Part shown: piece after piece, positions 1 through 64,000 of the stretch
How positions within the stretch are numbered: position 1 is the first letter of the stretch
Layout of the letters: each line of letters begins with the position of its first letter
NCBI GenBank assembly: GCA_963796685.1
Contig: CAWCMR010000013.1
Location: 416,001-480,000 of the forward strand
Origin: an uncultured delta proteobacterium
Lineage (GTDB): Bacteria; Myxococcota_A; Polyangia; Fen-1088
DNA length: 64,000 nt
Direction of reading: 5' to 3'
Position numbers and translations under genes: made by a program
The notes under the pieces: generated by a model
The model's database searches: none
Seen by the model: the letters and a program-made list of their open reading frames with translations, nothing else
What the model was told of the DNA's origin: nothing

Positions 1-1629
1 ATAGATGGCCAGCGCGGCGGCCTCGGGCGCAAGCTTGCCGTAGCCGACGTGAACGAAGATCTCCTCGGCCGTGCCCAGATGCAAAGCCTCTGCCGCCTTG
101 TCGAGCAGCTTGTCCTTCTCGGCCACCGCCAGAGAGCGCTGATGGTTGCGCAGGGCCTTGGTAAGCAGGTCGCGGCCGAGTCGGCGGCTGCGTTCGCGCT
201 GCTCCCTGCGCAGGTGGTGGCGAATCTTGGTCTGCGCGCGGCTGGTGACGACGAACTTGATCCAGTCCTTCGACGGCCGCTGCGTGGGCGAGGTGATGAT
301 GTCGATGATGTCGCCGTTGCGCAGCAGATAGCGCAGCGGAACCATCATCCCGTTGACGCGCGCGCCGGAACAGTGGTCCCCGATCTTCGAGTGCACGGCG
401 TAGGCGAAGTCGATGGGCGTGGCACCCTTGGGCAGGGCCTTGACGTCGCCCTTGGGTGTGAAGACGAAGACCTCTTCCTCGAAAAGATCGATTTTCACCG
501 TCTGGATGAATTCGGCCGGGTCCTTGAGGTCGCGCTGCCATTCCATCAACTGGTGCAGCCAGGCGAAGGTCTTGCGATCCTCGGAGCCGACAGGCAACTT
601 CTCCTTGTACTGCCAGTGCGCCGCGATGCCCTCCTCGGCTGTCCGGTGCATGGCGTGGGTGCGGATCTGGACCTCCATGCGTTCCGAGCCCGGTCCAATC
701 ACCGTCGTGTGCAGGGACTGGTAGAGGTTGGGCTTGGGCAGTGCGATGTAGTCCTTGAATCGACCAGGTACCGGTGTCCAGTTCGAGTGAATCGCGCCCA
801 GGACCCCGTAGCAGTCGCGAACGCTGTCCGTGATGATGCGAAACGCGATGATGTCGTAGACCTGTTCGAGGTCGCGCCCGGTTCGCTTCATCTTCTGGTG
901 GATGGACCAGTAGCCCTTGGCGCGCCCGCTGACCTGGCCTTTGATGTCGTTCTCGGCCAGCACCTCGGAAAGCTTGGAGCAAACTTCTTGAATGTAGGCG
1001 CCGCGTTCGGCTTCCGTCCCCTCCATCTGGGAACGCAAATTTTCCCATTCCTGCGGCTCGAGGTATTTGAAGGCCAGGTCTTCGAGCTCGACCTTCATCC
1101 ACTGGATACCGAGCCGGTTGGCGATGGGAGCGTAGATTTCGCGCGTCTCGCGGGCGATGCGCTCCTGCTTGTCGCGCGACATGAACTGCAGGGTGCGCAT
1201 GTTGTGCACCCGATCCGCGAGCTTGACCAGGATCACCCGGATGTCGCGTGCCATGGCCAGGAGCATCTTGCGGAAATTCTCGGCCTGCCTTTCCTCACGC
1301 GTGGTCCAGGGGATTTGGCCCAGCTTGGTCACGCCCTCGACGATGCGCTGAATCTCCTCGCCGAACTTGTCGCGGATGTCCTCGGGCGTGGCGGTGGTGT
1401 CCTCGACACAGTCGTGCAAGATGCCCGCACAGATCGACGGCACGTCGAGGTTGAGATCGGCGATGATCTTGGCCACGCTCATGGGGTGAACCAGATACGG
1501 TTCGCCCGATTTGCGAAACTGCCCGGCGTGGCTCTCGGCCGCGTAGGCGTAACTGCGGCGAAGCAAATCCAGATCGGCCTTGGGGTTTCGCTCCAGGATC
1601 GATTCGCAGAGGGTGTCGATGGTCCCCAT
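1..1629 (-). CDS. relA: Bifunctional (p)ppGpp synthetase/hydrolase RelA/SpoT (3' end outside window)
   Basis: Hand translation of the minus strand from ATG 1629: MGTIDTLCESILERNPKADLDLLRRSYAYAAESHAGQFRKSGEPYLVHP, later LHDCVEDT, KLADRVHNMRTL, YQSLHTTV, TPKGDV (TGS). The ATG overlaps the gmk stop (TGATG). Missing from the ORF track because it runs off the edge. Confidence 0.95.
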   Translation of the reverse strand, partial: MGTIDTLCESILERNPKADLDLLRRSYAYAAESHAGQFRKSGEPYLVHPMSVAKIIADLNLDVPSICAGILHDCVEDTTATPEDIRDKFGEEIQRIVEGVTKLGQIPWTTREERQAENFRKMLLAMARDIRVILVKLADRVHNMRTLQFMSRDKQERIARETREIYAPIANRLGIQWMKVELEDLAFKYLEPQEWENLRSQMEGTEAERGAYIQEVCSKLSEVLAENDIKGQVSGRAKGYWSIHQKMKRTGRDLEQVYDIIAFRIITDSVRDCYGVLGAIHSNWTPVPGRFKDYIALPKPNLYQSLHTTVIGPGSERMEVQIRTHAMHRTAEEGIAAHWQYKEKLPVGSEDRKTFAWLHQLMEWQRDLKDPAEFIQTVKIDLFEEEVFVFTPKGDVKALPKGATPIDFAYAVHSKIGDHCSGARVNGMMVPLRYLLRNGDIIDIITSPTQRPSKDWIKFVVTSRAQTKIRHHLRREQRERSRRLGRDLLTKALRNHQRSLAVAEKDKLLDKAAEALHLGTAEEIFVHVGYGKLAPEAAALAIY

Positions 1630-2273
1630 CACGCGCCTGATGGCCTGCGGGCCGCCGCTTCGGCCAAGAGTGCCTGAGCCACGTTCTCTCGCCGGGCGCG
1701 CGTGGCGCGGGCGGCAACGAAGATGGAACGCAGCTGATCGTAGGCCCGCGAAAGGTCGTCGTTCACCACGAGGTAGTCGTACTCGCCGTAGTGTTCGAGC
1801 TCCTTGCAGGCCATGGCGAGACGGCGCTCGATGACGTCCGGCGCATCGGTGGCGCGCCGGCGCAGACGACTTTCCAGCTCTTCCATGGAGGGTGGCAGAA
1901 TGAAGCACAGCACGCTGTCATCGGGCCACAGGCGGCGAATCTGTCTGCCCCCCTGGTAGTCCACATCGAACAGGCAGTCGATGCCACCCGCGATGCATTG
2001 CTGCACGGTCGCGATGCTGGTGCCGTAGCGGTTGCCATGTACCACCGCCCATTCCGCGAATTCCCGGTTCGCCACCATCTGGTCGAAGCATTCGCTGCTG
2101 ACGAAGCAGTAGTCCTTGCCTTCGACCTCGCCGGTGCGTGGGCTGCGCGTGGTGTACGAAACCGAAAAACGGATGTCGAATTCGGCGGCCAGCCGACGCG
2201 CCAGCGTGGTTTTGCCGGCCCCTGACGGTGACGAGATCACCAGGAGCAGGCCGCGTGAGACTTCTTTGGACAT
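1629..2273 (-). CDS. gmk: Guanylate kinase
   Basis: P-loop SSPSGAGKTT, SVSYTTRSPR, EWAVVHGNRYGT, FILPPS motifs. Confidence 0.96.
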   Translation of the reverse strand: MSKEVSRGLLLVISSPSGAGKTTLARRLAAEFDIRFSVSYTTRSPRTGEVEGKDYCFVSSECFDQMVANREFAEWAVVHGNRYGTSIATVQQCIAGGIDCLFDVDYQGGRQIRRLWPDDSVLCFILPPSMEELESRLRRRATDAPDVIERRLAMACKELEHYGEYDYLVVNDDLSRAYDQLRSIFVAARATRARRENVAQALLAEAAARRPSGA

Positions 2274-2294
2274 TGCCGGGACTATACGCAGGTT

Positions 2295-3191
2295 CTACTC
2301 GATATTCTGCGCCTGCTCGCGCAGCTTCTCCAGCTCGGCTTTGCCGTCGATGACCAGGGCCGCGATGGCGGAGTCCTGGATCTTGCCGCCCAGGGTGTTG
2401 AGCTCCCGACCGATCTCCTGGGCCAGAAAGTCGATACGCCGTCCTGGTGCGTCCGCGCCCTTACCGCCGAGAAGCGTCGCAAGGTGATCGAAGTGGGCGC
2501 GCAAGCGCGCGATCTCCTCGCTCACATCGAGGCGGTCGGCGAGCAGCGCCACCTCCTGCGCCAGACGGGCGGGATCCAGGGCCGGATTTCCCGCGATCAG
2601 GGCGGCCAGGCGTTCCTCGAGTCGGCGAGCCGCGCGGCCGGGGACCAGCGCGGCGAGATCCGAGATCCTTTCGACGAGATTACCTAAGTTGGTCAGCCGC
2701 AGCCGGAGGTCGGCCGAGATGGCGGCGCCCTCGTGCTCGCGCATGGCACACAGGCTTTCGAGCGCGGTTGCGATGGCGGGCCGCAGAGACTGCCAGCTCG
2801 ATGGCGGAATCTCGTTCGCCGGTCCGGTTCCGGACGCGCCCATGAACGTTCCCACGGTACCGAGATCGAGCGGCCCGGGCAGTCCCATGTCCTGGCGAAG
2901 GGTATCGAGGACCGCGTGAACCTGGCGCACGCGCGTGGTGTCGAGCACCCCACCCTGCCCGCTCGCGGTTTCGTCGCGAAGGCTGATGGACACCGAGCCG
3001 CGAGCGAGCGTTTCGCGAACCATGCGCAGGATCTCGGTTTCGATTTCGGGCGCGAGTTGCGCGTCGTACGCGCGCAGCTTGACATCCAGGCCACGGTGAT
3101 TGAGCGAGCGAATCTCCACCCCCACCGTGCGTTGTCCAAGGACCGCGCGCGCCCGGCCGAATCCCGTCATGCTGACGACCTTGCGGCTCAT
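2295..3191 (-). CDS. yicC: YicC/YloC family endoribonuclease
   Basis: SMTGFG N-terminus, EIRSLNHR, DVSEEIARL, GRRIDFLAQEIGRELNTLG, EKLREQAQNIE C-terminus; upstream of gmk as usual. Confidence 0.93.
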   Translation of the reverse strand: MSRKVVSMTGFGRARAVLGQRTVGVEIRSLNHRGLDVKLRAYDAQLAPEIETEILRMVRETLARGSVSISLRDETASGQGGVLDTTRVRQVHAVLDTLRQDMGLPGPLDLGTVGTFMGASGTGPANEIPPSSWQSLRPAIATALESLCAMREHEGAAISADLRLRLTNLGNLVERISDLAALVPGRAARRLEERLAALIAGNPALDPARLAQEVALLADRLDVSEEIARLRAHFDHLATLLGGKGADAPGRRIDFLAQEIGRELNTLGGKIQDSAIAALVIDGKAELEKLREQAQNIE

Positions 3192-3240
3192 GACTTCAAC
3201 CTCTTGGCGGCGGCGATTCGGGGCATGGACTGGCGTCCTT

Positions 3241-4383
3241 CTAGCGTACTTTTTCGGACGATGTCATGGACTTCCTGGCGCTCTGCTTCGGTTCGGGTCG
3301 AGGTGGCGGCGCCTCGTCGGGAAACGGCAACCCGAAGAGCCCCGCGCCGTAGCGCGTATCCAGATAGAAGGGCTTGCCATGAGGGCGTGAAATGACGATA
3401 TGCCAAACTCCGGCCGCGTCCTTTTGGGTGGCCAGCGCGATGTTGCACTTCGACCTCGTCACCCTGCGCTTGCCCGGCCTGACCCCGGCTCCCGAAACCT
3501 CGACCGAGTCGGCCCGCGCGCGAGCCGTCGACCAAGATGCGGGCTCCAGTCGGTCGTCGGACAAGGCAAGCACGCTGGTGGTCGAGGTCGCATCGGTCAC
3601 CTGCAGGATCGGCCGCGCGAGAAACGACAATTGCACGCGCCGGACATCGCCGGGGATCGGCACTACCTTGCTCAGCGCCATGGTCGGGATGTCGAGGACG
3701 CGCAGGGAAAGCCCACGCAAGAGCGCCTCACGTCCCGGCAAGCGCACGAGCTTGCCGGCCAGCAGATAAGCCAGGCGCCGCCCGTCGGCGGAGACGGCGT
3801 AGGTCAGCACGCGGCCGTCCTCGGCGGTGACTTGCAGGTACCGCCCCGTCTCCGGAATCCAGACGAAGATCTCTTGGTTCAGCCCCAGCGCGAGAACCCC
3901 TGTTCCGGCGACGCTCAAGGGCGGCCTGGTCCTGGCCACGAAAAGGATGCCATCGCGCACGAGCTTGCCCCAGCTCGGCCCCGCCTCCGCCCGCGCGGCC
4001 TGCACCTTGGCGTAGACGCCCTGGTCCTGCAGGATGCCGAGGTCGGCTGCCTCCCCGACCTCCCGGCTCCACGGCACGAAGGCGCGACGAATGAGGTCGG
4101 CGGCTTCGTCGGCGGCCTCGGCGTAGCGCCCCTGGCGCGACAGGCTGCACGCGACGTTGAGCTGCGCGCTCAGAAAGTTGGAGTCGGCGGCGAGTGCGGC
4201 CCGATACTTCTTCCGTGCCTCGGCCCAGCGCTCCTGCCGGTAGAGCTGCTTGCCCTCGGCGTTGAGGCGCATGGCCTCCGCTGCGGGCAGCTTGGCCACG
4301 GCGGCAAGACCCGGCGTGTCCGGCACCGGCGCGTCGGTCGGGCAAGTCGCGGCGGAGAGGACGAACAGCAGCACGAGGCTCAC
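3241..4383 (-). CDS. Exported TPR-containing hypothetical protein
   Basis: GTG 4383 overlaps the upstream stop (GTGA). Hydrophobic N-terminus, TPR-like helices (NAEGKQLYRQERWAEARKKYRAAL...NVACSLSRQGR), beta-rich C-terminus. The 5' part of the 594-aa track ORF overlaps the SBP gene and is probably not translated. Confidence 0.7.
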   Translation of the reverse strand: MSLVLLFVLSAATCPTDAPVPDTPGLAAVAKLPAAEAMRLNAEGKQLYRQERWAEARKKYRAALAADSNFLSAQLNVACSLSRQGRYAEAADEAADLIRRAFVPWSREVGEAADLGILQDQGVYAKVQAARAEAGPSWGKLVRDGILFVARTRPPLSVAGTGVLALGLNQEIFVWIPETGRYLQVTAEDGRVLTYAVSADGRRLAYLLAGKLVRLPGREALLRGLSLRVLDIPTMALSKVVPIPGDVRRVQLSFLARPILQVTDATSTTSVLALSDDRLEPASWSTARARADSVEVSGAGVRPGKRRVTRSKCNIALATQKDAAGVWHIVISRPHGKPFYLDTRYGAGLFGLPFPDEAPPPRPEPKQSARKSMTSSEKVR

Positions 4384-6038
4384 GGCTCGACCCACACGGA
4401 GCGCAAGTCGAGCCGATCCCCGACGGCGGCCAGTCCGTGCACGCGCCTGGCCACCAGGGTGGCCACGTCGTGCCGGTACAAGAACAGAGCCGGCCGATCG
4501 GTAGCAAGAATGTCGGCGAGTTGCTGCAGAAGAGGCGCCCGCGCGGCCGGCGATGGCGCCGCCCGGATGCGCTCGATCGCCGCCACGAACTTTTCGGACC
4601 TGTAGCCCGTGTACTGGAAGTCGCCTTGACTCCCGAGCAGGAGGCGCGGATCTTCGTCTTTGCGACCGTCCCAGGTCAGGCCGCACAGATCGTAGTCGCC
4701 ACGCTCCACCCGCGAAAACAGCGTCGAGCCATCCAGATTGTTGGTGTCGAGGAGGATCCCGACGCGGCGCAAATTCATGGCGAAGGCTCGAACCTCGGCG
4801 GACAGGGTGTGCGAGCCGGCCGGTACCAGGAAGGTAAGTCGAATGGGGATGCCCCCGACCTCGCGGACACCGTCGCCGTCGGTGTCCGTGAATCCAGCCT
4901 CTTCCATGAGGCGCCGCGCGAGTGGCAGATCGAATTTGTCCGCTGGCGCCGAACCGAAGGTGGGCGCGCCGATGGGCCGGACCAGACCGTGGTGAAGCTC
5001 GGACGCGAATCGCGCCCGATCCCACAGCAGGCTCAAGGCGTGGCGAAACGCGGGATCCGCCAGCGCGCCCCGACGCGTGTTCAAGGCGACGAAGGAATAG
5101 CGATGCGGCTGAAGTAGATAGAGATCCAGGGAGTCGCGCAAGGTGGCCGGGGAAACCTGCTCGGGAAAGTGGATCTCCGACACGCGTGGCAGGATGTCGA
5201 TGTCGCCCCTGCGCGCACGGGTCAACGCGCGCGCGGGGTCGACGTCGATCTCGAAGTCGATGCCGTCCAGCATGGGACCGTCAGGTGAGGATTGTAGGCG
5301 CGCCCTGACCAGTTTGATGCGCTTGCCGCGTTCCCAGGCCGCGACGCGGAAGGGACCGGTACCCATGGGTGATCGCCCGAGTTGGGTCAGGCTGGCACCC
5401 CCGGTGCGCAAGGGCTCGGCGGGCAGAATGGGGATCTCGCACAGCGCGCGCAGGGTGAGGTCCGACGGCCGCATGAGGCGGAGGCGAACCATTCGATCCG
5501 GTAGGACATCCACACCTTCCAAATCCGCGATCATGGTGTGCAGCAGCGCCGAACGATTCGGCGACCGCATCAAGTGCTCCAGGGTGGCCTGTACATCCGG
5601 ACCGGAAAAGACCTTGTCGTCCTGCCAACGCGTCCCTGCCTTGAGATGCATGGTTATGCGCAAACCGTCGCTGGACACATCCCAGGTGTCGGCCAGGCCC
5701 GGCCGGTAGCCGTCGCCGACGCAGTCGATCAGGGTCTCGTAGACCAGCCCACGCACGACGCGGTCGATCACCTGAACGGTGTCGAGCAAAGGATTGAGAT
5801 GCGGGGGCTCGGCCTCCAGATGAACCTTCAGAACCCCGCCGCGTCGGGCGAGCTTTTCCGGTGAAGGCGCGATCTCGGGCAGCGATTTCATGACCGGGGT
5901 TGGCAGCGTCTCGGTGTGTGCCGGCTGTGCGGCGATCCCGCGCACCGGGGGTGCTCCGGCGCGCTTCGTGGTCCTTTCTCGTCCCTTGCGGTTGCAGGCG
6001 AGCCCCACGGCCAGGATTGCAAAGAGACAGAACCCCAC
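4380..6038 (-). CDS. ABC transporter substrate-binding lipoprotein (peptide/nickel family 5)
   Basis: Lipobox-like GLAC, EPPHLNP, PGLADTWDVS, PMGTGPF motifs; start approximate. Confidence 0.88.
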   Translation of the reverse strand: MGFCLFAILAVGLACNRKGRERTTKRAGAPPVRGIAAQPAHTETLPTPVMKSLPEIAPSPEKLARRGGVLKVHLEAEPPHLNPLLDTVQVIDRVVRGLVYETLIDCVGDGYRPGLADTWDVSSDGLRITMHLKAGTRWQDDKVFSGPDVQATLEHLMRSPNRSALLHTMIADLEGVDVLPDRMVRLRLMRPSDLTLRALCEIPILPAEPLRTGGASLTQLGRSPMGTGPFRVAAWERGKRIKLVRARLQSSPDGPMLDGIDFEIDVDPARALTRARRGDIDILPRVSEIHFPEQVSPATLRDSLDLYLLQPHRYSFVALNTRRGALADPAFRHALSLLWDRARFASELHHGLVRPIGAPTFGSAPADKFDLPLARRLMEEAGFTDTDGDGVREVGGIPIRLTFLVPAGSHTLSAEVRAFAMNLRRVGILLDTNNLDGSTLFSRVERGDYDLCGLTWDGRKDEDPRLLLGSQGDFQYTGYRSEKFVAAIERIRAAPSPAARAPLLQQLADILATDRPALFLYRHDVATLVARRVHGLAAVGDRLDLRSVWVEP

Positions 6039-6135
6039 GCGCAGGGCTTGTCGGCCGGAATTGAGCGTGTTATTGAGTGACAAGAGATGCGGGCCGCATG
6101 GTCGTCGTCCGCCATTCTTGGAAGAGGGGAAACAC

Positions 6136-6909
6136 ATGATCCGAATCTGTCTGCTCACGGTGTTCGCGCTGGCTTCCCTGCTGCCGGTGAGAGTATTCGC
6201 GCAGGGTCAGGAAGTCACCCCGATAAAAGTGAATCTTCCGCCCTCGCCTAGCTTCGCTGCCTCGAACATACCCACCCAGTATCCGACGGGCGAGCTGTCC
6301 GTGCTGGGCCTGCGTAAGAACAAAGACAAGTACATGGACAAGGACGTGCGGGTCAAAGCCTACCTGACCGAGATCTACGAATGTCCACCCGAGTTGCGCA
6401 AGTGCAATGACGAGCTGTCGGAAAAAACCAAGAAGGAAAAGAAGAAGGCGATGAAGAAGGGCGGCGATGCCCTGACCCAGAACGTCCAGGTCGATCGCGG
6501 CGGTTGCCGTCCGTGCGACCAGCCCCACTTCTTCATGGCCGATACGCCCAACGCCAAGAAGGAACGCTCGCTGCTCATCGCCGATTATCCCGTCAAGGAC
6601 TGGGACACCGGGGATCCCAAGCCGCTCGAAGCCAAGGTCGGCGAACAGTACATCGTGACCGGCACCTTCTCCATCAACTCGATGACCGGCTTCGCGGCCT
6701 CGAACGGCCTCATCATCCACAAGAAGCTCGAAGACCTCTCGGGCAAGGTGTTGGCCGAAGGCAATGCGGTTCTTCCCCCCGAGGCGCAGACCATCAAGCT
6801 GGAGGGGCAAGCCCCGCAGCAGGTGGGATGGGCCGCACACCAGAAGGATGGCTTGGTCGCCGGCAAGAAGAAGGGCGACAAAGGCGTCCCCGGCGGCGCT
6901 CGGAAATAA
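6136..6909 (+). CDS. Secreted hypothetical protein with paired Cys motifs
   Basis: RBS-like GAGGGG before ATG 6136; signal peptide MIRICLLTVFALASLLPVRVFA; CPPELRKC and CRPCDQPH; strong GC3 codon bias. Confidence 0.75.
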   Translation: MIRICLLTVFALASLLPVRVFAQGQEVTPIKVNLPPSPSFAASNIPTQYPTGELSVLGLRKNKDKYMDKDVRVKAYLTEIYECPPELRKCNDELSEKTKKEKKKAMKKGGDALTQNVQVDRGGCRPCDQPHFFMADTPNAKKERSLLIADYPVKDWDTGDPKPLEAKVGEQYIVTGTFSINSMTGFAASNGLIIHKKLEDLSGKVLAEGNAVLPPEAQTIKLEGQAPQQVGWAAHQKDGLVAGKKKGDKGVPGGARK

Positions 6910-6916
6910 GCCTTTC

Positions 6917-9641
6917 CTAGTGGGCGTCGCCCCAAGACGGCCCGGCGTGGACATCCACGACCAGCGGCACCCGTAGCTCGTAGGCCGACTCCATCTCGTG
7001 TTTGACCCAGGGATTGAATTCGTCGAGGTTCGACTCGGGCACCTCGAACACCAACTCGTCGTGCACCGTGAGTAGCAACCTGACGTCGGGAAAATGGGAC
7101 AGGCCGCGGGCTACACGCAGCATGGCCAACTTGAGGATGTCGGCCGCCGAGCCTTGAATCGGCGTGTTGCGCGCGATGCGCTCGGCGTAATTGCGCTCCT
7201 GCGGCCGCTTGGAGCCGATTTCCGGCAAGGCTCGGGTGCGCCCGAGCAGCGTAGACACGGACTGGGTCCGCCGAGCGTCGGCGATCATGGCCTCCATGTG
7301 CTCGCGCACACGGGAGTAGCGCTTGAAGTAGCTGTCGATGTACTTGTGCGCCTCGGCGCGTGGGATGTGAAGGACCTGGGCCAGCCCGAAGTCGCCTTGC
7401 CCGAACACCAATCCGAAGTTGATGGCCTTCGCGATCCGCCGCTGCTCGTCGGTGACCGCCCCTTCGGGGATGCCGAACACCTCGGCGGCGGTTCGTCGGT
7501 GAATGTCCACTCCGGCTCGGAAGGCGTCGAGGAAGGCCGGATCCTGCGAAAAGTGCGCGAGCACGCGCAGCTCGATTTGCGAGTAGTCCGCCGAGACCAT
7601 CTGAAAACCTGGATCGGCGACGAAGGCGTGGCGGATCTTCCTGCCGATCTCCGAGCGAATGGGGATGTTTTGCAGATTGGGCCCGCTCGACGAGATGCGC
7701 CCCGTGGCCGCGACAGCTTGATCGAAGTTGGTGTGCAATCGGCCGGTGCGGGGATTGACCAGCGCCGGCAACGCGTCGATGTAGGTTCCCTTCAGCTTGG
7801 TCAGCATCCTGTATTCGAGGATCTTGGCCGGCAACGGGTGCATGGCTGCCAGCGCTTCCAGCACGTCGGCGTCGGTGGACGCGCCGGTCTTGGTCTTCTT
7901 GATGACAGGCAACCCCAATTTTACGAAGAGGATCTCGGCCAGTTGCTTGGGCGAGGCGATGTTGAAGTCATAGCCAGCCAGCGCGTGGATCTCGATCTCG
8001 ATGGCACGGGCGCTCGTGGCCACCTCGTTGCCCAGGTTGTTCAGGTAGCCGGTGTCGAGGCGGATACCCCAACATTCCATGCTCGCAAGCACGGGCACGA
8101 GCGCCAGCTCCACGTCGCGGTAGAGGCTTTCCTGGTTCGAGGTCGAAAGCCTCTCGTGCTGTTTGCGCGCCAGGGCCAAGATGGCCCAGGCCTCGGTGGT
8201 CAGGTGAGCCGCAACCTCGTCGACCGGCAGCCTCGCTGCGTCCGTGCCCCCGCGTCCGGTGCCGGGCCACGCGGTGCGCGGAATGACACCCTCGATTTGC
8301 GCCTTGGCCGCGAGCACCGAAAGCTCGTAGTCCGCACTCGCGCCATCGAGCACGTAACCGGCGAGCATGGTATCGCTGGCGACCCCAGCCAGTTTCGCGC
8401 CCCGCACGCGCAGAAGATCCTCCATCACCTTGGCGTCGTGAAGGTGTTTGGCGACCGTCTGCGAGGCCAGGATGTCGGCGAGCCCGGACACGACCTCGGC
8501 CTCGGCCAGGCTTCGCGTGGCCCCGAGGACCTGTTGTTTCACCGGCACGCAGGCCCGAAGCCCGCCTGGCAGCGCAAACGCCACAGCGACAATCCCCGCC
8601 TTCACCGGTGCCCCACCGTCGCACAGCACGGCGATGGCGCATTCCTCGGCGGCGCGGATCTCGGAAACGATCTCCGCCAGCGCCGGAGCATCGGTCACCA
8701 CGCGGGCTTGGCCGATGGTCGAGGGTACCCCCGAGCCAACCGCTGCTGACGTCGGGATCGGTCCCGCATCCGGAGGTGCGCTCGACGCATCCTCCTGCCC
8801 GTACTGGGCCAGCAGGCGTCCGAATTCGAGTCGGCTGAAGAGGGCACGCAGCTTCTCGGTCGACGCGGGCACGCGATGCAGATCGTTCACGGTCAGGGGA
8901 AGCTCCACGTCGTCGCGCAGCCTGACCAACTCGCGCGACAGGGCCAGTTTGGGGCGTGCTTCGGCGATGGACTGGCCCTTCTTGCCCTTGATCTTATCGA
9001 CATTTGCCAGCACCCCGTCGAGCGACCCATAGGTGGCAACGAGCTCCGCCGCGGTCTTGGGTCCCACGCCAGGAACCCCGGGCACGTTGTCGACCGTGTC
9101 ACCCATGAGAGCGAGGACGTCGCCGAGCTTGTCGGGCGCAACGCCCCACTTCTCCTTCACTTCGGCCGGCCCCACCAGCCGATTCTTCACGGCGTCGAGG
9201 AGCTTCACGTCCTCGGTGCAGAGTTGCATGAGAATCCTTGTCGGACGACCCGATGACGACCGAAAAATCCTCGGTCTTGGCCTTGCGAACCAACGTGGCG
9301 ATGACGTCATCGGCTTCGACCCCGGCGAGCGAGAGCACCCGGTACCCGAAGGCGTCGGCGACCTGGTGGGCCAGAGCGATTTGGGCGATGAGCTCAGGCG
9401 GGGTGGGCAAGCGATTGGCCTTGTACTCCTTGTAGAGCTCGTCGCGGAAGGTCGGCCCTGGTGCATCGAAGACCACGCACAAGTGCGAGGGTTGATGCTC
9501 ACGCTCGATGCGCAGGAGCATCTGGCAAAATCCGTACACCGCCCCCGTGGGCTGCCCGGCTTTCGTGGTCAGGGAAGGCAGGGCATGAAAGGCCCGAAAG
9601 AGGTAGTTCAGGGCATCGACGATGAATAGGGTGCCGCTCAT
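6917..9641 (-). CDS. polA: DNA polymerase I (reading frame broken near 9233)
   Basis: 5'-3' exonuclease N-terminus (IVDALNYLFRAFHA, EADDVIAT, SSDKD) in ORF 9099-9641 continues as LMQL...GVGPKTA...ADYSQIELR...LTVHDEL in ORF 6917-9502. Removing one base restores DKDLMQ. Confidence 0.95.
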
Positions 9642-9680
9642 GATGACGAGACCTACCCTACCCTACGAATGGGGGGCCGC

Positions 9681-11507
9681 CTACCTGCCGTAGAGGCCGG
9701 CGATGGTCGACGCGAATTTGCTGGCCACCACATCGCGTTTGACTTTGAGGCTGGGGGTCAGCTCGCCAGTCGCCTCGCTGAAATCCGAGGGAAGAATGGC
9801 AAAGCCCTTCACGGTTTCGTAGCTGGCCAGGGTAGCGTTCACCTCCGCCACGGCCTTCTCGATGGCCGCGCGCAGCTCGGGCGAAGCAGCGGCCCTGGCG
9901 ATGTCGCCGTCCCCGAACTGGCGAGCCGCGGGCTCGGAGGGGGTGATCAGGGCCACACAGTACGATCGCCTGTCTCCAAACACCACGACCTGGCTGACCA
10001 GCGGCGAGTGCGCCTTGAGGGCGTTCTCCAGCTTTTGCGGCGCCACGTTCTTACCGCCGGCAGTGATGATGATGTCCTTCTTCCGGTCGATGATACGCAA
10101 GAACCCGTCCTCGGACGCACCGATGTCGCCTGTCCGAAACCAACCCTCGGCATCGAACGCTTCGGCGGTCGCCTCGGGACAGCCGTGGTACGAAGCGAAG
10201 ATCGATGGCCCGCGTAGCAGGATCTCCCCGTCCGCGGCCAACTTGAAGTCCATGATGTCGATGGGGGGGCCGACGGTGCCGAAACGGAAGTTGTTCCAGC
10301 GGTTGACGAAGGCCGCGGCCGTGGACTCGGTGAGCCCGTAGCCTTCGAGAATCAGCAGCCCGGTGCCATGGAAGAATTCGGCGATCTCGCTGGAGAGCGG
10401 CGCGCCACCAGAAATCAGGAAACGGCAGCGGTCGAGCCCCAGCCGCTTGCGCAGCTTGGCGAGCACCCATCGGTTCGCGCAGGCGTAGGCCAGACGCAGT
10501 CCGAGCGTGGCGGTCTTCTTTTCGCGGACCATGGCCGAGTAGCGAGCGGCCACGCCGAACGCCCACTGCACCAGTCCTCGCTTGGCTCTGCCGCCCTTCC
10601 CGACGCCCGCTTGGACCGCGGCATGGAGCTTCTCGAAAATGCGCGGCACGCCGGCCATGAAGGTGGGGCGAACCTCGGCGAGATCGTACTTGATGCGCGC
10701 CATGCTCTCGGCGAAGGCGACTTCGGAGCCCACGATGATGGGGGCCCATTCGATTTCGCGCCCGAGGACGTGCGCCAGGGGCAAAAAGAGGTATTGGACA
10801 TCGTCAGGCCTGAGATCGAAGGCGCGAACCGCGCTCTCGCATGAGGCGACGAGATTGGCGTGGGTCAGCACCACGCCCTTGGGCTGCCCCGTCGTGCCGG
10901 AGGTGTAGATGATGGTGAAGGTACCGCTGGGCTTGACTGCATTGGCTCGCTTGTCGAGCTCGCCGACGTGGGTGGCCATCCACGCCGAGCCGGCTTGGCG
11001 AAGTTGCGCAAGGGAAAGCACCCCTGCTCGGTCGCCGTCGAGGGTGTCCGCCCCCGGCGCGGCCGCCGCGTTCTCTACCCGAACCACACGCAAGGGTGCG
11101 CGCAAGGCGGCCAGCTTGGCTACCTGCTCATCGTCCTCGACGATGACCGCGCGAGCGCCGCTGTCGCCCAGGATGAATGCACACTGCGCGGCCGTCGAGG
11201 AGGGATAGATGGGAACCGAAATCAGTCCAGCCATCGCGATCGCCACGTCGCAGAGCAGCCATTCGAGCCTGCTTTGGCAGAGAATCGCCACCCGATCGCC
11301 GCAGTCGAGGCCCAGCGCAAGCAGTCCCGACGCGATCTCGCGGGCGACCTGGTCGGCCTCCCGCCAGGTCTGACTTTGCCAGGCGTCCTTCCTGCGGTAG
11401 CGAAACGCCGGGCGATCTGCGAATTCGCGCACCCGGTTTTGCCAGATATCGTTCGCGCTGCGAGTTGTGGAAACGGAAATGCAGCTTTCGCGCGTCGGCG
11501 CCGACAT
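9681..11507 (-). CDS. fadD: Long-chain fatty acid-CoA ligase (AMP-binding family)
   Basis: YTSGTTGQPKG, EGYGLTES, WFRTGDIG, DRKKDIIITAGGKNVAP, ELTPSLKVKR; start approximate. Confidence 0.92.
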   Translation of the reverse strand: MSAPTRESCISVSTTRSANDIWQNRVREFADRPAFRYRRKDAWQSQTWREADQVAREIASGLLALGLDCGDRVAILCQSRLEWLLCDVAIAMAGLISVPIYPSSTAAQCAFILGDSGARAVIVEDDEQVAKLAALRAPLRVVRVENAAAAPGADTLDGDRAGVLSLAQLRQAGSAWMATHVGELDKRANAVKPSGTFTIIYTSGTTGQPKGVVLTHANLVASCESAVRAFDLRPDDVQYLFLPLAHVLGREIEWAPIIVGSEVAFAESMARIKYDLAEVRPTFMAGVPRIFEKLHAAVQAGVGKGGRAKRGLVQWAFGVAARYSAMVREKKTATLGLRLAYACANRWVLAKLRKRLGLDRCRFLISGGAPLSSEIAEFFHGTGLLILEGYGLTESTAAAFVNRWNNFRFGTVGPPIDIMDFKLAADGEILLRGPSIFASYHGCPEATAEAFDAEGWFRTGDIGASEDGFLRIIDRKKDIIITAGGKNVAPQKLENALKAHSPLVSQVVVFGDRRSYCVALITPSEPAARQFGDGDIARAAASPELRAAIEKAVAEVNATLASYETVKGFAILPSDFSEATGELTPSLKVKRDVVASKFASTIAGLYGR

Positions 11508-11719
11508 GGAACCCACATAGTGATCGCCGCACAGGCGCAGATCAAGGCCGTGTGACGGCGCTGACTCACGCGCGCGTTGGTCCGCAACGGCAAGAGTCAA
11601 TGGATCTGCCCCATCGCATGCGCGCAAGGCGTCTTGGGTTGTATCTCAAGAGTTACTCCCGTAGTATCCGGGCCGTAGCTTGGGATTTCGGTTCTTCCGC
11701 GCCAGGGACTTCAGGGACG

Positions 11720-13610
11720 ATGCTTTCGAAACCCTTGCCAGCACGTTATCGCATCATTGAGGAGGTCGGCCAAGGAGGCATGGCCGTGGTTTACCGTGCC
11801 CACGACGAGAAGCTGCGGCGTGAAGTGGCGGTCAAGGTCCTGCACTCCCACCTCCTCGCGGAACCCGAGTCCAGGGCCCGGCTGGAGCGCGAGGCGCGCG
11901 CCGTCGCCAAGCTGAACCACGATGGCATCCTCCAGATTTTCGACTACTCGGGCGAAGAAGCGGCGTCGTCGTACATCGTCACCGAGTTCATCGATGGGCA
12001 GACGCTCAAACAGTTTCTGACCAACCGAAAGCTACCCGTGCCCGAGCTCGCCGCTCTCATCGTAATGGAGCTCGGCGAGGCGCTCGGCCATGCCCATTCG
12101 CTGGGAATCATCCATCGCGACCTCAAGCCCGAAAACGTCATGGTTCGCAAGGACGGCGTGCTCAAGTTGATGGACTTCGGGGTCGCCCAGGTCGTGGATC
12201 TCGAACGCATGACGGTGACCGGGCAGATCCTCGGCTCGCCCGCCTACATGGCGCCCGAGGTTCTCGACGGCCGCACCCTGGATTTCCGCAGCGACATCTT
12301 CTCCGTCGGCGTGATGCTGTACCAGATGGCCACGGGCGCCCTGCCCTTCCCGGGCAAGAACCCGCACGAAGTCCTGCGCAAGGTGTCCGAGGGCAAATTC
12401 GCCGATCCGCGCACCGTCAACCGGCTGGTCTCCGATCAGCTGGCCCGCGTGATCGCCAAGGCGCTGGCGCGCAAACCCGAAGATCGCTACGCAACCATCC
12501 AGGACATGGTGGACGAGCTACGCGCCTATGCGGCAGACGCCGGACTCGGCACTGCCAAAGACGAGCTGCGAACCTATCTGACCGAACCTGACGAATACGA
12601 AAAGACCATCGTCCCGCGCATGGTCTCGTCACTGGTCGAATCCGGCCTGCGCGAACAAGTGGCGCGGCACCGCGCACGCGCCCTCGAGCTTTGGAATCGC
12701 GCCCTCGCCTTCGAACCGGACAATCAGGCCGTGCTGACCGAGCTGCAACGTCTGGAACGTGGCGAGCGGCTGCGGCGCTGGGTCATCGGCGGGACCGTGC
12801 TCGGCATCCTGGTCGCCATGGCGACGGGTGCCTTGTTCCTCGCGCGCAAGGCCCTGGGCGAAAAGAAGCCCGGCGTCGCGGCGGTGAGCACCACCCTCGC
12901 GCCCAAACCAGGCGGCGCCCATCCCCCGGCGCAGGCTGGCGCCGGCAGCCGGCCCCCCCTTCCAACGAGGGCCTGCAGCCTCGCGCGCCCCAGGCCGCGC
13001 GGCGAGAGAGGCCCACCACCACGAGATCGTACTCGCCGAAAGGGCTCTCGCGCGCGAGGAGGAGGCGACCAGGAACGACGAGCCCATGGCCAAGCCGGGC
13101 GATGGCGACAGCCCGCAGATTCCGAGCATCACCTTGACTCTGGGCTTCACCCCGGCCCGGGTCGAAGTGTGGATGGACGGCAAGAAGGCCTTCGACTACG
13201 GGCCCGAGCGGAACCGCATCGAGATTCAGTGGGACAGGCCGCACAGGCTGGAATTCCGCAACGATAGTTGCTGCAATCGGAAAGAGGTGGTGGTCGGCCC
13301 ACAGCTCTTCCGGCCCCCTGGCGATCACTTGTTCGTCAATCTCGACCCGAAGCCCGCCCGTCTGGCTGTGACTCTCGATCCGCCCGTGCCCGGCGCCACT
13401 TTGCTCATTCGCGAGGTCAACGAGAACAAGGCCAACCCCTGGCGCGCACGCGCCCTACCCGGCGAGAAATTCCCAGTACCCTTTGACGCGGGCGATGAGA
13501 TGCGCAAGAGTCTGGAGGTGGTGGTATTCAAGGGCGACAAGACGACGATCAAACAGGTGACGATCACCGCGGGAGAAACTCGTCCAGTCACGATTCATGT
13601 GGACGAGTAG
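11720..13610 (+). CDS. Membrane Ser/Thr protein kinase with C-terminal PEGA-like extracytoplasmic region (frameshift about 12890-12960)
   Basis: GQGGMAVVY, HRDLKPEN, DFG, GSPAYMAPE; TM segment WVIGGTVLGILVAMATGALFLA; ORF 13086-13610 is open back to about 12890 and forms the C-terminus. Confidence 0.85.
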
Positions 13611-13612
13611 CC

Positions 13613-14521
13613 TTGGGCGCCAGCTTCCTTCTTGTGGCACTTCTTTTCCAGGCGACACCGACGGCGCCCAACGAGGATTTGCAGCGAGGCAAGAATGCCT
13701 ATGACCGGGGCGAATTCGCTCGCGCGGTCGAAATCGTGCGCCCCCTGCTCTACCCGGAAATGCGCCTGCAAACCGAAGGACAAATCGTCCAAGCCCATCG
13801 GATCCTCGGGGTGTCGTACCTTTTCGAAAGACAGCAGGCCGACGCCGAACGCGAATTTCGCAAATTGCTCCAGCTTGTCCCCGACTACCATTTCGATCCG
13901 TTGCTCGATCCGCCCGAAGTGGTCGACTTCTTCAACAACGTGCGCAAGGGCTACGAGGCCGAGCTCGCGGATCTCGAGGCACGGCGCAAGGCCATGGAGC
14001 AAGCTCGCCTGCGCGACAAGGAAGAATGCGAAAAGGCCCGGGCGGGCCCCACGGTGATCGAAAAGCGCGTGGGGCGAAACTCTTTCGTGGTCAACTTCGT
14101 TCCCTTCGGCGCCGGGCAATTCCAGAACGGGCAACGCAAGAAAGGCTGGGCGTTCCTGGTCGGTGAAACCGTTCTGGGAGCCGTTTCGGTCGGGGCGTTT
14201 GCCACCAACTTGGCTGTCTTCGGCTTTCGGCCGCAGCGCTCTTGCCGCTACGACGTCGGCAGCACGGCTTGTCCGGCTGACGCCATCGATCACACCGATG
14301 AAAATCGTTCGCGCTGGCTTACGCGGGTCCAGGTCGCGAGCGGCGCGATGTTTTTCGGCGCCGTGGCCTGGGGTATCCTCGACGCCATCTACTTCTACAA
14401 GCCTGAAACCCAGCTTTCGCTCGCTGATCCGCCCCGTCACCCAACCGCGATCGGAACCTTGCGCCTTGCACCCGCTGTGATGGATCGCGCAATCGGGCCC
14501 GGTCTTTCCTTCCGTTTCTAG
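13613..14521 (+). CDS. TPR-containing exported/membrane protein
   Basis: Signal-like N-terminus, TPR helices, FVPFGAGQFQNG segment, C-terminal aromatic residue (SFRF); 2 bp after the kinase. Confidence 0.75.
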   Translation: MGASFLLVALLFQATPTAPNEDLQRGKNAYDRGEFARAVEIVRPLLYPEMRLQTEGQIVQAHRILGVSYLFERQQADAEREFRKLLQLVPDYHFDPLLDPPEVVDFFNNVRKGYEAELADLEARRKAMEQARLRDKEECEKARAGPTVIEKRVGRNSFVVNFVPFGAGQFQNGQRKKGWAFLVGETVLGAVSVGAFATNLAVFGFRPQRSCRYDVGSTACPADAIDHTDENRSRWLTRVQVASGAMFFGAVAWGILDAIYFYKPETQLSLADPPRHPTAIGTLRLAPAVMDRAIGPGLSFRF

Positions 14522-14545
14522 AAAGAACCAGCCAAACTCCCCGCC

Positions 14546-16367
14546 ATGGCGACCCTTCGAATCCACGCGCCCGGTACCGGCGTGAAGGTCTACCACATCT
14601 ACAAGAAGCTCACTTCGCTGGGCAAAGGCGAAGGGGTGGATGTGCTCTTGCAGGATCCGCTCCTCGCCGATACCCACGCGCACATCCATTTCGACGGTCG
14701 CGACTTCAACATTTCGGTGACCGATAGGGACGCGGACCTGCACGTGAACGGCAGGCGTCGCACCAAGCACCGGCTGTCCCAAGACGACCGCATGCGCATC
14801 GGCGGTGTCGAGCTGGAGTTCTCGCTCTACGACGAGCCGGTGACCGACGAGGTGGCGGCCAAGACCATGGCCGAGCTGAACTCGTACAAGCGGCTGTTCG
14901 AGTTCTCGCAGAAGCTGATGAACAACTACGAGATTCCGAGCCTGCTCGATGCGCTGCTCGACGTGGTCATCCAGGTCAGCAACGCCGACAAGGGGTTCAT
15001 CGTGTTGCTCGAATCCGGCGAGCCGGTCGTCAAGGTCGCGCGCAACCTGCGCCGCGAGACCATCTCGGATGCGGTTCGCCACCTGTCCGACTCGATCATC
15101 AAGCGCGTGGTCGAAAGCCGCCAGCCGCTCATCATTTCGGACGCGCTCAACGACAGCAGCTTCAAGAACTCGCTATCGGTGATGAACCTGCGCCTGACCT
15201 CGGTCATGTGCGTGCCCCTCCTCGAGCGCGGAAACCTCATCGGGCTCATCTACGTGGGGAACGACAACGTGGCCCAGCTCTTCGACCAGGCCGCGCTGGA
15301 GATCCTGACCATCTTCGCGGCCCAGGCCTCGCTGGTCATTCGCAATGCACTCCTGGTCAACGAGCTTCAGCTCGACAACCAGTCTCTGCAAGAGCGCATC
15401 GAGCGTATCCGGTTCGGCGAAATCCTGGGCTCTTCGCCCGGGATCCAGGAGGTGTTCCGCAAGGTCCAGCGTGTCGCGGGGACCGACATCACGGTGCTGG
15501 TCACCGGCGAGACCGGTACCGGCAAGGAGCTCATCGCGCGCGAAATCCACAACCGCTCGCTGCGCGCCAAGGGGCCCTTCATCAGCGTGAACTGCGGCGC
15601 GATTCCCGAGAACCTGCTCGAGTCGGAAGCTCTTCGGTCACGTGCGCGGCGCCTTCACGGGCGCGATCGCCAACAAAGCCGGCCGCTTCCAGTCCGCCAA
15701 CAAGGGGACCCTCTTCCTCGACGAGATCGGCGAGATGCCCCACGCGCTGCAAGTCAAGATCCTACGCGCCTTGCAGGAGCACATCGTGACCAAGGTGGGC
15801 GACACCTCGGCCGAATCGGTGGACATCCGGGTCATCGCCGCCACCAACCGCGACCTCGAGGTCGAGACGCGCAACGGCCGATTTCGTGAGGATCTCTACT
15901 ATCGTCTCAACGTGGTCCACCTCCTTCTTCCGCCGCTGCGCGACCGCGGCGACGACATCGTGGTGCTCGCCCGCTACATGTTGGCGCGCTATGCCCCCGA
16001 ATACAGCAGCAAGGTCCGCGGTTTTTCGCCGTCCGCCATCGTGGCCATCAAACGCTACCGCTGGCCAGGAAACATCCGCGAGCTGGAAAACCGCATCAAG
16101 AAGGCCGTCGTGCTGGCCGACAAGACCATGCTTGGGCCGGACGACCTGGGCATCAACCTCGACGAAATCCCGGCCATTTTGCCCTTGGCCGACGCCCGCG
16201 AGCGTTGGCAGCGATCGTACATCAACGAGGTCTTGGGACTGAACGGCGGCAACCGGACCAAGACCGCGCGCGACCTCGGCGTGGATCCGCGCACAATCTT
16301 CAGGCACCTCGAAAAGGAGGAAGGCGGCGAAGGCTCTGATGCTCCGCCGTCCTTGGACGAACCCTGA
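14546..16367 (+). CDS. FHA-GAF-sigma54 AAA+-HTH transcriptional activator (frameshift about 15628)
   Basis: FHA-like N-terminus, GAF (SVMCVPL), [11 protein letters not shown]|[12 protein letters not shown] restored by removing one [19 protein letters not shown], Fis HTH. Confidence 0.92.
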
Positions 16368-16909
16368 TGCCCACGCGTCTGACCAGGAAGCTGCGTGTGG
16401 CCGCGCCTGCGCGAAGGAGCCATCTGCTTGCACTGTCGGCCTTGCTGTTTGTCTCTTCGGGTTGCGTGGTTCCCGTTGGCCCGGAGTGGTCCGACCCGCA
16501 AAGCAACTACCCGCCCACCATCCACTCCGCGAACCCGCCGATTGGATCGATGTTGGGCGGAACCGCGGATGCGGCAGTCGCCGCCATCGTCGAGGTCGTG
16601 CTTGCGGACCAGAACACCGCGGACACCCTCTACGTGCGCTGGATCATCGACTATCCGCCATTCGTCGAGAACGTCTCGCACGTTGCCTTTCCGCTCGAGC
16701 AACCGGGCGGAAAGGAAATCCTGCGGCCCTCCATTCGCTACGCGCCCAATTGCAGCGACGACGCCATCTCGCACGCCTCCCCGGACCATCGCCTGCTCCT
16801 GGCGGTGACGGATCGGCCCTTTGCCCCCGACGATCAGACGCGTCTCGATAACCCCAGCGGCGATTACCTGGTCGAGGGTTCCTGGGACTTCTTTCTGAAT
16901 TGTCCATAG
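16367..16909 (+). CDS. Hypothetical lipoprotein
   Basis: Lipobox VSSGC after a hydrophobic stretch; start overlaps the activator stop (TGATG). Confidence 0.7.
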   Translation: MPTRLTRKLRVAAPARRSHLLALSALLFVSSGCVVPVGPEWSDPQSNYPPTIHSANPPIGSMLGGTADAAVAAIVEVVLADQNTADTLYVRWIIDYPPFVENVSHVAFPLEQPGGKEILRPSIRYAPNCSDDAISHASPDHRLLLAVTDRPFAPDDQTRLDNPSGDYLVEGSWDFFLNCP

Positions 16910-17042
16910 TCCCGACGCGGCAATTGACTTTCAGGCTCCTTGCTCGTAGTCTTCGTATACCTGCCGGCGCTCCGGCAGAACGCGCTCCTCGCTGGGAGCC
17001 ATTTGCAGGTGGGTTCGTTAAGGGCTCGCCTCGTAGTCGCCC

Positions 17043-17612
17043 TTGTCATCGTCCAACATCCCACCCAATCAAGAGTTTCACCGCTATCGCAGGCTGGTTG
17101 CGTGGACATCCTCGACCCTCGTGGCCCTGGGCTGTCTCTACCTGCTCTTGTCGGTGACCGTGTCGTTGCAACGACGGCGCAACATCGTGCTCCAAGACCG
17201 AATTAGCGCCCAGCTTACGGCCAAGGAGATAAGTGGCTGCTTCGAAGAGCTGCGCGACGTGTCTGTGGGGCTGGAAAAACACCTCGAAAATGCCTACCAC
17301 CTCTTGGGTGGTTACGATTCCGAGGAGGCACGCAGGTGGAGTGGCGAGGGCGAGGTGTGGCGCAACCGCTGGAGAGTCTTCGGTGAGCGCTGCCGCTTGG
17401 TCGAGGCGCGCGCAGTGCCTCCCAACAAAGATATGGAAGCGATGGCCGAGGCCTACGAGGAGCTGGGCAGCATCCAAACCACGTACTCGCGTGCACTATT
17501 GCGCTTTGGTAGCGAGCTGGCACCACGCCTCGATCGTATCAACAAGCGCGTCGATGAAATAGGCGAGCGACTGGCAACCCCAGGCTCGCTAGCAGGAGCA
17601 GACCATGAGTGA
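17043..17612 (+). CDS. Hypothetical membrane-anchored helical protein
   Basis: One N-terminal TM helix, helical body with two Cys; overlaps the helicase start. Confidence 0.65.
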   Translation: MSSSNIPPNQEFHRYRRLVAWTSSTLVALGCLYLLLSVTVSLQRRRNIVLQDRISAQLTAKEISGCFEELRDVSVGLEKHLENAYHLLGGYDSEEARRWSGEGEVWRNRWRVFGERCRLVEARAVPPNKDMEAMAEAYEELGSIQTTYSRALLRFGSELAPRLDRINKRVDEIGERLATPGSLAGADHE

Positions 17613-19629
17613 TCAGGCTATGAGCAATTCCACGTCGGGCGAGCCCGCCGCGCCCGCGGGCGAGGGCTCTCCCAAAACGACTTTTGCCGACCTCGGCCTT
17701 GGTGAAGCGGTCCTCAAGGCCGTCACGGACATGGGCTTCGTCGAGCCCATGGAGGTCCAGCGCGCCACCATCCCGCTCGCCCGCGAGGGCCGCGACATCC
17801 TAGTGCAGTCGCGGACCGGATCGGGCAAGACCGCAGCCTTCGCCATTCCCTTCGCCGACTGGATCGCCGACCCCAAGGAAGGATTTCCACAAGCCTTGGT
17901 GCTGCTCCCCACCCGCGAGCTGGCCTTGCAGGTCGCGGCCGAGACGGCGCGCATCTGCGCCCACACGGGGCTTGCCGTGCTTCCCGTCTACGGTGGCTCG
18001 CCCATGGGCCGTCAGATCGAACAGCTGCGCGCGGGCGCCCAAGTCATTTGCGGCACGCCCGGCCGCATCTTGGACCACATCCGCCGCGGCACCCTGCAGC
18101 TCGACCGCATCAAGTGTGCAGTGCTCGACGAGTGCGACGAGATGTTGTCCATGGGCTTTCAGGAAGACATCGAGAACATCCTCAGCGAAACCCCGGCCAC
18201 GCGGCAGACGCTGCTCTTTTCGGCCACCATTCCCGAAGGCATCCAGCGGCTTTCCCGGCGCTTCATGCACAATCCCGAGACGCTGAAGCTTTCGGCCGAC
18301 TTCGTGGGCGTGCACGAGATCCGCCATACCTACTACTCGATTCCAGGTGGCCAGCGCGAGGCCGAGCTCTTGCGCGTGCTCGCTTTCGAGGAACCCGAGC
18401 GCGCGGTCATCTTCTGCAATACCCGCGATGAAACCGGCCGGGTCGCCGAGTTCTTGCGCAAGCAGGGCATGGTCGCAGAACCCATCTCGTCGGATCTTTC
18501 GCAATCCGAGCGTGAACAGGTCATGCAGCGCATGCGTGCGGGCAGTATTCGCTTCTTGGTCGCCACCGATGTCGCTGCCCGCGGCATCGACATCGAAAAC
18601 CTGCCTTGTGTCATCAACTACACCTTCCCCGAGTCCCCCGAGATCTACATTCACCGCACCGGGCGAACCGGCCGCGCCGGCCGCAACGGACACGCCATTT
18701 CGCTCATCGGCCCGACCGAGGTTGGCTCCTTCTACTATTTGAAGCTGCTCTACAAGATCAAGCCCGAGGAACGCACCCTACCCTCGGAGGCCGAGGTTCG
18801 CTCGCACCGCGAGGGCGAGAGGCTCGTGCATCTGCGAGCGCAGCTGGCCGGCGATCCCGGCCCCGAGTGGCATTCCCTGGCCCGGCGACTCATGATCGCC
18901 ATCGATGCCGAACGACTCATCGGTTCACTCCTGCGCGGCGCTCTGGCGGGCGTCAAGGCGGAGGCGGCAAGGCCGGTACCGGCAACGCAAGCCGGGCCCC
19001 TGACGAGTGTGCCGTTGCCTGTCCCCTCTTTGCGCGAGGCTGCCGCTCCTTCCCGCGATACGGATCGCCACGAACGCGGCATGCACGGCGAGCGCCGACC
19101 GCGAAGCTACGGTGAACGCGATCGGCCCGGGCGCGAACGTGGCCGCCGCGAGCGCGATGGGCGAGGAGACGGACGAAGCAACGACCGTCCAGCCCAGTCA
19201 GAGCAGGCCGCTGCGGGAAGGCCTCCCAAGGCCGATGACGGTCGCGAGTTCTGGGAGGTCTGGAGCGAGGAGGTCGGGCGCACACCGAACGGCGCCGGAA
19301 CCGAGAGCCAGACCGCCGTCACCGTCGGTGCGCCGGCTGCGGGAGCCGACGCGCCCGTGGTCGCTCATGTGGCCGCCGTGGCCACGGGGCAGGTTCGACT
19401 ATACGTGAACCTCGGTCGCAAGGACGGCGCCACCGCCGAGATGGTCGCCGACATGCTTTCCTCGAGTGGCACGGTCGTGCCGGCCGCGGACGTGGAGCTG
19501 ATGAACACGCACTGCTACGTCAACGTCGCCAAGGAAGCCGCCGAGGCCTTGTGTGCGGGCATGAACGGCCGAAGCCATAATGGCCGCTCCATTCTTTGCG
19601 AGCCCGCCCGTCCTCCCAGGCGCCGCTGA
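17605..19629 (+). CDS. deaD: DEAD-box RNA helicase with C-terminal DbpA-type RNA-binding domain
   Basis: Q motif, RTGSGKT, PTRELA, DECD, SAT, ARGID, HRTGRTGRAG; C-terminal RLYVNLGRKDG. Confidence 0.92.
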   Translation: MSDQAMSNSTSGEPAAPAGEGSPKTTFADLGLGEAVLKAVTDMGFVEPMEVQRATIPLAREGRDILVQSRTGSGKTAAFAIPFADWIADPKEGFPQALVLLPTRELALQVAAETARICAHTGLAVLPVYGGSPMGRQIEQLRAGAQVICGTPGRILDHIRRGTLQLDRIKCAVLDECDEMLSMGFQEDIENILSETPATRQTLLFSATIPEGIQRLSRRFMHNPETLKLSADFVGVHEIRHTYYSIPGGQREAELLRVLAFEEPERAVIFCNTRDETGRVAEFLRKQGMVAEPISSDLSQSEREQVMQRMRAGSIRFLVATDVAARGIDIENLPCVINYTFPESPEIYIHRTGRTGRAGRNGHAISLIGPTEVGSFYYLKLLYKIKPEERTLPSEAEVRSHREGERLVHLRAQLAGDPGPEWHSLARRLMIAIDAERLIGSLLRGALAGVKAEAARPVPATQAGPLTSVPLPVPSLREAAAPSRDTDRHERGMHGERRPRSYGERDRPGRERGRRERDGRGDGRSNDRPAQSEQAAAGRPPKADDGREFWEVWSEEVGRTPNGAGTESQTAVTVGAPAAGADAPVVAHVAAVATGQVRLYVNLGRKDGATAEMVADMLSSSGTVVPAADVELMNTHCYVNVAKEAAEALCAGMNGRSHNGRSILCEPARPPRRR

Positions 19630-19637
19630 TGATTTTA

Positions 19638-19895
19638 ATGGGAACCCTGGGAGGGTTCCCAAACCCTCCCGCGTTCTGGCTCCGCCGGGCAAAGCCCGGC
19701 TACGCCTACGCGATCATGGGAACCCTGGGAGGGGGCCTGAGGCCGCGCAGCGGCCATATCTCCTCGCCCCGCGGTCACGCGGGGAGAGGACGCCGCGCGA
19801 AGCGCGGCAGGTGAGGGGCCGACGCGTTCGCTCTTTCGCCCGCGCCTCTCCCGCCGGCGCGGACGTCGGCGGCCTCTCTCCGACGGGGAGAGGCC
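19638..19895. repeat. Cluster of REP-like palindromes with an 18-bp direct repeat
   Basis: ATGGGAACCCTGGGAGGG at 19638 and 19716. Hairpins at 19640-19660, 19649-19670, 19684-19700, 19761-19790, 19792-19808 and 19871-19895. Lies between convergent genes. Confidence 0.7.
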
Positions 19896-20039
19896 TGGGA
19901 TCTTGACCCGCGCGAATACCTTGAAAGGGCAGCCCTGAGACGGTTCTCACCTTTGGCAGGGTATGCTTCGCCCTCGGCACCTGCCAGCCCGTCCTGCCAC
20001 TCCCGCGCTACGCGCGGCCTCGCTCGGGAGGCTCGCCGA

Positions 20040-21530
20040 TCACAGCTTGGGGAACGGTTTGAGCTCCTCGGGGGCGGCCGGCATTTGCGGTTTCGAGACG
20101 GGCGTTGGCGTTGGCGTCGAGGGTGGGCCGACTCCAGGCTTGATATGACCGGCCGATGCGGGCCTCGCCTTGTGGCCATGCGCCCCGCGCTTGGCAGGCT
20201 GCTCTTCTGCTGTTGGTTCTTCCGCGGCGGCGGCTGGCGCAACAATCGGCTCCTGGGGCGGCGCCACCGGCTGCGCGGTCGGACCTGGCGGCTGGGTTGG
20301 CGCGCGGACTGGAGCCGGCGGGAGAGGCATCGGTGCACTCGCGGCCGTCAGGGCCGGCGTCGTGCCCAGCTGTGCTTTGCCGTGCGAAAGCACAAGCCAG
20401 GCAGCCACCGCGCCGCCCAGGGCGATGCCGACGACGATCAAAAGAAGGGTCTTGCCGCGCGAGGCCGGCGCGGGAGCCGCCACCATCTCCGCACTGGAGG
20501 GCGCCGAATCGACGGACTTGTGAGAAACCCGAGAGGTCTCTGTCGCGGTTCTCTTGGCGCGCAAAATCTTCAGTGCCGCGGCTGCGTGGGCACCGCCCAT
20601 TTCCACGGTTTGACCGCCGGGTGGCTTGGCAACGGCGGTCTCCGGACCCGGGCAGACCCCGACCGCCTCGAGCAACTCCGCCATGGATTGCCACCGTCGG
20701 TCGCGATCCTTCTCCAGCGACTTGAGTATCAGGGCATCCATCTCCGGCGTGATGACCAGGTCCGGCCGGCGCGCGCTGGGCGGAACGGGCTCTTCCATGA
20801 GGTGCTTGGTCAGCATGGTCATGAACGACTCGGCCACGAACGGCGTCTGCCCCGTGATCAGGTGATACATGATGCAGCCGACAGCGTAGATGTCGGCGCG
20901 ATGGTCGGTGTCCTTGCCTTCGGCCTGCTCCGGCGCCATGTACTCGGGCGTGCCGAAGATCATGCCTGTTCTGGTCAGGCGCGGGCCGTTCGGATCCAGC
21001 CCCATGACCTTGGCGATGCCGAAATCGAGGATCTTCACGAAGTGGGGTTGGCCCTCACGCTGAATCAGAAAGATGTTCTCCGGCTTCATGTCGCGGTGAA
21101 CGATCCCCTTGTCGTGCGCGGCCCGCAGCGCTCGGCAGATCTGCAGCACGATGCCGCGCGCGTCCCACCATTCCATGGCGCCCTTGGAACGCACGATCTC
21201 GCCCAGGTCCTTGCCGTCCAGAAACTCCATCGCGATGTAGACCAGACCGTCGGGCGACTGCCCGAAGTCCATGATGTCGATCACGTTTTCGTGGCCGATG
21301 CGCGAGGCGCTTCGGGCTTCTTGCAAAAAGCGCGCGACCAAGTCCGACCTGCGCGCGAGCTCGGGCGCCAGGACCTTGAGAGCGAATTTCTTCTCGATGA
21401 CGACGTGCTCGGCCAGGTATACCGAACCCATTCCACCCTCACCCAGCTTGCGGATGACGCGATAGCGATCTGCGACAAGCTGCGAGATAAGGGGATCGGC
21501 GATTTCAGGCGGGCTGTCACCAACGCTCAT
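20040..21530 (-). CDS. Membrane Ser/Thr protein kinase
   Basis: [32 protein letters not shown]; TM helix and Pro/Ala-rich tail. Confidence 0.93.
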
Positions 21531-21577
21531 TCTTCTGCACTTTACCACGGACGCCGGTACAATCACTTTCGTCTCGT

Positions 21578-22579
21578 ATGGCCAGCATCGTTGCCTACAT
21601 TGAGCTACGCGAAGGCGCCATCACCAGCCCCTCGCGCCACGTCGTGGCCGAGGCACGTCGAGTTGCGGACTCCGCCGGCGCGACGGTCTTCGCCCTTTTG
21701 ACGGTGGGCCCGCTCGCGCAGGTGGAAATGGACCGCTTGGCGTCCGAAATCAGCGCGGCGGGTGCGGATCGCATCCTCTGTTCTTCGTCCGACAGCCTGG
21801 GCACGCCCGCGCTCGACGTGACCCATGGGGCTGTCTTGGCCCAGGTCGCCGAGCACCTGCGACCGGTGCTTTTCCTGTTTCCGGCGGGTGGAACGGGCCT
21901 GCAACTCGGACCACCTCTTGCGGTACGGATTGGCGCGGCCTACCTGGCCAACGCCAGCATCACCGTCCGCGGCGAAGGTAGAGAGCCGGCCCCCGCCTCG
22001 AAAAGGGTGATCTTGTCGCGGTGGCGGGCATCAAGGAATGGCCTGCGCAGGATCGATGTTGGCGATCTCGAGCGGCCCGTGGTCGCCAGCCTTGCTTCAG
22101 GGCCTTTCCCACCGCCCATGGGGGAGCCCTATGCCGAGGTCGAGATGTTTCCCTGCCCGGACGCGAACCTCCCCGAGGCGCACGTGATCGATTCTGAGCT
22201 GGAAACAGGCGCCGAGATCGAGGTGTGCGCAGCCCTCGTTTGCGCGGGAGCAGCCGACGAATCTGCCAAGGCGGCGCTGCGCGCCGAGTTGCCTACGGGT
22301 GTGTGCCTTCTTGCCGTGGACGACGCCGAATCGTCGATCCTTTCGCCCATCCTTTCCGTGGCTGCTCCCCAGGATTGCTTGGTTCTCCCGAGCGCCCATT
22401 CCAAGCTCGGCGCCCCTCTACCCGAGACTGCGCCGAACGCGGCGGTCATGTGGGTTGAACGTTCCGCATCCGGCCCCAAGTCGCAAGATGCCCGTGTCGC
22501 GTCCGAGACCTCCGACGCGGACTTGGAGGAGCTCGCTGCCGCACTTTGCCGCGTCCGAGCCCAGGGGGTAGCCTCTTGA
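21578..22579 (+). CDS. Degenerate electron transfer flavoprotein alpha-like protein
   Basis: N-terminal half resembles EtfA (IVAYIE..., AAGADRIL, GLQLGPPLAVRIGAAY, ERPVVASL); C-terminal FAD-binding motifs not recognisable. Confidence 0.6.
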   Translation: MASIVAYIELREGAITSPSRHVVAEARRVADSAGATVFALLTVGPLAQVEMDRLASEISAAGADRILCSSSDSLGTPALDVTHGAVLAQVAEHLRPVLFLFPAGGTGLQLGPPLAVRIGAAYLANASITVRGEGREPAPASKRVILSRWRASRNGLRRIDVGDLERPVVASLASGPFPPPMGEPYAEVEMFPCPDANLPEAHVIDSELETGAEIEVCAALVCAGAADESAKAALRAELPTGVCLLAVDDAESSILSPILSVAAPQDCLVLPSAHSKLGAPLPETAPNAAVMWVERSASGPKSQDARVASETSDADLEELAAALCRVRAQGVAS

Positions 22580-23253
22580 TTGTGCTTGTCTGTTTGGAAT
22601 CGCCGTCGCCCAGCTTGGCCAGCCGCGCGGCCCTGGACCTCGCGTGTGGCCTGGGGAATCGGGCCAATGTGGTCGTTCTGTCCGTCGGTGCCGAATCCGA
22701 CAGTCCGTCGTTCGAGTTGGCGCGTCGAAACCGAGCTGTCCGTCGCATCGTCCACCTGCAGAGCTCGCCGTTCAAAGAGGCGGGGTTCTTCACGCTGGGC
22801 ATGATTCTGGCCGAGGCGGCACGGCACTTGGAGGCGCGCGTGATTCTGGCGGGCGGGCATTCCGACGAGGAGGGACAAGGCATGGTCCCGGCCGCTCTGG
22901 CGCATCACCTGAAGGCGCCACTGTTCGCACGGGTTCATGCCGTGCAGTTGCCGGCCGGCGACGACGAAGTGCTGCACGTGGGCCTCCGTTCCGGCGGGCG
23001 ACGTTGCCGGGTCGTAAGTCCGCTGCCCGTCGTCCTGACCACCCAGCCTTCGCCGGCAAGCGAGACGTCCCGCGCGGCCCCCAACGCCAGTGCTCCGCTG
23101 TCCGTCGAGACGCTTTCATTGGCTCAACTTGGTATCGAGGCGAGTCGCATGGTGCCTCGTCCCGCTCTGCTGGGTGCTCTGGTGCCGGGGCCGACCACCG
23201 TCCAGCACAAGTCCTTCGACGAGGCGGCCTGTATTCTCTTGCGGGGGTCCTAG
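22576..23253 (+). CDS. Degenerate electron transfer flavoprotein beta-like protein
   Basis: TTG overlaps the upstream stop; IVLVCL, AALDLA, VVVLSVG, ILAGGHSDEEGQGMVPAALAHHL, LPVVLT match the EtfB pattern. Confidence 0.7.
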   Translation: MIVLVCLESPSPSLASRAALDLACGLGNRANVVVLSVGAESDSPSFELARRNRAVRRIVHLQSSPFKEAGFFTLGMILAEAARHLEARVILAGGHSDEEGQGMVPAALAHHLKAPLFARVHAVQLPAGDDEVLHVGLRSGGRRCRVVSPLPVVLTTQPSPASETSRAAPNASAPLSVETLSLAQLGIEASRMVPRPALLGALVPGPTTVQHKSFDEAACILLRGS

Positions 23254-23293
23254 CCCAGACTGGGCGCCTCGCCGACGACTGCCGGAGCCTCCC

Positions 23294-25096
23294 GTGGCAC
23301 CTGATCCAAGCACCCTGCAGCCTTCGCCGCCCGCGCTGTCGCTGCACGGCCTGCGCGCCCGCATGGCGCGGCCCTCGACGCTATCGGCGGTGGGGCTATC
23401 CGGCGTTCTGTCGCTCTATGCGCTGCTCAAGCTCTATTCGCTGAACTTCGTCAGCGGCGACGAGCACATGTACTTCTACATGAGCCTACTCGTGTCGAGA
23501 GGCGAGTGGCCCTACCGCGACTTCTTCTTCTCGCACCCGCCCTTGCAGCTCTACATCATGGGTGCCCTTTACAAGGTATTCGGCTACTCGCTGGCCCTGT
23601 CGAAGGCGGTGCCCAGCCTCGCCGCCATGGTGTCGGGCGTGCACGTGTACCTCATCGGCAGGCGACTCGTCGGCCGAGTGGAGGGTGTGCTGGCAGCGGC
23701 CTTGTTCTTGTTCACCTTCGATGTCTTGCGCGGGTCGTCCCATTTCACCGGTGCCAATTGCGCATTGGCCTTCGGTCTGATGGCCGCGTACCAGGCCCTG
23801 GTCGGTCGAAACCTCCTGGCCGGTGCCCTGTTCGCCATCGGGACCTTTATCGGCGTGTACGTGGCGCCTCTCGCGCTCATGTTGCTCGCGCTGCTCGCCC
23901 TGCGCTCGTGGAAGGAATCGCTGCGCCTCTTGGCCAGCTATGCTGCCGTGTGCGCCCTCATCTGTAGCCTCTTCGTCTCGGTGGCGGGCGTGCACGCGTT
24001 TTGGTACCAGATCTTCGGCTACAACCTGCACAAGGTTGCCTTTCACTACTCATGGTTCGCGAAACTCAGGAACGTCGCCTATCTCAATTCGCTGGCCATG
24101 ATTGGTTTCGTGCCCGGCATCGTGTGGGCCGTCTCGATGTGGAGCCTGCGCGGGAGACCGTCCGCCGAGCGGGTTCTGCCGGGGAGACTTGGCCGGCTTG
24201 CCGCGCGGATCAACCTTTGGAATGGTGATCGCGTTGCGGCGCAGATGATCCTGGGCACCCTCATCTGCGGGTACTTCTATTTCTACTCGACCCGCGTCGA
24301 CTACTACTCCTACTACTTCATGCTCATCATGCCCTGGATGGGGCTCATGACCGCGACCGTGGCAGTCGACATCGTCCGCTACCTTTCCCGGCGCAAGGTC
24401 TCCGCGCCTGCCGGACCTCCCCTGCCTCGCGCTGAACGGCGACGGCGCGAGCAGCGCTCGCGAAGACATGGAACGGTGGCCGCGAACGGACCGACGTGGA
24501 GGCTCTGGCCCCTGGTCCTTTGTGCCGCCGCGCTCGCGGCCGTGCTGCTCTATCGCCAGGGCATCGGCGGCGACAGGCAGGTCGAGATGGGTGACGAGTC
24601 CTCTCGCTACACCTGGTACGACAGCCCCTACCTCCCGCGCGCCGTCAATGCCCTCGTGCGTGACGTCTTCTGGTCGCCGACCAGCGACCCGATCCATCCG
24701 CCGAACGCCATCACCTACTATCTGCAGCACGAATCGATGCACGCACCGACCATCGACACCTTCGTGGCCGAGGTTCGCGGCGCGTGCCGTCCCGGCGAAC
24801 GCATCTTCGGCGAATACTCGCTCGGCCCCTTTGCCGGGGCACTCGGTCCCTGCGTCCTCGCCGCCAATCTGGCCGACACCAACCCGCATCGGTTCAAAGT
24901 CCACGAGAGCACGCCCGAGGATTGGGTGCGCGCCCTCGAACAGGATCACCTGGACATCGCGATCGTCGTGCCCGGCATGACCATGCTGAGGGAGCGCGTC
25001 TTGCGCGAGTATCTGATCGGAACATTTCCGCGCATCATCGCGACCTGGGATGACCCCTACGCGGGCCACGTCGAGCTCCGCCGCCGCGCGAACTGA
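23294..25096 (+). CDS. Multi-TM GT-C fold glycosyltransferase (ArnT/PMT-like)
   Basis: GDEHMY and PYRDFFFSHPPL motifs, many TM helices; GTG 23294 with GGAG upstream. Confidence 0.78.
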   Translation: MAPDPSTLQPSPPALSLHGLRARMARPSTLSAVGLSGVLSLYALLKLYSLNFVSGDEHMYFYMSLLVSRGEWPYRDFFFSHPPLQLYIMGALYKVFGYSLALSKAVPSLAAMVSGVHVYLIGRRLVGRVEGVLAAALFLFTFDVLRGSSHFTGANCALAFGLMAAYQALVGRNLLAGALFAIGTFIGVYVAPLALMLLALLALRSWKESLRLLASYAAVCALICSLFVSVAGVHAFWYQIFGYNLHKVAFHYSWFAKLRNVAYLNSLAMIGFVPGIVWAVSMWSLRGRPSAERVLPGRLGRLAARINLWNGDRVAAQMILGTLICGYFYFYSTRVDYYSYYFMLIMPWMGLMTATVAVDIVRYLSRRKVSAPAGPPLPRAERRRREQRSRRHGTVAANGPTWRLWPLVLCAAALAAVLLYRQGIGGDRQVEMGDESSRYTWYDSPYLPRAVNALVRDVFWSPTSDPIHPPNAITYYLQHESMHAPTIDTFVAEVRGACRPGERIFGEYSLGPFAGALGPCVLAANLADTNPHRFKVHESTPEDWVRALEQDHLDIAIVVPGMTMLRERVLREYLIGTFPRIIATWDDPYAGHVELRRRAN

Positions 25097-25103
25097 AGAA
25101 CCT

Positions 25104-26463
25104 TCAACCCATGCCGCGCACGAGGGCTTCGAGGGTCTCTCGCGTGTTGCAGCTCGGGGTCGTCGAGGACCTTTTCCAGAAGTTGCTCCAACACTTCGCC
25201 CACGTGGCGGCTGGGTGGAATACCCAGGACGCGCATGACGTCCTTGCCGTCAATGGCCAGATCGGTCACGCGCAGAGCCGCGTCCTCGGCCGCCACCCTG
25301 GCGATTCTTTCGCGCAAGGCGCGCGTCTCGCACTGCGGATCTTCGCCTCGCCCTCGGCTGACCACGTCGGCTTCGCGCAGCGAGAACAGGGGCGGAACCA
25401 GCTCCGGCCCTATCCGCTTGACGAAGCGACGAACCGTTCCGTCGCTCCAGTCGGGCGTGTAGAAGAACATATGACCACCCACCAGGGCACAAATCGTCGT
25501 GCGCTCGGCCGCCGAGAGCTTGAGCCGGGTGCAGATCGCCTCCGCGAGGTCGACCCCCGCGTGCTCGTGGCGAAAGAAGGAATATTCGCCGGGCGCGTCC
25601 TCGCGCGGGGCCTGGGTCTGGGGTTTGCCGAGGTCGTGTAGCAGGGCGGCCATGCGCACGACGAAATCCGGCCCTGCCGCGTCCACGGTGGCCAGGGTGT
25701 GCTGATAGACGTCGTGCTTGTGGAAACGGTTCTGAGCGCAGCCGATGGTGGGCAACATCTCGGGTAGGACCTCGGCGAGTAGCCCGGTTGCGCGCATGAG
25801 CTCGATTCCCTGGGAGGGAGTGGGCGCCAGGAGCAACTTGCGCAGCTCGTCGCGAATACGCTCGGCCGAGACCTTGCGAAACGAGTCGAGGGTCAGCGGG
25901 ATCGCGACCTGGGTGCTCGAATCCATGGCAAAGCCGAGTTGGGCGGCCTGGCGAACGGCGCGCATGGGGCGCAGGCCATCCTCGGTGAAGCGCAGGATCG
26001 GGTCGCCCACGGCGCGTACGATCTTACGCACGATGTCGCCTTGACCGTCGAAGGGATCGATGAGCGCGCCCGACGCAGGATCGAAGGCGATGGCGTTCAT
26101 GGTGAAATCCCGGCGCGCCAGATCCTCGTCGAGAGTGGCCCCGAAGGTCACGCTCGACGGTCGTCGCCCGTCGAGGTAGGAGCCTTCGCCACGAAAGGTC
26201 GTCACCTCGACGTGCCGGTGCGCCTTGCCCGCCAGGACGGTCACGGTGCCGTGCTGGAGGCCCGTGGGAATCGCGTAGCGGGCCCCGAAAATGTCCATGG
26301 TCGCCTCGGGCAGGGCGCTGGTGGCCACGTCGAAGTCCCCGGGGTCGCGCCCGATGAGCAAATCGCGCACGCTGCCGCCGACGACGAATGCGGCGTGTCC
26401 CGCTTCCCGAAGCCGCCGGCATATGCCGAGGACGTCAGGCGGAATGCCCCCGGCGTCGAGCAT
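25104..26463 (-). CDS. cca: CCA tRNA nucleotidyltransferase / HD-domain protein (frameshift about 25150 near the C-terminus)
   Basis: VGGSVRDLL, DFDVAT, EVTTFR, RRDFTMNA, EDGLRPMR, LLHDLGK; removing one base gives DDPELNTRETLEALVRGMG*. Confidence 0.92.
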
Positions 26464-26471
26464 GGGCTTGG

Positions 26472-27179
26472 CTAGGAGCCCTCCATGATGGCCAGGGCGT
26501 GCTCGGCGGCGTTTTGCTGCGCCTCCTTCTTCGAGCGGCCGAACGCCCGGCCGTACTCCTTGTCGCCGATGAGGATGGCGACCTCGAAGGTCTTGGCGTG
26601 GTCGGGGCCCTGCTCCGACAGTACCGTGTAAAGGGGTGCCATCTGCAGCCTGGCCTGGGCGATCTCCTGCAACCGCGACTTGAAGTCCTTGCTGGCAGCC
26701 GAGGGAACCTCGGCGATGATGGGCAAAAAGAGGCGCTGGGTCACCTCGAAGGCGGCCGAGAATCCGCCGTCGAGGTAGACGGCGCCGATCAGCGCCTCGA
26801 AGGCGTTGGCGAGCAGCGAGCGTTTTTGTCTCCCCCCGGCTTGTTCCTCACCGCGCCCGAGGAAGATCCACTGGCCGAGCGCAAGGGTGTCGGCCACGCG
26901 CGCGAGGCCCGCCTCGTTCACGATGGCGGCGCGAGCCTTGGAGAGGTCGCCTTCGGGCTGCTCGGGGAACCGTTGCATCAGAAGGTCGCTGGTCACCAGG
27001 GCGAGGACGGCGTCACCCAAGAATTCCAGCCGTTCGTTGTCGGTGCGGTCGGTTTCTTGGCTTTCGTTCATCCACGACTTGTGTGTCAGCGCGGCTTCGC
27101 AAAGCGAGGCATCGCGAAAAGTGTAGGCGAGCTTTCCTTCGAGAATGGCGTAAAGAGACGGCTGTGGTGTAGACGGCAT
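26472..27179 (-). CDS. rnc: Ribonuclease III
   Basis: ALTHKS, NERLEFLGDAVL, FEALIGAVYLDGG, dsRBD (GPDHAKTF, GRSKKEAQQNAA). Confidence 0.96.
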   Translation of the reverse strand: MPSTPQPSLYAILEGKLAYTFRDASLCEAALTHKSWMNESQETDRTDNERLEFLGDAVLALVTSDLLMQRFPEQPEGDLSKARAAIVNEAGLARVADTLALGQWIFLGRGEEQAGGRQKRSLLANAFEALIGAVYLDGGFSAAFEVTQRLFLPIIAEVPSAASKDFKSRLQEIAQARLQMAPLYTVLSEQGPDHAKTFEVAILIGDKEYGRAFGRSKKEAQQNAAEHALAIMEGS

Positions 27180-27196
27180 GGAACGGTGATGAAACA

Positions 27197-28506
27197 ATGA
27201 TAGCCGAAGCCATGGACGGGGCCAGTTTGAGCACTTTTCGTCTTCTGCAAAGATCCCTGGTCATCGTTGCGCTCTTCCTTGGCCAGGGCGTGCGCTGGCT
27301 GGTGGGCTGGCTGTTTCTGCTGCTGACCTTTTCGGGACCGGCGCGTCGCAAGGAATGGTTTGGCCAGTGTCTGCTCGATCTCTTTCGCCATCTCGGCGCC
27401 ACATTCATCAAGGTCGGACAGATCATGAGCACGCGGCCCGACCTCGTGCCCGAGCACATCACGCACGCCCTCGCCCACCTGCAGGACGACGTGGGGCCTT
27501 TCCCGTTCGAGGCCGTCGCGCGAACCATCGCAGAGGATCTGGGCCGCCCCATCGAACGGATCTTCGCCGAGTTCTCGCCCCACCCCATCGCCTCGGCCTC
27601 CGTGGCCCAGGTTCACAAGGCGCGCTTGCTCGATGGCCGCGTGGTGGCCGTCAAGGTGCGGAGACCCGACGTCTTGGAGCTCTGCTCTTTCGACCTGGCG
27701 GTCATGCGCAAGGTAGCCCGCCTGCTGGGCAAGATCCCCTCGCTGGCCTCGGTGGGGCCGGAATCGACGGTCGACCAGTTCGGGCGCGCCATCTACGCCC
27801 AGCTCGATTTTCGCGTGGAGGCCAGCAACAATCGCCGCTTTCGCCACAACTTCCGCAACGAGCCCGATGTGGTCTTTCCCGAGATCTTCGAGGAATACTG
27901 TTCCGAGCGCATCCTGTGTATGACCCACATCGAGGGCATCAAGATCCTGGACGCGCGCAAGGGCCCAAGCGACCCCAAGCGTATCGCTCGCCTCGGCCTG
28001 CGCGCCCTGATGAAGATGATCTTCGAGGACGGCTTCGTACACGCGGATCTGCACCCGGGCAATATCTTCGTTCTCGAGGGCAACCGTATCGCCATCGTCG
28101 ACCTGGGGCTGGTCGGCGAGCTCGATCCGCCCCACCGTGCGATCTTTTCGCGCTTTTTCGCCGCGTGGGCCAAGCGCGACGCCGACACCATGGCGCACCT
28201 GCTCTACTCGGTGGCCGTCAACCCCATCGAGGGCGGCGAGGCGTTCGAGCGCTTTCGCGTCGCCGTGGTGGAATTCATGGCACGGACCTGGGGCCAGCGT
28301 ATGTCCGAGGTTCACCCGGGCAAGCTCCTGCTCGACATGCTCGGCCTGCTCCGTCGCCATCGCATTCGCATGGCGCCCGCCTTCACCATCGTCAACATTG
28401 CCATCGCCGTGACCGAGGGCATCGGCCGCCAGCTCGATCCCGACCTCGACCTCATGGCCGAGGCCATCCCCTTTTTCATGGCCCACCCCGCCCTGTTCCA
28501 GGCCAG

Positions 28507-28510
<4 letters not shown>
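27197..28510 (+). CDS. ABC1/UbiB family atypical kinase
   Basis: LGATFIKVGQIMSTRPD, ASASVAQVH, VAVKV, HADLHPGN, DLG. Confidence 0.93.
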
Positions 28511-29850
<1,340 letters not shown>

Positions 29851-29888
29851 AGTTCTAAAGAAAGCCCGGACCGGCCGGCGTCAAGGGT

Positions 29889-30104
29889 CTAGCCTCGGTA
29901 GACGACGATTCCGCGCGTCGGATCGTAAGGCGTCAAGGCCACCGTGACCTTGTCGCCGAGAACGATGCGAATGCGGTGCTTACGTAGCTTGCCCCCGAGG
30001 TGCGCCAGCACTTGATGACCGTTTTCGAGCTCGATGCGAAAGTTGCCTGCGGGCAACACTTCGATCACGCGGCCTTGAAACTCTATGTGTTCTTCACGAC
30101 CCAT
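29889..30104 (-). CDS. infA: Translation initiation factor IF-1
   Basis: 71 aa; [28 protein letters not shown]...PYDPTRG. Confidence 0.95.
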
Positions 30105-30190
30105 CGGGGAGGCCAGAGGCTACTCGCTCACCCGTCGCTGGTCAAATCGAGAATTCAGTCTTTTGGGCTGCTGATACACTGGATTGTACC

Positions 30191-31360
30191 TTGTCCCGCC
30201 CGACCCCCATAGGCCTGCCAGCACAGGCCCTGCGCTACATCGAGGAGCCGGAAACCCTTTTGTGCAACAACACGGTCCGGCTCCTGTGCAATGGCAGCGA
30301 GGCGTTTCCGGCCTGGTTGGCGGCCATCGATGCTGCCCAGATTAGGGTCTCGCTGGAGATGTACATCTTCAACGACGACAGGATAGGCCGGCGCTTCGCG
30401 GACGCCCTTGCCCAGACCGCACGGCGCGGGGTCGAGGTTCGCCTTCTCTACGACTCCGTTGGCTGCCGCCACGCCGCGACCGCCTTTTTCGAGAGCATGC
30501 GCGAGGCCGGGGTGCTGGCCGTGCCCTATCATCCCTACCGCTTCTGGCGTCCCCATTTCTGGACCCTCATCCGCCGCAACCATCGCAAGACCCTGGTCTG
30601 TGATGGAGCCGTGGCATTCACCGGGGGCATCAACATCTCGGACATGTGGTTGTCCAAGGAGGAGGGAGGAGGCGGATGGCACGACGCCGCGGTCGAAGTG
30701 CGCGGACCCGCCGTGGCGACCATCGAGGCGGTCTTCCTGCGCACCTGGAACTGGCGCGCCAAACGCCGCTTGCGGTTGTCCGCGAGGCGCCTTGGCCGGC
30801 CAGCCCCGGCCGGCCAGGTGCCTCTTGCGATCATCTCGAATCGGGAGGTCGTCGACCGTTTCGCCATCCGGCGCGCCGCCCTGCATGCGATCCGCGCCAG
30901 CCTCAGCCGGGTCTACCTCGCCAGCCCGTACTTCGTGCCAGACCTCGGGTTCCTGCGCGGCCTGGCCCACGCAGCCAGACGGGGCATCGACGTGCGCATC
31001 CTGGTGCCCAAGCACAGCGACACCCAATCCGTGGATCTCGCCTCCCGGGCAACCTTCAGCCGCCTCTTGCCGGCCGGGGTGCGCATCTTCGAGCACCATC
31101 CCATGGTGCACACCAAGGCCCTGCTGGTGGACGATGGATTCGTCTCGCTCGGCAGCTACAACATCGACCATCGCTCGCTGGTCTACAACCTCGAGCTGGT
31201 CGTGAACGCGCTCGGACGCGAGCACAACGCCCAGGTCGCGGCCATGCTGGAGGCGGACATGGCCTCGAGCCAGGAAATCCACTGGGCCTCTTTTCGCAAG
31301 CGCTCGCTGCTCTCGCGCATTCTCCAACGCCTGGCCTACTGCTTTCGCCACTGGTTCTAG
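30191..31360 (+). CDS. cls: Cardiolipin synthase / phospholipase D family (ClsB-like)
   Basis: Two HKD motifs: NHRKTLVCDG and VHTKALLVDD; SPYFVP. Confidence 0.9.
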   Translation: MSRPTPIGLPAQALRYIEEPETLLCNNTVRLLCNGSEAFPAWLAAIDAAQIRVSLEMYIFNDDRIGRRFADALAQTARRGVEVRLLYDSVGCRHAATAFFESMREAGVLAVPYHPYRFWRPHFWTLIRRNHRKTLVCDGAVAFTGGINISDMWLSKEEGGGGWHDAAVEVRGPAVATIEAVFLRTWNWRAKRRLRLSARRLGRPAPAGQVPLAIISNREVVDRFAIRRAALHAIRASLSRVYLASPYFVPDLGFLRGLAHAARRGIDVRILVPKHSDTQSVDLASRATFSRLLPAGVRIFEHHPMVHTKALLVDDGFVSLGSYNIDHRSLVYNLELVVNALGREHNAQVAAMLEADMASSQEIHWASFRKRSLLSRILQRLAYCFRHWF

Positions 31361-31395
31361 GCGGCGCTCCAGCGCTCGGTCTTAGACTTCAAGTG

Positions 31396-32163
31396 TTACT
31401 TGAACTCGGCGATGACAGGTGCATGATCAGACGGATCCTTTCCTTTGCGGGCATTTCGGTCGATCGCCACGTGGACAAGGCGGGTTGCCAACGCGGGCGT
31501 GCATAGAATCATGTCGATGCGAAGCCCGCAGTTCCTGGGAAAACTGAGCTGGCGATAGTCCCACCAGCTGTAGACGCCCGCCTCGGGATGGTGCAGGCGG
31601 AACGCGTCTACCAAGCCGAAACGGCACACTTCGGACAACGCAGCTCGTTCGTCGGGGTGACACAGCACCTGATCCTTCCAGCCTTCCGGATCGTAGACGT
31701 CCCGGTCTTCGGGCGCCACATTCAAGTCCCCGCAGAGCGCCATTTCGGCGCCCCGATCGGCGTGCTCGTCGAGCCACTTGCGCCAGCGCGCAAGCCAATC
31801 GAGCTTGTAACGAAACTTTTCCGATCCGACCGCCTGGCCATTGGGCACATACACGGAACCGACCCTGACATGGCCAACGTCTGCCACGAGAAAGCGCGCC
31901 TGCGGATCCTGCGCGGCGTCCCCGAACCCTCGCACCGGGTCGCGGGCCGGCTCGCGCGTCAGAAGCGCCACGCCATTGTAGGTTTTCTGCCCGTGGCAAA
32001 GAACCTGGTATCCGGCGGCTTCAATCTCGGTTCGCGGGAATGCTTCGTCCTCCACCTTGGTTTCCTGCATGCACAGGACATCGGGACGATGCTCGGCGAG
32101 CCACGGAATAAGGCGATCGAGACGCTTGCGAATGGAGTTGACGTTCCAGGTGGCTATCTTCAT
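31396..32163 (-). CDS. xth: Exodeoxyribonuclease III
   Basis: MKIATWNVNS, QETK, YNGVA, YVPNG, GDLNVAP, SDHAPV. Confidence 0.96.
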   Translation of the reverse strand: MKIATWNVNSIRKRLDRLIPWLAEHRPDVLCMQETKVEDEAFPRTEIEAAGYQVLCHGQKTYNGVALLTREPARDPVRGFGDAAQDPQARFLVADVGHVRVGSVYVPNGQAVGSEKFRYKLDWLARWRKWLDEHADRGAEMALCGDLNVAPEDRDVYDPEGWKDQVLCHPDERAALSEVCRFGLVDAFRLHHPEAGVYSWWDYRQLSFPRNCGLRIDMILCTPALATRLVHVAIDRNARKGKDPSDHAPVIAEFK

Positions 32164-32192
32164 GCTGGCACAGGGAGGGAGAGCAGGACGCC

Positions 32193-33788
32193 GTGAGAGT
32201 CTACGTGGGGAGCGATCATGCGGGTTTCAGTCTACGCAAGAGATTGCTCGAACGCTTGCGCTCGCAGGGGCGCGAGGTCGTAGACCTCGGAACCGATTCG
32301 GAGGCCGCGTGCGACTACCCCGAGTTCGCGTACTCGGTCGCCAACGCCGTGCGCGGCGTCACGGGATCGCTCGGGATTCTGGTGTGCGCCACGGGTCAGG
32401 GCATGGCCACCGCCGCGGGCAAGGTTCGGGGCATTCGCGCCGTCGTGCCCGCCACCGTGGAGGCGGCTCGGCTGTCGCGCTTCGACAACGATGCCAACGT
32501 GCTCTGCCTGGGGGGCCGGTTCCTCTCCGAGAGCGAGGCCTACGACATCGTGGACACCTGGCTTAGCACTGGCTTCGCGGGGGGACGTCACGCTCGCCGC
32601 ATCGCCAAGGTGGCGGCCATCGAAACCGCGTCCGCGGTTGCGTTCATGACCGAGGGAGAGCGCTTGGCGCTGGCGTCCCTGGGTGTGCCCGCGCGTATCT
32701 TCCACCGGGATCCTGCGCTGTTTTCGAGCGAACCCAAGGACCAGCCAGCCATCGAGTCCGCGCTGGCTTGGGTATCGTTGCCCGCCGAAATGACGGAAAG
32801 GTTACCCGAGCTGACGTGCTTCGCCTCGGAGATCCGACAGGCACGTTTCCGCGATCTCGTCTTGATGGTCGAGGATGCGGAGGCCTCGCCTGTCGCCGAG
32901 GTCGCTCGATTCTGGGGGGCGAGCTCGGGTGCGTTGCGTCTGCACGTGCTGGGCGCCACCGAACCCGCGGCGTTGGCCGCGCTGGAAGACTCCATCCTGC
33001 TCGACGCCGCGCTGATCGTCGCAATCGCCGGACCAGGCACGGGCAAGGTCTTCGAGGTCCCGGAGGAGCGACTGTGGACGACCATGCTCGATATCTGCGC
33101 CGGCGACGTCAAGCGCGCAGGTGCCCACTTCGCCGCCATCACCTGCGCAGGGTCGCCTCTGGTACAGGTCGCCGAGGCGCACCACTATCGCAAGGTGTTC
33201 CAGGGCGCACCGGAAATCGGGGAAGTCTTCTCCGTGCTTGGGTTCGAGGGCTTGGTGCCCGCGGTCCTGCTCGGACTCGACCCAGGGCGTCTGCTGACGC
33301 GAACCAGGGCCATGGTCGAAGCTTGTCGCGGCGATCGGATCGAAGACAACCCGGGCGCCAGCTTGGGCGTTCTTCTTGGCTCCTTGGCCAAGCATGGCCG
33401 GAACAAGCTGGCCCTGCTGCCTTCCGCGTCCCTGCGCCCGCTTGGTCCGTGGATCGCCCGGGTGCTGTCGCTTGCGAGTGCCGGTCGGATCGTTGCCACG
33501 TGGTCCGAGCCCCTGCTGCCAAGCTATCCGCCGGATCGCGTCTTCGTGCACCTGCAGGCCGACGACGATGGCCCCGCCATTCCCTCCGAGAAGATGGAGG
33601 CCATGCACTTGGCGGGACAGCCTTACATTCAGATTGCCGTGCGCGATCGCTACGAGATGGGCGCCGAGCTTTTTCGCTGGGAGATTGCCGCGACAGTCGC
33701 CGCACTGGTTCTCGGGACGAATCCCTTTTGCCCCGCACGAATCGCCGTTCCGCCGGACGTGCCCGAGCAACGGAGCGCGACCACCTGA
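32193..33788 (+). CDS. RpiB-family sugar-phosphate isomerase fused to a degenerate phosphoglucose isomerase (SIS) domain
   Basis: N-terminal GSDHAG, DYP, LVCATGQG, NDANVLCLG, GGRHARRI; C-terminal DNPGASLGVLLG, GRNKL, PPDRVFV, GAELFRWEIAATVA..LGTNPF as in the Pgi half of Tal-Pgi enzymes. Confidence 0.8.
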   Translation: MRVYVGSDHAGFSLRKRLLERLRSQGREVVDLGTDSEAACDYPEFAYSVANAVRGVTGSLGILVCATGQGMATAAGKVRGIRAVVPATVEAARLSRFDNDANVLCLGGRFLSESEAYDIVDTWLSTGFAGGRHARRIAKVAAIETASAVAFMTEGERLALASLGVPARIFHRDPALFSSEPKDQPAIESALAWVSLPAEMTERLPELTCFASEIRQARFRDLVLMVEDAEASPVAEVARFWGASSGALRLHVLGATEPAALAALEDSILLDAALIVAIAGPGTGKVFEVPEERLWTTMLDICAGDVKRAGAHFAAITCAGSPLVQVAEAHHYRKVFQGAPEIGEVFSVLGFEGLVPAVLLGLDPGRLLTRTRAMVEACRGDRIEDNPGASLGVLLGSLAKHGRNKLALLPSASLRPLGPWIARVLSLASAGRIVATWSEPLLPSYPPDRVFVHLQADDDGPAIPSEKMEAMHLAGQPYIQIAVRDRYEMGAELFRWEIAATVAALVLGTNPFCPARIAVPPDVPEQRSATT

Positions 33789-33881
33789 CGGTAGGTCGGC
33801 CGCGGACCGGACGAGCGTCCGAAATCAGGCCGGGTCGTCCGGGGTACAGACGAGCCCCATCGGAAGATCGCGGATTTGCGC

Positions 33882-33897
33882 AGGCACGCAGGTTGCT
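33882..33897 (+). promoter_or_regulatory. Putative sigma54 (-24/-12) promoter
   Basis: AGGCACGCAGGTTGCT matches TGGCAC-N5-TTGC with correct GG/GC spacing, just upstream of ATG 33910. Confidence 0.65.
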
Positions 33898-33909
33898 CCT
33901 GATCGGCGT

Positions 33910-35733
33910 ATGCGTCCATCCATGACCGCGACCTTCTGTCTTCTCAGTCTCCCCTTCTCGGCGAGGGCGGACTTCATTCCGGTGCTGCCTGGTCCGATCG
34001 ACCGCGTGGTCGCCGCTGGCGAGCACATCGCCGTGATTCGCAAAGGCACGGTGTTCATTCTGCGCGAAGATGGCAGCCTGATCGGGCGCATGGCCGGGGC
34101 CGAGCCCAACGCCCACCGCGGGCTCGCCGGCTCGCGCTCTGCCAAGGAGGAAGCCGAGCACATGTTGGATCTGCTCGATGTCGCGGAGATCGATCGCGAC
34201 ACCGACTTCGCCGACGAATTGCTCTACGACGAACAGAGACTCTCGCAACGGCGCCCGTCCGGTCTCGCCGCGCGATCGCCCGAGCTTCCCGTTTCGCCGC
34301 CGGCTCTGGCCGCGAGCGCCAGCAAGATCTGGATGGCCGGCGCGTTCGGGCTCTTTCAGGTGGGCGCGGATGGCAGGTCCGTGCGCGAATCGGGCCACGA
34401 GGGCTGGGGAGCGCCGTGGGCCGCCGCGGGCGAGAGCCTGCTTGCATCCCGTGGAAGCAACCTAGCCCTGCTTGCGACGCCGGCCAGTCCCAGTCGTTTC
34501 ATCGAGCTTCCCTCGCCGGTGAGCAAAGTCGCCTTATCCAAAGATGGACGGCGATTGGCCTGGGTCACCTCGTCGGGAATCTGGGGGGCCATCGATTCGG
34601 ACAGCCCGCGCAACCTGGCCCCCGCGAACGCCGTCGCCGACCTTTCCTTTTGCGGTGAAGACCTGGTCGCCCTGCTGGCCGATTCGGTGTTGGTGTTTTC
34701 GTCCGACGGCCGAGCGGAAACGCGTGCCCACGGAATCCCGGCGCAGCGCCTGTACTGCCCGGAAGGACGGGCCATGCCATGGCTGGCGCTGGGCCCCAAG
34801 CTTCTGGCATCGACGGACCAAGGCCGGCACTGGGAAGCCATCGCCGTCCCCGCGGACATGGCACCGACTGATGTGGCTGCCTCCGCCCACCATTTGTGGC
34901 TGGCCACGCCTGACGGCCTCTACGCCTCGGCTGATGGCGTCGCGCCTTTGCCAACCAAGCGCCCAGGCGACCGGCGGGCGCGCATGGGTCGTGAATCCGG
35001 CTCGCGGCCATCCTCGTGGCTTACTTGGATGCCGATGCCCAAGGTGTCGGTGCGCACGGCCGCGACCTTCGCCCCGGGCGGTCGTCAGTTGGAGGCGTTG
35101 GCCTCCGCGGCTTTCCCCTTGGGTGGCCGCTCCGTTCCCATCTTGTCCGCGGCGCTACCCGAGGTTGCCGAATCCGAGCCCGAGGAGCCGCCCGCCCGTC
35201 CACGCCGCGCAGAGCGCGTTGTGGACCTGCGCGATCCGGACGAGAGTTGTCTGACGCTGGCTAGGCGCAAAGCCGTGGAGCTCGTCATGTCGGAACCCGA
35301 ACGGGCGCGTTCCTACGTGACGCGTGCAGGCCACGCCGCGTGGTTGCCCGAGCTGCGCGTGCTCGTTTCGCGGCGCTATGGCCGCAGCGAGTCGATCGAT
35401 GTCAACAGCTCGTCGACCGCGCTCACTTCCCCGCTTGGGATCGACACTGTAAATGACATACGATATGAGGCGCGAGCCACCTGGGACCTGGGAAGACTGG
35501 TGTTTTCACCCGAGGAGCTCGCGGCGCAGAACCAAGCAATCCACATGGCCGACCTGAGACGGGATATCGAAACGACCATGAACCGGCTCTACTTCGAGCG
35601 GCGGGGTCTGGTACTCGACATGTCCGATGGACGCGGTGACAACGTCCGTCATCACCTGCGCGCAACCGAGATCGAGGCCGAGCTCAATGCAATGTCGGGG
35701 GGAGCCTTTGCCAGCTGCGTGTCCGGCAAGTAG
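33910..35733 (+). CDS. Exported hypothetical protein: beta-propeller-like N-terminus plus TolC/OEP-like helical C-terminus
   Basis: Signal peptide, repeated beta-blade motifs (STDQGRHW, LWLATPDGLY); C-terminal AAWLPEL...RATWDLGRLVF...RLYFERR. Confidence 0.6.
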   Translation: MRPSMTATFCLLSLPFSARADFIPVLPGPIDRVVAAGEHIAVIRKGTVFILREDGSLIGRMAGAEPNAHRGLAGSRSAKEEAEHMLDLLDVAEIDRDTDFADELLYDEQRLSQRRPSGLAARSPELPVSPPALAASASKIWMAGAFGLFQVGADGRSVRESGHEGWGAPWAAAGESLLASRGSNLALLATPASPSRFIELPSPVSKVALSKDGRRLAWVTSSGIWGAIDSDSPRNLAPANAVADLSFCGEDLVALLADSVLVFSSDGRAETRAHGIPAQRLYCPEGRAMPWLALGPKLLASTDQGRHWEAIAVPADMAPTDVAASAHHLWLATPDGLYASADGVAPLPTKRPGDRRARMGRESGSRPSSWLTWMPMPKVSVRTAATFAPGGRQLEALASAAFPLGGRSVPILSAALPEVAESEPEEPPARPRRAERVVDLRDPDESCLTLARRKAVELVMSEPERARSYVTRAGHAAWLPELRVLVSRRYGRSESIDVNSSSTALTSPLGIDTVNDIRYEARATWDLGRLVFSPEELAAQNQAIHMADLRRDIETTMNRLYFERRGLVLDMSDGRGDNVRHHLRATEIEAELNAMSGGAFASCVSGK

Positions 35734-35765
35734 GAGCAAAATCGGAGCAAGATAGGAGCAAGATA
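35733..35765 (+). repeat. Three tandem 11-bp direct repeats
   Basis: GGAGCAAAATC-GGAGCAAGATA-GGAGCAAGATA directly upstream of the PilZ ATG. Confidence 0.8.
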
Positions 35766-35773
35766 GTAGACCG

Positions 35774-36235
35774 ATGCACGACCCCAACGAGAATCTTCGC
35801 CGCCACCCGCGCTTCACCGTCGACGTTCAAGCCAACGTCACCACCGTGAACGGCCGAAGGCTGGTTGCGCGAACGCGAGATCTGTCCCGTTCGGGCATCT
35901 GCCTGGTTACCGGCGAGGACTTGGGATTCGGCGCGAGCCTCGGCATCGAGCTCGTGCTCCTGCTGGGGCCGAGCTCCTCCTCCGAGCCCCTACCCTTGCG
36001 CGCGCGGGTGGTGTGGTGCACGGCCATCGCCGGCGCCTACCAGATCGGAGCGATGTTCGACGGCCTGTCCGAAAAGGAGGCCTCGTTCCTCGACATGTTC
36101 TTGCGCTACCTCGATGGTTCGATCTTGCCCGCCGGCGCAGAGATGGAAGCGATGGAAGAGGGCGAGGATGCAGGCGCAGACCGAGAGGAAGGCACACCCT
36201 CTCCCGACATCAAGGACGACCCTTTCCGACCGTAG
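35774..36235 (+). CDS. PilZ domain protein
   Basis: RRHPR (RxxxR) and DLSRSG (DxSxxG) c-di-GMP motifs. Confidence 0.88.
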   Translation: MHDPNENLRRHPRFTVDVQANVTTVNGRRLVARTRDLSRSGICLVTGEDLGFGASLGIELVLLLGPSSSSEPLPLRARVVWCTAIAGAYQIGAMFDGLSEKEASFLDMFLRYLDGSILPAGAEMEAMEEGEDAGADREEGTPSPDIKDDPFRP

Positions 36236-36242
36236 CGCTGCC

Positions 36243-37796
36243 CTACTTCGCGCGCGCCAGGATGGCCTGCGCCACCCGCGTGCCGTCGATGGCGGCGCTG
36301 ACGATACCGCCGGCATAGCCCGCACCTTCGCCCGTGGGGTAGAGCCCGGACAACGACGGCGACTGAAGCGTGACGGGGTCGCGCACGATCCGAACCGGTG
36401 CGCTGGTTCGTGTCTCCGCGGCCACGAGCACGGCGTCGCCGTGCAGAAATCCGCGCAGCCGTCGGGTCATGCCCTCCAATCCCGCGCGCAGCGAATCCGT
36501 CACGAAGGCGGGGAAGATTTCATCCATGCGGCCGGAAACCGCGCCAGGGTGGTAGCTCGTCGCAGGCAATGACGAGCTCGATCTGTGCGAGAGAAAATCC
36601 GTGAGACGCTGGGCCGGTGCCCGGAAGGCCCCGCCACCCGCGGCAAAGGCCGCGCGCTCGATGCGACGCTGGAATTCGATACCTGCCAGCGGTCCGAGCG
36701 ACGCCTCGCCGTAGTCCTCCGGGTGCAACGAAACGACGATGGCCGCGTTGGCGTAGGGCGAATCCCGACGCGAAAGGCTCATACCATTGACCACCACGCC
36801 GTCGGCTTCGGTGGCCGCCGGCACAATGAACCCACCGGGGCACATGCAGAAGCTATAGACCCCCCGATCCGCAGCGGTGGCGCTGACCTCGTAGAAGGCA
36901 GGCGGCAAGCGCTCGTCGTCCGCAGCCTTGCCGTATTGGATGCGATTGATCACAGCCTGGGGGTGTTCGAGTCGCACGCCGACCGCGCTGCCCTTGCGTT
37001 CGAGCGCGATGCCGGCACCGGCTGCCCAGCGATACACGTCGCGCGCCGAATGCCCGCAAGCGAGAACGATGATGTCCGCAGGCAGTTCCTCGCCGTCGCT
37101 GGTACGTACGGCGCGGATTTTCCCCTCGGAGACGGCGACATCCAGCAACGCGGACGAGAACCTGTAATGCACGCCTCGGCTCTCCAAGAATTCTCGCAGT
37201 GCCGAAAGCACCTTCGGCAGTTTGTTCGATCCCACGTGCGGGCGCGATTCCACGGCGATGTCGGGATTCGCGCCGAAACGAACGAGATCGGCGAGCACGC
37301 GATCCACCGAGTGGCGATCCTTGGTGCGCGTGTAGAGCTTTCCATCCGAGTAGGTGCCGGCGCCGCCTTCGCCAAAACAATAGTTCGAATTGGTATCGAG
37401 TCGACCGCGCTGCACGCCCGCGAGATCATGGCGTCGCGGCTGCACGGGCTTGCCGCGTTCGAGAATCGTCGACGGAAGACCGGCTTCCGCGAGACGAAGC
37501 GAGGCCCACGCGCCTGCAGGCCCCGAGCCCACGATGACGATGTTCGGACGCGGTACCGAGGCCGGCCACCGAGGCGATGCCGGGGCCGGCGCACGATTCG
37601 ATGGTTCATTCTCGTCGAGAATTTCCACGCGCAGACGATGGCCGAGTGCATGTGCCTTGCGCGCATCGAGCGATCGACGAAGCAGGCGCACGCCATGCAA
37701 TTGTTCGCGCGGAATTCCGAGTGTGCGCGAAATCAGCGCCGCGAGAGATTCATCGCTGGCGTCGAGTGGAACAAATACATCGACGATTCTCTTCAT
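36243..37796 (-). CDS. FAD-dependent oxidoreductase (uncharacterised dehydrogenase family)
   Basis: IVGSGPAG, FGEGGAGTYSDGKL, YSFCMCPGG, ETRTSAP, GEGAGYAGGIVSAAIDG. Confidence 0.9.
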   Translation of the reverse strand: MKRIVDVFVPLDASDESLAALISRTLGIPREQLHGVRLLRRSLDARKAHALGHRLRVEILDENEPSNRAPAPASPRWPASVPRPNIVIVGSGPAGAWASLRLAEAGLPSTILERGKPVQPRRHDLAGVQRGRLDTNSNYCFGEGGAGTYSDGKLYTRTKDRHSVDRVLADLVRFGANPDIAVESRPHVGSNKLPKVLSALREFLESRGVHYRFSSALLDVAVSEGKIRAVRTSDGEELPADIIVLACGHSARDVYRWAAGAGIALERKGSAVGVRLEHPQAVINRIQYGKAADDERLPPAFYEVSATAADRGVYSFCMCPGGFIVPAATEADGVVVNGMSLSRRDSPYANAAIVVSLHPEDYGEASLGPLAGIEFQRRIERAAFAAGGGAFRAPAQRLTDFLSHRSSSSLPATSYHPGAVSGRMDEIFPAFVTDSLRAGLEGMTRRLRGFLHGDAVLVAAETRTSAPVRIVRDPVTLQSPSLSGLYPTGEGAGYAGGIVSAAIDGTRVAQAILARAK

Positions 37797-38034
37797 GGAT
37801 CTGCTCGTAATCTGCTCGCGATCGACTGTCGCTTGGCGAATGACCATAGGAGAATCGATCTCGGCATGCCACGCGGAAAACACTTTTGTGGTTGACTGAA
37901 GGCCGATGGCAAAGTAAAGATATTTTTCCGACCGAATCAAATTCCCTCCGGGCCTCGCCGTTGGCGGACCGGTGTAGAGATACCGGCGGCCCCGCCGACG
38001 CAGCCACTGTTACCTGGTTCTTCAAGGATTCTGA

Positions 38035-38961
38035 GTGCTTCAAGCCTTCGGTCAGACTTCGGTTACGCATGCCATCGCCGCGTTCGCAGGCTTGATGGCG
38101 ATTCCGTTCGCCATCCCTTCCCATGACGCGGAGCCAGGCGCCGCAGCGGGAAGCAAGACCGGCGCCACAACCGCGACCGTTTCGGCTAGCGACAGCCCCA
38201 GCGCGTCCTGCCTCGCGACCACGATCTGCGAAGTGAAGGATCGCGTGCGCTGGCGAACGCCGGCGTGGAGGCCGGAGTATTGCAGCCAGATCGCGAACGC
38301 GGTTCTCGATTCATCGAAGCGGTACGCGCTTTCTCCGTCGCTGATTCTCGCCGTGATGATCAACGAGAGCGATATGAACGAGAAAGCCTTTCGCATCACA
38401 CTGAAGTCGGGCCGCCTGTATGCGAAAGATGGCGGGCTCATGGGGATCCGCTGCATCGTCGACAAGCACGGCCACTGCACGAATGGAAACGTGCGCGGAA
38501 TGGCCTGGTCGGAAGTCATGGATCCGGTGACCAACATCGACATCGGCGCGCGCGAGCTCGCGCATTGGCGCGACGGCGGCGGTATTACCGACGTGACGAT
38601 TCGATTGCGCGATAGCCACGGCGTGCTGCGGACCAAGCTGAAGCACGTGCCCTGTACGCACAAGACGCATGCCTATTGGGCCCACTACAATCACGGTCCG
38701 CGCTACATCGATCGCGGGCCGGCTCGCCACTATCCCCATCGCATCGCGGTTCTGTACTACGCGCTTTCGCGCCTCATGAACATGGACACCAGCGAGCTGA
38801 CATCGATGCGCTTGACGGTCATCGATCCCGGAAAGCGCCCGCGCACCGCCGATCGGCCGGTCGAAGCACGCTACATCAAGCTGTGTCAGGCGATTCGTGG
38901 AGTCGGTCCGGTCTGCACCGAGCGATCGACCGCGCAGCTTCATCACGATCACGAAAAGTAG
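38035..38961 (+). CDS. Secreted lytic transglycosylase (SLT-like) protein
   Basis: LILAVMINES (catalytic Glu), GGLMGI, DPVTNIDIGA, AHYNHG; signal peptide; several Cys. Confidence 0.75.
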   Translation: MLQAFGQTSVTHAIAAFAGLMAIPFAIPSHDAEPGAAAGSKTGATTATVSASDSPSASCLATTICEVKDRVRWRTPAWRPEYCSQIANAVLDSSKRYALSPSLILAVMINESDMNEKAFRITLKSGRLYAKDGGLMGIRCIVDKHGHCTNGNVRGMAWSEVMDPVTNIDIGARELAHWRDGGGITDVTIRLRDSHGVLRTKLKHVPCTHKTHAYWAHYNHGPRYIDRGPARHYPHRIAVLYYALSRLMNMDTSELTSMRLTVIDPGKRPRTADRPVEARYIKLCQAIRGVGPVCTERSTAQLHHDHEK

Positions 38962-39120
38962 ACTCGTGCTGTCCCTATTCGAACGGTGAGGATACTTCTA
39001 GGGCCTTGCGCGAGCAGCAGGGCTGCTCGCGGGCACGGGTCCTGCTCCGCTGGCAAGCGAGCGCAGCCGCTCGGTATTCTCATCGCCCCGCGCGCCGCGG
39101 AGAGATCGGTAGCTCCAAAT

Positions 39121-39719
39121 CTAGGTCTTCGGCGTGAGCGTGAGCTTCTGTGTAACCACCACGGACTCGCCGGCAAAGGGCGGGAACTTCCACCGCGCCA
39201 CCGTGGTACGAACGCATTCGGTCAGCTCGTTGTCCACGTGGGGAGACAGGGTCATCGCCTGTACGATTCCGGTGGGCTTCACCGTGATCTCGAGCATCAC
39301 GCCGAGGCCGGACTGCGTCTGCAGCGCCGAATTCTTCTTGAGTGCACGCTCGTAGCACTTCTGCAACGCCTGTGCGCCTTGCCTGACCACGCGGCTGGCG
39401 TCCTTCGGATTGAGATCCCCTTTCCCCAGCACGATGTCGCCATCGGCGCCGCCCTGCTTCCCTTTGATTTCGGCGATGAGATTGAGGATATCCGGATCCG
39501 TGAGCTGCACCCGCGCCGGGTTGGCCATGGCTTGCGCGAGCTTCTGCTTGAGCTCGGCGTTCTGGGCCTTGAGGTCGTTCAGGTCATTCTTGCATGCCAC
39601 GACTTTGTCGTTGGCCTCATTGAGTCGACTGGTGAGCTCTGGCCATCTCCGCCTTTGCACCCGAGCAGGGAAAGCATGCCCAAGAAGGCGATCGTCAGGG
39701 TTCGTTTGGGGGTTTCCAC
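39121..39719 (-). CDS. Lipoprotein with coiled coil and AgmX/PglI (TonB-C-like) C-terminal domain (frameshift about 39640)
   Basis: Signal METPKRTLTIAFLGMLSLLGC in ORF 39579-39791 joins ELTSRLNEANDK... of ORF 39121-39807 when one base is added; LQKCYERALK...C...WKFPP signature. Confidence 0.75.
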
Positions 39720-39940
39720 GTGTTCCTCTTTCCGATCCGGACTCCTGTGTTCCGGCTCCGACGATCGTACATCGCAAATGGACCTTGACACACAGTTTTC
39801 TTACCATCTATCCAGCCAGCACAGGCCAGCACAGCCTTCAGGCGCCATCGACGGGCGCCATCGCGGCGGTCCGGGCTTGAACCTCGAGCGTGGCGCTGGA
39901 AGGCCGTCGTCGTCGGGCTCCGGCGCTGCTTCTGCTTGCG

Positions 39941-40480
39941 CTACTTCTGCTTGGCTTCTTCGTCGCTGAATTCGACCTTACCGGTGTACTTCGGGCCCTT
40001 TCCGCGCAACCAGAATTTGGTCTGCGCCAGGACCCGCGTGCCGGACTCGATGGTCATGAGGTACTGTTTGTTGGTGTCGAATTCCGGCTTGGCCACGGTG
40101 ATGCTGGCCGAGAAAATGCGACTCCCGCGCTCGCGCGTGTACTGCTCGTCGCCAGCCACGTACTTCTGCGATCCGCCACCGACCTCCCAGAACTTGACCG
40201 TGATTTCGTTGTCGTTTAGCGGCCGCGCAAAGAAGGCGATGTATTCGAATTTCCACACCGCGACGTCGTTGCCCTTCTCTTCCTTGGGCCACACCTTGTC
40301 GATCGAGGCACGGTGGATGGCCTGGACGAACGCGCCCTCGGAAGAGAAATGCGTCGGCAGACGGTTTTCGGTGATGATGATTCTGCCCTTGAAGACATCC
40401 TCCGGTTTTGCCGCCAGCGCTACCGAAGAGACCAGCATCGTTCCAAGGATGACCGCCGAAACACGATTGAACTTCAACAT
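39941..40480 (-). CDS. Secreted hypothetical protein
   Basis: Signal peptide ending ALA, GAGGG RBS, typical codon bias. Confidence 0.75.
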   Translation of the reverse strand: MLKFNRVSAVILGTMLVSSVALAAKPEDVFKGRIIITENRLPTHFSSEGAFVQAIHRASIDKVWPKEEKGNDVAVWKFEYIAFFARPLNDNEITVKFWEVGGGSQKYVAGDEQYTRERGSRIFSASITVAKPEFDTNKQYLMTIESGTRVLAQTKFWLRGKGPKYTGKVEFSDEEAKQK

Positions 40481-40588
40481 CGATACCCTCGTGTGATTGG
40501 TTGTTGTGGGATCAAATCTAGCCGCTTTTTGGGCAGGAAGAACAGGGCTTTTTTGACGGCTGGCCCTGCCCTGCTAGCTTGTTCTTTG

Positions 40589-42817
40589 ATGTCGCGCGCT
40601 TTGAAGGCCAAGGACGCACCGCCGGCCGCGCTTGCGGATGGATCGGTTTGCCCTGGCAGCGCCGATTTCCAGGCGGCGGTGGGCGAAGCGCGAAGATTGG
40701 CCGGGGTGGCCGGGCGTGGGTTCACGAGCGTCGATGTCCTACTCGGCATGCTTCACGCGGGCGGCGCGGCGGCTCGCCTGCTTGCCGAGCGTGGCGTCAC
40801 CCCGACGGCGATCGCGCTCCTGGCCGCCAAGGTCCGTCCCGATCACGGCGTGGATCCGGTGGCCATCGCGGAGGCCAGCCAGGAGATCGCCCTCGGGCTC
40901 GCGGCGGAGCAAACGACCTCGCTCCACTTGCTCCTCGCGCTCTTACGCGGGGGCGGTGCTGCGGCCGAGACTTTGCGCTTGGCGGGTGTCGATCCCGCCA
41001 AATTGCGCGGGGTGGTCATGCGCATGCTGACCGGGCCGAGCGGCTTGCACGAGCGCAGACTGGTGCGCGAACCGGAAGAGATCTCACCGAGTCAAGCCCC
41101 GCTACCCGCGCTCGACGTGGTGCCAACCGCGGAGGCGCAACCGTCCGGGCAGGGTCAGTCGGTCGCCAGCTCCGATTCGAGCGCGCAATGGGCTCTCCTG
41201 CCGCTCGATCCTCCGCGCGTCCCGGTTCTATATCGCGAGCGCGAGCTGGGCCGGCTGCTCGATCTCTTACAGGCGAAGACCTCCCGCGTGCTCGCCATCG
41301 TGGGAGATCCAGGGTCGGGGCGGTCGGCCCTTCTCTCGGCCCTGGCGGCCTCCAGCCTCCAGCCTCCCGTGTTCCCCTCCGGCGACCTTGGGGCGCCACC
41401 TTCCGCGGGCGCTCTGCTGCAAAGCCTTCATCGCCGCGCTCCAGGCGATGTGCCCGTCGTCCTGGAAGGCGCGTCCTGGCTTGGCCCAGAAGGTGGCGAT
41501 GGTGTGTTGCAGTTGCTGGCATGCGCAGCCGCGGGCAGGCGCTGGCTCCTCTGTCTGACGCCCGCCGACCTGCGCCGCATCGATCTTGGCAGCCCCGATC
41601 TGGGTCATGCGCTGGAAACCGTCGTGCTTGCCACCCCCGATCCCACCATGCTGCGCGAAATGATCGAGACCGGGCTCGACGCCCTGGCGGGCGAAAGTGG
41701 CGTCGCATTTGCCCCCGATGTGGCGCTGACGCTACTGCGCCTTTCTCCTCGCTATCCTTGCGAGCGCGCGCAGCCAGGGCGAGCCCTTGCCATCGCCGAG
41801 GTCGCGCTGGCACGCGCCCAGCGCCTGTCCGAGGTCGAAGTGTCGGCGCGCGCCATCGCCGCCGTGGTGGCGGACGCATCGGGCGTGCCCGCCGGCCAAC
41901 TTTTGCGCGATGACGACGACCGCTTTCGCACGCTGGAAGAGCGTCTCGCCGACCGCGTGGTGGGGCACATCGAGGCGCGGACCAAGATTGCCTCGGTCTT
42001 GCGCCGTAGTTACGCCGGATTTCGCGGGCGCAAGCCGTTGGCGTCCTTGCTCCTTCTGGGACCGACCGGGGTGGGCAAGACCGAGACGGCGCGGGCGATT
42101 GCCGACGCGCTTTTCGACGGCGAATCGGCCTTGGTGCGCATCGACCTGTCCGAGTACAGCGAAGCCCATTCCATCGCGCGACTCATCGGGTCCCCCCCCG
42201 GCTACGTCGCCCACGAGGACGGCGGCCAGCTGACCGAGGCAATCCGGCGGCGTCCGGCCGCCGTGGTGTTGCTCGACGAGCTGGAGAAGGCCAACCGGGA
42301 GGTCCTGCTCTTGCTCTTGCAGATTCTCGAGGACGGCAGGCTTACCGACGGGCGTGGGCGCACGGTCGACTTTTCCTCCGCGGCGGTGGTCATGACCTCC
42401 AACCTCGGCAGCGAGTGCTACCGCCGCGCCCGTACCCCCGCGGCCAATACCATCCTGGCCTTGGCTCGCAGTCGGTTGCCCCCCGAGCTGTGGAATCGCA
42501 TCGACGAAGTGCTGTGCTATGGCCCGCTTTCCGAAGGCGAGCTGACCGCCGTCGTGGCACGCATCGCCCGCGATTCGAGCCAGCGTCTGCAGGCCGAGCG
42601 TGGCATCAGCTTCGCCATCGACGACAGCGTGATCGCGCAGGTCTTGCGCCTGGAAACCGACCGTAGCCTTGGCGCCCGTCCGCTTCGGCGCGCCTTCGAG
42701 CGGCTGGTGGAGGGCCCCTTGGCCAGCGAGATCGTCGCGGGACGCCTGCACCGGGGCGATCGCTTGCGGGTCGTTTGCAACGCGGCAGGCACGCTGGGAA
42801 TCAGCAGCCTGGGTTGA
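40589..42817 (+). CDS. ClpA/ClpC-like ATPase with Clp-N domain and degenerate first AAA module
   Basis: Clp-N helices (TSLHLLLALL). NBD1 Walker A reads GDPGSGRS. NBD2 is intact: GPTGVGKT, RLIGSPPGYV, LLDELEKA, MTSNLGS, GARPLRR. Confidence 0.88.
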   Translation: MSRALKAKDAPPAALADGSVCPGSADFQAAVGEARRLAGVAGRGFTSVDVLLGMLHAGGAAARLLAERGVTPTAIALLAAKVRPDHGVDPVAIAEASQEIALGLAAEQTTSLHLLLALLRGGGAAAETLRLAGVDPAKLRGVVMRMLTGPSGLHERRLVREPEEISPSQAPLPALDVVPTAEAQPSGQGQSVASSDSSAQWALLPLDPPRVPVLYRERELGRLLDLLQAKTSRVLAIVGDPGSGRSALLSALAASSLQPPVFPSGDLGAPPSAGALLQSLHRRAPGDVPVVLEGASWLGPEGGDGVLQLLACAAAGRRWLLCLTPADLRRIDLGSPDLGHALETVVLATPDPTMLREMIETGLDALAGESGVAFAPDVALTLLRLSPRYPCERAQPGRALAIAEVALARAQRLSEVEVSARAIAAVVADASGVPAGQLLRDDDDRFRTLEERLADRVVGHIEARTKIASVLRRSYAGFRGRKPLASLLLLGPTGVGKTETARAIADALFDGESALVRIDLSEYSEAHSIARLIGSPPGYVAHEDGGQLTEAIRRRPAAVVLLDELEKANREVLLLLLQILEDGRLTDGRGRTVDFSSAAVVMTSNLGSECYRRARTPAANTILALARSRLPPELWNRIDEVLCYGPLSEGELTAVVARIARDSSQRLQAERGISFAIDDSVIAQVLRLETDRSLGARPLRRAFERLVEGPLASEIVAGRLHRGDRLRVVCNAAGTLGISSLG

Positions 42818-42818
42818 G

Positions 42819-45455
42819 CTAGGTCCAGGCCTTCTTGAGCAGCCAGGTCTTCACCGCCTGGGTCAGCGCCACGTAGCAGATGACGGTGACGAAGAGGAAC
42901 GGCCAGTACAATCCCGGCAGCGGCGTGAACCCCAACGCCCCGGCGATGGGCGAGAACGGCAGGTAGAGACCGGTGGCCATCACGAGCAGCGTGGTCAGGC
43001 TCATGGGCCAACTGGCGCGGCTTTGTAGGAGCGGAAGCTTGTTGGTGCGGATCACGTGGATGATGAGCGTCTGCGTGATCAAGGACTCGACGAACCACCC
43101 GGTCTGGAACAGCGATGCATGCGCGGGACTGTTGGCTCCGAACACGAAATACATGAGTAGATACGTGGTGTAATCGAACACCGAGCTGCACGGCCCGATA
43201 AGCAGAATGAATTTGGTGATGTCGTTCATCGACCACGGCCGCGGCCGCGTGGTCTGTTCGGGATCGACGTTGTCGGCGGGAATCGGCACCTGCGAGAAGT
43301 CGTAGAGCAGGTTGTTGGTCAGGATCTGGATGGGCGCCATGGGCACGAAGGGCAAAAAGGCGCTGGCGCCCACGACCGAAAGCATGTTGCCGAAGCTGGA
43401 GCTGGCGCCCATGCGGATGTACTTGAGGATGTTGGTGAAGACCTTGCGGCCCTCCAGCACGCCGTCGCCGAGCACGAGCAGGCTCTTTTCCAAGAGCACG
43501 AGGTCGGCGGATTCCTTGGCGATGTCGACCGCCGAATCGACGGAGATTCCCACGTCTGCGGCGCGCAGACCGGGGGCATCGTTGATGCCGTCGCCCAGGA
43601 ACCCCACCACGTGCCCCTTGCTTTGCAGGGCCAGGATGATGCGGTGTTTGTGGGCGGGCGCCAGGCGCGCGAACAGGGTGGTGCGCTCGACCACGCCGGC
43701 CAGGTCGGCGTCGGACATGCCCTCGATCTGATTGCCCAAGAGCACGTGTTCGGTGGGGATGTCGACCTCGTGGCAGATCTTCTTGCTGACCAGCTCGTTG
43801 TCGCCGGTCAGCACCTTGACCGTGACACCATGTTCGCGCAAGGCCGCGATCGCCGGCGACGTGGTGTCCTTGGGCGGATCGAAGAAGGCGATGTAGCCGC
43901 GCAAAACCAGGTCGCATTCGTCCGATTTCGCGTAGGCCGACTTGCGGTCCAGATCGCGATAGGCGATGGCCAACACGCGAAAGCCATCGGCCGACAAGCG
44001 TCGGTACTCTTCGCGCAGATCCTCGATGAGGACGGCCTCCATGGGCAGGATTTCGCCGTCGTACTCGAAATCCGTGCAGCGCGTGAAGACCTCCTCCGGC
44101 GCGCCCTTGCAGATGAGACGGGTCTTGCCCTCGGGCGTCTCGACGATGACCGACATGAGGCGCCGGGCGAAATCGAAAGGGATCTCGTCGACCTTGTTGT
44201 GGCCCGGGACCTTGAACTGATCGTGGATCTCCTTCTTGTGGGCCAGCACGGCGCGATCGAGGACGTTCTTGAGACCGGTCTGGAAGTGGCTGTTGAGATA
44301 GGCCAGCATGAGGACATCGTCGTCCTCGTCGAGTTGGACGTCGCAGTGTTTTTCCAGCACCACCCGGTCCATGGTCAAAGTGCCGGTCTTGTCCGTGCAC
44401 AGGACGTCCATGGCACCCAGGTTCTGGATGGAGTTGAGACGTTTGACGATGACCTTCTTTTTCGCCATCGCGATGGCGCCCTTGGACAGACACACCGTCA
44501 CGATCATGGGCAGCATCTCCGGCGTCATGCCCACGGCCACGGCCAGCGCGAAGAAGAAGGCCTCGTGCCAGTTGTGCCGCGAGAACCCGTTGATGAGGAA
44601 CACCAGCGGGACCATCACGACCATGAACCGGATCATGAGCCAAGTGAAACGGCTGACGCCCTTGTCGAAGCTGGTTTGCACGCGCTGGCCGGAGATGGCC
44701 TTGGCGATGCTGCCGAGGTAGGTGTTGGCGCCGGTGCCGACCACCACCGCGGTCGCGGTTCCGCTCTCGACGCTGGTGCCGAGGAAGCAGATGTTCTTGA
44801 GCTCCAGCGGCGAGCCGGCGGCGGTGGCCTCCTTGGCGTCGAACTTCTCCACCGGCATGGATTCGCCGGTCAGGCTGGCCTGGATGATGAACAAGTCCTT
44901 GCAGGAAAGCAGGCGCACGTCGGCCGGGATCATGTCTCCCGCCGCCAGCTTGACGATGTCGCCCGGGACCAGCTCGGCCAGCGCGATCTCTCGCGCCACG
45001 CCGTCGCGGACCACGGTCGCGGTGACCCGAATCATGGCTTTGAGCTTGGCCGCCGCAGTATCCGCGCGCGCCTCCTGGACGAACCGCAAGGCCACGCCCA
45101 AGACGACCATCAGCAACATGACGATGGCAGCGCGCAGATCGCCGGTGGCAGCCGAGAGTATGGCAAGGAGCGACAGCAAGATGACCAGCGGGTTGAGCAC
45201 TGCCATGAAGAGCAGGTCGCGCCAGCTGTGGCCTTCCTCTTGCGCGACCGCATTCTGGCCGTGCTGCTCCAGCCGCTGCTCCGCCTCCTCGGCGGAAAGC
45301 CCGCTCGCCGAGGTGGCATGCGTCGTGAAAAGGGCCTCGTTGTCCGCCGCCGAAGCCTCGATCAGCCGCGCGGCGATCCCAGCCGCCACGGCGGCACGGC
45401 CCGGCTGTACCAGACGCTTGGGAAGAATGGATGGTAGCGAGAAGGGATTTCGCAT
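42819..45455 (-). CDS. mgtA: Magnesium-translocating P-type ATPase
   Basis: TGES, PEMLP, DKTGTLT, KGAPEE, TGDN, GDGINDAP, FQTGWFVES. Confidence 0.95.
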   Translation of the reverse strand: MRNPFSLPSILPKRLVQPGRAAVAAGIAARLIEASAADNEALFTTHATSASGLSAEEAEQRLEQHGQNAVAQEEGHSWRDLLFMAVLNPLVILLSLLAILSAATGDLRAAIVMLLMVVLGVALRFVQEARADTAAAKLKAMIRVTATVVRDGVAREIALAELVPGDIVKLAAGDMIPADVRLLSCKDLFIIQASLTGESMPVEKFDAKEATAAGSPLELKNICFLGTSVESGTATAVVVGTGANTYLGSIAKAISGQRVQTSFDKGVSRFTWLMIRFMVVMVPLVFLINGFSRHNWHEAFFFALAVAVGMTPEMLPMIVTVCLSKGAIAMAKKKVIVKRLNSIQNLGAMDVLCTDKTGTLTMDRVVLEKHCDVQLDEDDDVLMLAYLNSHFQTGLKNVLDRAVLAHKKEIHDQFKVPGHNKVDEIPFDFARRLMSVIVETPEGKTRLICKGAPEEVFTRCTDFEYDGEILPMEAVLIEDLREEYRRLSADGFRVLAIAYRDLDRKSAYAKSDECDLVLRGYIAFFDPPKDTTSPAIAALREHGVTVKVLTGDNELVSKKICHEVDIPTEHVLLGNQIEGMSDADLAGVVERTTLFARLAPAHKHRIILALQSKGHVVGFLGDGINDAPGLRAADVGISVDSAVDIAKESADLVLLEKSLLVLGDGVLEGRKVFTNILKYIRMGASSSFGNMLSVVGASAFLPFVPMAPIQILTNNLLYDFSQVPIPADNVDPEQTTRPRPWSMNDITKFILLIGPCSSVFDYTTYLLMYFVFGANSPAHASLFQTGWFVESLITQTLIIHVIRTNKLPLLQSRASWPMSLTTLLVMATGLYLPFSPIAGALGFTPLPGLYWPFLFVTVICYVALTQAVKTWLLKKAWT

Positions 45456-45639
45456 AAGCCACTCGGTAACCTGGATTCACGCCTCGCGAGCTCACAGAAT
45501 CGTGACAATCTGGACCCCTACCCGCCTCTACCCGCACCGAGGTCAGTATATCCATCGCGCCCATCGCGCAACCATTTTCGACCCGGAAAACGCCATCGGG
45601 AATGTCGGCTCCATGCGGTATAGTCGCCCCGGACTCTCG

Positions 45640-47077
45640 ATGCTCGACCAGAATCACGGCTCGCACGACCATTTCGCCCATCGGGGTAGCGCTGGCGCCG
45701 AGAAAAGCCGCGTGGCTCTCGTCTCGGTGCTGGCCGCGTTGCTCCTGACCGGGACCAAGGTCGTCGTGGGTTTCTGGACGGGAAGCCTGGGCATCCTTGC
45801 CGAGGCGCTCCACTCGGGGCTCGACTTGGTGGCGGCGCTCGTCACCCTGTGGGCGGTGCGGGCCAGCAGCCGCCCTGCGGACAAGGAGCATGCTTACGGG
45901 CACGGCAAGATCGAGAACCTGTCCGCGCTGTTCGAAACCTTGCTGCTGCTGGCGACCAGCGCATGGATCATCAAAGAGGGGATCGCACGCCTGTTCTTTC
46001 GCGCCCAGGTCCACGTGGACGCCAACCTGTGGTCTTTCCTGGTGGTCGTTCTCTCCATCGCCGTGGACTATTCTCGCTCGCGAGCGCTCTTGCGCGTGGC
46101 CAAGAAACACGACAGCCAGGCCCTGGAAGCGGACGCCCTGCACTTTGCGACGGATATCTGGTCGTCCCTGGTGGTCTTGCTCGGTCTCGGCGGCGTCCTG
46201 GTGGCGCACGCGTTCGAGATTCCATGGCTGGCCAAGGCGGATGCTGTGGCCGCCCTCGGCGTGGCCCTGGTCGTGGTGCTCGTGAGCGCGAAGCTCGGGA
46301 AGAAATCCGTCAACGACCTCCTCGACACCGTACCATCGGACCTGGCCGCGCGGATCGCAGGCTTGGCCCATGTCGTCGGCGTACGCGAAGTCAGGCAGGT
46401 TCGCGTGCGGCGCAGCGGTCCCGAGGTCTTCGTCGACTTGACCTTGGTGGTGGACCGGGGCGAGTCCCTGCAACGTAGCCACGAGAATCGCGTGTGGCGC
46501 CGAGGCGGCCATCAAGCGCGAGCTGCCCAAGGCCGATATCGTCGTGCATGTCGAGCCCGCGGAAGGCTCGGGCGAAGACTTGCTCACAGCCGCCCGCCGT
46601 GTCGCGGCCTCACACGACGCCGCCGCCCACAATCTTCTCGTCTACGAAGAGGACGCCCAGCTCGTGCTCGAAATGCACCTGGAGATGCACGCCGAGTTGC
46701 CCTTGTCGCAGGCCCATCGGCGGACGGTGGAGATCGAGGAAGAGCTGCGCAGAACCACCCCGCGCCTGGCGCGAGTCGTCACCCATGTCGAGCCCGCGGG
46801 CGGGGTGCGCGCCACGACCCTGGCCACGCCAGAGGAGGCCGCGCAGCTTCGCCAAGCGCTGGCCTGCATCCCCGAGCTCTCCGCACGAGGCATCACGCAT
46901 CAAAATATCGAAATAAGGCGTTCGGGGTCTGAATTTGCACTTTCCTTCCGCTGCGCCCTGCCCGGGTCGACCTCGATCAGGGACGCCCACGATTTCACCG
47001 AGAAGATCGAACGCGCGCTACGCAGCCAGGTGCCGAATCTGGGCCGCGTTATGGTGCGAACCGAGCCCATGGAGTAG
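45640..47077 (+). CDS. Cation diffusion facilitator with three tandem C-terminal dimerisation domains (frameshift about 46486)
   Basis: AEALHSGLD, PADKEHAYGHGKIE, EADALHFATD; repeats ending VHVEP, THVEP and RTEP. Confidence 0.88.
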
Positions 47078-47190
47078 AGCTCGCCGCGGGCCGGTCGATA
47101 AACTTCTGCATCATCCGCTTGCATCCAACGGCTTCATTGTGGAAACTATTCGCCGTCTTCCGGGCATCGGCCGTAGAAAAAGGAGCTTTC

Positions 47191-47739
47191 ATGTTACGTT
47201 TTGGATTCGTCGTCATGGTTGGATCGTTCGTTGCCTTCTCGATGGTCGCTTGTGGCGACAAATTGAACCCCAAGGGAAATGCCCCGACCTCGAGCGGCGG
47301 AGCGCCGGCCGGCGGGGCTACCGGCGAAGGCGGAGCCACCGGCGAGGGCGGGACCATCGAAACCATCGACGCCGGCAGCATCGACAGCGGTGAATCCGAA
47401 GCAGGGATAGCCATCGACGGCGGCGCGGGTGCCGGCGGCACGGGTGCCGGAGGCACGGCGGGCGGTACTGGTGGAGCGGGCGGAAGCACGACCGCGACGG
47501 TCAGCTATTCGAAGACCATCGCGCCCATCATGGCCGCCAGCTGTGCCACGTCCTCCAGTTGTCATGCCGCCGGAAATCCGTGGGGTGTCGACCTCGACAC
47601 CTATGCCGGCGTGAAGTCCAATGCCGCTGCCTCCATCAGCGCGATCAAGGACGGAACGATGCCTCCCAGCGGGACGGTATCCGCTGCCAATTTGAAGAGT
47701 TTGCAGGACTGGGTCAACGCGGGCTCGCCCAACAACTAG
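47191..47739 (+). CDS. Lipoprotein with Gly-rich linker and putative monoheme cytochrome c domain
   Basis: AAGGAG RBS; lipobox MVAC; VSYSKTIAPIMAASCATSSSCH, GTMPP, WVNAGSPNN. Confidence 0.72.
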   Translation: MLRFGFVVMVGSFVAFSMVACGDKLNPKGNAPTSSGGAPAGGATGEGGATGEGGTIETIDAGSIDSGESEAGIAIDGGAGAGGTGAGGTAGGTGGAGGSTTATVSYSKTIAPIMAASCATSSSCHAAGNPWGVDLDTYAGVKSNAAASISAIKDGTMPPSGTVSAANLKSLQDWVNAGSPNN

Positions 47740-47756
47740 GTCAACCAGGTCAAAAA

Positions 47757-48824
47757 ATGACAAACATCGCTCTCCTCTTTCTATCCCTGACCCTTGGCGC
47801 GCAGCCCTCGACCGAGGGCTCCACCGAAAAGACTCAGCCTGCCGCCACGGCCCCTGCGTCCGCCGAGGTACCTGCGGGCACGCCCAAGTCCGGCGAAGCC
47901 CCAGCGCCAACCCCTGCCGCCCCCGCACCGGCACCCGCGGCGACACCGGCGCCCGTGGCGGCACCCGCTCCCGCGCCGCCTCCGATGGCCAAGCCCCCGG
48001 AAGATGAGATCGAGGTCTTGAACGAAGTCGTGGATCTGAACGAAGCCCAGGATCCCGCGGCTGGCTGGTACGGCCAGTCGTTCCCCGAACCGATCCGAAT
48101 CCTGGCCCTGCCGACAGCGCGCGTGGTGCGCAAGGGCGGATTTGACTTCGTCATCGATCACCGGTCCGGGGTACCCATTTACAACAAGGACAGCAATCAG
48201 CCGTTCACGGACATGTGGAACAACTTTCTGGGCTTTGATGGTCCCATGCAAGTAGGACTGGGCCTGCGCTACGGAGTGATCGACAACCTGGATGTCGGCG
48301 TGTATCGCGCGGGCACGCCGGCTCGCACCGACACCTACGAGTTCGATGCGCGTTACCAGGTCCTTCACCAGGCGGACATGGGCATCGACCTTGCCGGACG
48401 AGCAGGCGTGACGTGGTTCTCGCAGCCCAACGCCGATGACGCCTCCGGCTTCTTCGGCCAGATCTTCGCCACCCGCCTCCTCATCAACCGCATCCTGATT
48501 TCGGCCGGGGCGCTCTACCACTCGAACTCGACCAACGATACCAAATACAACCAGGACACGAAGTGGTCCGCCGCGGGCGCCATCGCCGTCGAGGCACGCC
48601 TCGCCGCCCCGGTCGCGCTCGACGGCGAGCTGGTTTCCTGCGTCGCGGGCTACTGCTCGAAGAACCCGGCCTTCTCGGCGGGCGTGAAGTTCTTCACCTA
48701 TCGCCACACCTTCGCCCTGGTGGTAGGCAATACCCAATACATCACCGCCGATGGCTACGTGACCAACACCGATCGTCAGTGGAACAAGATGGTCATCGGC
48801 TTCAACATCACGAGGGAGTACTAG
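47757..48824 (+). CDS. Outer-membrane beta-barrel protein (DUF5777-like)
   Basis: Signal peptide, Pro/Ala linker, FVIDHR, FLGFD, LGLRYG, HTFALVVGNTQ, GFNITREY terminus. Confidence 0.7.
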   Translation: MTNIALLFLSLTLGAQPSTEGSTEKTQPAATAPASAEVPAGTPKSGEAPAPTPAAPAPAPAATPAPVAAPAPAPPPMAKPPEDEIEVLNEVVDLNEAQDPAAGWYGQSFPEPIRILALPTARVVRKGGFDFVIDHRSGVPIYNKDSNQPFTDMWNNFLGFDGPMQVGLGLRYGVIDNLDVGVYRAGTPARTDTYEFDARYQVLHQADMGIDLAGRAGVTWFSQPNADDASGFFGQIFATRLLINRILISAGALYHSNSTNDTKYNQDTKWSAAGAIAVEARLAAPVALDGELVSCVAGYCSKNPAFSAGVKFFTYRHTFALVVGNTQYITADGYVTNTDRQWNKMVIGFNITREY

Positions 48825-48826
48825 TC

Positions 48827-49291
48827 ATGTCGAATTGTCGCTGTTCGCACAGGCCAGCATCGTCGGCGAAGCAGGACGCCCCGACGCAGCCTTCGCGCCG
48901 AGGTTTCTTCGGAACCATGACCGCTGTCGCCGTCGCCCTGCTGGCCTGGCCCAGGGCGGCGTTTTCCGCGGGCAAGAGCTGGGTTGCGGTACCGCTTTCC
49001 AAGGCCCCCAAGCTGGAAAAGGTGGGCGGCTCGATGGTCACCAACATTCGAGGCAAAGAGCTCCTGCTCGTTCGCGACGGCGAGAACAGCGCCCATGCCT
49101 TCGAGGCCAAGTGCCCGCACGAGGGGTGCGACCTGAACTACGATCCCGACACCATCAAGATCGACTGCCCCTGCCACGCCGCCGTCTTCGACATGACGGG
49201 CAAGGTTCTCGAAGGTCCACCACCGCGCCCGCTCAAGACCTATCCGGCCATCGTCGACGGAGACCGAATCCTCTTCAATGTCCCGGTCTAG
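48827..49291 (+). CDS. Tat-exported Rieske [2Fe-2S] protein
   Basis: Twin-arginine SRRGFF; CPHEGC and CPCH boxes; GPPPRPL. Confidence 0.92.
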   Translation: MSNCRCSHRPASSAKQDAPTQPSRRGFFGTMTAVAVALLAWPRAAFSAGKSWVAVPLSKAPKLEKVGGSMVTNIRGKELLLVRDGENSAHAFEAKCPHEGCDLNYDPDTIKIDCPCHAAVFDMTGKVLEGPPPRPLKTYPAIVDGDRILFNVPV

Positions 49292-49300
49292 GCCAAGCGC

Positions 49301-49996
49301 CTAGCGACCGAAGAGAGCCGCCTCGGCGCGGGGATCGGCCAGGTTCTCGAAGGCGGCCGTCGGGTCGCACTGCTTGAGCTCGGCGAGGTCGTGCATGCCC
49401 GTGGCGACCGCGATGGACTCGGCGCCGATGGCCTTGGCCCCGGCAATATCTTTGGGGGTATCTCCGATGACGACGATGCGGCAGTCCTCGATGGGAAAAC
49501 CCAGCTTGTCCGCGCCCCGGTGCGCGCCCGCCATGAGCAGCGTCGGTCGATCGATGGAATCGTCGCCGAAGCCGCCGAAGCTGAAACGGTGATAGATGCC
49601 GACGCAGCCGAGCTTGATCTCGGCCCCCTTGCGAATGTTCCCCGTGCCCAGGCCAAGCGCGACGTTCTTGCACCCGTCGGCCAGGTCCAGCGCACGCTCC
49701 ATTCCGTCGTGAATGCGGATGCGTGTGCGTGCGACTTCCTCGGCGAGCACACCGATGTAGAAGCGCAACATGTCCTCCATCTCGCGCTCCAACTCGCTTT
49801 CGGGCACGGATGGCCGGCCGAGCGCCAGGAGGGCACTGCGCACGATGGCCTTGTCGGTCATGCCCCCGAAGGAAAAGCTCAGGATCTCCTTCGTTCCATG
49901 GCGCATCTCGAAGGCGCGCTCGATCGCGCGTCGACCGGCGCCGCACGTCGTGACCAAAGTGCCGTCGACATCGAACAACAGGACGGTTGGTTTCAC
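49301..49996 (-). CDS. HAD-family hydrolase (phosphoglycolate phosphatase-like)
   Basis: FDVDGTL, TGN, IGDTPKD motifs. Confidence 0.9.
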   Translation of the reverse strand: MKPTVLLFDVDGTLVTTCGAGRRAIERAFEMRHGTKEILSFSFGGMTDKAIVRSALLALGRPSVPESELEREMEDMLRFYIGVLAEEVARTRIRIHDGMERALDLADGCKNVALGLGTGNIRKGAEIKLGCVGIYHRFSFGGFGDDSIDRPTLLMAGAHRGADKLGFPIEDCRIVVIGDTPKDIAGAKAIGAESIAVATGMHDLAELKQCDPTAAFENLADPRAEAALFGR

Positions 49997-50058
49997 GGCC
50001 GGTAAGCTGCCCCCCACCAGCGGAGAATGCAAGAAACAATGATGGCCTTGGGCGACGG

Positions 50059-51393
50059 TTAGCGCCGAAACACCAAGCCGACCACAACCAGCGCGGCCAC
50101 GGCCAAAACCGCGGCAACGGCGATCGAATAGAGCACGAGGCGCAAGCGCCGCGGACCTGTCCCGCGCGTCGACAAGGAGCGGCGGCGACGCTTACCCGCA
50201 CCTGCCGAGGTGTGCGTCGTGCGCTGTTGCCAGGTGGGGACAGGTTCTTGCGGCAAGGGTTGGGTCGCCGCGGCACGCGCATCGGCGCCCGTGCGTTGGA
50301 CGCGCCAGCCTGGGCTTTCCGGCCACTTCGCCGCGGATTCGGTGTGATGGTAGTAGCCGTCGAACTCCTGTCGGACGGCCTCGGACGCCAAGGGAAACAA
50401 GGCTCGGCCGAGGTCGTGCACCGAGGGGAATCGATCCTTGGGCCGCACGCTCATGGCGCGCTCGATGATGGATTCCAGGGCGGGTGGCAAGTCCGCGCGC
50501 AGCTCGCGCGGCGGCTGGTGGCGCCCCTCGGTCACGTTGCGGAGCAGGCTGTAGATGGGCTCGCCCCGCTGGGGCGTCTGCTGGGTCACGCATTCGTACA
50601 TCACCACGCCGAGGGAATACTGGTCACTGTGCTCGGTGACGTGACGAAGCCCGGCCGCCTGCTCGGGCGAAAGGTACTGCGACGTTCCCACGATGTCCCC
50701 GGTTTGGGTGAGCCCGCTGCTGGAAATGCCCCCCACCTTCGAGATGCCGAAATCGAGCACACGGGCGGTCGCGTGCCCCATCCAATTCCCACACAGGTAG
50801 ATGTTGCTGGGCTTGAGGTCGCGATGAACGATGCCCGCCTGGTGGGCGGCGTGTACGCCCGCGCACACCGCCAGCATGATGTCCGCCAGGCAATCGAACG
50901 CCAGAGGTCCACGCTCGATGGCCGAAGCCAGGGTCTCGCCCTGCAGGAACTCCATGGCCATGTACGGGATCGCGCACTCCACATCGAAGTCGAAGATCCG
51001 GACCACGTTGGGATGCTCCAGCCGCGCCGCCGCCTGCGCCTCGATGGTAAAGCGCTTGGCCGCCTTGCGCTTGCTCTTGAGCGCGCTCGACAGGATCTTG
51101 AGTGCGACCTTGCGGTTGAGACGCGCGTCCAGTGCCTCGTAAACCGTGCCCATCCCACCTTCGCCGATCAACCGGATGACCTCGTAGCGTCCGACCTTCG
51201 TACCCGGCGCCAGGACCTCTCTCGGCGGCGGGGCCTCCGCGGCGGCTTCGGTCTTCGCGACCTTGTCGTCGTCCACGCCGCCCTCCGCCGCCGACCGATA
51301 GGCCGAGGTTACACGCCCCCCGCGCCTCTCCTGCTTGGTAATGCCCGTGGAAACGGCCGCACTTCCCCGCTCCACTTGTTGGTCCTCGGCCAT
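50059..51393 (-). CDS. Ser/Thr protein kinase with C-terminal TM anchor
   Basis: GEGGMGTVY, HRDLKPSN, DFGISK, YLSPEQ; hydrophobic C-terminus; start approximate. Confidence 0.92.
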   Translation of the reverse strand: MAEDQQVERGSAAVSTGITKQERRGGRVTSAYRSAAEGGVDDDKVAKTEAAAEAPPPREVLAPGTKVGRYEVIRLIGEGGMGTVYEALDARLNRKVALKILSSALKSKRKAAKRFTIEAQAAARLEHPNVVRIFDFDVECAIPYMAMEFLQGETLASAIERGPLAFDCLADIMLAVCAGVHAAHQAGIVHRDLKPSNIYLCGNWMGHATARVLDFGISKVGGISSSGLTQTGDIVGTSQYLSPEQAAGLRHVTEHSDQYSLGVVMYECVTQQTPQRGEPIYSLLRNVTEGRHQPPRELRADLPPALESIIERAMSVRPKDRFPSVHDLGRALFPLASEAVRQEFDGYYHHTESAAKWPESPGWRVQRTGADARAAATQPLPQEPVPTWQQRTTHTSAGAGKRRRRSLSTRGTGPRRLRLVLYSIAVAAVLAVAALVVVGLVFRR

Positions 51394-51618
51394 GATGAGC
51401 CTCCGGCAAGTGCGGTCGGATACTATCCACGAGTCTTGGCTCACGCCAGCGCAAAGATAGACGCATCGCACGTGACACATCGTATGTCTCCGACTCAACA
51501 TCGCGCCTGATGGGCGAACAAGCTTTCCGCGAAGCAGCTCGACAGCAGCGGGAAGGACCGGTCACCGACTGGATCGGATCCAGGTTTGATCGTATTCTCC
51601 CCTCGGAATAGTGAGGAT

Positions 51619-53080
51619 ATGGCGTTGCAGATCGGACAGCTCTTCGGCAACTACCGCGTCGTGCGCCTGATAGGGGAAGGAGCCTTCGGCGAGGTCTACC
51701 TTGTCCAAAACCCGCTCATCGATCGCCGGGCCGCCGTCAAGGTCTTGCGGCCGATGCTCGCGCTGGACTCGGAGCTGGTCCGACGCTTTTTCAACGAAGC
51801 GCGCGCGGCAAGTGCGATCCGTCATCCCAACATCATCGATGTCTATGACGCCGGTGGAACACCCGAGGGAGCTCCCCTATATCCTCATGGAGTTTCTCGA
51901 GGGGAAATCGCTGAAGAAACACTTGGCGGAGACCGGCAGGTACTCCGTGTCACAAATGCTGGAGGTCGCCAGCCAAGCGGGCTCGGCGTTGGCGGCTGCT
52001 CACGCCGTCGGGATCGTTCACCGCGATCTGAAACCAGAAAATCTGTTTCTGGTACCCGACGTGACCGAGCCGGGCAGCGTGCGGGTGAAGATCCTGGATT
52101 TTGGCATCGCGAAAGTGAAGGGTCGCAGTGGCGGAGGCAAGGAAAGCGTCCGGACGGAAAGTGGCCTGATCATGGGTAGCCCGACGTATATGTCGCCTGA
52201 ACAGTGCAAGGACAGTGCAGACGTCGATCACCGGGCGGACATCTACTCTTTCGCGACGATTCTCTACGAAATGCTGGCAGGTAGACCTCCCTACATGGCG
52301 CCGACGGGAGTGGAATTGCTGCTCTTGCATTTGTCCGAGCCGGCGCGACCGTTGCACGAGCTCGTCCCCGGTGTGCCAGACCATGTGGAAGACGCCATCA
52401 TGCGTGCCCTGCGCCAGGAGCGGAACGATCGTTTTGATGGCGTTCCGTCCCTTCTCAGGGCGTTGCGGGGACCGGCAAGCGGCGACCTGACCAGCTCGCA
52501 GCCGCGTGAGCAGCTGCGTGAAAAGGTGCAGTCGGACACGCCGGCCCCTGCGTCGGACTTCGACCGAACCCTGGTAGGCCCAGCTCTCAGCACGTTTTCG
52601 CAAGCCAATGCGCAAGTCGTTTCGCAATCGGGGATCAAAACCCACGTTGTCACGAGATCCTTCGGGCGCTGGTTGGGACTTGCCCTCGGTGGATTGGTCG
52701 GGCTTGCACTACTGAGCTTCTCGCAGCTCCGGCGCGGCCAGGACACGCTGCCGCCGGGCGTGATCGCAGGTGCGGCCGTGCCCGTTCGACATTCGGCCCT
52801 AGTGAACACCGCCCCCGCGGCTCCACCTCGGGCGGCGGGAAGCGAGGTGCGGCCATTGGCCGTAGCTGCGGCAGCCGATGCACCGGACGCAGGCAAGAGC
52901 ACGAGCACGAGCGCGGGGATCGCGGTGGCGAAAGGAACGGCAGGGCAGCACCGAGCCGCCACGCGAGCCAAGACCACCATGGTCAAGCCTTATGTCCCGC
53001 CGATGCTTGGGCGCAGATCCGCTGCTGCGCGCCCTTCCCTTCAGCCTCAGCCGGATCCGGAAGATGTCGCCGGTTTCTAG
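51619..53080 (+). CDS. Membrane Ser/Thr protein kinase (frameshift about 51872)
   Basis: GEGAFGEVY...HPNII in ORF 51586-52179 continues as PYILMEFL, HRDLKPEN, DFG, YMSPEQ in ORF 51701-53080. Confidence 0.9.
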
Positions 53081-53119
53081 ACCTCAAGTGACTGACCCAG
53101 AGCTCGCCATGTGGCAGCC

Positions 53120-53980
53120 ATGAAGTGCAAACCTGTTTACGCGGTATGGGCGCTGGCCTTTGTTGCGGCATGGCCGGGCGTGGCTCGTGCAACCGACGAT
53201 CGTGCCAAAGCGGATGCGCGCAACCTGGCCAAGGCGGCCAAGCGTGACTTCGACGCCGGTCACCTCGAGGACGCGCAGCTCAAGTTTCAAGAAGCATACG
53301 CCATCGCCAAGGTGCCAACGCTGGCCCTCTGGACGGCACGCGTGATGGTGAAGCGGGGCCAATTCATCGCAGGGGCCGAGCTCTACCGACTGGCCACACA
53401 GCTTGCGCCCAACGATCTTTGGATTGGCAACGCACAGGAGCGAGCCCAGGCGGATGCGACGCGGGAGCTGGCGGCATTGCAACCTCGAATTCCAAGACTG
53501 CGCATCCATGTGCAAGGCGCCGCACCCGGGGAAGTCGAGCTCACGGTGGACGATGTCAGAATAGCGGGCACCTCGCTCGATGCCGATTTGCCGGCCAATC
53601 CTGGCCAGCATCGCGTGGTGGGCAAGAAGGACGCGCAGACCGTGGAATTGGTCATCGACCTCGTGGAAGGCGAGAGCAAGGATGCGCTTCTGAGCTTCCG
53701 CAGAAGCATATCCGCAGCCGCACCGGCTGCCATCGCCACATTGGCCGATCCGGCCGCGGGGGCCTCGATGGCTGCCGCTCCGGCGGGCGTGGCGAAGATG
53801 GCCGCCAATCCCGCGCCGACAGAGGCGGCGGGAAGTAGCCGACCGGTCTACGCGAAATGGTGGTTTTGGACCGGCGTTGGTGCAGCCGTCGTTGCCGGGA
53901 CCGTGACGGCCTTTGTGCTCACCCGCCATCCGGACGGAGCTTGCGGTGGGGCGAGCGTCCCCTGCGTGGAGGTGAAATAG
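53120..53980 (+). CDS. Exported TPR + PEGA-like protein with C-terminal TM segment
   Basis: Signal peptide, TPR helices, VELTVDD/ANPGQHRV PEGA-like strands, PVYAKWWFWTGVGAAVVAG. Confidence 0.75.
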   Translation: MKCKPVYAVWALAFVAAWPGVARATDDRAKADARNLAKAAKRDFDAGHLEDAQLKFQEAYAIAKVPTLALWTARVMVKRGQFIAGAELYRLATQLAPNDLWIGNAQERAQADATRELAALQPRIPRLRIHVQGAAPGEVELTVDDVRIAGTSLDADLPANPGQHRVVGKKDAQTVELVIDLVEGESKDALLSFRRSISAAAPAAIATLADPAAGASMAAAPAGVAKMAANPAPTEAAGSSRPVYAKWWFWTGVGAAVVAGTVTAFVLTRHPDGACGGASVPCVEVK

Positions 53981-53982
53981 CG

Positions 53983-55701
53983 ATGCGGCGTGGCCCTTGG
54001 AGGTTGGTCCTGGCTTGGGCGCTGCTCGGTGCCTGTTCGAACGACAGCAGCAGCACCAAAATCATGGTCGTGGTCTGGAGCAATCTCACGGTCCCGACGG
54101 AGATGGACACCATTCGCGTCGACGTCGTCGGCTCGACTTCAGCTCCATCGGTCACCTTTCCACTGACGGCCGGTAACGACAGCGGAAAGTCCAAGCTTCC
54201 CGTTGTCATGGAGCTGGTGTCGCCGGATAACCAGGGCAGGTCATTCGAAGTCGTTGCCACCGGGCTCTCGAACAGCGCCACCGTTGTCACCCAAGCAGCG
54301 ACATTGTCGTTTGCTCCCGGGCACAACCGAGTGCTCACGCTGCTTCTCGATCGTGCTTGCCGTTATGCGACAAGCGGCCCGTGTGTGCAAACCGCCAGCG
54401 TGGATGTGAACACACTTCCGGAATACGATCCGTCGAAGCCCTTTCTCGCCCCTGATGCAGGGATGGTTACCCCAAGCCAGTCCGACGGCAGCGTCGAGAC
54501 CGGCAGCGATGCTCTCGCTGTGGGTGCGTTGCCGGGGAACGATGCGCTCCCTGGTACGCCGGCCACCGATGCCCGGCAGCCTGGCGACGCCGCTCCTGAC
54601 AACGTCCCGGCTGTTCCAGACGCCGCACTGGAAGCGCCCCTTGAAGCTCCGGTAGACACCCATGACACCGCCGATACGCCGTCGTATCCAAGCGAGTCGG
54701 GGAAGCGCCGAAGGATGCAGCCGTGGTGCAGGACGGCCCTCCGGCGTGCGGCCTTCCGGAGAACCCATGCATGCAAAATGGCGACGGCGCCGCGGATGAG
54801 GCTTCGACCTCGTTCGCCAGCGATGTGCGCGACGAGCCGCCTGAGAGCGGCGATACTCTCTCGGATACACTGCCGGATTCTGCCGGCTTCGGCCGACTCG
54901 AGCCGCGACCTCCCGCTTGAAGTCGAAGCGGGGCAGGACCAGGCGGATGGGACCACGTGCGTTCTTCCCATGGCCACTTGCTCGGGTGTCTGCATCAATC
55001 CAGAGACCAATCCAGACGACTGCGGCGGATGTGGTCGGGCCTGCGGAACGCAGAACGGTACCCCGAGCTGCACGACAGGCACATGTTCGATGTCGTCCTG
55101 CCTACCGGGCTTCCTCGATTGCAGTGCCGATGAGAACGTGAGCCGGGACGGGTGTGAGACCAACGGGAACACGGATAGCGCCAATTGTGGCCGCTGTGGA
55201 AACGCATGTTCGTCCAAGGTTTGCCGAAGTCAGACCTGCCTCGCGACCGCACGCTACGGCAACACCGGACCAGGCACGGGCGCCTCGCCCTTCTCGGGCA
55301 ATTTTCTGGCAGGAATCCAGGTCTACATTCCGAGCCCGAGCGTGGTCACCGGGTTCGGCGCCGTCCTCTACAACTCGACAGCGAGTTGCAACATGGTCCT
55401 CGGCCTATACAAGGACATGGCCGGTGCCCCCGGCGACCTCGTAGCCACCGTGACCGCCCCTGCCTTGGTCGCTCCAGGTGGCAAAGAGCTATCCGTGTCG
55501 CCACCCGTCGACATCCTTGCGGGCACCTACTGGATCCTCGGGGTTTGGGATGGTTTAGCCACATTCTCGAGCAACTCCGCGACGCCGGTCACCTGGCGCT
55601 ACGCCTCTTATCCATTTGGTGCCCTGCCCCCGACCGCTCCATCGAGCATGACCGCGGGCAGCTTTCCGCCTCCCAATGTTTACGTGATTGTCGCCCAGTA
55701 A
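53983..55701 (+). CDS. Cys-rich surface lipoprotein (Stigma1-like repeats); probable compensating indels about 54695 and 54885
   Basis: Lipobox LGAC; Asp/Ala/Pro linker; TNPDDCGGCGRAC, DGCET, NCGRCGNAC; beta-rich C-terminal domain. Confidence 0.78.
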   Translation: MRRGPWRLVLAWALLGACSNDSSSTKIMVVVWSNLTVPTEMDTIRVDVVGSTSAPSVTFPLTAGNDSGKSKLPVVMELVSPDNQGRSFEVVATGLSNSATVVTQAATLSFAPGHNRVLTLLLDRACRYATSGPCVQTASVDVNTLPEYDPSKPFLAPDAGMVTPSQSDGSVETGSDALAVGALPGNDALPGTPATDARQPGDAAPDNVPAVPDAALEAPLEAPVDTHDTADTPSYPSESGKRRRMQPWCRTALRRAAFRRTHACKMATAPRMRLRPRSPAMCATSRLRAAILSRIHCRILPASADSSRDLPLEVEAGQDQADGTTCVLPMATCSGVCINPETNPDDCGGCGRACGTQNGTPSCTTGTCSMSSCLPGFLDCSADENVSRDGCETNGNTDSANCGRCGNACSSKVCRSQTCLATARYGNTGPGTGASPFSGNFLAGIQVYIPSPSVVTGFGAVLYNSTASCNMVLGLYKDMAGAPGDLVATVTAPALVAPGGKELSVSPPVDILAGTYWILGVWDGLATFSSNSATPVTWRYASYPFGALPPTAPSSMTAGSFPPPNVYVIVAQ

Positions 55702-55756
55702 GACAGGTCGCCTAGCCTAGCGTTACTGCGAAAACCTTCTGCCAAGGAGATCCCCG

Positions 55757-56239
55757 ATGCCCTCTACCATCAGCTTCGATCATTCCAACCTGTATTCCAA
55801 TACCGGCCTCGTTCCCTCGCCCGGGTGCAGAGTCGACACCGCGACCAACATCACCATTTCTCTTTTCAACACCGGCTCGGCCGCATCTGTTGTGGTCCAC
55901 TTGTGGTGGATTGGTCCAACGCTTTCGGCTTCTGCCGGGCCCATGGTCGATCTGGTGAACTGCAACAAGCTGGCGCCACCTTACGGCCCCGCGCAACCGG
56001 TGGTGTTGACCGTGGAACCCTCTGTCGGTCACAACCCCGGAGGACACATCACAGTCTCGTGGATTCCAAGCAGCACGGACTTCCCCCGCGCACTGGGCTT
56101 GCATGTCCCCGGTTGCCTCTTCGCGCAAGTCGAGGTTCTGCCCGTCCCGCCAATCTCCCCGGGGGACACCTCGGCCTTGAACAACTGGAGTCCGGCGTAC
56201 GCCCTTTGCGCTCAGCACAACATCCAGATCTCCACGTAG
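55757..56239 (+). CDS. Hypothetical protein (beta-rich, 160 aa)
   Basis: AAGGAG RBS; Ig-like strand pattern, HVPGCLFAQV...CAQHNI. Confidence 0.65.
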   Translation: MPSTISFDHSNLYSNTGLVPSPGCRVDTATNITISLFNTGSAASVVVHLWWIGPTLSASAGPMVDLVNCNKLAPPYGPAQPVVLTVEPSVGHNPGGHITVSWIPSSTDFPRALGLHVPGCLFAQVEVLPVPPISPGDTSALNNWSPAYALCAQHNIQIST

Positions 56240-57276
56240 AAGCGAGTGTGCTCGAGTCGGCGCCGCGTTGTCGCACTGGACGCCCCTCGCGTCATCGAGT
56301 GCTGCCCGGAAAGCTGGAAGGCCCTTCCGTGAACGTGGGTGACGCAGGCAAAGGGATCGATCAACAGCGGAGAAAGCGCGGAAAATACGACGATGGTGCG
56401 CATCCGCGCCAGCAGGAGCGGCCATGGCCGCGTGGGTACCTTGTGCCAGCCCAGGCGTTTCTCGGCCAGGACCAGCCCGGCGTGGAGCAAGAAGAAGCCC
56501 ATGACCGAGACGCAGGGCAAGGCGATCAGGTCCGGGGGACCGGCGCCTACGACCGCCATCACGTGCAGAACACCGGAGGCCGTGAAGGCCGCCAGCAATC
56601 CCAGCTGGGGGCGCGAGCGAGCGTGGGGCTGGTAAAAGCCCCGCCTGAGATTGCCCTGTACCATTCGGTTCCAGCGTCGCGCCCAAAATTCGGCAAGCGA
56701 TGCCGACAGCAGCGGGTGGTCCTGAAGGCCCTCCACCGAGCGCCCGCACAGCCCCGCAATACCGACGATCAGATGATGCACACCCGCGGCGCCGACGGCG
56801 ACCTCCAACATGACCAGCTGGTCGTCCAAGACTCGAAACGGCAGGGACTTCTGCCACAGGCGCCAATGGTTTCCCCAGACCAGCAACAAGACGCATCCGG
56901 CGAGCCCCGCAGCTCCCAGCCCGATGGCCAGCAGCGGCCGGCTTCTCGGCGCGGAGTTGGGGGCAAAGAGATCTTCCGGGACGATCAGGTCCAACACAAG
57001 ACGCGCAGCGCTCGCTGCTTGCTCCTGATCGGGGCGCCGATTTCGGTGAGCGAGGGCCACCATGCGAATGCCCAGATAGCCGGCCACCAGGCCAAGAATG
57101 AGCTGCGCCGGACCAGGACCTCGGGTCAGCGCCGGGGCCACACATGTGGCCAGCAGGATGCCAAGGCGGAGACCGGCTCGCAGACGCGAATCGCGCACCT
57201 GCCCTGCCCTGGCGTAGACGACACCCAGCATGACAATGCCGGGCACCAGAAATAGCGAAGCGGGGAAGAGCAGCAT
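56212..57276 (-). CDS. MBOAT_2 / wax-synthase-type membrane O-acyltransferase
   Basis: PLLSASLAEFWARRWN and AFTASGVLH motifs; multiple TM helices. Confidence 0.82.
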   Translation of the reverse strand: MLLFPASLFLVPGIVMLGVVYARAGQVRDSRLRAGLRLGILLATCVAPALTRGPGPAQLILGLVAGYLGIRMVALAHRNRRPDQEQAASAARLVLDLIVPEDLFAPNSAPRSRPLLAIGLGAAGLAGCVLLLVWGNHWRLWQKSLPFRVLDDQLVMLEVAVGAAGVHHLIVGIAGLCGRSVEGLQDHPLLSASLAEFWARRWNRMVQGNLRRGFYQPHARSRPQLGLLAAFTASGVLHVMAVVGAGPPDLIALPCVSVMGFFLLHAGLVLAEKRLGWHKVPTRPWPLLLARMRTIVVFSALSPLLIDPFACVTHVHGRAFQLSGQHSMTRGASSATTRRRLEHTRFYVEIWMLC

Positions 57277-57438
57277 GCAGAACGGCGGCCGCGCGCCAGG
57301 CGCAACCTTAGCAGGCGCTGGCGCGTTTTCTCCACCCCGGCCTGCGCGAGCAGATCCGCCGCGGTGAATTCAGATCATCACGGCTTCTGCCATCATCCTT
57401 GACGCGGATGGGTCAAAGACTAGAGTAACCATCCAGCC

Positions 57439-60400
57439 ATGGCGCTTCTCGGACGCGATACCTCGGTGACGGGGCCTTTCCCTGCTGGGGTCTTGTTGCT
57501 CGAAACCCTGCATGGCCACGAAGCGCTGGGGCGGACGTACCGGTTCGAGCTCAGCCTGCTCTCGAAGGAGCCGAACCTCGATCCAGACGACGTGCTCGGC
57601 AAGCCGCTTGCGGTGGGCATCCAACTGAACACCGGCAAGGAGCGCTTCTTTCACGGCATCGTGACCGGTTTCCAAAAAGGTGGGGCCACGCAACTACACA
57701 CGCGCTACGCGGCCGAGCTGCGGCCGGTGTTGAGCCTGTTCGACCACACCTTCGACTGCCGCGTCTTCAACGATCCCGCGCAGGACGCGCTGTCCATCGT
57801 GAAATCGGTGCTGGCCAAGCGCGGGCTCGGCGACGTCGAATCGGGGTCGATCCAGGACCACGTCTACCGCGCGCGCGAATTCTGCGTGCAGTACCGCGAG
57901 AGCGATCTGAATTTCGTGCAGAGGCTGCTGGAGGAAGAAGGCATCTACTATTTCTTCAAGCACGAGGAGAGCAAGCACACCTTGGTGCTGGCCGATGCCA
58001 TCACTGCGCACCAGGCCGTCGACGGCTACGAATCGATTCTGTACACCGCGAAGGAGCGACGGGTTGCAGGCGCCGAAGAGCACTTCTGGGGCATGAAGGT
58101 GCGCCGAGCGCTCTATCCCGGCCGCCACACGGTGCTCGGCGGCTACGACCCGACGGCGCCGCGGCCGAGACAGCCTCAATTCGGGCGGGGCACGTCTGAG
58201 GATCTGGTGACGGGCTACCCGTTCGAGCACTACGACTATCCGGGCGGGCTCTTCGATCCTCGAGAAGCGCAGCAGGAAGCGGCCGTGCGCGCGCAAGCGG
58301 GTCGCGCGGACAACACCGTTATCGAGGTGGAAGGCAACACCGTGGGCCTGGGACTTGGCCATCTGGTGTCCCTGCGCCCGGGACCGGATGGGGCCGACGG
58401 GCCGTTCTGGAGCGAAGAGGATTTCGGCAAGCAGTACCTGGTGGTCGGCGCGAGCTATCACCTGAGCGTCGATCAATACGAGACCGGGGATGTGGCCTTC
58501 AGCGACGAGCCGTTCAAGGCGACGTACCAGCTGCTCGACAGTCACGTGCAGTTCCGACCCGCCCGTGTCACGCGCAAGCCGCACATGCCGGGCCGCCAAA
58601 CGGCGCTGGTGGTGGGCCCGGCGGGCGAGGAGATTTGGACCGACAAGCACGGCCGCGTGATGGTGCAATTCGACTGGGATCGCCTCGGCGAGCGCAACGA
58701 GAAGTCGTCGTGTTGGGTGCGCGTGGCGCAGGCGTGGTCGGGGGCCAGGTTCGGCGCGCAATACCTACCGCGCGTCGGTCAAGAAGTGATCGTGGCGTTT
58801 CTCGACGGCGATCCCGACCGGCCCATCATCACGGGCAGCCTGTTCAACAAGGACAACATGCCGCCCTACGATCTGCCGGCCAACCAAACCCAAAGCGGCA
58901 TCAAGAGTCGCAGCACGAAGGGCGGCACGGCCAGCAACTTCAACGAGCTCCGATTCGAGGACAAGAAGGGTCAGGAAGAGCTGCACTTCCAGGCCGAGAA
59001 GGACATGTCGACGCTGGTCAAGCACGACCATACCCTGCACGTGGGGGTGAACCGCGGCATCGTCGTGGGCAACGACGAAACCAATCTGGTGAAGAACGAG
59101 CGCCAGCTCACCGTCGACGCGAACGACAGCGTGGTCATCGGCGGCACGCACGACAAGACGGTGACCGGCGCGGTCACGCAGCTCTGCGGCGGCGACCACA
59201 GCCGCAAGGTGGACGGTAATCAAGAAGCTCTTCGCGGAGAAGAACAAGGATGAGCACGTCAAGCGCGCCCACAAGCTGACCACCGACAAGAAGTTCCAGC
59301 TCAACCAGGGCGCAACCAGCATGACGTTCAAGGGCACCAACGTGACCGTGGACTCGGCTGGCACGATCACCCTGACCGCGGGCGGCGCCACGGTGTGCCT
59401 GGACAAGACCGGCAAGGCGACGTTCGACTCGCCAACGGGGATCAAGTTCGTGTGCGGCGCCAGCTCGCTGGCCATCCTGCCCGGCGGCGTCGCCATCGCC
59501 AGCCCCGCCGTGACCGCCGCCGCCGGCGCTGGCAGCGTGGTGGCCATGGGCGAAGAGACCGTCGCCATGAAGAGCAAGACCGTCACCCTCGAAGCCGACG
59601 GCGTGTGCACCATCAAAGGCAAGAGCGCGCTGAAGTTGCAGGAGGCGGACCCGGTCCAGGCGAAGAAGAACAAAGGGTCATCACCGGCTACGGGCGAGAG
59701 CCAGGAAGCGCCTGGCGCGGGCAGAAAACCCAGCAAGAGGCCGCAGAAGGAAGCGCAGCCTGAAAGCGCCAAGCTGGAGATCCACGTCATGGACCTGGAC
59801 GGGAAGCCACAGGAAGGGTTGGGGTTCGAGATCAAGATGCCAGACGGCGGAACCACTTCCGGCAAGCTCGATAAGGAAGGCCGCGGGTTGGCGAGGAGCT
59901 CTTCGCCGGGCGTCTTCAAGGTGACCTTTCCAGACCTCGACGGTGGTGATTGGGACGGCGATGGCGTGCTGGAGGTGCCCGAGGCAAAACGAAGCGAGGC
60001 AAGCGGCGTCAAGGCCACCTCGGAGGACCGTGTACCCGAGGTCGCGGCAGCCAAGGGCTTCGTCAGGTGGCGGACCGTGTGGGAATTCGCCGGCAACGTA
60101 GAATTAAGAGCCTTGCGCGAGAACCCCAACGTACTGCGCGACGGGGACATGGTGGCGATTCCAAACAAGGTCCCGCGCATCGCAGAGGTTCTGGGAGGAG
60201 GGGCCGAGTACGTGGTCAGGCGCGAGACCGAGAGGATCGTGACGTTCCGCCTGCTGGACTGGGAGCACCAACCGTTGGCAGGTTTGCGATATCAAGCAAA
60301 GACAGGCGACGAGGACATCAACCGTGGCGTCGTTCCCCAAGACGGCTGGGTGACCTTGGCGATTCCAGTCGACGCGCAGACGATTTGCGTCGCGGTGTAC

Positions 60401-60679
60401 CTCTCGGACAATGAAGACGATGCACCACTCGACCTGACATTCGAGGTTCGCGAGGAAGCGCTAGGCGATTCGCCCGAGCACAAGAACCAGCGTCTGCTCA
60501 ACCTGGGTTTCGCCGGCGAGCTGCCCGAGGGCGAGCCAGGCGGCGATGACGACGAGGTTGTTCGCCTGGCCCTGGCCCGGTACCGCAGCTTGGCCGGCAA
60601 TCACGAAGATGAAGATGGCGATGTGCTCGACAAGGCCGCGACCGTGCACGACGCCGAAGACGGCAAAGGACAGGCATGA
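57439..60679 (+). CDS. vgrG: Type VI secretion spike VgrG with long C-terminal extension (frameshift about 59226)
   Basis: REFCVQYRESDLNFVQRLLEEEGIYYFF, QTALVVGPAGEEIWTDKHGRV, SSCWVRVAQ, PRVGQEVIV.FLDGDPDRP, NELRFED, AEKDM. Removing one A joins this to ORF 59321-60679. Confidence 0.93.
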
Positions 60680-61624
60680 CCCAAATTACGCAGTTTGCGC
60701 TCGTCGTCATCGGGGTGGGCATCGCTTCCGTGATCGCCTCGCTCAAAGGCAGTGCGAAATGGCTTCTGCTGATCGTGGGCGCTTTCGTGGCCTGGATCGT
60801 GCTGCCGACGGTGATTCTGAACGGCAAGTGGGGCTACTACCAGGAAGATGGAGCGGCGATGGCAGGGGGATCCGTCCCCACCTTCCACGAGAGCAAGGAG
60901 GCCAACAGCAAATGGGCCGTGGATCTTGCCACGGAGGTTTGCGGCGACGCGGAGGGCTTCGATACACGGGACCACTCTCTGCAGGCGGTAGCGATGCCCG
61001 AACGGGCAATGGTTGAGCACTTGTTCTATTACAGCAGCTACAGCAATGTGATCTGGCGCGGGTTGGGCTGGAAAGATCGATACTGTTTGGCCCGCTATCT
61101 GGTGGTGGACAGACGAGATGCGTACCTTGTACTGGCTTCCAACACAGCTCTTTCCGTACCCTTTCGTTCCACTGGTGCCCGACACAAAGAGGCTGGAAGA
61201 GCGTCTTCTCGACCGCCTGCCGCCTCCGCCCAAGGCGCCGGACGGCGTGCGTTCGCTGCTCCCGGGCCAATGCGTAACCGGCGAGCTCGCAAAGGGTGAG
61301 ACTGCTCGTTTTCAGGTGCAGATGCCCTATTTCGGTCAGAAGATCAGACTCGACGTTAGCTTGGAGTGTGTCTACAAGGAGGACTACGCAGGACTCGTCG
61401 AGTGGACGAAGAACGGCAATCCCATCACGGGATTGACGGACGCGAGCGACGGTGGTGGGCTGTATCAGATCACGCTTCGAGCACCTGTCACCGGAGCGAA
61501 ACCGTACATAGTTGGCATCTTCTGGGGAGTCCACGATCACACATGCGACCGGCCCAGAGACTGGTGGTGGAAAAGATGTCGGCGCAGGTCGGATCCTGAC
61601 GCAACTGGCGCGACACCGAATTGA
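60676..61624 (+). CDS. Membrane-anchored hypothetical protein, candidate immunity/accessory protein (probable frameshift about 61072)
   Basis: ATG overlaps the vgrG stop; two N-terminal TM helices; ORFs 60676-61299 and 61118-61624 join by a one-base deletion (WK-IDTVWPAIWWW). Confidence 0.6.
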
Positions 61625-61668
61625 GTAAGCAAGCGTGGGGCAAGTACAAGAGCATCGGAGAACGGGAA

Positions 61669-63334
61669 ATGGCAGATAGAGATGGTTTTGACCCGAGCTT
61701 CCTGAGCGCCGCCGCATCCTGTGCTCTTCGCGACGCAAGCGCCGATGCCGCCACGCTAAAAACCTACTTCCAGACCAACCTGCGCTACGTCGATCCACTG
61801 TTCTATACCAACCTGTTTAATAGACTGGTCCGAGAAGTCCCCTCGGATCCCAGGGTCGTGACCGTGGCAAAGGAGACCAGTCAGGCTCTGCCCGTGATTG
61901 ACTTCGTCTATATGGATGTCGGCTGCTGGGCAGGAGCCGGCAACAACCAGGAGACAAAAGCCAAGGGGTGGACCAAGCACCGGGAATTCGGTGTGATTTG
62001 TGGCTACATGATCTTGCTCTGTGCCTTCGTCCCGGAGGAGAAGCCGAACTACTACGACCGCTACTCCAACCCGCAGGCATGGGACACGGACACGAGACAG
62101 CTTGCGCCCAGCGTGCTCATCGACGCCACGCTCACCCGTCACCCCGACTGGCCGAGGATTGCGGACGCTGCTGGACACGCTGGTAAACTGTGTTCCCAAT
62201 TCCAAGCTCTCCGTGCTCGGCGCCACGGCACTCACCTCCATCTACGTTCCCGTGCCCGCGCGCAAGAAGACGACGCCCATCACGATTTTCCTAGGCGACA
62301 TGCACGCGCCGGTCGCGACCAGTTCAGCGAACGCGCACATCGTGCAAGATGACCGTGAGATGCTGCGCGGCCGGCTGGAGGTCAGCGACTCCGACTTGCA
62401 CTGGCTCCGATCCGTCGCCATCGATCCGTGGCCCGTGCTAGCGGGCAAGGTGGGTAAGCGCATCCTCGACAACCAGAAGGATTTGCAGTGGGAGCAGACC
62501 ACCTCGCGCGAGTCGGTCGACAACTGGCTTCGTCTCTACCACGTCGAGGGGCAACGAACTGCGGACATCTTCCAAGATGCCGGCAAGGATCTGCGCGCGT
62601 TCGTCGACGCCCTGGCAGACTTTCACCAAAACACCTGGCCGCTCGAGCTCGTGCAACTGGGCGATCTCTTCGACCTCTGGCTGGGTTTTCAGCGTGCGTT
62701 TGGCGAGAAGCTCGGAAAGACCCCGGCCCTGGACAACCTGCACGGCAAGGCGCTCGACTTCGCCCGCTTTTGGGTCGAGCGCAGCCTGTTCGAGACCGAC
62801 CAGGGGCCGCACCTGGTCCACCTGCTGACGCTCGGCGAGCGTGCCGGAAAGAATCGACAAACCGGTGCGCCTCTGCGGACGACCTTCATCCACGGCAATC
62901 ACGACAACTATCTGAAGCACGGCGGTGGAAAGCCTATCGAGGTGCCTTCTGACCACGAGCACGCGGGCCTGAAGATCAACGCCTTTCACCTGCCGTCATT
63001 CGAAGAAAAGACCGGCCTGTGGGCCGAACACGGCCACCAGCCCGACAGCTTCAATCGCGACGAGAACCCCAGCTCCGGACACCAGTTGACCCAGGCCGCG
63101 TTCTTTCAGCCGGACGTGCGCAGATTCGAGGGGCCAGCGGGCTGGGCGACCTCGATGGGAGACGGCAAGGGAATCCAGCGCGTGAAGAGCATCGATCATG
63201 CCCTGCATCGCTGCCTGCTCGACCACGTCGATCATGGCCAGCCCTGCCGTGGCGCGTACGTCATGGGCCATACCCACGAGGCCATGCTCAAGCGGGTCGA
63301 GTTGTGGCCATGTCCGCCGCACAAGTACCGCTAG
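61669..63334 (+). CDS. Calcineurin-like metallophosphoesterase with unknown N-terminal domain (frameshift about 62156)
   Basis: Motifs GDMH, LGDLFDLW, HGNHD, EHGH and MGHTH in the correct order; ORFs 61621-62352 and 62021-63334 join at HPDWPR-LRTLL. Confidence 0.78.
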
Positions 63335-63442
63335 CCTGAACTACCGTTGGGAAGCGGGGCGCGGCACCAGAAAACAGCGCGCGGTGACAAGATCGAGATT
63401 GTCCTTCGGTCGCGTAGGAAGTTAGATCGTGGTTCGGAGACG

Positions 63443-64000
63443 ATGATGGGGAAGATGTCGAACAGGATGATCACGGCGAGAGCGATTGCGACCGCACTGG
63501 TGGTGGCCACGCTGGTCGCCGCGCCGGCGCGCGCGGCCGACAAGCTCGAGGCCAAGGAGCGCAAGGCGCGGGTGGAGTGCGCGGCGGGCGACTATGCCGA
63601 AGGGGTGCGACTGCTGGCCGAGCTTTGGGTGGCCACGGGCGATGCCACGTTCTTGTACAACCAGGGGCGCTGCTACGAGCAGAGCGGCCAGAACGATCTG
63701 GCTGTCAGCCGGTTCCGTGAATACCTGCGCAAGGCCCCGGCCTTGCCGGCGGAAGATGTCGAAGCGGTGAACCGGCGCATCGACGAGCTCCAGCGCCAGG
63801 CGGCGAGTCGCGCGGCCCCTGCCCCGACGGTCATCAACCTGGTCTCGCCGACGGCCCCGCCTCTCCCTGCACCTGCACCCTCGCCTGCGGCGAGCGTCGA
63901 CCGCTCGGCCGAGCTGGTGTCCTCGCCTCAGCCCGCGCCTGCTTCCGATTCTCCGGTGTACGCCCGCTGGTGGTTTTGGACCGGCGTCGGCGCCGTCGTG
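63443..64000 (+). CDS. Exported TPR protein (partial), paralog-like to 53120-53980
   Basis: Hand translation: signal peptide, ECAAGDYAEGVRLLAELW...LYNQGRCYEQ, Pro-rich linker, PVYARWWFWTGVGAVV; runs off the window. Confidence 0.8.
   Translation, partial: MMGKMSNRMITARAIATALVVATLVAAPARAADKLEAKERKARVECAAGDYAEGVRLLAELWVATGDATFLYNQGRCYEQSGQNDLAVSRFREYLRKAPALPAEDVEAVNRRIDELQRQAASRAAPAPTVINLVSPTAPPLPAPAPSPAASVDRSAELVSSPQPAPASDSPVYARWWFWTGVGAVV

What the first reader, a model, noticed from the sequence alone, without database searches (positions are those of the whole stretch)
57439..63334. Orphan VgrG cassette with a candidate new T6SS effector class: LpxH-motif metallophosphoesterase plus a membrane partner
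Seen: three tightly packed + strand genes (vgrG, a 2-TM protein overlapping its stop, then a ~555-aa protein with all five calcineurin-like motifs GDMH/GDLFDLW/GNHD/EHGH/GHTH). No other T6SS genes are in the window, and the two downstream genes look less GC-biased than the housekeeping genes. Established: genes downstream of orphan vgrG usually encode cargo effectors and immunity proteins, and this motif pattern resembles the LpxH/YbbF metallophosphoesterase group. Inference: this is a secreted toxin hydrolysing a pyrophosphate or phosphodiester substrate (lipid A precursor, nucleotide-sugar, phospholipid or nucleotide messenger), with the membrane protein as immunity. I do not know this as a characterised effector class.
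Basis: partly seen in the sequence, partly recalled or inferred. Interest (0 to 1): 0.8.

Follow-up and report, generated by a model that had tools for sequence, protein, structure and literature searches.

The report
Orphan VgrG with phosphoesterase cargo
A type VI secretion spike gene is followed by a membrane-anchored protein and a very divergent LpxH-like metal-dependent phosphoesterase that sits beside such spike genes in several bacterial phyla, which makes it a good candidate for an uncharacterised class of secreted antibacterial toxin.

Summary
On the + strand lie vgrG (57439-60679), a membrane-anchored gene X (60676-61624) and a ~555-aa protein (61669-63334) with all five metallophosphoesterase (MPE) motifs. 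Each gene has one frame break. At least four other genes in the window, including polA, are broken the same way.

The MPE belongs to an unnamed family. A profile search found 476 representative proteins. There is no Pfam or NCBIfam hit, no PDB sequence hit, and no Foldseek hit at E<=0.001, although the model is confident (pTM 0.91). Its nearest known relative is LpxH (hhalign 93.9%; Foldseek ranks 1-10, all weak).

A T6SS vgrG lies directly upstream in 10 of 19 informative related loci, in at least four separate clades. One locus sits inside a core T6SS cluster. Most other loci replace VgrG with peptidoglycan-binding proteins (LysM/PG_binding_1/OmpA), either adjacent or fused to the MPE. The window's VgrG tail is that same module, fused on. 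X-like proteins are export-anchored, keep two conserved cysteines and are often tandem, which looks like immunity.

Best reading: a T6SS cargo toxin that acts in the prey cell envelope, with X as immunity. Secretion, toxicity, binding and substrate are untested. It is a new enzymatic variant of a known kind of system.

The parts
57439..60679 (+). vgrG (T6SS spike, TssI), about 1080 codons if read through. One frame break lies between 59214 and 59222.
   Evidence: Pfam Phage_GPD, Phage_base_V and Gp5_trimer_C. TIGR03361 at 545.7 bits, cut-off 186. The two frames align to the uninterrupted 1103-aa VgrG of L005 (69% and 60% identity).
59321..59650 (+). Beta-helical continuation of the spike, followed by a K/P/E/Q-rich linker that runs to about 59764.
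   Evidence: Read from the translation. No Pfam hit. The domain label is inferred.
59765..59965 (+). Small beta-sandwich 1 of the VgrG tail.
   Evidence: Resembles the separate small proteins L021:8118-8504 and L026:206-595, and the C-terminal repeats of L025:7853-8635, which hit Pfam SpaA and CarboxypepD_reg.
60020..60169 (+). LysM-like segment of the VgrG tail.
   Evidence: Aligns end to end with stand-alone proteins. 5 of 11 aligned members hit Pfam LysM; the window member itself hits nothing. Model helices 5-32 have pLDDT 76-88.
60230..60406 (+). Beta-sandwich 2 of the VgrG tail (transthyretin-like fold, weak evidence).
   Evidence: AF2 strands 71-142 with pLDDT 74-82. Foldseek finds transthyretin-like proteins with prob 0.98-1.0 but E 0.009-0.05. 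The top hit is 6sjl_A, the VgrG-Tle1 complex, at E 4.4e-3.
60479..60598 (+). PG_binding_1-like three-helix segment at the VgrG C-terminus.
   Evidence: Aligns with the QxRLxNLG region of homologs. 7 of 11 members hit PG_binding_1, best 3.8e-15; the window member hits nothing. Model helices 152-211 have low pLDDT of 45-64.
60676..61624 (+). Gene X: a membrane-anchored protein of about 315 aa and the candidate immunity protein. One frame break lies at about 61113-61121.
   Evidence: Homologs of 314-324 aa are uninterrupted. Hydrophobic helices lie at 60694-60744 and 60760-60819. The family has conserved Cys196/Cys287 and, in some members, a single anchor or a signal/lipobox-like N-terminus.
61669..63334 (+). 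Divergent LpxH-like binuclear metallophosphoesterase (MPE) and the candidate cargo effector. One frame break lies at 62160-62168.
   Evidence: 92% identical over the catalytic part to the intact 551-aa P0001. Motifs located. 41 of 41 invariant residues kept. AF2 model of P0001 has pLDDT 87.4 and pTM 0.91.
61669..62160 (+). Family-specific N-terminal domain of the MPE (signature YMDVGCWAG at 61909-61935, plus HREFG and LLCAF).
   Evidence: Nearly invariant columns. A domain HMM finds it together with the catalytic domain in 26 of the 28 catalytic-domain-bearing ORFs that are not cut at their N-terminus by a contig end or a split gene; L027, which starts at its contig end, is the one cut ORF with no separate N-domain piece.

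Best explanation
This is an orphan T6SS cargo cassette.

The VgrG spike carries a C-terminal tail. The tail is a fusion of modules that are separate small genes in other phyla: a beta-sandwich, then a LysM-like segment, a transthyretin-like beta-sandwich and a PG_binding_1-like segment. I infer that this tail holds the next-but-one gene product, a 555-aa binuclear metallophosphoesterase with no export signal, so that the enzyme is fired into neighbouring cells on the spike.

The enzyme's nearest known relative is LpxH, which cuts the pyrophosphate of a lipid-linked sugar nucleotide. It is far too divergent to be an LpxH. It travels persistently with three kinds of peptidoglycan-binding domain and, in one protein, with a muramoyl-alanine amidase. 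Its neighbour X is export-anchored and bears conserved cysteines. I therefore infer that it works in the prey periplasm or cell envelope, hydrolysing a phosphodiester or pyrophosphate bond of a membrane-bound or wall-linked molecule. In order of my preference the candidates are undecaprenyl-pyrophosphate-linked wall precursors such as lipid II, phospholipid head groups, and lipid A or other envelope phosphates.

X, anchored in the inner membrane with its domain in the periplasm, would protect the producer.

Shown here: gene identities, motif conservation, linkage to vgrG and to PG-binding modules, and distant LpxH likeness. Inferred: loading on the VgrG tail, periplasmic site of action, immunity role of X, and substrate.
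For: VgrG identity.

Family size and conservation:
- 66 clusters by word search.
- 476 representatives at E<=1e-3, 326 at <=1e-10, 156 at <=1e-30.
- All five motif blocks are invariant in 47 of 47 members, and the window keeps 41 of 41 invariants.

Linkage to vgrG:
- vgrG lies directly upstream on the same strand in 10 of 19 loci with at least 4 kb upstream: L005, L008, L013, L014, L016, L017, L018, L019, L021, L024. L001 is cut inside a VgrG tail.
- VgrG-linked rows fall in at least 4 separate well-supported clades of the enzyme tree.
- L021 also carries TssG, TssH/ClpV, two DUF2169 genes and a second VgrG.
- PAAR or PAAR-like genes lie near in L008, L013, L014 and L018, and DUF4123 follows the enzyme in L027.

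Linkage to peptidoglycan-binding modules:
- PG_binding_1 is adjacent or fused in 15 of 28 loci.
- Fusions: LysM-PG_binding_1-MPE in L025 and P0163; PG_binding_1-MPE in L028; Amidase_3-MPE in P0206.
- The window's VgrG tail aligns end to end with these modules.

Other points:
- No signal peptide is visible on the MPEs.
- X-like genes occur in 10 of 28 loci, up to three per locus, with an anchor or signal N-terminus and conserved cysteines.
- LpxH likeness.
Against: - No experiment of any kind supports the reading.
- 9 of the 19 informative loci have no vgrG within the flank. Five loci (L004, L010, L011, L012, L015) instead have a ~780-aa OmpA/PG_binding_1 protein without a signal peptide, of unknown role. 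Four (L020, L023, L025, L028) have only PG-binding modules.
- The window's own VgrG tail and MPE hit no Pfam model.
- Foldseek matches to LpxH are weak: E 0.035-0.23, TM 0.26-0.35 normalised to the target.
- X is absent from the Polyangiaceae, Planctomycetota and other distant VgrG-linked loci.
- All three genes carry a frame break here. Three breaks in 5.9 kb is more than the 4 confirmed breaks in the other 57 kb predict (P=0.0085, rising to 0.05-0.085 if 8-10 exist). The cassette may therefore be decaying in this genome.
- Whether the source genome has a T6SS is unknown.
Confidence: 0.6

Rival explanations
1. The cassette is a dead remnant in this genome. vgrG, X and the MPE are pseudogenes, each disabled by a frameshift, whatever the family does elsewhere.
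For: There is one frame break in each of the three genes. None lies in a homopolymer run. With 4 confirmed breaks in the other 57.4 kb, three in 5.9 kb has P=0.0085. Remnants of such cassettes exist elsewhere: a 149-aa VgrG-tail fragment in L004 and a VgrG N-terminal remnant in L015.
Against: polA, a sigma-54 activator, a CDF transporter and a Ser/Thr kinase are split in the same way, and further genes look suspect. So the record itself carries indel errors. With 8-10 true breaks outside the cassette, P rises to 0.05-0.085. Apart from one break each, the pieces have no stops and the MPE keeps 41 of 41 invariant residues.
Confidence: 0.2
2. The MPE is not a toxin. It is an envelope or peptidoglycan-associated accessory enzyme of the producer, for example one that remodels wall-linked phosphodiesters or helps the T6SS cross the wall. 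X would be its membrane partner.
For: The enzyme is linked to LysM, PG_binding_1, OmpA-like and Amidase_3 modules even without vgrG. X is membrane-anchored.
Against: The enzyme and its PG-binding partners have no signal peptide, so they cannot reach the producer's own wall by Sec. The position downstream of vgrG, next to PAAR, DUF4123 or DUF2169, is that of cargo. Tandem X paralogs fit immunity arrays better.
Confidence: 0.1
3. The MPE is a T6SS toxin that acts in the prey cytoplasm on nucleotides, cyclic nucleotides or nucleic acids, as many metallophosphoesterases do. X would not be its immunity protein.
For: The superfamily includes nucleases and cNMP phosphodiesterases. SbcD and a Pseudomonas 'nuclease MPE' appear among the weak Foldseek hits.
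Against: LpxH is clearly the best match in both hhalign and Foldseek. The conserved companions are peptidoglycan-binding, and the only conserved neighbour is export-anchored with conserved cysteines. No cytoplasmic immunity candidate was seen.
Confidence: 0.1

Closest known systems
EAEC Sci-1 VgrG1-Tle1-Tli1 (cargo effector loaded on the C-terminal DUF2345/TTR extension of VgrG)
   Same: Both have a VgrG with a C-terminal extension beyond the gp5-like needle that includes a transthyretin-like beta-sandwich. Both have a signal-less enzyme encoded next to it that attacks the envelope from the periplasm, and an envelope-located immunity protein. The domain scheme and Tle1 loading were read in passages of PMC10715212. 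The top Foldseek hit of the window's tail is 6sjl_A, the VgrG-Tle1 complex, at E 4.4e-3.
   Different: The cargo here is a metallophosphoesterase, not an alpha/beta-hydrolase lipase. The tail also carries LysM-like and PG_binding_1-like segments. No binding has been shown.
LpxH (UDP-2,3-diacylglucosamine diphosphatase, lipid A pathway)
   Same: Both have the calcineurin-like motif set, with GDLFDxW in motif II. hhalign gives 93.9% over 127 columns from motif III to motif V. All ten best Foldseek PDB hits are LpxH. In the model a helical insertion (helices 465-519) sits between motifs IV and V; I recall, but did not check, that LpxH's lipid-binding lid sits at that point.
   Different: This protein is 551 aa against 240 aa. 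It has an extra N-terminal domain of about 190 aa and an insert of about 120 aa between motifs I and II. It hits no NCBIfam or Pfam model. It has GNHD where E. coli LpxH aligns GNRD. Its context is vgrG and PG-binding genes, not lipid A genes.
TelC (T7SS-exported lipid II phosphatase of Streptococcus intermedius) with membrane immunity TipC
   Same: It is a functional analogue for my preferred substrate guess: a contact-dependent toxin that destroys a pyrophosphate-linked wall precursor outside the cytoplasm. I saw only the abstracts of PMC5555719 and PMC6193138 in the listing.
   Different: It uses a different secretion system and belongs to a different protein family. No activity on lipid II has been shown for the present enzyme.
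PlcP (metallophosphoesterase-type phospholipase C used in lipid remodelling)
   Same: It shows that this superfamily can cleave phospholipid head groups, which is a second plausible substrate class. I saw only the title of Wei et al. 2018, in the reference list of PMC9239053. The paper itself is not held.
   Different: PlcP is a cytoplasmic-face housekeeping enzyme and is not secreted.
[quoted passage not shown]
   Same: This is a bioinformatic note of the same idea: a metallophosphatase as T6SS cargo (Discussion passage of PMC12046857).
   Different: They are unverified, and no sequences were available to me. Whether they belong to this family is unknown.

Membership tests
T6SS spike protein VgrG/TssI | gp27-like hub, OB-fold and gp5-C beta-helix domains | tested here: met
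   Phage_GPD 1.1e-72, Phage_base_V 5.9e-15, Gp5_trimer_C 4.6e-32
T6SS spike protein VgrG/TssI | Scores above the curated cut-off of TIGR03361 | tested here: met
   545.7 bits against a cut-off of 186.35
T6SS spike protein VgrG/TssI | The genome encodes the T6SS core (TssA-M, Hcp) | not testable with these tools
   Only 64 kb is available and none was found among the 73 ORFs scanned. The related locus L021 has TssG and TssH.
Calcineurin-like metallophosphoesterase superfamily | Five motifs (DxH, GDxxD, GNH[DE], H, GHxH) that supply the metal ligands | tested here: met
   All five are present in the window and invariant in 47 of 47 family members. The assignment of ligand roles is recalled.
Calcineurin-like metallophosphoesterase superfamily | Match to Pfam Metallophos or Metallophos_2 at the gathering score | tested here: not met
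   The window pieces give no hit at E<=0.01. Of 47 members, 4 hit Metallophos_2 (best E 0.0034) and 1 hits Metallophos (E 0.011).
Calcineurin-like metallophosphoesterase superfamily | The fold matches solved members | tested here: inconclusive
   The confident model (pTM 0.91) gives 0 PDB hits at E<=0.001. The best hits are all metallophosphoesterases (LpxH, purple acid phosphatase, SbcD) at E 0.035-1.
LpxH family | Match to curated LpxH models or naming | tested here: not met
   P0001 hits no NCBIfam family. Only automatic JGI names on 3 distant relatives say LpxH.
LpxH family | Closest relative among the metallophosphoesterases compared | tested here: met
   hhalign: LpxH 93.9%, CpdA 19.5%, SbcD 18.6%, YfcE 5.9%. 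Foldseek ranks 1-10 are LpxH.
LpxH family | Single-domain enzyme of about 240 aa in a lipid A or housekeeping context | tested here: not met
   551 aa with an extra N-domain and insert. The neighbours are vgrG, X and PG-binding genes.
T6SS cargo effector with cognate immunity | Conserved linkage to vgrG, PAAR or adaptor genes across lineages | tested here: met
   10 of 19 informative loci, in at least 4 clades. PAAR, DUF4123 and DUF2169 lie nearby.
T6SS cargo effector with cognate immunity | Adjacent immunity protein located where the toxin acts | tested here: inconclusive
   X is export-anchored, has conserved cysteines and occurs in tandem copies in 10 of 28 loci. No binding or protection data exist.
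T6SS cargo effector with cognate immunity | T6SS-dependent export and toxicity | not testable with these tools
   This needs experiments.
LysM / PG_binding_1 peptidoglycan-binding domains (VgrG tail) | Match to the Pfam models | tested here: inconclusive
   The window segment gives 0 hits. It aligns end to end with homologs, of which 7 of 11 hit PG_binding_1 and 5 of 11 hit LysM. The model has low confidence in the PG_binding part.

The most novel reading that the evidence does not exclude
This family is the first T6SS effector class built on a metallophosphoesterase. It would be an LpxH-like enzyme carried on a peptidoglycan-binding VgrG tail, or on free LysM/PG_binding_1 adaptors. It would kill by hydrolysing the pyrophosphate of lipid-linked cell-wall precursors (lipid II or undecaprenyl pyrophosphate) in the prey periplasm. 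It would be neutralised by a new family of membrane-anchored periplasmic immunity proteins and be spread over Myxococcota, Planctomycetota, Armatimonadota, Acidobacteriota and others.
Probability: 0.2. Interest if true: 0.85.

Novelty: new variant of a known kind. Interest (0 to 1): 0.68.

Why it matters
T6SS effectors characterised so far, as I recall them, are amidases, glycoside hydrolases, lipases, nucleases, NADases, pore formers and a few others. In four literature searches I found no characterised metallophosphoesterase effector. I found only one passing, unverified prediction.

This is a sizeable family: 476 representative proteins at E<=0.001. It has no Pfam or NCBIfam model and no significant match to any solved structure, yet its catalytic motifs are invariant and it sits beside vgrG in several phyla.

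If it is a toxin, it adds a new chemistry to contact-dependent antagonism and possibly a new vulnerable envelope target. Its LysM / beta-sandwich / PG_binding_1 companions would be a new kind of VgrG adaptor. If it is not a toxin, it is still an unnamed enzyme family tied to peptidoglycan-binding modules.

Tried and rejected
- **Complex prediction of the MPE (P0018 alignment) with the periplasmic part of X (P0067 alignment).** No verdict: score 0.00, controls not run. This says nothing either way.
- **PDB sequence-profile searches.** The full-length profile (A1) gave 0 hits at E<=10. The catalytic-domain profile (A2) gave only three chance-level hits.
- **ESM Atlas.** For the MPE, only Metallophos-type clusters below 0.9 came up, which is a lead only. 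For X, there were weak PPC-like beta-sandwich leads at TM 0.31-0.40, based on an Atlas model with pLDDT 0.49.
- **BFVD fold search.** Nothing below E 0.25.
- **A VgrG-MPE fusion in L024.** Rejected. The 1828-aa ORF runs through a stretch of N at the junction.
- **Search for longer fused forms.** It found 6 proteins of 704-868 aa and no VgrG, PAAR or Rhs fusion, which is weak evidence. Of 26 long representatives, 23 had no Pfam domain.
- **The MPE N-domain as a separable trafficking module.** Rejected. The downstream 354-433-aa proteins of the Polyangiaceae loci that carry it also give weak catalytic-domain hits, so they are second paralogs. N-domain-only ORFs in L011 and L012 lie in disrupted genes.
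- **ClpB-like gene of the window as ClpV.** Rejected.
- **Alternative-frame ORFs meant to explain the unmatched ClpB N-half and a missing ETF-alpha domain.** No Pfam hits, so those two suspected breaks stay unconfirmed.
- **Promoter and terminator scan.** One promoter-like site at 57399-57426 against 0.9 expected by chance, and no terminator excess. Not used.
- **tRNA scan.** None found.

Full report
**What is in the window**

Between 57439 and 63334 the + strand carries three tightly packed genes.

The first is a T6SS spike gene. It matches Pfam Phage_GPD, Phage_base_V and Gp5_trimer_C and NCBIfam TIGR03361 at 545.7 bits against a cut-off of 186.

The second, here called X, starts with an ATG that overlaps the vgrG stop. 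It begins with two hydrophobic helices.

The third carries GDMH, GDLFDLW, GNHD, EHGH and GHTH at 62294-63277. Its ORF opens at TTG 61621, but intact homologs align from ATG 61669.

A codon-position GC plot and alignment to intact homologs show one frame-1 to frame-2 change in each gene: 59214-59222, about 61113-61121 and 62160-62168.

Among 73 other ORFs scanned, none is a T6SS gene. The ClpB-like gene scores as chaperone ClpB rather than ClpV.

The kinase-rich, FHA/sigma-54 and PilZ gene content and the nearest relatives point to Myxococcota.

**Are the frame breaks real?**

Outside the cassette, four genes have one Pfam domain split across two overlapping frames:
- polA (6920-9568 / 9102-9662)
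- a sigma-54 activator (14522-15886 / 15591-16364)
- a CDF transporter (44722-46929 / 46442-47074)
- a Ser/Thr kinase (51511-52098 / 51674-53077)

Several more genes look suspect: the ClpB N-half, etfA, the MBOAT gene and the TPR gene. Two of these checks gave nothing.

A broken polA argues that the record itself has indel errors. Still, three breaks in 5.9 kb exceed expectation if only four exist elsewhere (P=0.0085). The excess fades if 8-10 exist (P=0.05-0.085).

Apart from its break, the phosphoesterase has no stops and keeps 41 of 41 family-invariant residues. I favour record error but cannot exclude recent decay.

I used the pieces or natural intact homologs.

**The enzyme family**

The catalytic part finds 66 protein clusters. 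Most are uninterrupted proteins of about 550 aa, and the best is 92% identical. A profile of 47 members finds 476 representative proteins at E<=1e-3, 326 at <=1e-10 and 156 at <=1e-30.

The five motif blocks are invariant in all 47 members, and so are residues of a family-specific N-terminal domain.

The family is invisible to curated models:
- No Pfam hit for the window pieces.
- Weak Metallophos_2 hits in 4 of 47 members and a weak Metallophos hit in 1 of 47.
- No NCBIfam hit.
- No PDB sequence-profile hit.

An AlphaFold2 model of the intact homolog P0001 is confident (pLDDT 87.4, pTM 0.91). It still has no Foldseek PDB hit at E<=0.001. Ranks 1-10 are all LpxH (E 0.035-0.23), followed by purple acid phosphatase and SbcD. 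The viral library gives nothing below E 0.25.

Profile-profile comparison agrees. E. coli LpxH scores 93.9% over motifs III-V, against 19.5% for CpdA, 18.6% for SbcD and 5.9% for YfcE.

So this is a metallophosphoesterase by its motifs. It is closest to LpxH but is not an LpxH. It is more than twice as long, has an extra N-domain and an insert of about 120 residues between motifs I and II, and sits in a different genomic context.

**Genomic company**

One scan of 185,579 species genomes returned 28 loci. I annotated their neighbours by tblastn with the window's proteins, Pfam and NCBIfam.

Nineteen loci have at least 4 kb upstream of the enzyme gene. In 10 of them a full T6SS vgrG lies directly upstream on the same strand: L005, L008, L013, L014, L016 (Minicystis rosea), L017, L018, L019, L021 and L024. 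L001 is cut by its contig end inside a VgrG tail.

L021 (Phycisphaerales) also has TssG and TssH/ClpV above cut-off, two DUF2169 genes and a second vgrG. PAAR or PAAR-like genes lie near in L008, L013, L014 and L018. DUF4123 follows the enzyme in L027.

On a tree of 23 catalytic domains, the VgrG-linked rows fall in at least four separately supported clades.

An apparent VgrG-enzyme fusion in L024 is an artefact of a run of N.

The other nine informative loci lack vgrG:
- L004, L010, L011 and L012 (and the upstream-truncated L015, not among the 19) have a ~780-aa OmpA/PG_binding_1 protein without a signal peptide.
- L020 and L023 (and L026, whose upstream flank is too short to judge) have a small LysM/PG_binding_1 protein.
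- L025 and L028 have that module fused to the enzyme.
- L009 has only X-like genes.

**The peptidoglycan thread**

PG_binding_1 is adjacent or fused in 15 of 28 loci. The VgrGs of L008, L013, L014, L016, L017 and L019 end in it.

Among 26 long family representatives, one has LysM and PG_binding_1, one has an N-terminal Amidase_3, and one has a subtilase. None shows a signal peptide.

The last 219 residues of the window's VgrG align end to end with the free small proteins. Of the 11 aligned members, 7 hit PG_binding_1, 6 hit PG_binding_2 and 5 hit LysM. The window member itself hits nothing.

Its model has mean pLDDT 65.9. It shows a helical head, a beta-sandwich and three terminal helices. Foldseek gives no hit at E<=0.001. 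The best is chain A of the VgrG-Tle1 complex 6SJL (E 4.4e-3), and transthyretin-like proteins score prob 0.98-1.0 at E 0.009-0.05.

A further small beta-sandwich upstream in the tail matches separate small genes in L021 and L026 and repeats in L025.

The window's VgrG 'extension' is therefore a fusion of accessory proteins that are separate genes elsewhere. Fusions of the same module to the enzyme in L025, L028 and P0163 suggest that module and enzyme work together physically. This is an inference.

**Gene X**

The word search finds only 9 clusters, of about 315 aa. An iterated profile over the locus ORFs finds X-like proteins of about 300 aa in 10 of 28 loci, with up to three per locus. They occur in both VgrG and OmpA-type contexts, always next to the enzyme.

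They start with one or two hydrophobic helices or a signal/lipobox-like sequence. They share two nearly invariant cysteines and a C-terminal half with weak PPC-like beta-sandwich leads.

By the positive-inside rule (my reading), the domain faces the periplasm. This is the profile of immunity proteins against periplasm-acting effectors, but nothing shows binding. X is absent from the more distant VgrG-linked loci.

**Mechanism proposed**

The signal-less enzyme is mounted on the VgrG tail, fired into a neighbour and held at the wall by the peptidoglycan-binding modules. There it cuts a phosphodiester or pyrophosphate of a membrane- or wall-bound molecule, and X protects the producer.

By analogy with LpxH chemistry and the wall-binding company, I rank the candidate substrates in this order:
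1. Undecaprenyl-pyrophosphate-linked precursors, of which TelC of the T7SS is a functional precedent (abstracts seen in the listing).
2. Phospholipid head groups (PlcP precedent; title only).
3. Other envelope phosphates.

The substrate is the weakest step.

**Literature**

- 'metallophosphoesterase' + 'type VI secretion' + 'effector': one unrelated review.
- 'calcineurin-like' + 'VgrG': none.
- A broader five-term search led to one Discussion sentence predicting unverified metallophosphatase-domain effectors downstream of VgrG in Neisseria (PMC12046857, passage).
- 'VgrG' + 'phosphoesterase': eight papers. Of these I opened only the 2012 polymorphic-toxin survey (PMC3482391), which has no calcineurin or metallophosph term in the text held.

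Subscription papers and supplements were not searched.

**Left unchecked**

- The source genome's T6SS.
- Metagenome and viral contig neighbourhoods (collections closed).
- VgrG-tail to enzyme docking.
- All biochemistry.

**Verdict**

The T6SS-cargo interpretation is well supported by context and the immunity role is plausible. Toxicity and substrate are open. This is a new enzymatic variant of a known kind of system.

Noticed in passing
window 6920-9662 (-), 14522-16364 (+), 44722-47074 (+), 51511-53077 (+): polA, a sigma-54 activator, a CDF transporter and a Ser/Thr kinase each have one Pfam domain split across two overlapping frames. The record carries frame breaks well outside the cassette. 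The ClpB-like gene (40220-42814) matches ClpB only in its C-terminal part.
   Followed up: partly
window 53096-55701 and 63347-64000; repeat 53843-53889 / 63953-63999: Paralogous TPR / transmembrane ('WWFWTGVG') proteins flank the region that holds the MBOAT gene and the cassette. They share a 47-nt stretch at 81% identity. A homolog of the downstream one also follows the enzyme in L001. The upstream copy seems frame-broken and continues into an MXAN_6577-like cysteine-rich part.
   Followed up: partly
L004 8604-11632: A second enzyme module in L004 is preceded by only a 149-aa ORF that matches the end of the window's VgrG tail, then by X. It looks like a cassette that lost its VgrG core by recombination. 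The same locus has three X-like genes and two enzyme paralogs.
   Followed up: partly
L015 5085-5350: Directly downstream of the enzyme lies a remnant of the first ~89 codons of a vgrG. It is 87% and 59% identical to the window's VgrG N-terminus in two pieces and is followed by unrelated minus-strand genes.
   Followed up: no
L004 2300-4645, L010 5681-8035, L011 3583-5916, L012 671-3004, L015 1-1392: Proteins of about 780 aa with an OmpA-like domain and a C-terminal PG_binding_1, but no signal peptide and an unassigned ~350-aa N-terminal region, take the place of VgrG upstream of X-like genes and the enzyme. The N-terminal half of L025 7853-8635 looked similar to me by eye; I ran no comparison.
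   Followed up: partly
L016, L017, L019, L024 (Polyangiaceae): These loci share a CobW-type GTPase next to vgrG, a long (848-949 aa) enzyme form, a WD40 protein and a second, shorter and more divergent enzyme paralog downstream.
   Followed up: partly
L012 4711-8015; L011 7629-10861: In these loci the enzyme's N-domain and catalytic domain lie on separate ORFs. In L012 a DDE transposase gene (5139-6455) sits between them, so this is an IS-disrupted copy.
   Followed up: no
L007, L028, L020: Family members sit on contigs of MAGs labelled Methanosarcina barkeri (GC 0.37), Nitrososphaerota archaeon, and Fibrobacteraceae (contig GC 0.69). This could be gene transfer or mis-binned contigs. In L007 an ADP-ribosylglycohydrolase follows the enzyme.
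   Followed up: no
P0206, P0199 (family representatives): In P0206 the catalytic domain is fused to an N-terminal Amidase_3. In P0199 (1754 aa) it is fused to the C-terminus of a subtilase-containing protein. Three other extended members (P0124, P0142, P0153) have alanine-rich helical N-termini of unknown family.
   Followed up: partly
window 55712-57369 (-): The divergently oriented MBOAT_2 gene upstream of vgrG also seems to be spread over two frames (56215-57369 and 55712-57145).
   Followed up: no
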